In this document: piece after piece, positions 1-64,000 of the stretch | Layout of the letters: the number at the start of each line of letters is the position of its first letter | Numbering within the stretch: the first letter of the stretch is position 1 | Assembly (NCBI GenBank): GCA_958009085.1 | Contig: OY253677.1 | Coordinates: forward strand, 1-64,000 | DNA length: 64,000 nt | Source of the DNA: Protoeuglena noctilucae | Lineage: Eukaryota | Direction of reading: 5' to 3' | The notes under the pieces: generated by a model | The model's input: the letters and a program-made list of their open reading frames with translations, nothing else | Told to the model about the DNA's origin: nothing | Database searches by the model: none | Program-made: the position numbers and the translations under genes

Positions 1-232
1 CTAACCCTAACCCTACCCTAACCCTAACCCTAACCCTAACCCTAACCCTAACCCTAACCCTAACCCTAACCCTAACCCTAACCCTAACCCTAACCCTAAC
101 CCTAACCCTAACCCTAACCCTAACCCTAACCCTAACCCTAACCCTAACCCTACCCTAACCCTACCCTAAACCTAACCCATCTAACCCTAAACTAACCCAA
201 AAAAACTAACCCTACCCTAACCTAACCCTACC
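1..232. repeat. Telomeric repeat array (CCCTAA)n, i.e. TTAGGG type, left chromosome end; degenerate units in the proximal ~80 bp
   Basis: Tandem CCCTAA from base 1. Variants (CCCTA, CCTAAA, CCCATCTAA, A-run) appear from ~150 to 232, then unique sequence starts. Confidence 0.98.
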
Positions 233-307
233 TTGCCTGGGAGTAGCCCACTCTTCTGCATTCACCGGCATGCGCAGTCACACCGCGCTCCTTCCCCATC
301 CCTGCAG

Positions 308-3300
308 CTCTTGACGCTAAGTGGTACGGTGGCGCAAACCAGAACGGGAGCAACTTCGGCATTTGCGTCGACGTGTATGCCCCCGGATACAACGACTTTG
401 CGGCATGTTCAGGGTCCACCTTACATTGCGCGACAAGCAACACGTCCTACATTGGTGACACTGGGACGAGCATGGCGGCCCCCGTGGTGGCAGGCGAGTG
501 GCAAAGAGGGACTCTGCGGTCGACACTGCGGGGTAGACTAGCAGACGAACGAAGGAACAGCGACCTCCTCCCCGCCTTCCACCTCGCAGGCATCGCTGCG
601 ACCTACCTGGGCCACTCGCCTGAGATCGATCGCTTTGCGCTCAAGTACCTGCTGACCAAGGGCAGCGTGGACGCAGCGCGGGTGCCGCCGTCCGGTGCGG
701 AGGTCAGCTCAGCCACCAACCAGAACCTCGTCTACTCGCTGCCCATGTCCAAGGTGCGGGATAGACACACATGCTGCGCCGGGCAGGCATGCGAGGCCTG
801 CCAGGCCAGGCCATTCATCGCCACTGCCCTGCGCCGCCGCAGAGGGTCATCGTCGCTTCCAAGCAGTCCATTTCCATCACGGCGTCCAACATGGCGCAGC
901 AGACCTTCACGGTGGCCCTGGTGCGCGCCCCCGCGTCAGGGGCGACCGTGACGGTGACCCTGAGCGTGGACCCTTCCGACATCGGCATCACGGCGTCCTT
1001 CAGCTCGTCCTCTACCGTCACGAGGTGGGCAGGCGGGAGGCGCCTCGACGGGTTCGCAGGGACGCGATCATTAGACGCTCACCTGTCACGCTTCGCCCCT
1101 CACCTTCGCCGCAGTGCGACCTTCACCTCCTCCGACACCTCCGCCAAGACCGTCTACGTGACCTTCAACATGGACAGCTCCGTGGCCCAGCGCCCCCTCT
1201 GGAGCTCCTCGGGCGCCACGGGGTCCACGAGCACCGTGTCGACCGACCGCGCCAGGCAAATGGGCGATCCCGTCAACTTTGTCGTGATCCAGACGCAAGT
1301 GACGAGCGGGACGGACGACTTCCTGAACAAGGGCATCTACGCTGTGTCCCTGCTCGACAAGCGCGAGCCCTACGGCGACGAGCGCGGTGAGGATCGGGTT
1401 GCTGTGAAGTAGGGGCAAAGCGCAGGCAACTCCGTGGGCGTGAAAGCCATACCTGCGACCCCGCGCTCGCAGACAACCCATACGTGATCACGTCACTGCC
1501 GTTCAACGGCTTCATCCACATGTCGGCCTTGGGCTACAAGATCTACCCCGACGCCAACCCGCACGCGCCACTCAACGGTGATAACGTCGACAAGATCCCC
1601 GGGGACAATAATCGGTCCGCCTTCTGTGACAGCAAGACGGGGTTCTCTTACGACTCGGACATGTGGTTCGCATTCAAAATCAAGAGCACGTTTGACTGCT
1701 CGGGCGCCACGTCCGCGTCACGGTGCTTCCTGCGTGTCCAGACATGCTCGAACAGGACGCAGAGCACGTCGACGTTCTTTCGCGGGCAGCAGACCGGGTG
1801 AGCGTCGAGGGATGGGTGTGCGTTTCATGCGGGGCCACCCTGCGCCGCTCTGGCCGTCGTGATGGGCCCGCTGCCGCCTCATCGCAGGTTCGACACGGTC
1901 GTGGCCGTGGGCAAGTACGACCCGACCACTAACAGCACGACGCTCCTGAACGTCATCGGCACGACCTTGAACGGCTCTGCCACGTGCATCGACGACATGT
2001 ACGACTACGACGGGGGCATGTCCTGGGCTTGCCCGAGCAACCCTTGTGAGTGCCGCGCGTTTCGCTGGCGTGCATCGTGCCCATTTCCACCGCCACGCTC
2101 ACCGGGACCCCAGATGTGAGCGTCGTCGTCCCTCTCTTGGGCGCAGACGCGTCCGAGTGGCCCAGCACGTCTGGCGCGTCCCCCGGGGTCCTCATCAGCA
2201 CCGACACGTGGTACCTGGTCTACGTGGGGTCCAAGGTGCAGACCAAGGTTGGCCCGTTCTCGGTGGAAAACCTGGGCATCCGCATCGAGATCAACGACGG
2301 CACGCTGGTCGACTCCACCAACAGCCTGTACAACGCGCGCACCGTCACCAGCGCCGACATGGAGACGGCCTACCCGCTTTGGGAGACGGTGGCGACGCTG
2401 AGGGTGTCGTACTCCCTTTTCATGTCCTCCCTCATCTCTCCGTCCACCTCTCCGTCGTCCTCGACCGTGGCGATGCAAGAGCAGCTCCCCTACACCTTGG
2501 TCGTCACGATCCCAAACGACATCTACAGCGACGGCTGGCTCAAGTGCGTCAATGTGGATGGCAATTTGGTGGTCACGCCCAAGAGCGGCTCTGCCATCGA
2601 CAGCAGCACCCTGCGAGTCGAGTCGGTGGCTGGCAGTGAATTGGCAGGGTTCTCTTTGTTCGCCGGGGGCGTCTCCACGTCGTACTGGGTTGGCTTGACC
2701 AACTATGCAATCTACGCCCCGTCCTTCTCGATCGTGTCGAAGAACCTGTCTGTGAACACCACCTCGGTGCTCCACTGCACGACGGGGGGCAGCCTCGCCC
2801 CGCGTGACTACTACGTGACCTTCGCCATCACCGACTCATGGACGCCGTGCGCCGACGCATCCTGCTCAAGGGTGCTGTCGTCCGACCCCAACGCACCCGA
2901 CGTGGTGGCACCCGGCGGCACGCTCAACGTCTACGTCAGCAACGGGACCAACAGTCAGACGACCGACGTGTACCTGTACTTCGCCTGCGCAACGACGACC
3001 ACATGCCTCACGAACTTCACCGGCACTGGCCCGGACACGTACACCTCGGGCTCGACCAGCTACAAGGGCGTCAAGATCTCGGGCAGCACTGCAGCCTTCA
3101 CGGGCGTGTACGGGACTCCGATCGTCTTCACGGCCAACGCCTCAGCCAGTTCTGCCACGGAGTTGGTGACCATCCAGACGTCCAACACCGACTCAACGAC
3201 GCACCACCCATACAATGCCAACATCTATGTCCGGGTCAACGTGGCGACGGTGACGTTCTACAGCGACTCGACCGGTGCCACGGCCGTGTCGACCAAGAGC

Positions 3301-6300
3301 GCGTGGCCGACGAGCATCGCCGAGGGGGCGACTCTGACGATCTATCCCCAGGTCAACCAGAACCTGGCGGCGACAGGCACGGTGGCGTGCACGACGACGT
3401 CCTCATCCATCACGGTCGGGGGGGCACTGACGGTCACGATGACGGGCACGGAGCTGACGGGCGACAGCAAGTGGCACAGCGGCGGCGTCTACTTGAGCGG
3501 GATCTCCGTGACGGCAAACGCAGTGACGGCGGACACGGGCGCCCTCGCCATCACCTGCGCCGGGACGGGCGGGGTGGCCACAGATCAAGTGACGCTGTAC
3601 GTGCAGGTGGTGGCCAAGGAGGCCAATCTGTCGTACTCTTACATCTGCGACTACCCCAGCTGCCTGGTGGCGTCGTACGTCACCAATCCGGGCTGGCTCA
3701 AGTTCGGAACATCGGTCGGCACACAGACGTCGTGGACTGTCGGGCAGACCTTGCTGATCTACCCGATGATCGACCGGGACATCGACAACGACGGGACCAT
3801 CACCTGCTACGCATCATGGAGCGGCAATGACACCAGCAAGCCATACGCAGTGTTAGGGAGCGGGTCGACGTACTCGACTGTGTCCACGTGCACGAACAGC
3901 GGCGTATGCCAGACGACCTCAGTCACCCTCTCGGTCAAGGCCATATCGGGCTCGGAGCTGGCGTCGACGACGGGGAGCTGGAGGAACTACGGCGTGTACG
4001 GGACCCCCATGACGATCACGGGCCTGATGTATGCCAACACCATCACGGTCACCTGCAGGGGGAGCGGGAACGACTCGCTGTCCACGGCGCCCTACAACTT
4101 CTACGTGCTTTTCACGCCCGCATCGGGAGCAAATTGGGTCACACCCTTTCGCATGTACACGTCCAACACTTCTCCTCCCCCCGACTCCAGTGCGGTGTCA
4201 GTCAACCCGGCATACCCCACCTCCATACCCAGCGGTAGCACCATCACCATCTATCCGACGCTGCAGTCGAGTCTCCCCAGCACGTCAACTGGCGGCTCCA
4301 TCACGTGCTCCACGCTGTCCACGGCTTTCTATCCCGACGCTGGCAAGCTGACCGTCAGCTCCTCGACGCTAGCAGTCCCCGGCCCCGCAGCGTCCAACTA
4401 CGTCGCAAGCGATTGGAGCGGCACGACGTACACCAAAGGCGTGACAATAACGGCGTCGAGCGTGACGGGCGACTCGGGTGTCATCGGCGTCGCCTGCATC
4501 GGGACCAGCGGAGGTGCCGTGTACCCGGTGAGCCCAGCGGGCGTCTACCTTTACTTCAAAGTCAAGACGAGCCTTCCGGGGGTGACGTACTACAGCGACG
4601 CAGCCGGCACGGCGGCCGTGTCGACCAGCAGCATTGCCCCCACGACCGTCAGTGCGGGCAGCACCCTGACCCTGTACCCGAGCTTCAGCAGTGCTCCAGC
4701 CAGCTCGTGGACCGTCACGTGCACCAGCTCAGATACCGCGTCACTCACGGTCTCCAACTCAGGCACTCTGACAAGCACCAGCACGAGCGCGGGCACGCAA
4801 ACGACAGGGCTGACGTTGAGCGCGCAGGCCGTGACGCAGGACAAGTTTGTGACGGTCACCTGCACTGGCGATGGCTCAGTGCTGGCTAGCACCTCGGTGC
4901 AGCTGTCGTTGACAGTGCAGTCGGCGGCAGCAGTCTTCACTCTCTACAGCAGCAACACCACGGCGAGCAGCACCACGGCAGTCTCGACCGTCATCACCAG
5001 CCCCACGTCCCTGGCAGAGGGGTCGACGCTGACCATTTACCCCAAGGCAGATCGCACCGTCGCAGCCAACGGGACGCTGACCTGCACCTCATCCTCGTCT
5101 TCCCTCACCGTCCAAGGCAGCCCACTCACAGTGTCCTCCACCTCCAGCAACTGGGTCAATGGCCTGTGCCAGTCGGGCATTACACTCCAGGCACAGCAAG
5201 TGGATTCAGACACAGGGGCGACTGTTACGTGCTCGGGGGACGGGACGGGGCTGCAGTCGACGGCGGTGACGCTGTACGTGAAGGTGACGAACGTTCCGGC
5301 AGCGCTGACGTTCTACACGGACACGGGGGGGACGACGGGCGTGTCGACAGCATCAGGCACGTACACGTCTGTGACGGAGGGGGCGTCGGTGACGGTGTAC
5401 GTCAAGGTGGGGTCGCACATCGGGAGCGACGGGACGGTGACGTGCATGGTGGGCAGCGGGCTGCCGGTGACGCTGACGGGGTCGCCGCTGACGGTGGCCT
5501 CCTCAGCGAGCGCGGCGAGCGGGGCGTGGGTGTACACGGCGGGGGACATCACGGTGACGGGGGGCACGGAGAGCAGCGACACGACGGGGACGGTGACGTG
5601 CGTGGGGGACGGGACGGTGCTGTCGAGCACGGCAGTGACGCTGTACTGGAAGGTGGTGAACGTGGCGCCGGCCACGGTGACGTACTTCACGGACAGCGCC
5701 GCGACCCACGCGGCATCGGCGTCGTCGTGCTCGCCGACGGAGATCGGAAGCGGCCAGAGCGCGTCCTTCTATCTGAAGGTCAGCGCGGACATTGCGAACA
5801 ACGGCACGATCACGTGCACCACGACGGCCACCTCGTTGCAGCTGACCATCACCAACAGCCCGCTGACGGTGACGGCGATTAGCGGGTCGGAGGTGTCGGC
5901 CACGTCGGGCGGGTGGAACGCCGGGGTGTACCAGACGGGCATCACGCTGACGGCCGCGTCCTTGACGACGAGCTCAGGGTCCGTCTCGGTGACTTGCGCG
6001 GGGAACGGGGCCACGTTAGACTCGACGGCCGTGACGTTCTGGGTGGACGTGCAGGGCAGCAGCGGGGCCGGGGTGACGTACTACACAGACGCAGCAGGGA
6101 CGACCGCGGCATCGACGTCCTCGGCCGCACCCACCATCATCACCACGGGATCGAGCGCGACCCTGTACCCGAAGATCAACGCCAACCTGTCTGCAACCGA
6201 CACCATCATGTGCACGAGCTCGGACACGTCTGTGGTCACAGTGGGCAACAGCGGGAGCCTGACGGTGGCGGGGACGACGGACTCGGGGGCACAGCTGTGC

Positions 6301-8384
6301 ACCAGCGACACGACGTGGAAGGCGGGGGTCCAGCAGACAGGGATCACCCTGACCGCAGGCAGCTCGGCAGGCACTGCGACGGTCACTTGCAGCGGGGGCG
6401 GCACAGCGGTGTCATCCGTACCTACCCTCCTGTACTTCGCAGCGTCAACGCCATCTGCTGGGGCGACGCAGACAGCAAGCCCCACGCCAGCGGCAACTGC
6501 GACGGCAACATCCACGCCGACTGTGGCCACGCCTGCAGCGACTGCGACGGCAACACCCACGCCGACTGTGGCCACGCCTGCAGCGACTGCGACGGCAGCA
6601 CCCACGCCGACTGTGGCCACGCCTGCAGCGACTGCGACGGCAACACCCACGCCGACTGTGGCCACGCCTGCAGCGACTGCGACGGCAACACCCACGCCGA
6701 CTGTGGCCACGCCTGCAGCGACTGCGACGGCAACACCCACGCCGACTGTGGCCACGCCTGCGCCGACTGTGGCCACGCCTGCAGCGACTGCGACGGCAAC
6801 ACCCACGCCGACTGTGGCCACGCCTGCGCCGACTGTGGCCACGCCTGTAGCGACTGCGACGGCAACACCCACGCCGACTGTGGCCACGCCTGCAGCGACT
6901 GCGACGGCAACACCCACGCCGACTGTGGCCACGCCTGCGCCGACTGTGGCCACGCCTGCAGCGACTGCGACGGCAACACCCACGCCGACTGTGGCCACGC
7001 CTGTGCCGACTGTGGCCACGCCTGCAGCGACTGCGACGGCAACACCCACGCCGACTGTGGCCACGCCTGCAGCGACTGTGGCCACGCCTGCAGCGACTGC
7101 GACGGCAACACCCACGCCGACTGTGGCCACGCCTGCAGCGACTGCGACGGCAACACCCACGCCGACTGTGGCCACGCCTGCGCCGACTGTGGCCACGCCT
7201 GCAGCGACTGCGACGGCAACACCCACGCCGACTGTGGCCACGCCTGTGCCGACTGTGGCCACGCCTGCAGCGACTGCGACGGCAACACCCACGCCGACTG
7301 TGGCCACGCCTGCAGCGACTGCGACGGCAACACCCACGCCGACTGTGGCCACGCCTGCAGCGACTGCGACGGCAACACCCACGCCGACTGTGGCCACGCC
7401 TGCTGGGACTTCGATTGCAAGTTTAACACCTGCGGCTACACCAGCGGTGGTGGTATCGGCCTCCCCGACACCTTATTTTGTCCCCGCGTTCACACCTGCC
7501 GCCCCGCTTCCTGCAAAGCAACCTTCCCCCGCGACCGCTGTTTCTGGTTCAGATTTGGCAATCAACGTTTACTACGTCCTTCCCCAGTCGGATGCCGGCG
7601 CAGTTACTCTTTCCTCCATAAAGGAAAGCGTTCAGGCCGAACTCTCTTCTCTTACAGCTTATCGTGTCGTCGACGTCACAGTGTATCTCTCTCCCCCCAC
7701 TGGCCGCAAGCTAGCATCAGACGCTGGCGACGCAACCCTCGTTGCGTCTGTGAAGCTCGAGGCCAAGGACAGTGTCTCATCAACCTCGCTCGCGCCCATG
7801 AGCGCCGTCAGTGCGGTCCAGGCTGGGGTGGAGAAAAAGTTACAGGGCGTCGTGACTTTCCAGAGGGGCGACCCTCCGTATGCCATCGAGCAATCTGCCC
7901 CCTTTTCTCCCCTGGCAAGCCCGGCGCAAGTGAGGGTAAGGGTCGACGCTGGCTCAGCCCGGACGCACTGCTCACCTGCAGCAAGGAAGTCTCATCGTCC
8001 CCGGCCTGTGACACCCGCAGGCTCGCCAGGGTCGCCCGCCCGCACTCCCGACGCTGCCCTTCGCAGTTGGCGTGCCGTGCGTCGTGGCAGCGCTCGTCGC
8101 AGCCACCGGTGCCGTCGTGTACGTCCGCCGCGGCAGAGGCCGCGTCACTGCCGAGGGTGAGCCCTGCCACGTCTCACACCTGCACATGCAGCCAGGGATG
8201 CGCTCAAGCAAAGCATGCCCTCGGTGGTCCCCTCGCAGTGTGTGAGGACGTCCCATCGGTGCACATGTCTACTCCAGCGCCCCCTCCTGCACCCCCTCCC
8301 CCCGTGGAGCCTTACATGGCCCACCTCGAGGCGTATTTGATGTGGGACGATGAGCCAGGCGCTTCTCAAGTACCCTCTAACTAA
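308..8384 (+). CDS. 5'-truncated giant type-I membrane protein: C-terminal half of a subtilisin/proteinase-K-like (S8) domain, ~9 beta-rich ~120-aa repeats, mucin-like Thr/Pro/Ala stalk, SEA-like region with RKL motif, TM helix, short tail
   Basis: Exon 308-493 reads SNFGICVDVYAPG...GTSMAAPVVAG and splices to IAATYLG (S8 catalytic Ser motif). Introns at 494-589 (GC-AG), 754-843, ~1025-1114, ~1387-1472, ~1798-1887, 2046-2145, 7930-8020, 8157-8238. Large exon 2146-7929. TM segment LPFAVGVPCVVAALVAATGAVVYV followed by RRGRGR at ~8057-8140; stop TAA at 8384. Confidence 0.85.
6481..7405 (+). repeat. Coding minisatellite: 45-nt unit (TPTVATPAATATATP) interspersed with 21-nt subunits (PTVATPA); mucin-like stalk
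   Basis: Near-identical repeats of ACGCCGACTGTGGCCACGCCTGCAGCGACTGCGACGGCAACACCC, in frame with the 2036-aa ORF. Confidence 0.95.
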
Positions 8385-8698
8385 TCCTCTCCGTTTCCGT
8401 GACCTTGAGAAGCGACCCTAGCGATGTAGCCACTGCACAGCGTGATCAGCGGGTAGGGTTGCCAAGAGGCGCCTGCCTGCCTAGCCTTTTAACGTCTAGA
8501 AGCGAACCACACTGCGCTATTGCAGCCCGAAAACAACTCTTGCCTGAACCGGCAGCTGTCGCGCTCTCGCGCAGCAGGATGCACGCTCCACCTCTGTGCA
8601 CCTGAGCGGCCCGCGAAAGACGCCATCGCGGCTTCACTGGGCGGGCGACGGCGCCCCGCAACGCACAGACCAGTGCAATCGAAGCAGATCCCGTCGCC

Positions 8699-11600
8699 AT
8701 GGCGGCAGCGGCGCAGGAGGCGGCGCGGGAGCAGGCCGCTGCGCTGCTGAACAACGCGCGCATGGGCGGGAACGCGAATGCCAAGGTCAGGGACGGCTGC
8801 GGATTGTTCGACACAAACCGTGCTTCTGGATGGATTCCGGAGGCCGCAGGCCGCCACATGGACTGGAGCAGCTGCGTCGTGGATCCCCGCACAATGGACA
8901 GCGCCGCAGCCGCGGCTCACGTCGGATGCCCGCGGCCCTGTGCTAGTGGAGCTATGCTGCGACACGGGGAGCACGCGCGGCAGGCGCGGGCGTCCCGATC
9001 TCCGCCCGTCGCCCGATGCTCGCACTGTGCTTGTACCGTGCTGGTCTTTCGTGCGCCTTTGGAAGCGCCCATTGACGTCGCAGGGGGATGTCGCCTTAAT
9101 CACCATAGCTGCACCGCCCATCGACGATTTCCGGACCTGGCGGGCGTGTTGAGCTCACGTTGAACATCCGTGGCGGTTTTGCTGCGCCGCCCTGCGCTCC
9201 GCCGTCCCCGGTGCCCCCTCCGCGTGACTCAAACTCAGTCAATTTACTGCCCGCAGGCGGCGGCCATTCAGCAGTTGGTCGAGATCACCCGGCGCAATGC
9301 CGCGCTGGCCGAGGAGGTGGCCCCGGAGATCGCGGACTTCTGCGCCGACCGGGTGAGGGGCAGCGGATGCATCTGCAAGCCATGCCGTCTCCCTTTCCAG
9401 GCCGCGCGGCCCGGGGCCGGGTCTCCTGCCGCGAGCCGAGCGCCGCAAGCCCCGCCAGCCCCGCCCCGCCCCCGTTCCCAGGCCCCCTCCGTGCGCCGCC
9501 GCATGCTGGACGCTTTGGAGTCGATGTCGCGGGTGTGTCCATCGCCGACAGTGCTGGCGGTGGCCATGCGGGGCGTGCTGGGCGTGATGGGCGACGCTGC
9601 GGGGGGCGCCGCGGTGCAGGCGCACGCGGTGTCGGTGGGGGCGGCGCTGTTCCCGGCGGCGCTGGGGGTGACGGCGAGGCTGGGGGGGCGGGACCCGGCG
9701 CCGGAGCCGGTGCAGCGCATGTGGCAGGCGGCGTGCGCGTGCAAGGAGCTGGCCCTGGACCTGGCGCAGTCGGAGCAGGTGAGGGGCAGCAGAGAGATGG
9801 GGTAGAGAGAGAGAGATGTATGGTGCAGAGCAGGTGAGGGGGAGGGGGAGAGAAAGGGCTTTGGTGGCAGCGGCAGGGGAGAGGTGCCGGTCGAGGCACC
9901 CTGGCAGTCCGTGTCATCTCGCCACATGCCTGCTCCCTCCCCATTGCTCCCAGGGCTCCGCGTGGGTGCGCGTGGCGGCCGTGCGCTTCGTGGAGCTGCT
10001 GGTGCGGCTGTACACGGGGGACACGGTGCCGGCCGCGCCCGCCCCGGGGGCCCCGGAGCCACAGCGGCTGCCGGCGGACCACGCGCTGTTGGGGTCGGCG
10101 GAGATGGCGAGGGAGGCGGACGCCAAGGTGGGGGATGCCGGGCATGCGCTCACCCAATCCCATCCGCTGCCCCTCCCCTCCCACTTCCCCACCTAGGTCG
10201 ACGCCCCCCCTCCCTCTCCTCTTCCCCGTACCATGCCTCTCCCCTCTCCTTTTCCCCATGCCTCTCCCCTCTTCTCTCTTGTCCCCTGTACCCCTCCCCT
10301 CTCCTCTCCTCTCCCCAGCTCGACGCCCTCCTCTCCCTCCTCTCCTCCCCCTCATCCCCCGCGTCTGTCGCCCTGGCCGCCATGTCTGCCGCGGCAGGGG
10401 TCGTGGGGGAGCGGCCACGGGCGGCACTGCGCGTGCTGCCGGCCCTCACACGCCTCGCACAGCAGGTGAGGGGACGCGCATGCATGGTGGTTGTGGATAG
10501 ACGCGCATGCGTGGTGGTGGGTAACCACACATGCGTGGCTTGTGCAGCGAGTTGTGGGTGCTGTGGCGCACAAGTGCCTTCCCTCTCCCCCCCCAGCTCG
10601 GCCGCGATTGGTCCAAGGCCGGCCCGGGCGGTGGCACCCGCGCCGCCTCCCTCGCCCACGCCCTCCGTGTCTCGTTGGTGCGGTCGATGCGGTCGACGGA
10701 CGCCATGCTGGCAGCGTGGAGGGGCAAGTTGGCCAGGGCGATGGAGGCGGTGGGGTTCGCGGCGGAGGCAGACAAGGAGAGCCGGTGAGGGGGAGTGGGT
10801 GATGCAGTGGGTGATGGAGTGGGTGATGGATTGGGGGAGTAGGTGACTGCGATGCATGGCGCAGGGGTGGGCCGGGTGCAGACGCGACCCCTGCATCCGC
10901 ACTCCCGACACTCCGCTGCATCTCTGCGTTGCATGTCTGAGCTACGAACATCCCGTCGACTGCCATCTGTGCCCGTCCCCTCGCAGTGCCGCGCAGAGGA
11001 GATCCGAGCGGGCGCGTCCCCCCAGCGACAGGTGGGTGCTTCACAAGCCAGGCTGTCTCTGCTCATCTGCCCCAGTGCTCATCTGCCCCCCTCTCACCCC
11101 TCTCACCCCTCTCACCCCTCTCACCCACTTGCCAATCTGCAGGTCCGACTCCGCGCCCCCTCGCTCCTCTGCCCAAGAGGCCACGGCAGACGCGCCACGC
11201 CCACCCACGCCCCCTCTCCCGCCCGTCTCCGCCCCCACCCCCCCGCCCCCTCCCCTGCCGCCCCACGACCTGCATGCGCGGGTGGCGGCGGGGCTGGCGG
11301 CAGCGAGCGCCATGGGGCAGGCAAGGGACGGGGCGGCAGCCGGGAGGTGGGCGGCGTCGGCCCATCCCCAGGTGCTGGCGGAGGTGGTGGTGGCGCTGCT
11401 GGGGACGCTGCCGGACACGGCGCCGGGGGGGGCAGCGGCCGGGGGTGAGCCGGGGCTGGTGGGCCTCATCCGCATGCTGGGGCTGGCGGGGAGCGGAGAG
11501 GGGGGGGGGCTGCCTGGGTCCGCGGACGCCACGCAGCCGAACGGTGACGAGGCATCACGCGGGGCAGTAACGCAGGGGACGGTGGGGGCAACGGCAGCGG

Positions 11601-14473
11601 AGACTGCCAAGGCTGAAGCTGCGAGAGCTGAAGCGGCCAAGGCAGAGGCAGCCAAGGCAGAGGCTGCCAGGCTGGAAGCCATGAGGTGAGCATGGCATGC
11701 GGGGAGGCAGCCTCAGCGCGTGAGCTTGTGTCCATGTCATGTGCAGCATGTCGTGTGCATGTTGTGCATTCCTTCTTTGCAGACTCGCGGTGTCTGAGGT
11801 GCCCGCGCTGGCCCCCCACAAGCTGGCGGGGGCGGACGCAGAGGCGCTGAGGGACGCGGCGGTGATGCGGGTGCTGAGGGTGAGGGCGCACGGGGCGGAC
11901 GGGGGGGACGCCAGGCGGGGGCTGCTGGCGAGGCTGGCGGCGACGGCAGGGGGGGAGGGGGTGCGCAGGGCGGTGGTGGCGAGCGTGGTGGCGCGTTGCC
12001 GTGGGCCCGCGGCGGAGGAGGGGGTCGACCTGGCCGTGCGGTGAGTGTGGCCTGGGGATGGGGTGTGACACATGACGCGACATGCATGCGATCAGAAGTG
12101 CATGACGGCCAGGGGATGGCATGTGCATGCATATGAACATGGCCATTCGCCCGCCCCCGCAGCCTTCTGTACGCGGTGGCGGCGGGGAGCAGCCAGGGCC
12201 GCGCGTCGGGGCTGGGGGTTGAGGGGCCGTACGCGGCTCTGCTGGGGGAGCTGCTGGGTGCCATGCGGGAGGGGCTGCGGGGAGCGGACGCGGGGGCGGC
12301 GAGGCGGGTGCTGGTGGACGCGCCGTGTCTGCCCGAGGGGGCGGTGGGGGCGTGGCTGCGGGGGGCGGTGGCGGGGGGGGCGCCGTGGGCGGGGCTGGCG
12401 CTGGCGGCGTGCCGGGACGTGATGCTGCTGCACCCGCCCTGCCGCGCGTGGGTGCTGGGCGCGGTGCTGGGCGCGGCGACGGGGGAGGACGAGGACGCGC
12501 GGGACAAGGCGGGGCGCCTGGTGCGGAACCGGCTGTGGGAGGAGGGGACGCTGCGGGGGATGGTGGAGGAGGCGGTGGTGGGGGAGCTGGAGGGAGTGGC
12601 GAGGGGAACGGGGGAGGGGCAGGGTGAGGAGTTGTGCATGTGCCACTGCCCAGTCCAATCCACCGCCTATGTGCTGTTCAACACAACCCCCCCTCGTGCA
12701 TCGCCCCTTGTCTGCAGAGCAGCGGGACCAGCGCTGTGTCTCCCTCTTCCTGGCGCTGTGCACCCGCAACCCCGCCCTCCTCCGCCGCGCCTTCGCCCTC
12801 TTCCCCTCCCTGCCCCCCCACGCCCGGCAGGCGCTGCTCCGGGACTCGGCCGACCTCGCCCGCGCCCTGGGCCCCGTCTCTCCTCCGCTGCTGGCGCTGC
12901 TGGACGACCTGCCCCCGGGGTCGGACCCCGTGGCGCTGCGCATGGCACACACGCTCACGGAGGGGGAGACGCCAGAGCTGCTGCTGGCCATCCTCAGGCA
13001 ATGGAAGGGGAGGGGGGGAGAGGGGTGGCAAGGGATGCGGGGGCTGCTGAGTTGCTGCAGAGACAGGAGCTACTTGGCATGTAACGGCCACTCATGCTGC
13101 GTCTGTCTGCATTCAGTCCATCCCTTTCCTTGTCTGTCCACTGTCTGCCCGCCCCCCCCATCCCCCCCCCTGTGGTCGCTCGCAGGAGGCGCGGCCTGCT
13201 CCCCCACGGCGCCCGCTTCCTGGCCCTGGCGCTGCCCTTCCTCTCCCGCGACGAGGCCCTCTCCCACCTCGCCACCCTCCCCCAGCTGCCCCTCAGCGAC
13301 CTCCGCGCCACCTGCACCCGCCTGTGCCTGCGCTCCTCCCGCCCCGGGGGCCCCCTCCTCTCTGCCACGGACCTCCTCGTGGCCCTCCACCAGCTGCACT
13401 CGGAGGGGGAGGCACTCAAGGCCCAGGTCGAGTGCCTCACGCGGTGCATCAAGGACCCCGCGCTGCAGCGGGTGTTCACATCGGACCACCTGCGGTCGGC
13501 ACTGCCGCGGCTGGCGGTGCTGGCGCCCCTGCCCAGGCTGCTCATGCGCACCGGTGAGGCATGCGATGGGTGCTGCTGTGGTCGCTGCCTTGCCAGTCCA
13601 TGCCTTGACTCACGTCCGTAATAGTGACACTAAGCGTCGTGATGGTTACCAAGGAGTGACACTCACCACCTCTGGTTCTTTCCCGCTCCCCCAGTGCTCC
13701 TGGCATTGAAGGAGGACCCCTCCCTGATGACGCTGGTGCTGACGCTCCTGGAGCAGCTGGTGCAGAGGCGCGTGTGGGAGAGCAGGGACGTGTGGCGCGG
13801 GTATGTGCTGTGCTGCTACGAGACAAGGCCGCGTTCGCTGCCGGTTCTGGCGTCACTGCCGCCACAGCAAATCGCGGACGCCATCGCCGTGCAGCCGAGG
13901 CTGGCGGAGCCCATGATGCGGCTCTGCAAGGCGAGGGGGAGGGGTGGGCACACGCAACCACGCACTGCACCACGGAGCTGGCTTGTCGCTGTGTGGCGTG
14001 TCCCCATGACATTCAGTGCCATGGTCTCTTCATCCTAGTCATCCCATACCAACCCCTGTTCTGTCCCCAGGCTGCCAGCCTCCCCCGTGCGACGGTCCAG
14101 GCCATTGAGGGGGCACAGGCGCGGGCGAGGGAGGCGCTGGCCAGGGAGGGGCAGGGAGCGGGGAACAAGCGGCCGGCACAGGTGAGGGGTGTGGGGATGG
14201 CATGAGTGGTGAGGGAGTGGTGTGAGGATGGGTGAGGTGCTGGTTGGTAACTGGGGTGGGTGGTGCGTGTATGGATGGATGCTTGCGTTGAGCGGCTGGT
14301 GTCTCTGTGTGAGACACCGCAATGCTCCCCCCGTTGCGCAGGATGCCCTCCCCGCCCCCGATGCCAAGGCGGCCCGGCCAGCCCCGGCAGCCGCGGCAGT
14401 GACAGCGGCCAAGGCAGCGGCACCGGACCGATCGGTGGCGGGGCCCATGACCATCGACTGGGACGAGGAGTAG
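8699..14473 (+). CDS. SYMPK: Symplekin/Pta1 (pre-mRNA 3'-end processing scaffold), multi-exon
   Basis: N-terminal helical exons (SAWVRVAAVRFVELLVRLYT). C-terminal symplekin domain LPRLLMRT|VLLALKEDPSLMTLVLTLLEQLVQRRVWESRDVWRGYVLCCYETRPRSLPVLASLPPQQI. About 13 introns; stop TAG at 14471-14473. Confidence 0.85.
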
Positions 14474-15383
14474 GGCAACGGTGAGGGAGCATGGAGTGGG
14501 ACGACGATTGGGGGGAGTGGGGAAAGTGGCAGTATCAGTTGGCGCATGTTATGAACCGAAGTGACGGTGCCAAGAGAGACGCCATGCGTGGCGCATACCC
14601 TCCACTTGGGCAGGGCTGTTCGCTCGTTGCTTTGCCTGTTGGATGCGTTGCCCTTGAAATGCGCAAGGGGCTGAGCGCCCTCTCATCGAGGAAGGGCAAA
14701 GGGCACGTGTGCGCGCGCTTGGAAAGGAGAGGCCGCAGCGCAGCGATGGAAATGAGCACAGAGGCGGCGACTCACGTGAATGCGGGGAGTGCGCCGAGGC
14801 AGCGGGTCGCGACTCCAGAGGGTTGCGCGTAAACAGAGCGGGTGGTGCTGGGGAATGGCCCACCTCTATGCAGCGGGCCATGCCCCGCCTCTATGCGCAA
14901 CCAGTCAGCTCAGCGCTAGGGTGCTTATTGCAGCGTGCATATGGGCCACGCCACCAGGGATGCGGCGATACGGAGTGGGCCCAACGGCTATGCAGGGTTA
15001 CCAGCGGGGTCGGCAGCCAGCGCGGGCACACGCGGCAAACGTGTGCGCGCGGTGCCTGGCTGCTCGGCTAGCATGGCGCTAGGGATGCCAGGCAATGCGA
15101 ACTAGGGTATTGCCGTCTAAGCAGGCGAGGTGCCGGGTCCCCCAGGCCCCGCGACCCGGGGTGCGGGGGGGGACAGCGTGGCACCCTCATGCATGCATCA
15201 GGCTTACGGACTGCCCAGCGTGTTGTGGCTGCAAGCGATGCGCCGCCTGGTGACTCATCCAGGCAAACCAACAGCCGGGGGAGGGGGCGACGTCCACGCC
15301 CACCAGGCGCAGAGCGCGGGAGCTAGGGAGAGGATGGATGGGGGAGGGTCAAGGGAGGTCGTGTCATGTCTGCCGTGGCGAGA

Positions 15384-16430
15384 TCAATGCCCCTGCACAG
15401 ACGCAGCCACGTGCCCGGTGGCGACTGCCATGGGCATGGCAGTGGCAGTGGCAGTGGCGGTGCCGTGCTTGGGCATCAGGGGGGAGGGGCAGGCGCGGAT
15501 GACGGAGGAAGCGCCAGACGGGCAGGGGCCGGATGGGAGAGAGGGGGGGAGGGACGCTCGCGTGGAACGCGGGGCCCGCTGCGGGGATGGGGGCAGAGAG
15601 GGGCAGCTCTTGGCCGTCATGGGCGGTCAGTCAGGCACAGCCAGGGGCATGTTGGCGACCACCGCGTGCCGCTGTCGGTGCGTCGACCCACCTCGGCGTC
15701 GCAGGCGAGGCCCCTGCAGCGGCCGTGCGCGCGCATGGGCGACACGCAGGCGGGGACGTCCGACCCCATGCGGGAGCGGTGGGTGCGGGCGCGGGGGATG
15801 GGGGGGTCCGAGGCGACCTGCCGGGTGGGGAGGGGGACGGGCGCCGAGGCAGAGGAGAGCTTGGAGGGGGTGGGGGGGGTCGCACGGCTGGGGCGGGGCA
15901 GGGGGGGCTTGGGGGTGGAGGCGGAGGCGGACTTGGGGGCCTGGGACAGGGCGCGCTTGGCGACAGCCGCCGCGCCGATCATCGCGGATGTCCTCTCGAT
16001 GGGGACGCACGAGGGCCCGCTCGACTGCGCAGGGCCCAGCATGACCTGCGGGCGTGGGGGTGGAGATGGCGATGGCGTCATCGTCGGTGTCATGCCCGCG
16101 TGGTGGCGAGCGGGGAGACTGGAAGCGTCGGGGCCACTCACTTTCTGCTGCACCAGTGCCACGGGGATGCTGTCCAGGAAAGCCTGGGATCGGTGCCTCT
16201 GGGAGACCGCCTGCAGGGTGGGGGGGGTGGGACGCTGGTTACGGACAGTCAATCTCTGCGGCATCCCAGGGCCTCCGCCTTACATGGGCTCGGCCGACAA
16301 TCACCTTGCGCCACTCGCACGCGGCGTCGGGGGGGCAGGCGGGCCGGGCCAGGAGGCCACAGACGGGCGTGGGGGGAGGCGAGAGGGGGAGCGAGAGCGC
16401 CACCTCGCGCGGGGAGTCGACGCAGGCCAT
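15384..16430 (-). CDS. Hypothetical Pro/Ser/Arg-rich protein, multi-exon; 3' end uncertain
   Basis: ATG at 16430 (MACVDSPREVALSLPLSPP...EWRK), GT-AG intron, exon RLTVRNQ...RSQAFLDSIPVALVQQK, intron, exon VMLGPAQSS.... No recognisable domain. Confidence 0.4.
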
Positions 16431-16963
16431 CTTGTCCTCGAAGGGAACGAGAACGATGAGCGGTTGCGAGGGCTCTGCGGGCGGAGAGGAGGCTGGGGAA
16501 GGTGGCCTCTAGGGTGGCCCCTCCGAGGGCGCTCGCCGGAGGCTCGGAGAGCGTCGCGCCGGCCCACTGCGACGTTATTTGGAGCCAAAAAACACGCAGC
16601 AGTCCCCGGAGGAGCGCGGGGGGCCCGCGCGGGGCGCAACTCGCGGGGGGTGCCGGGGTCGGCGCGAGCGCCGCGTCGCCGGCTCCTTGCACCCTCGGCG
16701 CGCCAGCAGCGCCACAATACGACCATTCCGACCCAATAAGCAGCCTGGAACGCTTCCTTGCCTGCCGGGGGACGGAGCGGCGGCAGCTGGGCGATGCCTG
16801 TGCGAAGGAGGGGGTCGCGGGGCGATAGACGGATTGCAAAAGGATGCGAATAAAGGATCGGAGCGCGAATTGGCGGTGCAGGTGGCGCGGGATGCGCAGG
16901 AGAGGGCGGAGGGCGTTGACACAGCCAGTGGACCCTGACTCGGGGCTGACTCCAGCAAGGTCC

Positions 16964-18472
16964 TCATGTCGCGTCTGCGCCGTCACAGATGAGCCTCGTG
17001 GCAGCGAGCATGGCGATGGCGGCCGTCTCGGTCCGCAGCCGCAGCGGGCCCAGGCTCACGACCCTGGCGCCCGCCGCGACCATCGCCTCCGCCTCGGCCG
17101 AGGTGAAGTCGCCCTCGGGGCCTACGATGAGCTGCGCGGGCGGAAGCATGCATTGAAGCCACTCGCTGCCGGTGCGGGCGACTGCAGTGTCCGTGAAGAG
17201 GCACTCACCATGACGGAGCCTCGCCGCGCCACTGACAAATCCAAGGCAGCCAGAGCCGCGGCGAGCGTCAGCTGGCTCGGCCCCGCAAGCAGCGCGCAGT
17301 CGCAGGAGCGCACCAGGTCGCACAATCCCGCCACGTCGGCGGTGGGCATCAGCCGTGTGCCGTGGACCCTGCGAGGCATGGGGAGGCAGATATCACCTGC
17401 CTCTCTTGCAGCGGCACTGCGACGGGCGGCATAACCACTTTCCTCCACCCGCGTCCTCGCCTCATCGACTGCTGGTTGGCCGCGTGCACCAGGCGGCCCC
17501 ACCGCGCCTGGCGCCCGGCACCCGATGCGTCCGACCCGGCGTCGTCGTCGAGTGCCGGGCGGCTCTCCCGCTTACCGCCCGGCAGCCGGGAGCGCTCCGT
17601 CTCCAGGGCGCGGATGGACCACGCCCCCAGCTGCGGGGGCCGTGCGGGGCGGCGTGCAACATGTCAAGCCAGCTGCTGTGTGCAGCAAAAAGGTCTCTTT
17701 GAGGGATCAAGTAAGCGCAGGGGTCGTTAAGACCACGCACCTCGGTGGCCTTCTCGAAGAGCCAGTCCCCGCGCCCGCCCTTGAGGGTGGCACACGCGGC
17801 CACCAGCTCCACGCGGGGCCCCGACCACGCCACCTCCGCGGCGTCCTCCAGCGCCACCACGGTCACGTCCCTCTGCGGCAGGCGAGAGTTGAGATATGGA
17901 GGGCCATGTCGCCTATGACTGGCGGAGCCAGGGCAGCGCAGGCGAAAGGCTGGGCTGCTGCCCTCGCCTTGGAAATCGCGGCCACCTGGCACTGCGCAAG
18001 CCTCCCCGCTCCGTCGCACAGCTCCACACGATCGCCCTCTTTCAGACGCAGGGACTTGACTGCGGGGAGAGAGTGAAAGGATTCTCAATTTGATAACGGA
18101 AGCGGGGCTGCGAGCAGTCACCCCCGCGCACAGGCGCACCCGCGTGGTTCCAGTCCCCCCCCTCCAGCGTCGCCACTCCTTGGGCCATCGTCGGCATCCT
18201 GGCTGGGTCCACGAAGAAGCGCGGCCGCCGGGACGTCCCAGACGCCTCCTCCCAAGGATAGGTGGGGGCGTGCGACTGCGATGGACAGGAAGCCGCGCCT
18301 GGTACCACGACTGGAAGTTTAAAATGCATCTCAGATGCGTCGCGGAGGAAAAATCCAGTCCCACCTGCTCCCGGGAGCGCGCAGCAGCTGCCCGGCTTGT
18401 TTGGTGCCTGGGCGGCGCGACCCGCCTCTGCCAGGCCCGCAGTCGAGCAGTGTGACGAATGGAGGACAGCAT
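16964..18472 (-). CDS. rsmE: RsmE-family 16S rRNA m3U1498 methyltransferase with organelle-targeting N-terminus, 7 exons
   Basis: Spliced: PRFFVD...NHA|VKSLRLKEGDRVELCDG...LKGGRGDWLFEKATE|LGAWSI...AANQQSMR...|LIVGPEGDFTSAE...VSLGPLRLRTETAAI (SPOUT RsmE motifs). Two GC-AG introns. Confidence 0.93.
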
Positions 18473-18930
18473 GCCTGCTTTGGCTATCTCGACTGGCAGG
18501 AGATGGGCTGCTCGGGGACGCACTCGCAAGCTGCCGCACGGGATTGGGCGAATGCCACAAATCGCGCGCCGGACAGCGAGCGATTGCGGTGAAGTCGACA
18601 GCCTGAGGTCTCAATGTGGCTGCAGGTCTGTCAGAGACAGCTGGCTTCAAAATGCACCAGACAAATTGTGCTTTGAAAGCTCCAAGAGGGCTCAGAGTGC
18701 TACGCTGCCCCTCAATGCAGTGACTGCCACGCCGACTCCGAGGGCAGCGCTCATGAATAACCCATGCAGCCCCAGCGAGATGGCTCGGATGGGCTGCCGG
18801 CAGCAACGTGACGACGCCAACCTCAGCCCTGCTCGTGCCGCGTCCCCCATAGTTCGGCACATCACACCCCCCCCCACCCCCCGCACTTCTTTCACCCGGC
18901 GTGCGCCGGGTGGGACTCTGCCAGCCCCAC

Positions 18931-19521
18931 TCACGCGGCGTTCTTCAGGGCCGTGAGCTGGTCCAGGAGGTCCTGCAGGGCGTGGTCGTCGATCTGCTCC
19001 GGCGTCAGAGACGGCGCATAGGCACGCGCTTGCGAGGGCAGCTCCGGCAGAAGCGTGCCGATGATGGAGCCCTGAGAGCGGGGCAAGGGCCGAGTTGCAT
19101 ACGTCAACACAAAACCAGAGGCTCTGCAGAGAGCCAGCAAAGGCGCAACGCACAATGGCCGTGAGAGTCGCAACTCCCACCTGGGTCTCCGTCAGCCCCG
19201 CTCGCCGCATGACGTCCCGCGCCTGGGTGCAGAGGTGGTCGTCGGGGAACTCGCGCACGGCCAGCGTGTAGACCCGCGCCTGCTCCAGAATCTCGCTCGT
19301 CCGGAAGTCCGGATCACGCTTCTGCGCGGGGGCAACCGGCGGGCTGAGAGGCTGCGGCGACGGCCTGGCCGCAGCGCCGCGCACGCGAACGACGCCCCCT
19401 CCCTGCTCGCCTGCTGCGTCTTAATGTGCTTCTCGATGACCAGCGCGACTTCGCTGGCGAAAAAGGTGTTGGCATTCTCGAATCGCGCCGCGATCTCCGC
19501 CTCGTCCTGCGTGGTGGCCAT
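18931..19521 (-). CDS. RPB4: RNA polymerase II subunit RPB4-like, 3 exons
   Basis: FENANTFFASEVALVIEKH|KRDPDFRTSEILEQARVY...GLTETQ|GSIIGTLLPELPSQARAYAPSL...IDDHALQDLLDQL matches the RPB4 pattern, somewhat divergent. Confidence 0.8.
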
Positions 19522-19799
19522 GGCGGGCGACGCGGATGGCCCCTCCCGCGTTGTCACGTCTCCGCGCGGGAAGGCGCGCCCATCGGTGACATCCTGGCGC
19601 TGGCGTGGTGAGACGAGGGGGCCAGCGTGGTTAAACGGCTCACAGCCGTCGCCAGTCTCTGGCGGTCCCGACGCAAGAACTGCCCCAGTCTCGCCGCCTT
19701 CACGCGGATGGACAGCGCTCTTAACACAAATGTTGCGCGTCTCCTTTCCTCGTCTTCAACCTGCCCCGACGCTCATCGAAGCGCCTTCCCTCCCCCGCG

Positions 19800-20775
19800 A
19801 TGCCGCCCGCACCGTGGAAGGCGTCCGTGCAGGCTTCCCTGAAGGCCAATGGCCGTCATATGCCGTACGCCAAGTACTTGCAGCTAGCGACGGTGCGGGC
19901 GGACGGAGCGGGGCCGGCCAATCGCACGGTTGTGTTCCGGTGCGTGAGATGCGCGCGTGCTGTCCCGACCCAACACCCTGTGGGTCCACCTGGCGTGCAA
20001 CACACATACTGCCCACCGTGCTACCCCCTCTGCGCGACCAGAGACTTCCTTGGGGACGCGAGGGACGAGCTGACGTTCGTGACGGACGCGCGCAGCGGCA
20101 AGGTGGCGGAGGCGGGGGCGTGCCCGTGGGCCGAGGTGGCGTGGTACTTCCCAGGGACGCGGGAACAGTACAGGCGAGGGGCACGGATGGGTGGACTATG
20201 GCTGAACAGCGCAGGGCAGGGCAGTCCCGGTCACACCTGCCGCGTGCCCCGCTGCCGCACAGGATCTACGGTCGCCTGTCCGTGGTGGGCGCGGGGGGCC
20301 ACGCGGGGCAGGAGTGGCCCGGGAGCCCACCCCTGGGGGAGCTGCAGTCGGCGCGGCGGGGCGCGTGGGCGCGGCTGTCGGACGAGGCACGCAAGCAGTT
20401 CTGCTGGCCGCAGCCGGGGGCGGGGCGCGAGGCGGACGACGCGGCCTTCACAGGTGGGGGTCGGTGTGAAGAGTGTGCGGGCGGGGGCTGTGTCGGGTGC
20501 CATGACCTGTCCCCCGTGTGCCCCTGCATGCAGACCCTCCGGGGGTGCCGGGGGCGGGGGAGGACCCCGCGCGTCACTTCTGCCTGGTGGTGCTGTGGCC
20601 GGTGCAGGTGGACCACCTGCAGCTGCGCGGCAACCGGAGACACATGGTGCGGGGGAGGCGGCTGGCATGCGTGGGTGTGGATGGCCATGAGTGTAGGCAC
20701 CACGGCACCTCCCCCGTTCCGCAGTACACGCGGGTTGAGGACGGGAGCTGGGCCAAGCGAGCCGTGAACCCCTGA
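19800..20775 (+). CDS. Pyridoxamine 5'-phosphate oxidase-like FMN-binding protein (alr4036-type PPOX family), 5 exons
   Basis: YLQLATV...PANRTVVFR|DFL...FVTDARSGKV...AEVAWYFPGTREQYR|IYGRL...AWARLSDEARKQFCWPQPG...HFCLVVLWPVQVDHLQLRGNRRHM|YTRVEDGSWAKRAVNP*. Confidence 0.9.
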
Positions 20776-21626
20776 CAGGGACATGCGTGGTTACAGCCTG
20801 CCATTATTAAGAGAAACAGCCTTGAGTCGCGGCAAATGACACTATTGGCGAAGGGCTGCTAGGTCAAAATGCCAGTTCTGCGCGCTCGCTCACTCAAACG
20901 CATGCATCTGTCGACTGGTAGGCTGATTCTCATTTATCTGCCGTGGAAATGCAGCTTCATTGGCTTTCGACTGTTTTGAGATCGATTGTTTAATCCGGAC
21001 TCATCTCAAGCGCGTTAGAAGGCTCCTTCGCACGGGAGATCGTTTACAGCGGCTCACGTGAGATAGATTTGCTACTCGCGACCATCGCCGAGAAGGGGAG
21101 CCCTGAAAACCCTTTTCCGGGCTGTGCGGAGGCCTACAAGCACCCTCCTCAGCAGTGCTTCGCTGTAGTGAGAAACGTCCAGACACTCTTGCGCTGGTGA
21201 GGTGCGGAGAACTTATGCTTGCCGCGTGGGCCCTATAACTCCTTGCATGCAACAACATGATTGAGGCTGATTTGCGCGCGCAGAGCGGGGCGGCTTGGGC
21301 GAGACCCCGGTGCATCTTAGATATCTTCGTACGAGCAATCGACAGAGTAGGCGATTTGACCTTCGCGTCGCTCAGAGGGAGAGTCAAGCCTAGGCGCCCT
21401 ACTTCCCGGATCGCTCCTCCAGCGGTGCCCCCGCCGGCGTCGGCTGGTGCCGGTCCTCGCTTTCAGAGTGAGTACACAACGCATCCAATGCTTCGCATTA
21501 CTGCATGTTGTGGAAACGTGCAAACGCTTTATCAGAGGACCCAAACCACAGACGCCATCTTCTGCAGGGTCCTCTGAGGCCTGTTTTGTGGTCTTACCTG
21601 GCTAAGTCAAGCTTACGAGCACAGAC

Positions 21627-24600
21627 ATGTCTGGTTTGATTCTCCGCGCCGGTGTCCCGGACCCGGAGATGGGCAAGAACTGCTGCTTCGTGAGCACGGC
21701 AGCACGACTCGTCACGAGCGGTCCCCTTCTGCGGTAAGCTGCCCGTAATGTGTGCCATGAACACAAGCAGGCAAGTACCGGACCTGATATTTATTCGATC
21801 GGTCCACTCTTGCCGTCTTTGCAGTGCCTGCATCGACAAACTGTCCAATTTGGACGCTTCAGCCTCCGACAAGCGAGCGTCGGCGGCCTCCATGCTGCTG
21901 ACAGTCCTCACGGTGAGTGATTTTGCCGCTCCTGTACGTTCGCGCACGACTTTCTCCTTACCCCTGGTCCTGCACAAGGTGCCGTAGCGTTGCCGTGGCT
22001 TGCAGGGGGTGGTGGGGACGTTCTCGACGCGCGAGTACATGGACGTGGACGAGTACAAGGTCCTAATTGACAAGCGTGAGTGCAAGGGAAACCAGGTACA
22101 CCATGTAAGCTCTAGCGAATCCAGCGCCAACCAGAAAACCCCCACAACATCGTCCGCAGTCTGCTGGGCCATGCACGAGGCCTCGCTTGTGGGGCACGGG
22201 GACGACGGGTGCCAGCGCTTATCCGCCAAGATCATCGAGCACCGGCAGGAAAACAACTTGTCCGAGACGGTCGACCTCGTCTTTGCAGCTGTCGAGGCCG
22301 TCATGGGTGCCCCCGGGCTCGTGCTTGTAGCGACACGGGTCTGCTTGATCGCGGACGATCTCATGCGTGGGGTGAGCAGAGTGGCGGGGAAGGCGCTGGA
22401 TGCAGAGACTTCGCGACATGCACCCTATCTTGCGCGAGACCAAACATCGTGGCCGTTGCTGCAGGGTGTGGAGAGCAGCCAGTACTACAACGGAGCAACG
22501 GACATCGTGTCGGCCTCCATTGGCTATGACGAGGCGACGTTGTCAGAATCGCACGACCGCAGGAAGAGCGCTATCCAAACCCTGGCCTCGCTGTACGAGC
22601 CGCACGTGAGGGCCGCGTCGCTTTGCTAGGCAGGGAATGATGTTGAATGGTGGCTGGCTTGGAAGTGGAGGTACCAGCTTGGATATGGAGTGAAAGGCAA
22701 CTACATCGCGCCTATACCGCAGGGAGCGCACCTGCTGGCTCTCGGCGCCTTCAACAGTGACCAGAGGCACTACGTGTCCCTGGCCCTCCGGAACGGCACC
22801 TGGTTCCTTTTCGATGGGCCCACCGCCAAGGCGAGTCGCGCTGCTGTGATGCTGAGGCAGAGATGGGCATCATCATTTGCATGCCTGCGTCGACATGCGT
22901 ATGTCACCCGACAGTGCCTGCAGGATCTCGGCAGCTGGGACAAGGCTGTCCAGTACCTCGTCAACAAGCGCTTCGTCCCTTGGGAGGCTCTTTATGAGAA
23001 GAGCAACGGAGAAAGCGCTGGCTTGCCGGCCTCCCCAAAGGCGGTCATGAAGCAGGCCGAGAAGCGCAGGGCACCGCAGGTCGTGTCAGTGGAAGTTGTC
23101 CGCCGCCCTCGTGTTGCTGCGAAGCGCAGCTTTCTCACGCCTTCACAAAACGTTCGTGGGGAGCAGGCGAGGGCAGGGCAGCGCTGCAGCAATGTACCTG
23201 TTACTTGGCCAGGCGTGCTTGTATTGCGTCTAAAGCAGTTGGATTTAAAGGGTATAACATATTTCATTTGGTCCCATTCGCAGGCGACGCCCGCGTTTTC
23301 ATCGGTCGCGGACACGGTGGCAGAGGAGGCTCCGGCTGCATTGTGCCCGGTGCCCCCCTCCATGGACTGGGACGGCCGCCACTACACCATCATCTCCTCC
23401 GACTGTCCCGACATTGGCATTCCGATCCGCAGCCCAGCCAAACGGTCGGGAACCCGCCGCGCTGCACAGCACGACATGTCAGGGGGCTTGCTGGGTCTAT
23501 TCTTCGGGCCCGGCGCTGTGGGACAGGGGCATCAAGCGCAAGGGCGCGACGCTCACGTCGATGGCAGTGGGCGCGTGACACTCAAGCAGGGCAGCCCCGT
23601 CGTTGGGCCGGCCCCGAGTCGGTCCCTGCCCTCGAAGCAGCGCCGCCGGATGCCCTGCGCGGTCGAGGATTCCGATATGGAATACCCTCACGCGAGTTCA
23701 GCGAAGGAGGGCAGTGTACTCTCGACATGGCAGCGGCATCAGCCCGCGAGACGCGAGCGAAATGGCCGCTTCTCCCTGACCAGGCGGCCGACGGGAGGGT
23801 CGGTGACGGATACCGACACAGCATCACTGGGGAGCCCCTCCTCGTCTGGGAGCTCGCGTGAGCGCTGGCGGTCTGCCGACAACCGATTCGACATGCTCGC
23901 CGACAATCTCTCTCTGCTCCCGGAAGCGGCAAAGGAAGACGAGCGCTTGGGGCGGGACATGAGCAGCGCCGCGCTTCCTGTCGCGCCCGAGAGCAACCAC
24001 CATGGACAGCGACAGCACGACGTTTTTACTGGGAGAAAAGTCTCGACTGTGCTTCAAACGTCGTTACGGCGGGCAATGTCGGCTCGTCCGGCACTCAGGC
24101 TCCGGGGGGGCGGCGGCGACCCACCAAGCTCTCCATCGTCTGGCGTCGACATTTTAATGGCCGGTGCTTCCACTAACGAAGCGGCTGTTGACGAGTGTCC
24201 GAGGTGCTGCAAGAAACGGCAAAAAAACTGGCAGCGGTCAGCCGAGGGGCGGCAGGGTTGGCAGTGGGGGTGGCAGTGGGATGGGGCTGACGGAGCCGAA
24301 ACGGGGCCGCGAGAGCACGGCAGATGAGACTGATCCAAAGCAAGCGAGGCTGACGGAGTTCTATAAACAGTCTCGCAGCGGCTTCATGATGAGCAAAGCA
24401 GCAAACGCCCCGGTGGCCATGTCAAGCCACGCAGTCATCACCCAGCCTTCGCCTTCTTGCGTTGGCGACACCATTGGCAGTAAGGAAAAACGTGCTATCG
24501 CCGTTTCCGACAGCGAGGATTCAGACGAGCACAGGGGCAACAAAGGGCTCGCTCAGTGCAGCACTGGCAAACCGTTGCACGTGTCTGGCAACCCGTTGCA

Positions 24601-27600
24601 GGCGCGCGTCGATGTTCCAATGGCCGATGCTTCTACCGACGGCGCAGCTGTAAAAGGCTTGACGAGCGTCCAAGGTGTCGCAAACTCCGGCAAGTAAGGT
24701 GGCCGCGGTCGGCGGCGGGGCAGCGGGGCTGGCGGGGGTGGCAATGGGACAGGCCCGGGGGGGCAGAGAGGACAGAAACGGCGGCATAAAAGCACGGTAA
24801 ATGAGATTGGTCCAAAGCAAGCGAGGTTGATGGATATTCTCAAGCCATCTCCAAGCGGCTTTGTGCTGAGCAAGGCAGCGAAAAGCACTGCTAAGGTGTG
24901 TAGCATCGGCAGCCTTCCGCAGCGCTGCATGACGTGTTGCTGCCAGCCGCAGCAAATTTTGCGACTTGCCTGTTTCCATGCTGCATTGCAGGTGGCCACG
25001 TCAAGCCATGGCGCTGTTGCCCAGCCTTTGCCCTCTGGCAGTGGTGGTGGCATGGAGGAGCGTGTCATCGCCGTTTCCGACAGCGAGGATTCAGACGAGC
25101 ACAGGGGCAACAAAGGGCTCGCTCAGTGCGGCACTGGCAGGCCGTCACACACCTCTGCTGGGGGTACATTACAAGCGCCCTCTGCAGCAGGCAGAGTGTC
25201 AGGGCAAATGCACGGAACACGTGGACACGACACACACGAGGGGGTAAACAGCATGGCTAGACAGGATGGCGACGGGAGTGGCACACAGGGGAGCATGCAG
25301 GGTACGGTACCCTCAGAGCGAAAAGACGTGGGCCCAAAAAGGGCTGGGAAGAAAGAAAGAACTTCTACATCTGTTACACTGATACTGCAGCCTGCCCAGG
25401 TCATGCGATTTCGTGAGCAATATACGGAGAGCTGCAAGAGGTGCAAGGATTGCAAGCACCCAAAGAGGCCCACTCATCAGGCAACAAGATCATATGGCCT
25501 GGCCTGCGTGCCCAAGAAGGGCGGTATTTGGGAAAGGGAGGAGCATAAATGGGTCAAAGAGAGGATGTGTCAGAAGTGCAGGAAGAAATTTGAGACGACA
25601 ACGGGTGTCAAACTGACCATTATGGTGTTAACACGATTGTGCGATGACCCTATGTGCGTTACGCAGGGCCAGAAGTGCGAATCACAATACTCAGATAAGG
25701 ATCACGAACCTGAGAAAGAGGACCAGCGGGAGCCCAATCGTTGGTGCGCAACACACCGGCCAGAGGGCTTCTTTCCTCGCAACGGGTCCTGCGAAGAGTG
25801 CTATCAGAGCTGGAAAGAGGGAAAGCAAGAAAGACCCTTTTCAGCAAGTTTTGGATATCCCAAAGACAACCAAAACGCAGTGACTCAAACTGGCAAAGCG
25901 ACATGCTGTGCGACGCATCAAAAAGAGGGGATGGAATTCTTGAGACAGTACAAATGTGAGATATGCAAAAAACGTGCAAACTACATACCAGAGAACGGTT
26001 ACCAGCCTACACGTTGTCATAAGTGCAGAGAAAAAGATGTGAGGTATTACGATGTGCGGAACGGGCGATGCTTCACGCGAGGGTCTCCTAGGCAGCCTGT
26101 TTGGGACTGCCACCAGACAGGTCGAGCTGAATACTGCACAAAATGTGCTGATGATTTTCCCAACCCCGTCAGGAAACGTTTCTACTCACGTTGCAAGTCC
26201 GATGGGTGCCGAGTGCAACGATCGTATGGCAAGCGCACAGGCAGGGTGTTGGAATACACCAAGATGGGGCCCTGCAGCCGAAGTGCCGACTGTCTGCGAC
26301 AGCCATAAAGAAGACGGTATGACGGAGCACACCAACATAAAATCCGGCAAGGCTAAAGCAACCCACTGTGCCTCTCACGGCCGCGAGCTTGGGATGCGGG
26401 ATGTCCGCAACAAAAGATGCGAGGGAATGGGGGAGTTAGGGCCCTGCACAGTTGTCCTCCCGCTCTTTGGCTGGAAGGGTGATGTGCCTCGGTTCTGCGC
26501 CAAGCACAAGAAGGACGGCATGGTGAACTTGCTGTCGCCCCGCTGCGTCAAATGTGAGGAACAGGGGGTCATCAAGTGCCCTTGCTACGGAAATGAGGGT
26601 GGGCGGGGAACACACTGTGCGTCATGTGCCAGGGTGCTCAACGAACAGAGAGCTGAGGCAGGGGAACCGCTTTGGTGAACGTGGTGACGAAAGGTTGTGC
26701 CCACGCCGGTTGCAACGTCAGGGGCCCTGTGTGGGGCAAGTTCGATAAAAATGGCTCACCGGCACGTGGGAAACGGTACTGCTATGAGCATCACAAGGAT
26801 GAGGCAGGCCTGGTCAACATTGCGGTGCGCATGTGCGAGGTGACCATCGAGCGCTTGGCGTCTCTGGCCGAAGAAGCTGCTGCTACCATGGACACGCTTC
26901 CCTGTGAGCAAAAGGAACTTATCGTTGCAAACATCGTCGCGTGGGTGCGAGAGGTCACACAGATGTTCCCGCATGCTGCAGTGTATGTCTGCGTCAGTCA
27001 CTCCTTGCGTGCACTGGTTGAGATAGGCAACACTCCATTCACCAGTCAGCACTTCGTAGACAAGTCGGGGAAAAAACAGACCAATGCCGACCTCTCGTTG
27101 AGCAAAGCCATCAAGTTGCACGGCGCCAAGCAGGTGGTGCTGGCGGTCACGGTGACGCCGGAGGATGCCAATGGCATCGAGAGAGCTGTGCAAGAGGCTC
27201 TCCACGATGAGCTCGAGCCTGGTCTTGGTGCTGATGGTAAGCCACGCGCCCATCGCCTGTGGCGTAGGCCAGGAGCTGGAGGTACGCGGAAGCCTGTTCG
27301 CATAGCGGACCTCGCCTGTGTGAGGTACATTGTCGGCGCGCTCGTCATACCAGGGGGCGACCCGCCAGGCACGGCTTTTACGCTCAGCGAAGCGTCTGCG
27401 GACCGGCAGAATGCCGAAGACAGGGCGAAGGCTAACGTTGGCATGCAAGTCCAGGGGTCAGAGCTGCCCTTGCCAAAGCTCGTTTTCCTGCCTACGGGGA
27501 CGCACGTGCAGCCCAGCGGAAGCGTGCAGTTCCAGGACCCTGCCAGCGGCAACGTGGCACGCAAGCGGCTCATGGCGGACGCTGAGCAACTGCAGGCCAT

Positions 27601-27895
27601 GTACAAGAACATGCTGACATTCCGCGCCCTGGCCGGAGAAAAAGCTGTGAAAGCCAAAAGCGACGAGGCAGGCGAGGAGGTGGATGAGGCAGGCGACGAG
27701 GTGGACATGGACATGGAGACGCTGTTTGAGGTCGCACTGGAGGAGACTCGCATGGGCGAGGAGACGACGGCGGAAGAGATGGGCATCGACATTGGCATGC
27801 TGCAGCCTGCCGAGGAGGGAGATTCCGATGAAGAGGACAACGAGGATGGACAGAGCGACTCTGACGGAGAGGGTGACGCAGAACAGCGAGCCTGA
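21627..27895 (+). pseudogene. Composite gene with lesions: USP53/54-like C19 peptidase, disordered linker, LRLRGG, duplicated linker, EsV-1-7-type Cys/His repeats, GIY-YIG-like domain, acidic tail
   Basis: Cys box GVPDPEMGKNCCFVSTAARLV (~21651-21713). YNGATDIVSASIGYD. His box RHYVSLALRNGTWFLFDGPTAK|DLGSWDKAVQYLVNKRFVPWEALYEK. LRLRGG at 24094-24111. Repeats such as PRFCAKHKKDGMVNLLSPRC, THCASHGRELGMRDVRNKRC, YCYEHHKDEAGLVNIAVRMC. Lesions: 7-nt deletion ~24188, TAA at 24695, frameshifts ~26265 and ~26672. Confidence 0.75.
24157..25140 (+). repeat. Imperfect tandem duplication inside the composite gene (copy 1 ~24157-24570; copy 2 ~24620-25140)
   Basis: Identical 60-nt block GCCGTTTCCGACAGCGAGGATTCAGACGAGCACAGGGGCAACAAAGGGCTCGCTCAGTGC at 24500 and 25070; alignable upstream sequence. 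Confidence 0.9.
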
Positions 27896-28037
27896 CGTAC
27901 GTCTGGCGGGTGGTTTGGACCAGGGGCGACGATGGTTTTTGCAGGCAATGTTGGGCATACAGGACCAACCCTCTCCGCTGTCCCGCCTGGCAAGGTAACA
28001 GCGCTAAGCGCTGAGAGCATGACTGAATGGCTTGCGT

Positions 28038-28328
28038 GATGGTGTTTCTGTGGCTGAGCAGCGCAGGGCAGGGCTGTACCGGCCACACCTGCCGCGTGCC
28101 CCGCTGCCACGCAGGATCTACGGTCACCTGTCCGTGGTGGTGCTGTGGCCGGTGCAGGTGGACCACCTACAGCTGCGCGGCAACCGGAGACACATGGTGG
28201 GGGGCAGGCGGCTGGTTAGGGTGGGGTGGAATGGCGTGAGTGTAGGCACCATCCCCGGCACCTCCCCCCTTCCGCAGTACACGCGGGCGGACGATGGGAG
28301 CTGGGCCAAGCGAGGCGTGAATCCTTGA
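28038..28328 (+). pseudogene. Duplicated 3' fragment of the PPOX-like gene with an internal deletion
   Basis: Aligns to 20186-20288, then jumps at GTGGTG microhomology to ~20586-20775. Retains the last intron and YTRADDGSWAKRGVNP*. Confidence 0.92.
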
Positions 28329-28527
28329 CCCCCCGACGTGCATGCGTAGTCCAGGCCTTGAATATCGCGGCGGATGACACACAGCAGAACAGCAGATGCA
28401 GAGCTGGCGCAACAGGCGATGCCATCCGACGAGGAACCCCGCAGCTCAGATGTCCCATGCACGTCAGCTAGTGAAGCGTGCCGACTGTTGCATGGCTCAG
28501 CCACTATGCAACCCCCCACTCAGCCCC

Positions 28528-31500
28528 TCATCCACTCTGCCCCACTCTGCCCCTCATCCACTCTGCCCCCCCCGGCCCCCCTCCGGCTCGGGTACCGCGG
28601 TGGCGCCCCCACAGCCGCGGCCTCCTCGGCGTCTCCCCCGGTGCGCACCACCACCTTGGAGCGGGGGGACGCCTGGGGGGAGGCGCGGGGGGACGCCTCA
28701 CGCTTGACGCCACGGGGGGGGGCGGCCTGCAATGACAGAGGGCAGAGGGGAAGGGTGGCACTGACAGCTGCACAGGCATAAACACAGGCACTGTCAGCCT
28801 TGCTCTGCTCTACCACCACATAGCAGCACCCACTCACCCGTGATCCCCCCCCTGCTGCCGCATTCCGCCCCCCCCATCTCCTCCTCTGCCCCAGACGCCC
28901 TGGCAGCCCGCGTCGCCTCCCCCCTCACGCGCCGCAGCCGGCCCAGGGCAGCCGCGCGTGCCCCGTGCGCCAGGGATGCGAGACCCGCATCACTGGGGTG
29001 CCTGGGCGACGGCGGCGACGGTGGCGACGGCGGGGATGGCGCTTCATGGGTGGCAGAGTGGGTGGCGGAGTCGAGGGATGCGCGGATGGGGTGGGATGCC
29101 ATGGCCGCGGGGGGATGGGTGGCGTGTTGGCCGCGTGGCTGGCCCACCTCACGTGCGGCAGCGTGACCCCCTCGGGCATCTGCGCCAGGGAGAGGTCCAC
29201 GCGCCACTGGGCGGGGCGGGACTCCAGGCGACGCACCAGGTCACGCAGGCGGTGAATCTCCACGTCACGCTCCTGGAATGGCACGGGGGGGAGAGGGGCA
29301 GGGTGTCATGGCCAAGGGCTGCGTGCGCGTGAGGGTGACCATTGCAGCCACTGCCCTGTCCCTGCCTCGCCTCGAGTGCTTTCACCGTGGCCGCTGCCTC
29401 TGCCCTCGCGGCCGCCAGTTCCCTCCCCAGGGCATCGGCGCGGTCCTCTGCCTCACGCCTGGCACGGCACAGGGACTCGACGTCACTGGCAGTCAACTCC
29501 TGAGAAAGAGGGGTGGAGAGGGACAAAGTCACGAGCAAGCAAGCTACGCCCATACTCGCAATCCCTCACTCCCCCCCCTCACTCACTCTGCCACCCGCAC
29601 GCCCCCATCCACACTCCCACTCCCCCTCACCTGTGTCGCTTCCCCCTCCCACTCCCCCCTGGCCCGCGTCAACTCCGCCCTCAGCGTCTCCACCTCATCG
29701 CGCAGATCCCCGCACTGCCCACACGCGGCCCCCGCCAGTGCCAGTGCCGATGCGGATGCCGGCCGGCGCGGTGCCACACGGGGAGTGGGGGTCACGGTGG
29801 CGGGGCCCTCGCGTGCCGTGATCTGCTTGGCCCTGCATGGGGGGAAGAGAGCATGCAGTTGCAGACGAGCAAGCAATACGCAACGATCGGCAGCCGTCTC
29901 TCATCCCACTCTCTCTGCCCTCATCACTGTCTGCTTAGTGCCACATGCACCCCACCCCTCACCTGTCTGCCCAGTGCAGCGTGTTGGCCGTCTCCGGGAG
30001 GGCGGAGCTGGAGGGCGACACGTTGGCGATCATGGAGGTGCGGCAGTCGCTGCCCAGGGAGTCCTTCAGCAGCTTCGTCAGCTTGGAGTTGCGGTAGGGG
30101 ATGTGGCGCTTGCCCTGCGAGGGGGGGACGTGTGAAGCGTGGGTGCGTGCTAAGTGGCAGACACCACGAGTGTTGCCATGCCCATCCCCTGCCACCCTCG
30201 CCTCCACGAGTGCGGATATGCAGCTGGACAGCGCCAGCAGTGACCGGTTGATGTTGGCGCCCTCCACCGTGCGCTGAGAGCGTGCTTCTGTAGCCACGTG
30301 GCGCTCGGACCCCGCCAGGTCCACCAGGGACTGCGAGAGGGAGAGAGATGGGGGTGTGAGATGATACGACAGATGCACAGATATACACACATGCACGGCA
30401 TCCTGCTCCCTCACCAGGTTCCCCTCCGCGCCCCCCCCCATGGCCACGTGCACCTGCAGCACCGCGTGGGACCGAGACGACGTGGCATTAGAGCGGGTCT
30501 CCTCGGTGGTGCGCCTGGGGTGGAAGAGAGAGAGAGTGGTCACACAGTCGCATCAGATGCCACGGCTGCGACTGTTAGCATGTCACCACCCCCTGCTGTG
30601 CTGAACAGGAACCCCCCCCCCCCCCCTCTGCTCGCCTCTGGTTTCCCATGTGCAGCAGCTGTATGACCTCGTCTGCGCTGCGGCACTCGTAGTGCGTGAG
30701 GCCAGGCACCACCGTGCCGTGCTCCCCCTCCCGGATGTCCAGGGCCTTGCCGGGGTTGAGCAGGTCACGCACCGTCTCGTTGTAGATCTGGGGAGAGGGA
30801 GAGAGTGCTGATGCGGTGACCGTCATGCCAGTCACAGTGCGACAGCTCCGTGGAGATGTGATCCTAGCTGAGACCCATAAGACAGCGCTTGCCTTACCCC
30901 TCTCCGCATGGCCCACCTCGACATATTACAATCACCAATCATGGATCACCACGACTCACCTCCAGATATGACAGGCGCACGTCCACGGACCGCGGCCCGT
31001 CCCCCGCCTTGGCAAAGAGGTCCCTCAAAGCGTGGATCATCACCCCGGGCTCCTCGGGCGTCCCCAGCATGGTGTACGTCTGAGAGAGCACGGGGCAGGG
31101 ACACGGTCGCGCCACACCGCGCATGCTCGACATGGATGCCGCACCCGCCCACCCGCAGCCGCACGCACCTTGCCCGCGCCCGTCGCGCCGTAGCAGAAGC
31201 AGCAGGCGTTGTGGCCCAGGAGCACCTGGTCCACCAGCGGCGCCGTCGTCAGCGCGTAGACCTCGGCCTGCCGCGACGCGGGGCCAAACACGGCGTCGAA
31301 CGTGAAGCTGCGGCAGCGCAGGCGGTTCTGGCGGAGGTAGTCGCGCTCCTCGCAGAACTCGGACAGCAGCACGTGGCGCTTCTTGTCCTCCTCCACGCAG
31401 GGAAAGGCGTCCTGGTCGCGCTCCCGCTGCCCCAGGGGGCGTACCCGCACAAACACGTTGACGCGACCCGTGTCGAAGGAGCGGCGCGCCGAGGGGGCGG

Positions 31501-31771
31501 GGCCGGGAGGCGTCGCATCGCTCGGAGGTCGCTGCGGACGCGCGATGTGATACCTGCGGCGCGGCGGGCGGGCGTGTTGTTGACTTGCCCGAGGGCGCTC
31601 CAGAATGTGGGGCCGCTGCCCGCCACGGGCCCTATCTCGCCTGGGTCTCTCCGCCTGAGCAATCAAGGTCGGCTGACCCGACTGCGGCCGCGACTTGGCC
31701 CGGCTCGCGCGGCCCCCCTCGTTGGGGTCGCGCGGCCGGAGAGGCAAGGGGGAGCCCTCCTCGCCGCCCAT
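28528..31771 (-). CDS. Kinesin-8 family motor (KIF18/19-like), multi-exon; 3' end approximate
   Basis: VFVRVRPL, DYLRQNRLRCRSFTFDAVF, FCYGATGAGK|TYTMLG, SYLE|IYNE, NATSSRSHA, LVDLAGSER, EGANINRSLLALSSCISAL, HIPYRNSKLT, MIANVSPS, followed by a coiled-coil tail. Confidence 0.95.
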
Positions 31772-32103
31772 GGAACGCGAATCAGGCACCTCCCCGATAC
31801 GCCTGGGGTCTCCAAGCGCGAAGATGAGCCGCGCGACCGCCGTGGCTGCCGCTTTGCGCGAGGAATCCCGTCACGGCCATGCCAGTCTTACAGTGTCGCC
31901 TCGGAGGCGATTTCTCCGCACAGCTCCGGGGAGCGGCCTCATCGGTGACCGGATTCAAAGACGTGCGAATCGCTCCGTCGCTCTCCACGCGCTCCTTGTC
32001 GTCCTCGGCTCGTTGCTCTCAAACCTTCTTCATCGCCTTCAGACCCGTGCCTCTCTCGCGCCTTCGGCCTCTACGGGGCTGCCGGGGGGATTTGCGCGGC
32101 GCC

Positions 32104-33330
32104 ATGAATCAGTCAAACTCGTTGGTGAAGTACGACAGCGCCGTCCTGGTGGTGACTTCCAAGGCCGGGAAGCAGCATGCGGGGAAGAAGTTGCCGCCAG
32201 TGGAGTCCAAGGCGAGTGCGAGCCCGGTCGCTGGGGCTGGGTCGCTGGGGCCGCCGGCGGCGGCGGGCGCTCGGGCGGGCGCGCGCTCCAGCGCATGGCA
32301 TGCTGGAAATGCGCTCGGTCCCCGCTCCCCGCGGCGGCGCTCATTCCCTCTGGCCACGCATGCCGTTGCTTCCTCGTTATCATGCGGGGCGTGCGTACTC
32401 GCGCCGTCCCCGCGCGGCCCCCCGGCGACGCTGCATCTGGTCGCATGCCCCGCCCCAGCAATTTAAGCCCCTCTCGCGCGGTAGAACCCGCGCGGCCCTG
32501 CCGGTGACTTCGCAACAATCATTCTGACGTTCGCAGGGTCCGGCGCAGGCGGAGGACATCCTGAACTCCATCCTTCCCCCCCGCGAGTGGACGGAGGGCG
32601 GGCAGCTGTGGGTGCAGTACGTTTCGAGCACGCCGGCCACGCGCCTGGACGTGATCAACCTCCAGGAGAAGCTCGACCAGCAGCTGCAGCAGCGGCAGGC
32701 GCGCGAGACGGGCATCTGCCCCGTCCGGGAGGAGCTGTATGCGCAGTGCTTCGATGAGCTCATCCGGCAGGTCACCATCAACTGCGCCGAGCGGGGGCTG
32801 CTCCTCCTGCGGTGAGCCGCGCGCGAGGCGGCTGGCGGTGGGGCGCAGGGCTTTTCTGCGGCTTCCTGTTTTCTTCATAGCATGTGCCGACCCCCCGCAG
32901 GGTGCGCGACGAGATGCGGATGACCATCAGCGCGTATCAGACGCTGTACGAGTCAGCGGTGGCGTTCGGGATGCGCAAGGCCCTCCAGGCCGAGCAGGGG
33001 CGCTCCGAGCTCCTGGCCCGCATCGACCAGCTGGAGGTGAGGGCGAGGCAGGGAGCCGCGCGGGTGTGCGGGACGGCGGTGGAGTTCAAAATTGGCTTAA
33101 TGTCGAGCTGACACGCTCTCCGTTCTCCATTCCCTTCGCAGTCGGAGAAGGCGGACCTGGAGAAGAAGCTGCAGGAGCAGGTGCTGCGGTGCGAGCAGAT
33201 CGAGAAGCGCGAGCAGGAGCGCCGGGAAGCGGAGACGAAGAAGCACAACGAGGACAAGGAGTACTTCGCGTCGCGGCTGTCGCAGCTCAAGCAGCAGCTC
33301 GACGCCTTCACGTCCTCGTCCAAAAAGTGA
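32104..33330 (+). CDS. DNALI1: Axonemal inner-arm dynein light chain p28 (IDA4/DNALI1), 4 exons
   Basis: SLVKYD...|EDILNSILPPREWTEGGQLWVQYVSSTPATRLDVINLQEKLDQQLQQRQARETGICPVREELYAQCFDELIRQVTINCAERGLLLLR|VRDEMRMTISAYQTLYESAVAFGMRKAL. Confidence 0.97.
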
Positions 33331-33688
33331 CGGGGACTCTAGGGCATGTAGCGCGACGGCGGAAGCGGCGTAGCGCAGTCTTGAATGCGTCTCCAAGCCA
33401 TGGGGTTCGAGAGCGGTTGCTCGCGAGGGGTTCAACTGGCACGACGTGTCGCTGGCGTCGGAGGGGGGCGCCGCGCCCCCCGCGGTCAGCCAAGCCAGGG
33501 CCCCCGTCATGTCCAACAGATTAAGCGTTCCGGAAGCCTTAGACCCAGCTTGGCGGAGGCCCGCCGCAAGCATTCACACACCAAGCGAACCTGATTGGAA
33601 GAACCAAGCATAATCCAGGAAGATTTCCTTACGATTGTTCGCGCCACCCGGCGGACAAACGCATGAACTGTGTGTCCCCGCTGGAGCC

Positions 33689-36600
33689 ATGACGGCGGCG
33701 GCGGAGGCGGCCTTCCTGGGCGTTGGCGCTCAGCAGGGGCAGCTGGAGGGGGTGAGCGATGGCGAGCGAGCGCCCGCGCCTCGTTTTTGGATTATAGGTC
33801 GACGTTGCATTTCTGCCACTCGGGCCCGCCGTCCTATCCGGATCCGTGCGATGCGCGGGGCTCGGAAGACCTAAGTCCGGGCATCCGGCATGCGGTGGCT
33901 CGCGGATGCCGAGCTGTTTGGCGCGCCGGCCGAGGGGTGCACATAGATGACCGATGTTGTGCGAGTACGCGGGGCAACGGCGCGTGCGACCCTCATCCCG
34001 CCCCCGCCATCCCGGCCTTGTTGGTGGTTCCACGCACAGAGCCTCCCCCGCCCCGCTCCGCCCGCGCCTGCGCCCCGAATGGCGGTGCGCCATCGCGGGA
34101 GCATTATGTTCAGCGCCCGCTCCCTCCGCCTGGCCCGCCGCTCCCTCATCGCCGATAACGCCTCCATCGGAGCGTGTCTGCAGGGCGTGGCGCTGGGCCC
34201 CGGGTCGCCGCCGCCGCTGGGCGCGGAGGGCGGCGCTGGCAACGACGCTCGCGAGAAGTCGCCGGACGACGGGCTCGAGCGCCGTCAGCGTCGCCTGTCG
34301 GTGCAAGTGGGTGCCCTGGCCCGTGGCGACTACCGCGGCATCCAGGCGGGGGCGCTGGGGGGGGCGGCGAGGAGGGCAGAGGATGCGGTGAGTGTTTCCT
34401 TGGAGAGAGATGTGTGGCGGTGTGGATAAGGGTGCTTCCTTGGTGGTGTGAGGTCACCCACCTGTGTGCTTGTTCCCCTACAGGCGGCCCCTGGGGCGGC
34501 GTGGACTCCCTTCCAGACCCCCCTGGCACTGCCGGTGCAGCCACACGGCACCACCAATGTCACGGCTCATGCGGACCCGTGGAGAATTACCCCCACCTCT
34601 GCGGCAGCGGGTGAGGGGCGGGGGGTATGGGTGATGGCGAGCGCGTGCGTGGGTGGCAATGTCACTGCGTCGTTGCCTCTCGTGCGCTCGCAGGCGGGGC
34701 GCAGTCTGGGATGTGGACGGGGAGCCTGGCAGACCGCATCCGAGGTGACACCAGCTGAGAGAGTGCCTTGCCTTGCATGAGGGCATGCCGTGGCTGTGCG
34801 TCACGCGGTGGTGTCCCCCTCCCCTCCCCGCAGCCAGCCTCGCAGCTTTGCAGAGGGAGCAGGACGAGGCAGAGGCGGCGCTGCTCGCCAGTGGGGCCAG
34901 GGGCGCTGGCACCGTGGGGGACATGGCAGCCGCACTGCAGGCCATGGCCGCGCTCAGGTATGACAACACCTGATGTATGTAGTGACATGCGAGCAGTCAG
35001 CTGCACGCAGTGACTGACTGTGACCCTGTTCGACTCTCTCCTCTGCAGGGCGCAGGGGTCCTCGGGTGCCCCCGGGCGTGTGCCGTCGGTGAGGGACCCC
35101 TTCACTGCGGCGCTGTCCGGGGGCCCACTGCTGGGCAACGCGCACGGGGCATACACGGCAGCAGCCACGGGTGAGGATGCCAGTGCAGATCGTGGCATCA
35201 GTTAGTGGATTGATACTCTCCCTCACTCTCATCACCACTGTACCCCACTCGCAGCTGCCGCGGCTGCTCTGGCGGCGTCTGCCCAGGCCCTGGGGGAGCT
35301 GACGGCGGGCGACGTGACGCACCACGTGATGCAGATGGCCGCCAGCCAGGCCCTGCGCAGCCCCGTCGACCCCTCCACGGGGGTGCTGCGGTGCCTGGCA
35401 TGCGGGAGGCCCTTCGCCTCACGCAGCGCCCTCACGCAGGTGGGACTGGCTGGGGGTGGCTGCTGTATAAGAGGTGAAGCATGCACGTGCGGTGCTTTTG
35501 TCAGGGATTATCACTACCTTGCATGCTGCCCTGCTTGTCCCCGCAGCACCTGGCTGCCCTGCACCACGGCATCAACGCCCCGGGTGCGCCCACGGTGGAG
35601 AGACCCCAGGCGCCGCCCTCGCCCCCGCACAAGCCGCAGCGCAGGCAGCAGGGCAGCTCTCTTGTGGTGGGGATGGGGGAGGAGGGCAGGGACGGCGCCA
35701 ACCCCTCCTCCAGCACCGCATCGGCACTGGGAGCGGGGCTGGGCGCAGGAGCGGGCAAGGTGAGGAGAGGAGGGGGCGGGGAAGTTATGGGCACGGCAGC
35801 TCCCTGGCCTGTGTTCGCATTAACATAAACATCGTTCTCTCTTCCCCCCCCCAGCGTTGCCAGAGTGCGGGTGACCTGTCGGCGGCCGTGAGGGAGGGCC
35901 GCCACGTCAGCAAGGGGCCGGCCAGGGCCAGCGCGGGGCACGCACTGCCCGTGCCACACTCGGGGGCCGGGAAGGCGAGGAGGGGCGAGGGACACGCATG
36001 ATTGTGACTGTGGTTGCGATGCACCACTCACTGCGCCGCACCTGTTGCCACGCTGTGCTTGCTCTGCTCTGCTCGTGCCCCACTGTGCTGCCACTGCCCC
36101 ACCCCATCCCATCCCATTCTCGTCCCTGCACATCTCACCCCCAGGGATTCGTGGCTGGCACCGTGGATGCGGCCACCGGCGCCCTGCTGTCCCGCCAGCC
36201 CCGCCCCACCCGTGTCAAGCGCGGCATCCTGCAGTGCACGGCCCAGGACCTGCTCGGGCAGGCGCTGGCGGCGGAGGCGCGGCTGCGGGAGGCCAGGGAC
36301 GACGGCAGGCGGCTGCAGGCACTGGTGGACTCGGCACACCAGGCGAGAGAATGGGGGTGATGGGGAGAGGGAGTGGCATGCCATGGGGATGCGATGCGAT
36401 GGGTCGAGAGATGGTGACATGCATCATGCACCGGGTGTGACACAGTAAATATGAACAGCATCAATGTAAGTGACTCCTCGTCCCTCTCCCCCCCACCTCA
36501 GATGGGCACGGGTGGCCTGCTGGTGCGCATCAAGCAAGTCGCTGCCCAGCAGGGCATGCTGTCGGGTGCCTTCGAGGCGTCGATGGGTCTCCTGGAGGGG

Positions 36601-39471
36601 GATGTGCTGGCAGACACGGACGCGGCCGTGGCGCCCTCGCCTGGCAAGGGGGGGGAGAGGGAGAGGGAGAGGGGGAGGGACGCGTGTGGGGGACCGGAGG
36701 CAGTGCTGCTGCATTACCTGGAAGCAAGCGCCAGTGAGTGGGCGACTGGGTGATTATGACTGTGACTGTTACGACCGTGTCACTGCGGATGTCCATGCTC
36801 GTCAATCGACTATCACACCCGAACTGCCCCTGACATTCACGTCTTCCCTTCCCCCCCCACTCTCAGCCACGGTCATGGACGCCCTGATAGGCGCCGCCAA
36901 GCGTGAGCTTGACCGCCACGCCTCCCAGCCGGCCGCGTCGGTGGTGGGGCGCGTGAGGCGGCTGCTGGAGAGGCACGGGAAGGTGCTGGGGGGGACCGTG
37001 GCAGAGTCACTGGCGGAGTCGGCGGGGAGAATTGAACAGATACTGGTGAGGGAGCAGGGAGACATCCACTCCAACTGTGTGACTGCGCACTGCCTGTTAC
37101 ACCCCATCACCTACACAGTGCAGTGTCAACCATTCTCTCATCACCCGTACAGTAACGTAACCCCCCTCCCCCTCTCCCCCCCCCCCTCTCAGGAGGACCA
37201 GTCCTCCCCCCCTCCCCCCCCCCTTCCCCCCCTCCCCCGGGGGCGACTGGTTCGACCTGGTCAGGCGTGCGGCCCCCAAGCGCCGGTACTCAATCCAGGT
37301 GGGGGCGCTGGCCAGGGACAACTACAAGGACATGTCGCTGCAAGTGAGGGAGGGGTACGGATACAACTACCAGGACGTGAGGGGGGTGCGGCCCACGCTG
37401 CCGGCCAGGGGGGGTGCGGTAACGATGACGCCGGAGAGGGGGAGCGAGGGGTCACCCGCGACACCTGTCAGCAGGCAGTCGCCATCCACGCCTGCTGTGG
37501 GTGGGAGAGAGGGTGGGGAGGGACGCGGGGGTGCGGAGGGGGGGGGGCGTGCGGGGGGCAACGAGGGTGGTGTTGAGGGTGGCAGTGCGGGTGGTAATAA
37601 GGTTAACAGCGAGGATCACTGTGGGGTTAACAGTCCGGGTGTCTCTGCCGTCGCTTCGTCTGCCCCCGCTTCCCCCCCCTCCCCCCGTGGCAGTGAGGCG
37701 TCGTCGGGGGGAGGGGAGGGGGGACCCGGGAGCAGTGGCCGGGAGACGAGCACGTATGAGACGGCAGTGGGGGCGGGTGGGAAAGCAGAGGAGGGGGTAA
37801 CTGATGCAGTTGCTGGTGATGACGCTAAGGGAGATGAGGGGGCAGCTGGGGCAGTGGCTGCTGCTGATGCCGCAGCATTGGATGCCCCAGACGATGACTG
37901 CCCTGGCCAGTCCCCGCGGGGGGCGGTGTCTGCCAGGGGCCGCCTGAACCCCGCCAGTGGCCCCTTCGTGCCCGCCTCGTCCACTGCCACGCCTGACCCC
38001 CGCCCTTCCGTTGCCGTGGTGGAGGTGCCCGTGGCTGCGGGTGCCGCGTGCCCCGTCTGCGGGGAGCGGTGCGGGGGTAGGAGGGGGGGCACTGGGGGCG
38101 GGCGCGAGTCTCGCGCTGCGTTGGCGTCCCACATGGTGGAGAGGCACGGGGCGGCTGCCAAGCGTCAGATTGGGGCGGTGCTGCAGGAGTTCATCAGCCA
38201 CTTCGTGATGCTGTCGAGGGCAGCCAGGGAGGAGGGGGGGGAGGGGGGGGGGGACGCCCGCCAGGTGGGTGGAGATGAGGGTGGGCATGCGGCTGAGAGT
38301 GGGTGATATAAGGGTAACGATGGTGAATGAGTGAGCGATGATCGATTCAGTAGCTGCTTCACTCGCAGGCTGTCGTCGAGCACGGCTGGGGCAGATGCGG
38401 TGGCAGGGGTGGACCTGCCGAGCGTGGGGGAGGCGGCGAGTGCGGACACGCAGGGGGGGGAGGCGCGGAGGCCCACGGGTGAGGGTGACATGATGAGAGA
38501 CAATGTGAGAATGAACATGGGGTGCTTGTGTGTATATATACATGTGCACATGTGTCGCAACAGCCTCGTTTGACACGAGAGACATGAGCATGGGTAGAGT
38601 GAACATGGGGTGTTTGTGTGTATATATGCATATCCACTGATAGCAACCTCGTCCGTTGCCCCCACAGCTGCCCCGTATGGCCGCACCCCCGCCTTGGACG
38701 ACGCGGTGGTGGCATTGATGGAGAGGCTCAAGTACTTCCAGAACAGGAAATACGAACAGAACCCACAGAAGGCAGCCAGGGTGAGGGAGAGATGGGGGAG
38801 TGGGGGTGGGGGTGGCATGGGTCGATCGATCAATCGCATGTGTCGATCTAAGCACTGCACTTGTATACACCACACATGTGTCCCCTGCCTGTCGTCAACT
38901 GCAGAAGAAGCGTTTCGTGGTGGGTCTGAAGGAGGCCCTCAAGGCCGCCCGGTCCCGCAAGGTCTCCCTGGTGGTGCTGGCCAACAACGTGGATGCGGCC
39001 GCGGGGGCAGCGGGCTTTGATGAGCAGGTCAAGGATCTGCTGAGCATGGCGGAGGAGAGGGGGTTCACGGTCGTGTATGCCCTGGGTGAGTGATGAGTGA
39101 TGGGGATGTCAGAGGGGGTGGGATGGTCGTGGATGCGCTGGGTGAGTGTTCGCGTGGCAGCATGAGCAGGAGTGGCTGTCCACCACATTCCTTGCCCTCC
39201 TCATCCCATCTCTGTCTCTTTCACTGACATACCATCGCCTCTCCCATATCTCCCCCCAGGTCTCAAGCGCCTGGGCCGCCTGATGCAGTTCCGCCCCTCT
39301 CGTTCCAAGGCCCCCCCCCGCACCACCGCCGTGGCAGTGCTGGACGCGGGGGGTGCAGAGGACCTGCTGAGGGCGGTGGTGGAGGGGCACAAGGTGGCGG
39401 CGAGGGCGGGGGAGGTGGGGGGGGCGACGGGGGCGGGGGATGAGGGAGGGACAACAACGATGGATGAGTAG
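33689..39471 (+). CDS. SECISBP2: SECIS-binding protein 2 (SBP2)-like, with two C2H2-like zinc fingers and a C-terminal L7Ae domain; multi-exon, start inferred
   Basis: LMERLKYFQNRKYEQNPQKAAR|KKRFVVGLKEALK...VVLANNVD...GFDEQVKDLLSMAEERGFTVVYALG|LKRLGR matches the SBP2 RFQDR...KRRLVLGLRE L7Ae signature. CLACGRPFASRSALTQ|HLAALH at ~35390-35565. PRPTRVKRGIL K-rich-like motif at ~36200. Confidence 0.85.
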
Positions 39472-40657
39472 ATGCGGACAGACATCCCCGGGCTGTGCCT
39501 GCGACACGGCACACGCTCTCGCAGACCTGAGGGTCGTGGGGTCACGCGTCCATGCCACACTTGCACTGTGGCATGCGCACTAGACACACAGACACATAGC
39601 CATCACAGGCGTGGGTCTTAGAGACGCTCGTGGGGGTGGGACATGCATCCACATGCAACCCATCCGCACGAGGGCATGGCAATGCGATGCATGGCTGTCT
39701 GTGCATTACATGCGAGGCGACTGTGTCAGTTGCCCATAGATGGCAGGGATAACTCAGCGACTGTGCGGGGGGGGCTGGGCAATTGCGGCCTCTAGCTCTG
39801 CGCCCAGCCATGGAGCCGTGGCAGTGGGGGTGGGCGAGGGGGTTGCGGGATAATATAGCAGTGATGCGCTTGCTTGTGTGTGTGCCTGTGTCAATATTGC
39901 TGCACTGTATCGAGTGCCACTCTAGTGTGTGGCCAAGTTCCTGGCAGCGCGGCCTTTTCAAACGCAAAACGTAAGCGCGGCAGTCGATAGCTATGCTACC
40001 GTCCGCGCCACGCCTCAACCACCAAGCCTCCCGCGGGAAGTCAGGGTAGGGGGTGGGATGGGGGGTGTCCGGCTGTCGGGGCGGGCTCCCCCAGGGCCGG
40101 GGGATGCGGGCGTGAGCCGAGATGCAGTTGCAGGCAGCGCAAGTGACCAAGGAGCTGCGGAGGCTCCTTCGGAGATCGAGAACCCGGAGCGGCTGAATTT
40201 CCGGCTGGTGGACGTGAGGGCGCGCATGCGCCACCGCACGCCCGTTCGCATCAGTCACGCTGAGGCGTCGACCTCTTCAGGGGCAAGACGGCGCACGACG
40301 GTCTTTGCTCAGCGATCACGTGCTCATCCCCCAGCAGTGTCCCCTGGTGGCAGGCGAGGGGTCCGGGGATGCGTGGCAACGCTGCTTGGCCTCGCGTGGC
40401 AGCCGCGTATACATTTGGACATAGCCGGTGAGCCGGACGGCACGGACATGACCTGGTACTCTTGCAGTGGCTCAGGCAGGAGTCAAGGGTGCGGGACCGT
40501 GGCCAGCGTCGCTGTCGCTGTGCGGTGCGTCGGGTGGGCTGGCCAAGTCCAGGCGTGGCAGAGACTTGGGGTGAGAGGTGCTGTCATGTTGCTGCGCTCC
40601 AGCCACGACTTTTACTGGGTTGCTGCTCGCGGAAAGACCGTCACAGCAGAGCGCAGA

Positions 40658-42155
40658 TCAGGGCGGTGGGGATGCATGCAGGTCTGGCAGGTGCAGGTCA
40701 GATGTTGGGACGGCGAGGGCGAGACCGAGGGCCAGAACCAGGGCGAGGGCGGGAGTGGGCAGGCGGGGGCCCAGCCTGGCAGAGGTGCCTGAGGTGGGGC
40801 CTGCAGCGTTTTTCCCACAGCCATGCCCCTTCCCAAGAGAGCACCCAGCCATGTCCCGTCACCCGCCTCACCATCTCTTGCGCTCAGGAGTGCTTGAATG
40901 CATGCTCACGCGACGGCTGGACCACCCATTATCTGGCCGTGGCCCATGACTCCGCTGACAGTAGCACATCTAGCTGTCACCACTCGCGTCAACACACACG
41001 CATGCTGACACCCGCCTCGCCCCTCTCTCGGAGTCATTTGCGGCCCGCAGCAAGTCGGCCACGCTCGTCCGGTCCCCCGGCCGCTCCCTCAGCGCCCCCT
41101 GCAGCGCCGATTGCAGCGGCTCCGGCACCGACCTCGGCACCGCGGGAAAGCGCTTGAGTTCCAGCACGTCCCTCATGACCTCGCTCTTCTGCTTGTCACC
41201 GTGCGGAGGCCGCCCCGACGCCGCACAGCACAGCGTTGCCGCCACCGTGTATGCATCCGAGGCAGCCGTGACTGGCCCAAGGCTCGGGTCCCACCACTCC
41301 GGCGGCATGAAGTGCGCGGTGGCCTCTCGCGACGCCACCGATAGTGGAGGGCGGGGTTGGGGCGCTTGAGCACCCTTTCTCGGTGCCACAAGTGCGGTTG
41401 CCACACCCCGAATGCAGGATGTGACGGAGCACAGCGGCCGACCACCCGCCTTCCCCCTCACTGGCACGCCCATCGCGTCCTCGACCACAGACACCAGCCC
41501 GTAGTCCACCAGCAGCACGTCGTTCTCCTCACCAACCAGCACGTTGCGTGGCGTGACCTTTCCATGCACGATCCCACGGCTGTGCAGGTCCTGGAGCCCC
41601 TCCAACAGCTGCACTGCCAGGTCTACCACCTCATCCGCTTGCAGCCCCGCCCCCCGCTCCGCGATGCGCTGGGCCAGGGACCCCCCCTCGTGCAGCGGCA
41701 TGACCACGTGGAGGTGGGCGTCCCGGACCATGAAGCCCAGCAACCTGCGTCCGAGCGAGACGGACACGGAAGCTGACCGACGCAGCGGCGCACATACTGG
41801 ACGCTTCGGAGACGACGTGCACAGCGCTGGATAGCGTGAACCACCCCCCTCACGTGCAGACATGGCGGCATCCGACGCACGCCGTCGCCATCCGGCACAG
41901 CTTTCTCATGCCGCGTGCTTGGATCTTCCATGCCGCCTTTGGAGTGGCGCTGCCGAGGTCCGCGGCCAGTCGCAGGACGGCCACATCACAGTTTCGGGAC
42001 AGCCACCTCCCCCGCAACACCCCGCCGCCGTCAATTGGCCCGAACAGCTGCACATCTGCTTCGAAGATGACCATGTCTGCCGGCAAGCGCGCACCGGCAC
42101 CCGGTACGCCGCCCGCGCCCGCCATGGCTGCGGGAAGGGGTGTCGCATATCGCAT
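40658..42155 (-). CDS. Protein kinase-fold protein, predicted pseudokinase (TKL-like); termini approximate
   Basis: GGGVLRGRW...DVAVLRL; LLGF...HVVMPLHEGGSL; LLEGLQDLHSRGIVHGKVTPRNVLV; LVDYGL; TAHFMPPEWW; SDAYTVAATL. VAIK Lys and HRD Asp are replaced. Confidence 0.85.
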
Positions 42156-44921
42156 CACGTCGCGGGGCTTTGCGCTGGGCCGCCCGCAGCACGATGCAGG
42201 GCCGCGGTCGGTACATCGCGCATGCATGCAAGATGGGTTGCCTAGAGCCGGCTCTCGCGACGCCTCGCGCCTCGGGGCGCGCCGGGGTGCTGGTGCGAGC
42301 TGACCCGGCCTGCTCGGCGCTCCGGTGGCCCATTGCGGGGTCAAACCGACGCTCTCGCACACGCATTAGATTATATGGACCTCGGAATCCATGCAGGCCA
42401 GCATAGCATGGCACAGCGCTACCAGGGACGGGTCATGTCGCCATGTGCTGCGCCCACGGCGCGCGCAGCGGTGGCCCGGACGAGCGCCTCGGCAGTCCCA
42501 CATCGCATGCATGGTCTCTGACAGGAGCGCTGCGGCTGACCTGGTGCCGAGGCTGGCACGCCACGCTGCCGAGCACGAGAGGCAGACGGTCACCTGCCCA
42601 CAGCCGCGCGCCGCGACACGTCCACCCGCGCTTCCTGTCCTGCTCGCTACAGCTGGATGACCGAGTCTCTGCTCGAGGCTGCCGGCCGCGCACTTGAAGG
42701 GACAGGCAGGGGTGCCCTGACAGACGAGTGTCTGATGCCGTGGCGAGGGGCTCCTTTGACGCGGCATACCCTGGCCCAGCTTCACATGTGACGTCTCGCC
42801 TCGCTTGGAGGTCGCTGCAATCACCTACTCGTGCTCGTCCTCCAACACGTCCGTGCTCGGCAGCGTGTCGTCGGTCCAGGTCAACAGCACGTCGGCCGTC
42901 TCGGTGGGCCTGCCCCAGAGCATGTGCGCGCCCACGGCCGCCGCAGGTGGCGTGACAGGCAAGTGTATGGGCGTGTCCCCGCGCCTCTCCGGGCGGCGCA
43001 ATACTTGTTTGGGACCATAATTACACTCGCATTTTTGTGGCTTTGCGCTGACGGATGCGCGTGCTTCACTACCTCGTCCTGCGTTCTGCATCGGCAATAT
43101 CGACATCAGACCGCCGAGGTGGCTCCCAGGGTCGGTGCAAGATGGCCACCATGAGCGCCTCGGGCTGTCGATATATGGGCTTGCCTGCGCGTGCAACGGA
43201 GTCCTTACGGGAGGCATATTGCATAAATGTCGCCCATAATTTCCGAAAAGCCCCAGATGATGCCGTGTTTGGCGGCAAAGGCACCGCAAGTCTGAACGCT
43301 TTTCGCGTCGTCCCGGCGCCCTCTGTACCGTATCGCGCACTGTGGAGGCTAGCTACGAATAACAACGACTTCAACATGCTACTCCGCGCCGCCCCCGGAT
43401 CTTCTGGAAGCAGCGCGGGCACTTTGAAATCCACGCATTGCACGCCTACCCCAAGTTGCTCCTGACGATGTATTACTATCCACACTTCTTCCCAATGTGT
43501 TGATTTAGTGCAAAATAGCATTCAACCACCATCAGTGTGTCCATCGCCGTCCCCTCGAGGCCGTAATTGGCCCCTGAAAGCAGGAGCTGCAGGCGTGTTC
43601 CCGCGCCTCTATGGACGATGCGATGCTTGATGGAGACCGTCATTGCACTCTCACCTGACCCTTCGCCACACCACGTCAGCAACGAGGCCGCACATCAAGC
43701 ATCGAGACGCATAGAGGGCGCGCAGTGCGGGCAAAATGCGCGCCACACAATGGCATCGGAATCTCAGGGACTTGCTCGCGCTCGAATCTTTGTTGACGTC
43801 TCAAAGCATCGCGCTGGGCCATCGCTCGGATAGTCCCCCGGGCAGCGCTGCCCGGCACCCACACGTGGCCGTCCTTGCCGCACCCCGCCGCGCCAGCCAT
43901 TCCATCGGAGTGGCATCTTGCCCCAGCCAGCGCACGCGCAGACAACCAGACCATCTCGTCCGCACACTTCGCGCCGCTTCCGCAGCCCCAGAAAACCGCG
44001 GGGTCGCTTCGATCCACTCGCCATGCACGTTCGCGCCCTCCGCCGTCGTCACAGCGCCCCGATGATCTCCATCACCGACTCTCTGCTTCAATGCGATTAT
44101 TAACCACGCGTATGAAACGCCGTGGTCCCCGATACGGCCTCCTTGACGCTCCGCGTCGCGCGCACGCATTCGCCCACCGACCCGACCCCGGCGCGCCGGC
44201 GGCTCCGGCCCGTCCGATGCGCCCTGCGACACCGGAGACGGTCTCCCTGTCCATCGCGACCGTCGTCGCGGCCGCAGGACGCCGTCGCTGCCGCGACTGG
44301 CACTGCCCACGCCGCCAGCCGCGCCGCAGCCCGGGTTCCGCCCGAACACGGCGGACGCCCAATGTCGGACAGCGGGTTCCAGCCCAAAACCCGCCCTGGA
44401 ACCCGTCGGGGGACCGGAACCCGCCCTAAGTCCTCCCAGTGTGGCCAACCTGAGCGCCTTGTGGCGCCAGACGTGGGTTTCCTTCCGAAGGGTCTTTAGG
44501 TCCTACCTACCTACCCATCTCCATCCTTTTGAATCCTCATTACCAAAAAAACCGGATTATAAGCGAAGGAGCTCCGATCCCGGAGGAGCGGAGGAACGGC
44601 AAGGTGAGGCTCCTCGTAACGGAGGTCGGACGCAAACCGGACGCAGCGCCTACGCGAAACCGACTGCATTGGCCCACGATCCTCTTTCACCACCTCGCAA
44701 GGTGCTCCCTGTCGTTTGAGGAGCTGCCCGGGCGCGGCCACGTGATACTTCTGCGCGTCTGACCTCCTCGGCCTGCTCTCGCCGTGCCGAGCGGCCGGGA
44801 GCTGCCTTGCCACGCCCGCAGGCGTAGGATCCGCGTGCACCGGCTTTGGGACGCGCAGACGCCGGCGCCCGGAGCACCCGGAGCATCGACGGACTCACAA
44901 GCCTACGCTGACCTTCCTGCC

Positions 44922-46058
44922 ATGGTCGGGATCGGGCCTGACGGCGCCGTCGCCCCTGACGTGCAATCAAACCTGTTCGTCGCCAATTTACCCAGGGAGT
45001 GGGGCGAGTCGCACCTGCTGGCCCTGTTTGGGTGAGCTCCGGGCACCAGTGCGCATTGACACGTGCGATGGTGCGCCTTTCCGACCGCAAAGGCGAGCAA
45101 TGTCTGTTCACAGATGCTACGGCATTTTCAATTCATGCTTCGTCGCGAGGTGCCGTCGGACGGAGCGGTCCCGCTGCTACGGCTTCGTGAAGTTTGCAAC
45201 GGTCGCGGAGGCGCGCGTGGCCCAGCAGAGCCTGTCCGGGTGAGGGGATCTCACGTTCATCTGGACATGCGTGGGCCCAGCCCTGCGCACATCTGAGCCC
45301 CACGCCGCCCGTCCCCGCGCACCCAGATCCCCCTTGGACGGCCGGGCCTTCGTCGTCGAGTTTAGCCATAGCAGCCCTGAGGGTGGGGTGCCGGACCTGT
45401 CCTCGCCCGCCCAGCACGACAACGTATACATCAAGGGCCTCCCGAGCCACTGGGGCATCCAGGACATTGCGCGCCTCTTCGCCAGTGGCCGCGTCGTCTC
45501 CTGCCGCGTCCTGGAGGCACACGCTGCCGGCCTGCCCGTGGCCGCGCTGGTCTAGATGGGCTCGGTGCCTGAGGCGGCACATGCCATCGCAACCCTGCAC
45601 AACCGCGTCCTGCCCGGCGGCCAGCGACCCCTGAGCGTCCGCTTCGCCAAAACGGGCAGGAAGGAATCGGACCGGGCCTGCACGCCCGGCCAGGTGCACG
45701 TGCCACATCCGACGACTTCAGTCTTATCGAGCCCCCTGGGATATCGTTTCACGGAGCCAGGCCCCCCCACTTGCCCTCAGGCCGCTTTGTGGGCCCCCCA
45801 GACAACTCTGCCAGTGAGTGGACACTGGTCGCGCGGTCGGTGTACCTGCCTGCGCCCTGCCCTCGTGACCCAGGGTCCGCTCGCGAGCCCCCGCAGGCCG
45901 CTCACCCCGCCTCGCACGCTGGTGTCGACATCAACCTCCTGGCCGCTTACATCGCCCTCCTCATGCAGGGCGGGCTCACTTGGCCCAACAGCTCCGCCAC
46001 CTCACCGTGCAGCAGCATTCCCTCATTCCCAGGAACTTCCTCCTCCTCATCCGGGTAG
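44922..46058 (+). pseudogene. Two-RRM RNA-binding protein (ELAV/CELF-like) with an in-frame TAG in RRM2; 3' end uncertain
   Basis: SNLFVANLPREW...SRCYGFVKFATVAEA...; DNVYIKGLP...AALV*(TAG 45553-45555)MGSVPEAAHAIATLHNRVLPGGQRPLSVRFAK. Canonical introns at 45033-45114 and 45240-45327. Confidence 0.8.
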
Positions 46059-46582
46059 TGCCCACCCCATGCTATGGCAGTTGATTCCACCTTGTATTGC
46101 CCCACGGGGATCTCTGGGATCACACGCCGGCCCTTCCAGCTCGCATCTTTGGCGCACTTGGCGGTCGTTTTCCCTTGCACCCTCGCGCTCTCACCGCGGG
46201 AAGACCGGAGGGCGTAGTCTTAAGGTCCTTATCTCGAGCAGGGCTCCACACATCCTCCGGGCGCTGCCTGCTCGCTGCCTGTTGCCTCCCATCGTCTCAG
46301 TCGCGCCCCATCCCCATCCCCCGTCACTCTTTCACCAACTGTTGCATGCACCCCTGCCCTGCAGCTTTCTTAGCGCCTCGCGCCCCTACTACGCGCTCGC
46401 TTGTCTTACCGTACAAGCAGAGCCGCAGCGTGATGTGGGCATTTGCTGCCTGCTTCGTGTTCTCAATAGACTTTTGATTTGCTGATCTTGCTTTTTAATG
46501 CTCGCCGGCGATCATTTCAAGCCAGAGCCAACTCATCGGCCTTTTGGCAGAATGCAAGAAAGCAGCCGTGGAGCTCGACGAC

Positions 46583-46886
46583 GGCCAAAGCTCTGTCCAG
46601 CCATGTCACACGCTGCTGCAGCCCTACCCGCACCCGCCTTGGTTGGTGCGGTGGAGGGTGCGCAGGGGCAAAACTTCCGCGCTCACAGCCTGGGGAATGC
46701 GCATGCCCGGTGCCGCATGCCCGGTGCCCAACACGCGTGCACGGCCGCCTGGGTCACCCTTCGCCCCAGCGCTGCAAATGGGGAAGGCAGGGTCTGAAAC
46801 TGCTCCAGACATCCCGCTCAGCCGCACCCCAGCTACACCATAAGCCCAGACAAAGGGCCAAAGCTCTGTCCAGCCATGTCACACGC
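46583..46886. repeat. 31-bp exact direct repeat GGCCAAAGCTCTGTCCAGCCATGTCACACGC (46583-46613 and 46856-46886)
   Basis: Read directly from the sequence. Confidence 0.95.
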
Positions 46887-48495
46887 CGCTTTGCCCAAAA
46901 CATCAGCCACATTGCCACGTACCGCTGCAAATGCCGCCGCACATGCCACCTGTGCCGCACGACCCGGCATGACAAGCCAGCACGCCAACTCACCCTCACG
47001 TGCTCTGCGGCACAGCCGCCGTCCCCAGCGAGGTAAGACGGCCTGGTCGCGGCTGCGCTGGGCCCGCAGCTCCTCCACCCTGCGCATCACCAGCCCGTGC
47101 TCCCCGCCCGTGTTGACCAAATCCGTGCCGCGGTCAGCCATGCGCAGCACAACCTGGGACCTGTCTGTGATGCTGTCCGTTGCAACAGTGTAAATGGGCG
47201 TCCTGCCCTCCCAGTCGCGCGTCCCCAGCTCTGCCCCAGCATCCACCAGCAGGTCCACACACGTGGCGTGCCTGACGCAGTGCAGGGGCGTTATGCCCCA
47301 ATGGTCGACAGCGTGGACCGCTGCGCCCGCTTCCAGTAGCAGCTGCGTGATCTCCGCAGCGTGATGCCCTTGAGAGGAGCCCACCGCAAAATGGAGAGGC
47401 GTCTTGCCCACCTCATCCCGCGCCTCTAGGTCTGCCCTGGCCTCTACCAGCATGTCCACGCACGCGGCGTGTCGCGCGCAATGCAGGAGCGTCCTGCAGT
47501 CCTCATCGAGGACGTTGGCGTCCGCCCCAGCCCCCCAGATCTTGCGCGGGCAGGAAGCACACCGACCAGTGGAGAGGGGCAAAGCCCCACCGGTTCCAGC
47601 AGTCCAGATCCGCACCAAGCTCAATCAGAGCGCGGACAGCATCCACGCGGCCGTGCTTGCAGGCGGAGAAGAGAGGCGACTCGTTGACCTCCCCTCTCTT
47701 GCCTTGGACGCTCACCCCGCGTGCCGCCAGCCACCGCATCGCCTCTCCGTTCGCCGCCTCGTGCATCGCGGTGCGCCCACTCCAGCTGTGCGCCATGACA
47801 TCAGCCCCCAGCACCACTAGAGCTTTCATGATGTCGACACCGCCACGACGCGGCAACGTGAAGGGCTGGCTGGACTTTCGCCCCCGCCTCCGCCAGCCGC
47901 CTCACGATGCCCGGCGTCGGATGTCCATCGCACACCGCTGCCAACGTCTGATCCTGGCCATCCTCCCCGACCTTGGCCGACGCCCCCGCCTCCAGCAGCG
48001 CCTCCACCACCGCCTTGTGACCCCCGCGTGCGGCATGCACCAGGGCCGTCCACTAACCCACATCATCGTTGCCTCCCTCCGCATCCACCTCTGCCCCCGC
48101 TGCCAGGCACGCCTTCACCGCCTCCAGGCAGCCCCGCCCCGCGCAGTACGTCATCAGCGGCCATGCTCCACGCAGCCGCTGGTTGATGTCCGGCGCCTCC
48201 GCCACGAGCAGGGCCAGCCACCACAGCCCCAGGCTCGCCAGGTGGTGTGCATGGGACCCGCCAAAGACGCTCACGGCCAGCGGGCTGAAATAGAGCTCGT
48301 GATCGTGCATGCAAAGCATGTAGTCGATGATGCCCTCCCTCCCATCCTCCTCCGTGGCCCGGATGCCCCATGCCCTCCACACCTCGTCCACCTCGTCGCG
48401 CTTCTCCCACGACACCGCACGCGCCGCCGTCGCGTCGCGCAGGGGCACCAGCCGCAGGATCTCGCGATGCAGCTCCCCGGGAAGGTCACACCACC
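46833..48495 (-). pseudogene. F-box plus ankyrin-repeat protein, disrupted; ends approximate
   Basis: F-box WCDLPGELHREILRLVPLRDATAARAVSWEKRD. Ankyrin repeats WTALVHAARGGHKAVVEALLEAGA, SPLFSACKHGRVDAVRALIELGAD, GKTPLHFAV, GITPLH. In-frame TAG at 48053-48055; frameshifts at ~47850 and ~47540. Confidence 0.85.
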
Positions 48496-49359
48496 CTGCG
48501 CGCGCCAGACGACGACGCTGAATGTCTCAACGAGGCAAACCCCTGCTAGAGCATCTAAAGCCCCGTCTCTGCTCGACTCACCGACGCGCGGATCCTCGAA
48601 CTCAGCTCGCAACGCTTGCTGGACCTCATGCCCGCCCTCAATCGCGCGCCGACCCGCGGGCCCTGCATGGCAACGCTGCCCCAACCTGCGTCCCTTCATG
48701 GAGCCGCGCCCGGCCCCCGATGCCTGCAGTGCCCTTCCATGCAACTGCATCTCGCTCACGTGCTGCACCGGCGGGCCTCGCGCGCGATGCGGACGCCCAC
48801 CGGACCGTGGGCTTGGCAATTGCGCCTCGGAGGTTCAACCAACGTCTCGCTCTCCGATCGCACGCTCGCGGTCCCCAGCTCACACTCGCACTTGCTCGTC
48901 TGGTGGCGCGAAGTGCCTTGGAGCCGGTCCCCCCCTCGGAGCCTGGCAAGTGTGGGGGAGACCTCGCTGGCGCGTGCTGCGCCGGAGGGACGGATGTCCG
49001 CGTGCAATCCGCCAGCCACGGTGCGCGTGCACTTCACACACGACTCGGTGATCGTGATGGAGCGCTAAGGGCTTGAAGGAAAGGCAGGGCAGAACATGTA
49101 CCATTGCGATGTGCCAATGCACGCTTGTGGCGCACCCCGTATGTTCTAGACAAAGCCCGCTCGACGCAATGCGGGAAGTCAACGGCATGCAAGCGCCAGA
49201 GTGATTGCACGCTCAGCAAAGCTCTGCAACTCCGTGCCCAGTCCAACAAAACGAGCATTTCTGAAACAGGCGCAGAGAGAAGAGGATAGAGAGGATTGAC
49301 GACGACGTCGATGCGGATGTGGCAAAGAACAAAGCCGCCAAATAGGCTCTTGGCTAGTA

Positions 49360-51900
49360 CTAGTCCTCAATGCAGGGTTGGGGACCCCCGAGCAGCGCAG
49401 GGGCGCTGTGGCAGTGGCGCGGGGGGGAACCAGGCAGACGCGGCGCCATGGTCCCCAGCGCGAGGCGCAGGGGCACGTCGAGCATCGCATCGGCCGCCCC
49501 CGTCTCGGTGTCGCCCTTGCCCTTGACCCAGACCGTCTTGCGGTGGAAGCGGCCCTGCACGTTAGCCGGCAGTAGCGCCATGGTCTCCGCGGTGGCACGC
49601 ACGAATCCTGGCGGGCACAGGGCTTCCATGCGCGAAGCCATGTTGACCGTATCCCCCGTCAGCGTCAGGAAGTTGCGCGTTTGGCCTATGACCCCCGCAG
49701 CCACGGGCCCCATGTGCATCCCGATGAGCAGGGACAGGCCTTGTGGGAAGGGCGCCGCCTCGTCGATGACTTCGGGCGCGTCGATCCACGACGCCACGGC
49801 CGCCAGGTCCAGCGCGGCGCGCAGGGCGGACATGGCGTGGTCCGGGTCGTCCTCCACCAGGTTGGCGCAGGCGATGTAGGCATCCGCCACGGTGGCCAGC
49901 GTGGCGAGGCCGTGGCGCGCCATGACGTCGTCCGCGCGGGCGAAGAAGGCGTGGAGCAGGTGCAGGGCCGGGGTGGCGTCCTCGACGTCTGCCAGCTCCT
50001 CCATGCCGTGGATGCTGGCGAAGAGCACCGTGACGCGGTCGTACTGCCGGTAGTAGACGAGTCGGGAGGGGCCGGCGGGGGCCGCGCCGTGCGCGTCCGG
50101 TTGGTCCGCGCTCGCCTGGGCCGTCAGGGCCTCGACCTGCTCGTCGATGGCGGTGGCCAGGTGCGGCCGCACGTCCTGGCGGCCCGAGGGGACGCCGGGG
50201 TTGGCGGAGATGGCGTTGACCCACCCCGACGGCGACGACGGGGAGTGGAAGGATGGCGTCGGCGCGTCGAGGGTCGTCGTGCGAGACAGAGACCCCACCG
50301 CAAAGGCCTTACTGTCCCTGGACAAGCCCTTGGGGCGAGTGCCGCGCGTCCTCGCGCGGATGCGCTCGTTGATGAGGGCCCGGGCGACCTCGTTTGGCAC
50401 AAAGCGCTCCAGCACCTGCTCGCGGTCGGCGACCATGGCCGCCGTGCGCAGCTGGCACACCCCGGACGACAGCAGGCCCAGCGTGACCACCAGCATCGGG
50501 TCCATGACCGTGTCCTGCCCCGTCGTGAGGCGGTAGATGCACACGGTCAGCAGGACGTACGCTGCGGGGGGGGGGGGGGGGCGCAAGCGAGCGCTGCGAG
50601 TGGCGACATGCCGCCACCGACTGCTCACCGCTGCTGCGTGGCACCTCGCAAGCACCTCACCGATCCAGGGCGCCACCGACTCGATCATGCGGCTCCCCGC
50701 CAGCATCTCGTAGACGTACACGCAGTAGGCCCAGTTGAGGCGGTCCAGCCACGACTCGTCGGGGTCGCGGCAGCCCTCGACCCACATGGCGCGGCGGGCC
50801 CTGACCTCCGCGGCCGGCGGCGGGTGCCAGCAGAAGCCGTACAGTGGCATAATCAGGGTGTGGTTGAGGAGGTCCAGGATGGATCCACCCAAGACGTACT
50901 TGCTGAAGCCACCGCGCCAGGCGACCGCGTAGGTGAGGGAGCCGTTCTCAGCCAGGAACTGGAAGACGTAGCAAGCGACGACGCTGAAACAGAGCTGCGG
51001 AAACGTGGTTGGTGTCTCGTCTCGGATGAAGGCCTGTCATGTCCCACCCTCACTCATGTGCTGCACCGACGGGTCACCCTTTCTCGCTCACCCTGTGGTC
51101 GCCGCGCGAGAAGACGAGCAGCGCCGTTGCCGTAGCGGAGGCGTGGCCGACGTGAACGATAGACAGGGCCGAGAGGCGCGCGTTGTACCGCCACACGCGC
51201 GCCGCAACGATCTTGCTCAGGCCACGAAGGAAGACAATCAGGCTGCGGAGTCAGGAGGCACGTGGTGCATTTGTATCGTGTTCACATCGCTATGGAAGCC
51301 GGTGTCCCCTTGTGAGCCACTGCAGCACGTGCCTGAGGTACTGGCCCCTGTAGCGCATCATGAAGGCGCTGGTCGAGCGGTGCAGGTACGCGACCGTGCC
51401 CGTCACTACCAGAAGGACCGCGGACGCGACGATGAGCGCCACAGCCTGGCACTCAAGCTTAATCTGTGTTGGCCAGGAGTGCGCACAGCATTCAGCAGCC
51501 CCTTGGCCAGCTTTGGGAGCAAAACGGTCCTGCTCCCACAAGTCACCTTGCTGCAAACGTTCGGATCGATGCAGGGCCCGAAGGTGAGAGAATAATGAAA
51601 ATACGGAATGTAGACGATGCAGATGGCGCTGAGGAAAGCCATCCGAATTGGGGAGTCCATGGACATGTTCAAACCCTCTCTGATAAAGGCGCCGGAAGCT
51701 CCTGGGGGAGGGAAAGCCGGCCGCGTCGGAGTCGGGCGCAACAAGCACGGCAGCCAGCAGCACCATCCCCGCCGATCACCGTCGCTCACGTTTCAGCCAG
51801 CAAGTGACATGATCGTACATCGATGGCGTCATCTTTTGCCAGATCAGGGTAGCTCGCGCCCGGCTGGGCACGAGAACCACCGGGGCCGCCGATCCTTGGC
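49360..51900 (-). CDS. Multi-TM class III adenylyl/guanylyl cyclase-like protein with a single degenerate catalytic domain; 5' end uncertain
   Basis: Hydrophobic exons (MAFLSAICIVYIPYF; AVALIVASAVLLVVTGTVAYL; LCFSVVACYVFQF), VLERFVPNEVA helix, then VTVLFASIHG...TVADAYIA...IGMHMGPVAAGVIG...GDTVNMASRME...VKGKG. Confidence 0.88.
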
Positions 51901-52214
51901 ACTGAGATGCTACGGCTGAGGCATGCCCGCGATTCGGACATTGGCGTCCCTGCCCGCAAGTTAACTGACCACATGCTCCAAGGTGAGCCAGTCGTCCTTG
52001 TTCAGGGCCGAGTGACACTGCTTCACTTACTGACGCTGTCTACACCGCAGGAACCCGGCTCGACGGCCCTCCCGCGGCTCTCATGCGACGACCAGTTTCT
52101 TTATGGATCCTTTGCGGTCGCCACCGTGCGGCGGCCGACCCTTTCCGGGCTCCTGAGCGACGAGGGCGGTGTGCTCTGCGGGTCGCCGGGCCGCGCGTCG
52201 GCCCAGGCACTGAG

Positions 52215-52598
52215 ATGCGGGGCGCGAGCGACGATGGTCGTCCTGCGAGGGTCCTGAGCATCCAGTCCCACGGGGTACCACCCAGTGTTCCGCTCCGGGG
52301 GCGTCCCTGCCCTCGGGGGCGCTCAGGCTCGTCAACATCCTTGGTGGCCTGCGCGAGAACGGACTACATGCACATGCTGACGGGTTACATCGGCCCCGTG
52401 TCGTTCTTGGAACAGGCCGTCGCCGTGGCGCAGGAGCTGCGGTGACTTGACGGTGCTCCCGCGTGTTGGGCAAGCCTGCGCATGGATATCAATGGATGCG
52501 AGCCGGCAGATGTCCGCCGCCCCCGCAGGACGTCTTGCTCGCGAGACACGTCTTTCGGGTATCTGTGCGACCCGGTCATGGGCGACGACGGGCGCCTG
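52215..52598 (+). pseudogene. pdxK: Pyridoxal kinase (PdxK) fragment with internal deletion and frameshifts
   Basis: RVLSIQSH is fused directly to the TGY...F region. LVNILGGLRENG lies in another frame. YMHMLTGYIGPVSFL...LR|...YLCDPVMGDDGRL follows; no C-terminal half is recognisable. Confidence 0.85.
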
Positions 52599-53277
52599 GT
52601 GCGTGGCTTTCTCAGCATGCATGTGCGCCACGGGCTGCCGTTTCCTCGCCCTCACAGTCGCACACGGGGTGGCCAACCCTTGTCCAGTGTCAACAGACGA
52701 GCGAGCAGGGTGTCTTGCGCAAGGGCCAGAGCGAAAGCCAGGGCAGTGGTTTTGGTATAAGAGGCAATGCAGCGCGGCTGTCGTTGGTCCATGAGGCGCG
52801 AGGGTAAGCGGGGGAGACAACGCAGCGGCGTTTGACCCGGAACTGCATTTACTTAAAGAGCAACGCCGCATTTAAGCGATGAGCAGCAACACGCGCATGC
52901 GAGGCAAATATGTAGGCAGATATGTAGGGGAAGGGCGGTGCTGCGGCCGCATTGAGCAGAAGGCAGTGTGCGGCAGGGGTGCATTGGAACAGCAAGTGCC
53001 GCAGGCAGGAAGAGGGCAGTCGCAAACAGGAGCAGCATCCCTCGTATTGCAGCAGATGGGCCAAGCTAGCACAGGGCAAGTGCTTGGCCGGAGGGACGAA
53101 GGAAGACACGGATGGAGGAAACAAGACGACGCTCCTATTGTGAAGAGCAACAAAAACTGGCAAGCATTTGCCTTGCGTAGGCATGGCGGAAGACACAGCG
53201 AGAGCATGGCGCAGGCGTTTGCGATGGCAGCTGCGGCTGGGGGAGCAGTGGCGCACGGAGCGAACGGGCACGGTGGC

Positions 53278-54155
53278 TCAGCTCCAGGGACTGGACTGGG
53301 TACGCTGAGGCGATGCGGAGTCAGCGTCGACTCCGTCCTGCTGCTGCAGGGATGCGGGTGGTGTTGTGCACGGCACGGGATGCAGCCATGCGATGGCAGA
53401 GGTGGCGAGGGCGCAGCGGCTGGCGACTGTGGTGCCGTCGTCATGCTCACGAGTCCTCGTTAGCCACGCGGGAGCCATGGTCAGAAACAACCATGTCGGA
53501 GCTTGCAGCCCTGCCGAGGGGCGAGATGGGAAAGGACGGCAGGGCGTCCTGCGAGGGCGTGCCGGTCCGCAGGCGTCGAGGGCAGCGGATGCACCGAGAG
53601 CTGACAATGGACAGGCTCAGACTTGTGGCATGCAGAGGCCCGCGTCACTCACGAGAGGGGCCGGCCCGGCAGGGCTCGCTGTCCGGGAGTGCTGGGGGCT
53701 CGCGGAAAGGGTCACGCAGGAGCGGAAGGGGGTGTCGTCCGACGACTTGTGAGCAAAGGGCGGCGTGAGGCTGCACAAGTGATTGGCGGCCGAGGTCGAA
53801 TGCGGCGTGTCCTGCGAACAGCACAAGGTGAAGCTGAAGTTGGCCCCACCCCGGGCGATGCTTCCACGCGGCCACCCCTTGGACGCATCGGTGGCACAGC
53901 GGTGATTGAAGGAATACTGTCGAGGAACGATGCGGTGCGGATCCTCCGGAGGATCGCCTGGGAGGGGCACAGCAAAGCGGTGGCCATGTGATGAGTGTCC
54001 GCACGGTGAGGGCGCATTCGCCTATCCAACCCTGACTGCACCTTGCGATGTTGGTTATGCATGCTCGGCGGGCTCTTGGGCAAAAGGAGGCGGCCTCCGT
54101 CAGGCGTGGCCGGCCCGTCGACGTTGACCACCTTGAAGCTCGCGTCGGGACGCAT
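53278..54155 (-). CDS. Hypothetical protein, spliced; shares an FLDSIP motif with the gene at 15384-16430
   Basis: MRPDASFKVVNVDG...LLLPKSPPSMHNQHRK|GT..AG|AILRRIRTASFLDSIP.... Downstream exons uncertain. Confidence 0.3.
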
Positions 54156-54520
54156 CGTGTTCGTGCCTCTGGGCGCGCTGAACAAAAAGGCGTTTTGTGA
54201 ATACAACGCCAGCGTGTGGGGGGCTGGGAGTGAAGGTTCAGTGGGTTCAGAGGGGCATCGACTTTACATGGGCAGGGCTCCTTGCTGCCCCATGAGATTT
54301 GATGCTGCCCGACAGACGGCGCTCGGCATAATGACCACTCTTTCAGTTACGACGTGCCCAAGCCCCAGTTTCTGGCTTTCTCTGACTTCCTCTGGCATTC
54401 TGACCGGGGGGGGGGAGGTGCAGATAGCAAGGCTTGCCCCTCTCGCCACGCGTTTTCAATTTCAAAGAAGCAGCATTTCCATCACCAGCCATGCTACCCC
54501 CCCCCCCCCCCCCCCCCCGG

Positions 54521-57500
54521 TCACGCCTCCACCCCCAGCGCCTCCCTCCTCTCCGTGATCCGCGCCTGCTCTGCGGCCGACGCCTCCTCCAGGCTCAGCC
54601 GCTTGGTGACCACCTCGTACACCTCCACCACATCCCCCTCGCGCCAGTCCTTAAAGCCATCCACGCCCAGGCCACACTCTGGGGATGGGGTGGCGTGGAG
54701 GGGCAACCAATCAGCTACTGTGTCACACTGCATTGCATCCCCACTACAATCACTCTCATCCACTCGCCCCCCCCCCCCCCCCCCCCACCACCACTCACCA
54801 GTCCCCGCCTCCACTTGCTCCACCAGGTCCTTGAACCGCCGGATGGAGTTGACCGTCACCCCCCGTCGCCACCACCTCCTTCCCCCGCCGCACGTCCGCC
54901 TGCGCCCCCTTGGCCACCGCCCCCTCCGTCACCTCCACCCCCGCCACGCGCCCGGAGGAGCCGCCCCCAAACACCGCCTTGACCTGAGACGACCGACGAG
55001 GTGATCGGGGTGGGTGCATACAGTGAACGTGGCAGTCAATTCTGGCATGCAGTCTCTAGTGGCACTACCCCCCCCCCCCCCCCCCCCCCCAACCCACCCC
55101 CACCAACCTTGGCCTGCCCCATGGGTCTCTTCTCCTGCACGGCGCGCAGCTTCCCCTCCATGCGCGCCCGCACGTCGTCGATGAGTCCGTAGATGACCTT
55201 GTGGGTCCACACCTCCACCCCGCACGCCTTGGCCTTGGCCAGCACCGCCTCGGAGGGGGCGATGTTGAAGCCCAGCACCAGCGCGCCGCTGCGATTTGGG
55301 GGGGTGGGGGGGGGGGGTCGTGAGTCAGTCAATGATTCGAGTGTTGTTGGGGTCAGTGCTAGCATCATGCCAGTCTCACCACCCCCTCCCCCCCCCCATG
55401 TCACCCCTCACCTGGTGAACGCGAGGTCGATGTCCGACTCGGTGAGGTCCCCCGGGGAGGCCAGCAGGTACCTGAGCCCGACCCTCTCCTGCGGCAGCTG
55501 CCCCAGGGCCGCGCGGATGGCCTCGACCGTGCCGCTCGCGTCGGCCTTGAGCACCAGGTTGATGCGCTGGGGGGCGTCGGCGTCGTCGTCGAACGTGGCC
55601 AGGGAAGAGAGGGACACCGTGGACTGCCCCACCTGGGAGGCCAGGCGCTCGTCCCTCTCCCGCTCCTGGGCCAGGGACGCCTCCTTCCGCGCCTCACCCT
55701 CGTCCGCATACACCTGGGGTAGATGGGGGGTGGGTGTGTGAGTGAGAGTGACAGCGATGCTGAGTGTTCATATACTTGTAGCATATGAACAGTTGGCAAC
55801 ATGCGATCATCCACATCGACGCTCCCTGGTCTCTCTCGCCTTGAAGACGGTCCCCGCGGCCGGCACCCCCCCCAGCCCAAAAACCTGCACGGCCACGGAG
55901 GGCCCCGCCTCGGGCATGGGGTGGCCCAGGTCGTCGATCATCGACCGCACGCGGCCGAAGTGGGGGCCGGCGGCGATGACGTCCCCCGTCCGCAGCGTGC
56001 CCCTCTGCACCAGCACCGTGGCAGCCGCGCCACGACGACGGTCCAGCTCACTCTCAATCACCGTGCCCTGGGGGTGGGTGGGTGGATGTAGGTGTGTGTG
56101 AGTGTCAATCCATTCATTGCACAACATGCATGTACCATAGATATATGCATATATATCTCTCCCTCACCTGTGCCAGTGCCTGTGGGTTGGCCACCAGCAT
56201 CCACCCTTCTCTCATACACACACTCACACCCACTCTCTCCCCCTCACCTGCGCCAGTGCCTGTGGGTTGGCCACCAGCTCCAGCGTCTCTGCCACCAGCA
56301 GCACCATGTCCAGGAGATCCGACACGCCCTCGCCCGTCTTGGCTGACAAAGGGATCTGAGTGAAAGTGGGGAGATTAGCGAAGAGTTATATGACATATGG
56401 ACATGATCCATATATACATGTACCATATCTACCACCACCCCCACCCCCTCTCTCACCATGGGCACGTCCCCCCCCCACTCCTCCGGCACGAGGCTGCACT
56501 CCGCCGCCAGCTGCTGCTTGATCCTCTCCGGGTTCGCGTCCGCCTTGTCCACCTTGTTGATGGCCACCACGATGGGCACGCCGGCCGCCTGGGCGTGGGC
56601 CACCGCCTCGCGCGTCTGTGGCTGCACGCCATCGTCCGCAGCCACAATCACCACCGCCACGTCCGTCACCTGGGGAGGGATGAGGGGGGGTAAGGTGAGA
56701 TGTGAACAGTGGACAGCGAGTGCGCTGCTGCCACAACCGCACCCCCACTGCACAGCCACAACCCCAGTCACCCCCACCAACAGCACCACTCGCCTTGGCC
56801 CCGCGTGCCCTCATGGCGGAGAAGGCCTCGTGCCCCGGGGTGTCGAGGAAGCAGATCCCCCGCGTGCCCTCCCCCCCCTCGACCGCCACGTTGTAGGCCC
56901 CGATGGACTGGGTGATGCCCCCCGCCTCCCCCGCCGCCACTCGGCTCTTGCGCACGTAGTCGAGGAGGCTCGTCTTGCCGTGGTCCACGTGGCCCATCAC
57001 GGTGACCACCGGCTGCCGGGGCACCAGCCGCTCCACGTCCGCCTCCTCCATGATGGCAAAGTCCACGTCCTTCTGTAAGTGGGTGGGTGTGTGTGAAGAG
57101 CAGTCGTGAGTGTTATGTAGATATGCATTGAATGATACACATGCGTTCACACAAACACACACCCAATAACACACACACACCTACACACTCCCCCCCTCGT
57201 CACCTTGGCGGCGTCCGTGCCCCCCCCCCCCTCCTCGTCCACCACCATGACCCCGAACTGCTCGGCCACCACGCGCACCGCGTCCCTGTCCAGCTGCTGG
57301 TTCATCTGCGCCATCACGCCCTTCACGAACAGCGCGCGGATGACCTCCCCGGGGGACACGGCCAGCCGGGACGCCAGGTCATTCACCGACATGCCGGAGG
57401 GGCCCACGCCGAGGATCTCCTCCTGTGTGGATGTGGAGAGACACACATGCATGAGACACATGCTCACTCATTCTGCGCTCTCACTGTCAGCATACCCCCT

Positions 57501-58496
57501 TGCTCACCTTCTCCTGGGCGTTGGCCTCGGCGCGCTCCTTGCGGGCCATCTTGCGCTCGGCGCGGGCGTCACGGCGCTTGCGGACATCTGCAGATGTAAG
57601 GGGGGGTAACACTGTGTGTGAGAGGACATGCACAGCAACGACACAGTCAGGTTAGACACCCACCCCACCCCACCGCCATGCTCACCGATCTTCCCCTCGT
57701 TCTGAGACTCCGCCGGTGTCGGTGCCCCATTCGCGGACGACTGCCCACCGACACCACCGCCGTGCCGACCCCGCGACGCTCCCCCCGCGCCACCGACCCT
57801 CCCCCCACCCCTCCGCCCCGCCCACCGCCGCCCACGCTCCCCGTCCCCTTCCTCATCGTCACCGCCGCCGCCGCCACCGACCCGCGCCTTCCGACCGCGC
57901 CCCGACCCCTCCTTCTCCCCCGCATCCTCCCTCTCCCCCTCCCACCCCCCCCCCCTTGCGCCACCCGCGGCTGCCCTCCCGCCCCCGCTCCCGCCCCCGC
58001 CCGCGGCCCTCCCCCTCCTCCCCGTCGCCGCCCGCCCTCGCCGGCGCCTTCCCCTGCCGCGCCTCGGGACTCCGCTCCCGCCGCGGCCCGCGACTCCGCG
58101 GCTCCTCCCCCTCCCCCTCCGCACCACCGCTACCCCCCTTGCCCTCCTGGTAATGCGAGCGGTGGTAACTGCGCTTGGCGCCCTCCGGCAACTTACTGCG
58201 AGAAGACACAGGGATGGGCGTGGGTCGTCAGCTCCCCGCTTCTCCGGCACGGCGGGGGGCACAACGACTGCCCACACGGCGCACGCACCTCATCTTGGAG
58301 CGCCGGGGCTGCGGCTTGATGGGGGCCAGCAGCTCCGATCCCTCCTCCCCCTCATACTCTGCGCGGACGGGGAGACGGGCGCGGCGAGGGTCGCGGGAAC
58401 CGCTGCCGCGCGGGGAAGGACCCAGCCGTTGGCCGCGATGCAGACAGGGCTCCGAGCCGTCAGCGAGCGACGCGCGGGAGGGCCAGTGGGCATCAT
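54521..58496 (-). CDS. infB: Plastid translation initiation factor IF2, multi-exon; start approximate; apparent homopolymer frameshifts
   Basis: [60 protein letters not shown]...[35 protein letters not shown]...[10 protein letters not shown]. Transit-peptide-like N-terminus. Confidence 0.95.
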
Positions 58497-59204
58497 TCGG
58501 AATGCATAAGTCGACCTGCCAATCTCGCGGCCGCAGGGGCCCGCGCAGCCGGCGCGAGAGGACCGAGACGCGGCACCACCGAAAGCGTGGGCCCGCTCGC
58601 GCGCCTGTGGGCCTTATCAAACGGTCTTCGAGCGACCCGCAACGTTTCCGACACACGAGACGCCGACGGAAGGAGGCGCGGAGAAAAAGAGAACGCGGGG
58701 AGCGCGGGAGGGCCTCTCCATCATCCAGTGGGACGACCAGTGCGGGGCGGCCACCAGGCGCGAGGGCCGGCGAGTGTACCGCGCCGAGACAGGTCGATTG
58801 ACGAGCGCAGTCGAGGATGCCGAAGGAGGGCGCGCGTGCAGCTCAGAATTCGCGAAAAGGAACATCGGGAAGGAACCCCGGCCGCACCGCCCGTCGCCGG
58901 GCTGCGGATTCCTCAGCAACGACATCGTCTCACCTGCGACCGCCCGCAGCTGCCAGCGCGGCGCGCTGTGGGTGCCGCGGCAGGGCCCCAGGGGCCTCGG
59001 GCCCGCGAGCAGCCCGGAACACAGGCCCACCGCTCTCAGCATGCTAGTAACGAGCTGCGCGAGGAGTGTGCCTGCGCGAGGACCTCCTGGCTGGTCGAGG
59101 GCTCGGGGAAGTGCAACATCGTGCCGCACCGCCAGTCTGTGCCTTGGACCCGCCTCTCTGCCCCACTTCAAGGCTGCTAGGATCACATGGCCGCGATCCT
59201 TGCA

Positions 59205-60603
59205 TCAGAGCAAGGTGAGCACGAGCAAGAGGGCCACGAGCGCGACCGAGGCGCGCGCCACGGCGGCGGCGGAGCAGTCGCTGTTGTAGCAGCAGCCCGA
59301 GTAGACCCTGACGTCGCTGGAGGGCGCCTGGGTGGCCGCGGGGGTGGCGGTGGGGGTCGGGGTGGGCGACCCCGCGGCCGGCAGGGTGGCCCCCGGTTTG
59401 TAGAAGGCCGTGCCGTTGGGCGTCACGTAGTTGGCCACCAGCAGGGCCATGAAGTCGCCCATGGCCACGTACTCGGGGCTGGCCCCGCCCGGCGCACCGG
59501 GGCACTGGGCCTGGAGGGCGCACCCCGTGTGGAAGAGGACCTTGCTGGTCTCGAAGCCCAGCTTGGTCTGGGAGAACTTGAGGCCCGTGCACACCTCGGC
59601 CGCCGCGCCGCACGTCTGCGTGAGGGTGGTGGCAGAGGCGAGGTACTTGGCGCAGCTCCAGTCGAGGGTGAGGGAGGAGAAGGAGGCGTAGCAGGGGTGC
59701 TGGGAGGGGTCGGCGAGGGAGGCGGGCGTGTTGAGGGAGGTGAGGTCGCTCACGTAGCACTGGAGCTGGCCGTCTGCGGTGGATAAGGGGTGGAGGGTTG
59801 AATCACACGCGATGACGGGCAGGGCGCGGGGTGCGTGGTGGGGTGGGTGGGGGTCGGGGGTTAAGTTACATGCAATGACACGGCGGAGTGTGGCAGAGTG
59901 ATGATGCATCACGCCTCATGCCACCAGCCCCGCTCACCGTTTGCCAGGCGGACGTCGTCGTTGCAGATGTCGTTGGTGCAGCCGCCTTTCGACACGTCCA
60001 GGCCGCTCGCGTTGGTGACGGTGGTGATGTAGGTGGGACTCGTGGCGTTGAATGACGCGCCCGGGTAGGCGCTCTGCTTGTCGCACCCGGTGGGGAAGTA
60101 GACCGACCGGGTGACCGTGCCCGTGGTCTGCGAGACGCGCGTCACGGTGCACATGTCGTAGCCGTCGGCGCGGGAGCACGAGACTAGGTCCTCGCCCGCC
60201 GTGTTCCTGCTCTTCTCGCACTGCAGCGTGTCAGCCGCGGCGCAGTCGGAGGGAGGGTAGAAGGTCCCGGTGGTAAACAGGTAGTCCGCAAGGCTGGCGT
60301 TCGTGTCGCCTGCGAAATCGGGGCCCGGAGGGACGGATAACAAAGCACACATCCATTCGCGACGAGGCTGTCGAAATGCATCGGCCAGCAGAGCCGCAAA
60401 GGACAGCTGTGCGCATCAGCTGAGCCATCGCAGCGCGCTGTGCGTTGCGTACGCGGTCCCAGCTCACGCTGCTTGTAGCATTCGATGGTGGATTTCCCCG
60501 ACAACGCCAGGGACCTGTGCGTCCCGCCGCCAAGCGCTGTCGTCGCCGCAGTCACGACGCACAGTGCGCCCGCGATGGCGACCGCGCCCGCGCGCGAGGG
60601 CAT
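59205..60603 (-). CDS. Secreted, GPI-anchor-type Cys-rich protein with two Ly6/uPAR (three-finger)-like domains, 3 exons
   Basis: Signal peptide MPSRAGAVAIAGALCVVTAATTA. Domain 1 IECY...CTNDICN. Domain 2 LQCY...CCYNSDCS. C-terminal SAA plus hydrophobic tail VALVALLLVLTLL*. Confidence 0.75.
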
Positions 60604-60874
60604 TGCGGCGCGGCGGGGCAGGGAGCGTGACGGTGCCGAGTAGCTGGACGAATTGCGTGTCGCGACCAGGGAGCGTCACGAAAGCGGGCGTCTGGGGAGC
60701 GGCTGCACGATGACGCGTTGCAATCACTTGAAGGGTGCAGATCCAGGTGAGGGACGCGGGAATCGATGCGATCAACTTGCTAGATGGTCTGGTAGGCATC
60801 CCGCAAGCCCTACTAGGCTAGAGCACCTCTCGGGGCCGCCTGTGCTGCAGCGCCAGAGACTACAGCTCCATACG

Positions 60875-62072
60875 CTAACTCGGCGTGGCCCGCTGGAACC
60901 CCTCGTCGAAGCCCCCGCTGCCGAGCAGCACGCCCCCCCCGATGACCTTGCTGAACTTGCTCCTCCTGCGCTCCTCGAAGTCCTCAAACCCCGGCGTGGA
61001 CGTCAGGGCCTCGGCCGTTAGGGGGTTGTGGTGCAGCGACAGGGTGTGCAGGGCGGTGCACTGCACCAGGACGGCCGTGGGCACTGCCGCGACGGCGTTG
61101 TTGTCGAGGTTCAGGCGCTTCAGCCGCGCCAGGCGCCCCAGGGACGCAGGGATCTCTGCACGAAGAGTGGCTGGGCACTGAGATGACTCTCTGCAAGAGC
61201 AGTGGTCATCTCCACCCTTCTCATGCCATGCACGCCCGCACCGCACCCTGTATGACTTTATTATGGCTTAAATCGAGCTCCTCCAGGCTGGCGCAGTCCC
61301 CCAGGGCGTCCGGCAGCGTCGCGATGGAGTTGCCAGACGCCACCAGCACACGCAGGGACGAGAGGTGGCCCACGGTCTTCGGAAGAGCCTTGAGGGCACT
61401 GCATGGGGATGCTTGTAAGGAGACTCCCTCAACCAAGGCGTCTGAAAGCGGACAGTGCCCAGTGCTGCGCCTGCACCTGCGCCTGCGCGACCCTCACCAG
61501 TCGGCCACCTGCAGCGTCTGCAGGCTGCGAAGGGACCCGACCTCGTCCGGCAAAACCCCCAGGCGCTCGTTGCGATCCAGCACCAGCACCCGCAGCTTGT
61601 CCAGTCCAGCGATGGCGGGGTGGATGCGCGTCAGGGAGTTGCATGCCAGGTTCAGGGTCGTCAGCCCGGGCAGCCGGGCAATGGCAGCGGGCACCTCCCC
61701 GAGACGGTTCTGCGCCGCGTCTACTGCCCTCGCCGCGTCCCCCACCTGCGAGGTGAGGTGAGATGCCCTGTGTGTCGGGAGAGCCCGCCCTTGCGTGCCA
61801 AGGCGTTGTTTTGAGCCACGCCGAGTCTCTATCGCCTCACCTCCCAGACTTCTGAAGGCCACGCGGACAGATGCATGTCGCGGATCCTGGGGGCACGAAT
61901 CGGCAATTGCGGGGCGATATATCGGGCTCGAGAGCGACGCTGACATTTGCAACGTCACAGAGCGTCACCCGATGGCCCCCGAGGCGCGCCAGGTGGTCAC
62001 GCGCTCAGAAAGGGGCGCTCCAGACGTCTGCGTTTCCTCAGGGGTGCCGAGCTTGCCGCAACAATTCCCCAT
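60875..62072 (-). CDS. Leucine-rich repeat protein (LRRC57-like) with N-terminal myristoylation/palmitoylation motif, 5 exons
   Basis: MGNCCGK...WRASGAIG|IRDMHL..., LxxLxLxxN repeats, C-terminal LSLHHNPL...PGFEDFEERRRSKFSKVIGGGVLLGSGGFDEG. Confidence 0.88.
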
Positions 62073-62478
62073 GATTGGACCAAAGACATGCAGAGCTGGC
62101 CTTGTCTTGCCAAGGAGACTATGTGCGTCTCTATTGCAGGGGGTCGCTTAAACTTTTATCGTCTCTTTACAGCAGCAGAGAAAGCGCCGCTTCTGAGGCA
62201 ATGGGCGTTCACTGGCGCAGCGCCGGCACTGGGGTTTCAGCAATTCATTGAACCGCGCCCGCAAAAGGGACTGTGGACGGCATCCTCGTCACCTCATCTC
62301 TCGCCACATGATCCAGCTGTACCCGTTGCATCGATAACCTGTTCCGAAAAGCCAGCCTAAGCCTGCTCGCTCGCTTTCCAGTCACAGCTTGGACCTGTTC
62401 GCGCACCTGCGATCGCTGCGCCGCCAGTATCCCCTCTAGCTCCTGCTAGCTCCCCGTCGTGACTCTCCGGCGCTCCGG

Positions 62479-63680
62479 ATGGGGCGGGGGACGCGCCACA
62501 GCAAGAATGCGGGGGGTTACGGGTCCGAGGCGCTTACTTACCACGAGAAGCGCGCTCTGGGATATGGGACGGTCAAGGAGCGGCTGGGGAAGGTGCGGTC
62601 AGGCGTGGCGCTAGGCAGGTCCGCGGCGGCGGGGTGGTTTTGACGGAACGCGACCCCGTGCCTCCGTTTCGGCCGGCAGGACTCCGTGGGAAACTACGAC
62701 GACTGTCAGTTGTCGCTGACAACGGCGAAGGACCCCGTGGCCACGCCCGAGGGCGTCATCTACGACCGGGAGGCCATCCTCCACTGCCTGGTGCAGCAGA
62801 AGAAGGACATTAAGCGCAAGATGGCCGCATGGGAGGCAGCGGAGCAGAGCGAGCGCGACAAGTGAGCGAGTCGGCTGTCAGCAACTGCGCTGACGGCGGC
62901 TCGCCAGGTCGCGCGGCGCGACGACCGCTGCTCGCCGGTGCAGGGAGGCCGAGCGCGAGTGGGTGGACAGCCAGGCGCGGCTGCTGCAGTTCGAGCGGAC
63001 GCAGGCGGCGGGGCTGAGCGACCGAAGCGCCCGGGAGATCGCCGACGCTGTCAGGGCCGAGGCGGCCGCGGACAGGTGCGGTGTGAGAGGCACAGGTGTG
63101 GCTGGGTTCCCCCAGCGTGCACGCTGAGAGTAGGAGTGGCAGGACCTCGTAGTGTTTCTCTGCAAGCAGGTCGGTGGCTGCGAGCGTGGTGGCCATCCGT
63201 GAGAAGGAGGACCTCCGCCGGGACGTGCGGTCCTTTTGGCACGTGGACGCCCACGACGGGGCGGCGGTGCGGGCGCGGCCGGACAAGCCGGACACAGAGA
63301 CGCGGTGCCCCGTGACGGGCAAGCGCCTGCGCCTGAAGGACCTGGTGGACGTGCGGTGGACGCGGGTGACGGACGCGGGGCCGGGGGGGCCGCGTCACAT
63401 GGACCCGGTGACGAAGGACGCCTTCACGAACCGGAGCCACCTGGTGCTGCTGCGCGCCACGGGGGACGTGATGCACCGCGAGACGTACAAGAAGTTCGTG
63501 CAGCCGACGGGGGAGTTCAACGGCCGGCGCGTGAGGGCATCGGACGTGGTGGAGCTGCGGCGCGGGGGAACGGGCTACGCCGCGCACGACGAGCAGCTCG
63601 AGGCCAAGCGCGCCACGCAGATGGGCATCAACTCGGCCAGCTGGCAGAACGACTCCAAGTGGGGGCTGAAGTTTCGATGA
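62479..63680 (+). CDS. NOSIP: Nitric oxide synthase-interacting protein (NOSIP; U-box/RING E3, spliceosome-associated), 4 exons
   Basis: RHSKNAG...TYHEKRALGYGTVKERLGK|DSVGNYDDCQLSL...DPVATPEGVIYDREAIL; RSFW; CPVTGKRLRLKDL; DPVTKD; RGGTGYA. Confidence 0.93.
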
Positions 63681-64000
63681 TGAGCGGACGCGCGGGGCAC
63701 GTCGCTTGAACAGAAGGCCCTGCGCGGCAGTGAGACAACGCAACGCATGAATCTCTCTCGGCGGTGGCCGTCCAGAGACGGGCCGCGGCAGGCAATGCAG
63801 CGAGCGCGCGCACCTCTAGTATGGCCAGGTGGTGGCCGGGTGCCTCCTCTCCTTGTGCCAACCCATGACGTCCTTAAGGCCGGCATATGCCGTCGCTGCG
63901 AGGGAAAAGCAGGCCGCGCGTTTGCGGAACGGCGCCGCGAGCGACCCCGGAAGGGCCGGCAGGACGGACGAGCGAACGGCGGCCGCTGTGGGGGACCAGG

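Follow-up and report, generated by a model that had tools for sequence, protein, structure and literature searches.

Whether a gene that seems to join deubiquitinase-type motifs, a ubiquitin-tail-like LRLRGG and EsV-1-7 repeats is a mobile module, a viral remnant or a resident gene of its host is the question raised by a locus at 21627-27895 of a 64-kb stretch of Protoeuglena noctilucae DNA (contig OY253677.1, positions 1 to 64,000; hereafter the window). The parts, all on the plus strand, appear to run from ~270 aa with USP-type blocks through a ~400-aa disordered linker containing LRLRGG, a duplicated module and ~10 EsV-1-7 repeats to an orphan domain and an acidic tail, a combination that an earlier note on this DNA did not recognise and for which the databases searched here likewise hold no relative. 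The long ORFs near it in the window are of ordinary cellular kinds, and the 6 of 25 that carry a family include kinesin, protein kinase, ankyrin, cyclase and GTPase. We favour, at a probability of roughly 0.55, an old, single-copy and probably virus-derived gene capture that was later intronised and became a lineage-restricted nuclear gene; today the locus is best read as a resident gene in single copy and not as a mobile element that is still active.

Metatranscriptome contigs (runs X9 and X10) show that the gene is transcribed and that introns of the host type are removed from it, and a database protein, P0003 (213 aa), is likewise spliced. Spliced transcripts occur in 2-3 RNA runs, and at least five plus-strand GT-AG joints fall in the 5' part of the gene, against none in the DNA run that was compared. 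This evidence consists of assembled contigs in which continuity of a single transcript across the gene is not demonstrated; 11 joints lie outside those listed, and regions that RNA contigs of some runs leave uncovered were not counted as evidence. The 5' UTR exons (20887-21626; contig X9-24 begins at 20887) are separated by introns at 21197-21283 and 21468-21567, with joints 21195>21283 and 21467>21568 in runs X9 and X10, and the first ATG, at 21627, is preceded by an in-frame TAA at 21603. The exons of the N-terminal domain follow at 21627-21733, 21825-21912, 22006-22075, 22160-22371, 22465-22605, 22723-22830 and from 22924 onward. Introns 1-4 of this domain are covered by RNA joints and P0003; the one at 21913-22005, a sixth besides the five RNA joints, is confirmed by P0003. 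Two further introns are predicted, at 22606-22722 (GT-AG, 117 nt) and 22831-22923 (GC-AG, 93 nt); because the P0003 transcript crosses the predicted donor at 22606 and reaches a TAG at 22627, the first of these is only predicted and the reading frame could end at codon 213. Host-style GC-AG introns had been claimed at 22831 and 23167. Both are well formed, at 93 and 117 nt, with the GCGAG donor found in a GC-AG intron of the neighbouring PPOX-like gene, the one at 23167 identically; that PPOX intron has RNA support, and the two claimed GC-AG introns are not among the RNA joints listed.

The gene occupies a lower-GC insert of 7.25 kb (20801-28047), directly 3' of the stop codon of the PPOX-like gene (Pfam Pyridox_oxase_2, 70.2 bits in 19725-20690; RNA joints 20450>20531, 20645>20724 and, GC-AG, 20169>20259). 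That a lower-GC segment lies here between duplicated host DNA, as first noted from the sequence, is borne out by GC windows and by the copies of the PPOX 3' end. GC is 0.53-0.65 in windows of the 21-28 kb region, compared with 0.67-0.69 on both sides, and its fall at 20800 is abrupt (0.67, 0.51 and 0.45 in 100-nt windows). The upstream copy of the duplicated segment (20196-20800; repeat families D2, D4 and D5, alignment A1) contains the last PPOX exons and introns, the stop codon (TGA ending at 20776) and ~25 nt of 3' flank. The downstream copy (28048-28355), seen by self-alignment and in an RNA contig, is internally deleted by 302 bp relative to the first and has no Pfam family in 28023-28328. 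The flanking repeat measures 0.3-0.6 kb and is 87-91% identical, in three aligned pairs: 20196-20288 with 28048-28140 (91%), 20573-20685 with 28123-28235 (87%) and 20700-20776 with 28253-28329 (88%).

The downstream copy now acts as the 3' UTR of the inserted gene. A spliced 3' UTR intron (27995-28114; joint 27992>28113 in runs X9 and X10) takes its donor from the insert and its acceptor from the duplicated PPOX segment, in the same context as at PPOX 20262; the 3' part of this intron matches the PPOX intron 20174-20262 at 93%, and RNA contig X10-5 continues 295 nt beyond the joint. A comparison of 14 introns with the window for introner-type repeats gave matches only between the duplicated PPOX segments. 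Three metagenome loci carry PPOX relatives at 41-65% identity, and the window's neighbouring ORFs (8-42 kb) are unmatched there; synteny of the PPOX neighbours is not kept at that distance.

A somewhat unlikely alternative, and the strongest one, is a native, fast-evolving host gene, for which the low GC would be local and the flanking repeat an ordinary local duplication. Dense host-type GT-AG and probably GC-AG introns in a spliced and transcribed gene speak for it, as do the failure to find viral relatives or hallmark genes and the fact that other 1-kb windows of the contig drop to 0.59-0.61 GC. Because a native gene would show them too, the dense introns and the splice sites of host type count against the capture reading. 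Against a native origin, the GC discontinuity meets the ends of the duplicated PPOX segments within ~100 nt on both sides, and the insert is GC-poor relative to PPOX in its introns (0.49-0.62 versus 0.67-0.72) and likewise in its exons. The EsV-1-7 family also argues against it: passages of three sources describe it as scattered among eukaryotes and as occurring in several viral genomes (PMC7457493, PMC12993054, bioRxiv 10.1101/2024.02.19.579948), and those of two present its genes as patchy in distribution and common to viruses as well (PMC7457493, bioRxiv 10.1101/2024.02.19.579948).

The N-terminal domain is followed by a linker rich in Ser, Ala, Arg, Gly and Pro (23041-24203), recognised by its composition and sharing a 565-codon frame with the His box (ORF 22630-24327). 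An in-frame GC-AG intron probably lies within it at 23167-23283, and RNA contigs over 23376-24204 show no splice. Next comes an exon-plus-intron module that is duplicated in tandem within the gene (24283-25270; repeat families D1 and D3, 72-85% identity, seen also by tblastn), whose copies A (~24283-24700) and B (~24760-25270) have the same exon-intron layout. Introns are predicted around this module at 24204-24378, 24694-24855 and 24896-24991; contig X10-2 begins at 24990, and 33 of its letters are unplaced. The resulting 11-exon model is frame-consistent, with 1,186 open codons to 26308, and places all three in-frame stops (21985, 22627 and 24695) in introns. Two adjacent genes, one USP-like with the linker and ending at 24327, the other comprising the repeat array and the C-terminal domain, are an unlikely reading of the same region. 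The end of the 565-codon frame at 24327 favours it; the halves can be joined only through the 175-nt intron predicted at 24204-24378 and an AAG acceptor at 24855 that is weak, and none of the contigs listed spans the junction. Its weaknesses are that RNA contig X9-26 stops at 24204, exactly the predicted donor, that the single-gene model is frame-consistent with duplicated modules alike in exon-intron layout, and that RNA depth in run X9 is non-zero in 30 of 30 bins.

The EsV-1-7 repeats proposed in the earlier note are real. EsV-1-7 is a large family common to giant viruses and a few algal lineages; it includes EsV-1 gene 7 (from an Ectocarpus virus), Ectocarpus IMMEDIATE UPRIGHT and a brown-algal expansion. 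One member controls early development in Ectocarpus; we know of no function for the repeat family. The cysteine-rich array here (25430-26840) scores above the Pfam PF19114 cut-off of 25, with 61.7 bits over two stretches in 26043-26678 and 25.9 bits in 25400-26308. A 39-position single-repeat HMM built from 394 giant-virus units, with C...C...C-x2-H...G-M spacing, maps 10 units in 25733-26836, six of them at E<=0.001 (best 33.9, 15.0 and 12.2 bits). The repeats are degenerate as a set, and several of them score less than 8 bits. By frame, degenerate units occupy 25733-26236 (frame 2), the best units 26241-26621 (frame 0) and the last unit 26696-26836 (frame 2 again).

Two frame breaks remain, both within the array, and the best repeats and the C-terminal domain, lying past 26308, are reachable only via two frame changes. 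DNA contigs from a different sample (X7 records 19 and 20) have the window's sequence unchanged at the two sites, as does an RNA contig (X10 record 3) at the first of them. We lean towards real frameshifts and a truncated product; two further short introns, which would give an intact product of ~1,700 aa, seem the less probable of the two. GTGAG 'donors' in the array (25956, 26039 and 26554) are doubtful, coinciding with Cys-Glu or Asp-Val-Arg codons. To call the gene 'now decaying' was an overstatement, as most of the frameshifts and all three stops prove intronic in the model; the two array frame breaks still stand, and the gene may be partly broken.

At its N-terminus the gene carries ~270 aa with USP-type motif blocks (21627-23040). 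The motifs lie where they had been reported: a Cys-box-like N-C-C-F-V-S-T (21678-21698, second Cys at 21684) collinear with the M-G-N-T-C-F-V-N-S block of a viral USP, a His-box-like H-Y-x9-W-F-L-F-D (22768-22815, Asp at 22813) and, inside the linker, LRLRGG (24094-24111). The His box is followed by GSWDKAV...P.EALYE at 22930-23010. Six-frame translation of the window yields one match each to the Cys box, His box and LRLRGG, on the plus strand, in coding frames and in canonical order, whereas 100 dinucleotide shuffles predict 0.02, 0.01 and 0.11; the patterns were chosen post hoc and these expectations are indicative only. A conserved giant-virus USP (L132, L133) has four short blocks in the same order and at similar spacing, namely the Cys box, Q-x-[DN]-..-E, H-Y-x9/10-W-x-x-F-[DN] and P-[WY]-x-x-L-[FY]-x-K. 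In contrast to it, ~125 residues corresponding to the finger and part of the palm are missing here between the Q-box and the His box.

Profile and pairwise comparisons give this likeness no significant score against the USP/UCH family (MEROPS C19, PF00443 and PF13423). Pfam UCH and UCH_1 are absent at E<=10 from the read-through, P0003, P0004 and the His-box exon; a phmmer search of 1.84 billion representatives with the N-terminal part recovered nothing but ORFs of the gene itself, and the PDB matches of this part at E<=10 include no USP. An HMM of 73 viral USPs scores -1.6 bits and aligns the His box alone (37 of 1000 shuffles score as high, p ~0.04), and the best BLASTP match of the spliced N-terminal model to a viral USP has E 0.42, with aligned pieces outside the motif blocks. 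Language-model (Atlas) leads place UCH clusters at ranks 2 and 5 (0.84 and 0.83), below threshold. An AF2 model of P0003 made with no alignment, in which the His-box half is left out, is all-helical at pLDDT 52, and Foldseek against the PDB and the VIA wide search returned generic helical bundles only (best Z 10.2 over 93 residues). With low pLDDT and generic helical matches only, no fold is assignable. A complex prediction of three N-terminal pieces (score 0.09, mark 0.34) speaks neither for nor against the assignment. The assignment to USP53/USP54-type C19 peptidases draws on collinear short motifs unique in the window, the sub-threshold Atlas lead and the marginal viral-USP HMM score; Pfam, PDB and representative-protein searches do not back the identity.

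The C-terminal part (ORF 26657-27895) consists of an orphan domain of ~200 aa (26843-27442) with a hairpin-like V-Y-V...E-I-G-N-T motif, and an acidic tail (27650-27895, stop codon 27893-27895). The last 82 residues are 40% Asp plus Glu, and a 21-nt repeat in the tail is the sole Tandem Repeats Finder result. The earlier note's compact alpha/beta domain followed by an acidic tail is right about the tail, and its alpha/beta character is drawn only from an AF2 model made with no alignment, at pLDDT 39. The domain has no Pfam or PHROGs match at E<=10 and no PDB match, and word-indexed searches of 5.8 billion clusters with the ORF returned the gene itself only. A GIY-YIG nuclease had also been suggested. 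The [IV]-Y-x12-I-G-x-T spacing equals that of a giant-virus T5orf172 protein (L128; T5orf172/MUG113, PF10544 and PF13455), and Atlas leads to T5orf172, MUG113 and GIY-YIG are sub-threshold (0.88-0.89, TM 0.35-0.39); the five near-identical loci of the viral T5orf172 collection are too narrow for a profile test, and no profile matches. In the GIY-YIG family a basic residue after the I-G-x-T block is catalytic, and the one in viral T5orf172 has no counterpart at that place here. The enzymatic assignments of both end domains, read from motifs, are unproven.

It is very unlikely that the locus is a selfish or mobile module acting autonomously, with a self-processing polyprotein whose USP would cut after LRLRGG and free a repeat-guided nuclease; the self-processing itself is pure inference. 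Cys box, His box and LRLRGG do stand in one gene in the right order, with blocks collinear with a real viral USP and Atlas UCH leads. Besides the missing profile matches and the shortened domain, however, direct reading of the sequence upstream of LRLRGG reveals no ubiquitin-like domain, and the 'nuclease' part is reached through a frame that is either broken or dependent on predicted introns. The 64-kb window contains no second copy of the gene and no inverted repeats of >=40 nt or terminal repeats; no transposase, integrase or viral hallmark gene was found, 0 of 16 other insert ORFs match Pfam, and Rfam finds nothing in 18-31 kb. Given one copy in the window, no relative from any search and flanks ~10% diverged, the claim that the gene is carried by a selfish element is not supported. 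Very unlikely too is a giant-virus-derived 'programmable' selfish gene, in which a minimal USP would cut the LRLRGG mimic to release a zinc-repeat array fused to a GIY-YIG-type nuclease and the 0.6-kb duplication would be a homing-like scar beside PPOX.

Under the favoured capture reading, one or more giant-virus-type genes would have been captured once by non-homologous insertion into a GC-rich, intron-rich marine eukaryote (an alga), arriving in the 7.25-kb lower-GC insertion ~25 nt past the PPOX-like stop codon and then becoming intronised. The insertion would have duplicated ~0.6 kb of the PPOX 3' end; the downstream copy may later have lost its 302 bp between short similar motifs, and it now supplies a splice acceptor and 3' end to the new gene's transcript. 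In the product, the array would act as a targeting module that depends on zinc, the N-terminal domain would be a papain-like peptidase or the decayed remnant of one, and the C-terminal domain would be an effector. The locus is an isolated, expressed and heavily intronised EsV-1-7 member whose insertion scar can still be read: GC changes in a step, the host 3' end is duplicated, and the duplicate has been put to use as acceptor and 3' UTR. It is therefore a clean example of gene capture and of integration into the host's transcription. Should the peptidase-like and hairpin-motif domains be real, they would be new enzymatic partners for the repeat array, and the idea of the array as a targeting module would be strengthened.

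Compared with known EsV-1-7 proteins, the array shares tandem Cys/His-rich units of ~38-45 aa and differs in lying inside a protein of ~1,200-1,700 aa, between a peptidase-like domain with linker and an orphan domain; the parts consulted of the 'EsV-1-7' literature mention no peptidase-like or orphan C-terminal partners. Relatives of the repeat ORF, P0001 and P0003 were not found in viral contigs by a method that requires shared 8-residue words. Viral EsV-array genes have no introns, N-terminal peptidase-like part or long linker. One 420-kb giant-virus record has the three kinds of part in separate genes, one with an EsV array, one for T5orf172 (56.6 bits) and one for a USP (169.5 bits). Taking viral ORFs with >=120 residues left beyond the last motif, 51 distinct motif-bearing IMG/VR giant-virus ORFs all end in one shared C-terminal domain, with conserved D-E-N-Q-H and N-P-D blocks, to which the domain here is not homologous by HMM (2.6 bits for the HMM of the 51 tails against the C-terminal ORF; hhalign probability 0.06%). 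That no viral relative was found and that the C-terminal domain is unlike the viral one count against viral capture. The likeness lies in the plan of the protein: viral EsV-array proteins, like this one, consist of a repeat array and then a ~200-aa C-terminal globular domain, and because giant viruses have as their standard plan an array with an effector domain C-terminal to it, a giant-virus-type origin is the most likely one.

The reading of this locus that we favour, with a probability of roughly 0.55, is an old capture event in which foreign coding DNA, probably of giant-virus type, would have been taken up just once, beside a pyridoxamine-phosphate-oxidase-like gene (PPOX), subsequently intronised, and then wired into host transcription with a duplicated piece of PPOX as its 3′ end. 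The candidate gene (+ strand, 21627–27895) lies in a segment with a GC content of 0.53–0.65 in 1-kb windows of 21–28 kb, vs 0.67–0.69 in the flanks. Resolved at 100 nt, GC is 0.67 at 20700 but 0.51 at 20800 and 0.45 at 20900, recovering at ~28050–28200, and both changes sit exactly where a direct repeat has its inner ends (20196–20288 vs 28048–28140, 91% identity; 20573–20685 vs 28123–28235, 87%; 20700–20776 vs 28253–28329, 88%). The lower-GC segment bracketed by duplicated host DNA, described in an earlier note on this sequence, is thus borne out. Repeat similarity extends ~25 nt beyond the PPOX stop codon, and the GC step and repeat ends together place the insert at 20801–28047, ~25 nt past that stop. 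Copy 1 of the repeat forms the 3′ part of PPOX, which encodes a Pyridox_oxase_2 domain (70.2 bits). Copy 2 matches no Pfam family and lacks 302 bp (20289–20572 side vs 28140/28123), a gap bounded by two short similar motifs (..G-T-G-G-T-G..) that looks like a microhomology-mediated deletion. The bracketing duplication originally measured ~0.6 kb, its two copies having since diverged by ~10%. A kinesin gene (145 bits) follows downstream of the insert on the opposite strand.

The gene has no second copy in the 64-kb window, and we do not read it as an active mobile element. No inverted repeats of ≥40 nt were found in 18–31 kb, no Pfam family besides EsV-1-7 in six + strand pieces of the insert or in 16 further ORFs on both strands, and no viral hallmark (Pfam) in any of 25 long ORFs from the rest of the window, six of which match ordinary cellular families. 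Carriage by a selfish element, as first proposed, therefore finds no support in copy number, inverted repeats or hallmark genes. A search for an empty PPOX–kinesin site, which the earlier note had suggested, turned up no relatives near enough for the comparison. Elsewhere on the + strand, an ORF at 2050–8157 (2,036 codons) has a coding-like third-position GC of 0.79 and no Pfam family at E≤1e-4.

Transcription and splicing, which the earlier note had proposed to check by RNA-seq, were followed in contigs from three metatranscriptome runs and one DNA run aligned to 18500–31500. Among the matches listed, six + strand GT-AG joints occur in RNA runs only and are absent from the DNA run: 21195>21283 and 21467>21568 in the 5′ UTR, 21732>21824, 22075>22160, 22370>22464, and 27992>28113 in the 3′ UTR; most are seen in two RNA runs and one in three. 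RNA-supported introns of the gene measure 84–120 nt, similar to those of PPOX (78–102 nt). RNA also supports GC-AG introns at 20174–20262 (+ strand, PPOX) and 19322–19410 (− strand, upstream gene) within 1.2 kb of host sequence; since two host genes each have one, GC-AG introns are a host habit, and GC donors seem common in this host. An exhaustive phmmer search of 1.84 billion representatives hit three proteins, each of them encoded at this locus, and cluster members of the locus proteins are near-identical population variants. The database protein P0003 (213 residues, encoded on a 1,142-nt JGI contig) corresponds precisely to the first exons after splicing. It proves intron 21913–22005, whose removal takes out TAG at 21985, and ends at TAG 22627, so its transcript kept a predicted intron, 22606–22722, unspliced. 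The 3′ UTR intron starts at a donor inside the insert and ends at the duplicated PPOX acceptor in copy 2, and an RNA contig (X10-5) extends 295 nt into copy 2; the duplicate thus now provides the new gene with its 3′ end. Another X10 RNA contig, with a depth of 3.5, jumps back from 29033 to 23308, leaving 8 letters unplaced between them, and is probably an assembly chimera. Contig depth peaks in bin 28916–29349 only (560 in X11, 127 in X7); this bin encodes a simple Gly/Asp-rich repeat and has probably collected contigs of other organisms.

The gene model combines the supported introns with six predicted + strand introns. The first (22606–22722, GT-AG, 117 nt) takes out TAG at 22627. Two GC-AG introns, 22831–22923 (93 nt; donor AAG/GCGAGT, acceptor GCAG/G) and 23167–23283 (117 nt; donor CAG/GCGAGG, acceptor GCAG/G), had been proposed earlier as host-style; they are well formed and their donors share GCGAG with the PPOX GC-AG intron, although the joints themselves are predicted. 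The fourth (24204–24378, 175 nt) begins where RNA contig X9-26 breaks off (24204), the pattern that a splice branch would give. The fifth (24694–24855, donor GTAAGG, weak acceptor AAG) takes out TAA at 24695, and the sixth is 24896–24991 (96 nt), near whose end RNA contig X10-2 starts, at 24990, with 33 unplaced letters. The predicted model has 11 exons and a 1,186-codon open frame from ATG 21627 to TAA 26306. Because predicted or supported introns cover them, three in-frame stops and a frame change at ~24200 are explained, and the earlier description of the gene as decaying does not hold for these; two frame breaks in the repeat array remain. Both copies of an internal tandem duplication consist of exon plus intron. 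The GT...AG stretch 24896–24991 lies in copy B, is precisely missing from copy A (24412/24413) and has no match elsewhere in the window; it would be an intron whose gain or loss postdates the duplication.

Pfam recognises EsV-1-7 at 61.7 bits in 26043–26678 and at 25.9 bits in 25400–26308 (cut-off 25), confirming the repeats reported at first reading. A single-repeat HMM made from 394 giant-virus units maps weak units in frame 2 (25733–26236), good units in frame 0 (26241–26324, 12.2 bits; 26343–26420, 15.0 bits; 26457–26546, 33.9 bits) together with the first 24 positions of a partial unit (26553–26621), and, back in frame 2, the end of that unit with the last complete one (26666–26836), after which comes the 412-codon frame carrying the C-terminal domain. 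We consider it somewhat more likely than not that the two breaks are real frameshifts. Alternative introns at 26039–26120 (82 nt) and 26576–26661 (86 nt) fall in the host size range and would give a single frame to 27895, and they would delete sequence encoding recognisable repeat positions; the second break is unlike an intron of observed size because the two halves of a single unit, in different frames, lie only ~45 nt apart. Runs of four G adjoin both breaks. The window differs from the reads at some homopolymers and at neither break: DNA contigs from a different sample (X7 records 19 and 20) agree with it at both sites without differences, as does an RNA contig (X10 record 3) at the first. 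At 29108, in the region of the 3′ part of the kinesin gene, all four runs (three RNA, one DNA) have an extra G relative to the window, either a one-base assembly error or a fixed strain difference. The long open frames downstream (211 and 412 codons) suggest that any break would be recent or bypassed. The database protein P0006, a variant of 26675–27895, carries a single substitution relative to the window's product, with Trp replacing the first cysteine of the last repeat.

The N-terminal features described in the earlier note are all present where it placed them. Six-frame searches of the window found single occurrences of N-[TSC]-C-[FY]-x-x-[ST] (21678, second Cys at 21684), H-Y-x(6-14)-W-x-x-[FY]-[DN] (22768, Asp at 22813) and LRLRGG (24094); 100 dinucleotide-preserving shuffles gave mean counts of 0.02, 0.01 and 0.11, figures that are indicative only, the patterns having been written post hoc after USP signatures. 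Their canonical order on one strand, in one gene's coding frames, makes chance unlikely. No UCH was found in Pfam at E≤10 for the read-through, P0003, P0004 or the His-box exon, nothing relevant in PHROGs, no USP in PDB by phmmer at E≤10, and among 1.84 billion representatives phmmer retrieved the gene's own ORFs only. In the protein Atlas, UCH_1 and UCH clusters rank 2 and 5 (0.84 and 0.83), below the level counted as more than a lead. Bona fide USP genes occur in two of seven giant-virus records (PF00443, 169.5 and 171 bits). Their expansion gave 550 relatives among 599 candidate stretches, and an HMM from the best 80 of the 550 (73 distinct sequences) scored −1.6 bits on the spliced N-terminal model, aligning the His box alone; 37 of 1000 shuffles score as high and 464 are reported at all. 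Visual comparison shows four blocks collinear with viral USP (Cys box, Q-x-[DN]..E, His box, P-[WY]..L-[FY].K), whereas the ~125 residues that giant-virus USP has between blocks two and three are missing. The ordered blocks make the domain USP-like at motif level; Pfam, PDB and the 1.84 billion representatives gave no significant family match, and the proposed membership of the USP (C19) family is tentative, at somewhat under even odds.

The C-terminal domain finds only the gene itself in a 5.8-billion-cluster collection (near-length, longer-length, and residues 1–290 without the acidic tail, whose last 82 residues are 40% Asp+Glu). AF2 without an alignment gives pLDDT 39. A GIY-YIG-like nuclease, as suggested earlier, is consistent with the hairpin spacing V-Y-x12-I-G-x-T, common to this domain and a T5orf172 protein of a giant virus (PF10544, 56.6 bits), and with Atlas leads to T5orf172/MUG113/GIY-YIG clusters (0.88–0.89 by features, TM 0.35–0.39 by structure), all under the bar; against it, Pfam, PHROGs and PDB returned no match.

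EsV-1-7 genes are described as patchy among eukaryotes and also present in viral genomes (in PMC7457493); the account in bioRxiv 10.1101/2024.02.19.579948 gives a huge brown-algal expansion, with at most one member in the majority of other stramenopiles. In algal endogenous viral elements, viral genes have been reported to be heavily intronised and transcribed (PMC12993054). An IMG/VR scan with a degenerate repeat-core pattern found at least 127 stretches, and at least 143 of 1,055 ORFs (≥80 aa) in the IMG/VR loci found carry the motif. Among the matches listed, at least 51 distinct C-terminal tails (≥120 aa) form one similarity cluster with a conserved consensus, and four viral examples have no Pfam family but the repeat over this domain. 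The candidate's C-terminal domain does not match the viral tail domain (2.6 bits, hhalign probability 0.06%), and no relatives of the candidate gene were found in viral contigs. A 420-kb giant-virus record (IMG/VR; 95% complete by CheckV; loci L035, L128 and L132) carries EsV-1-7-array, T5orf172 and USP as three separate genes, so that a single viral gene pool contains all three of the proposed domain types. Compared with giant-virus EsV-1-7 proteins, the candidate gene has the same layout but a different effector domain.
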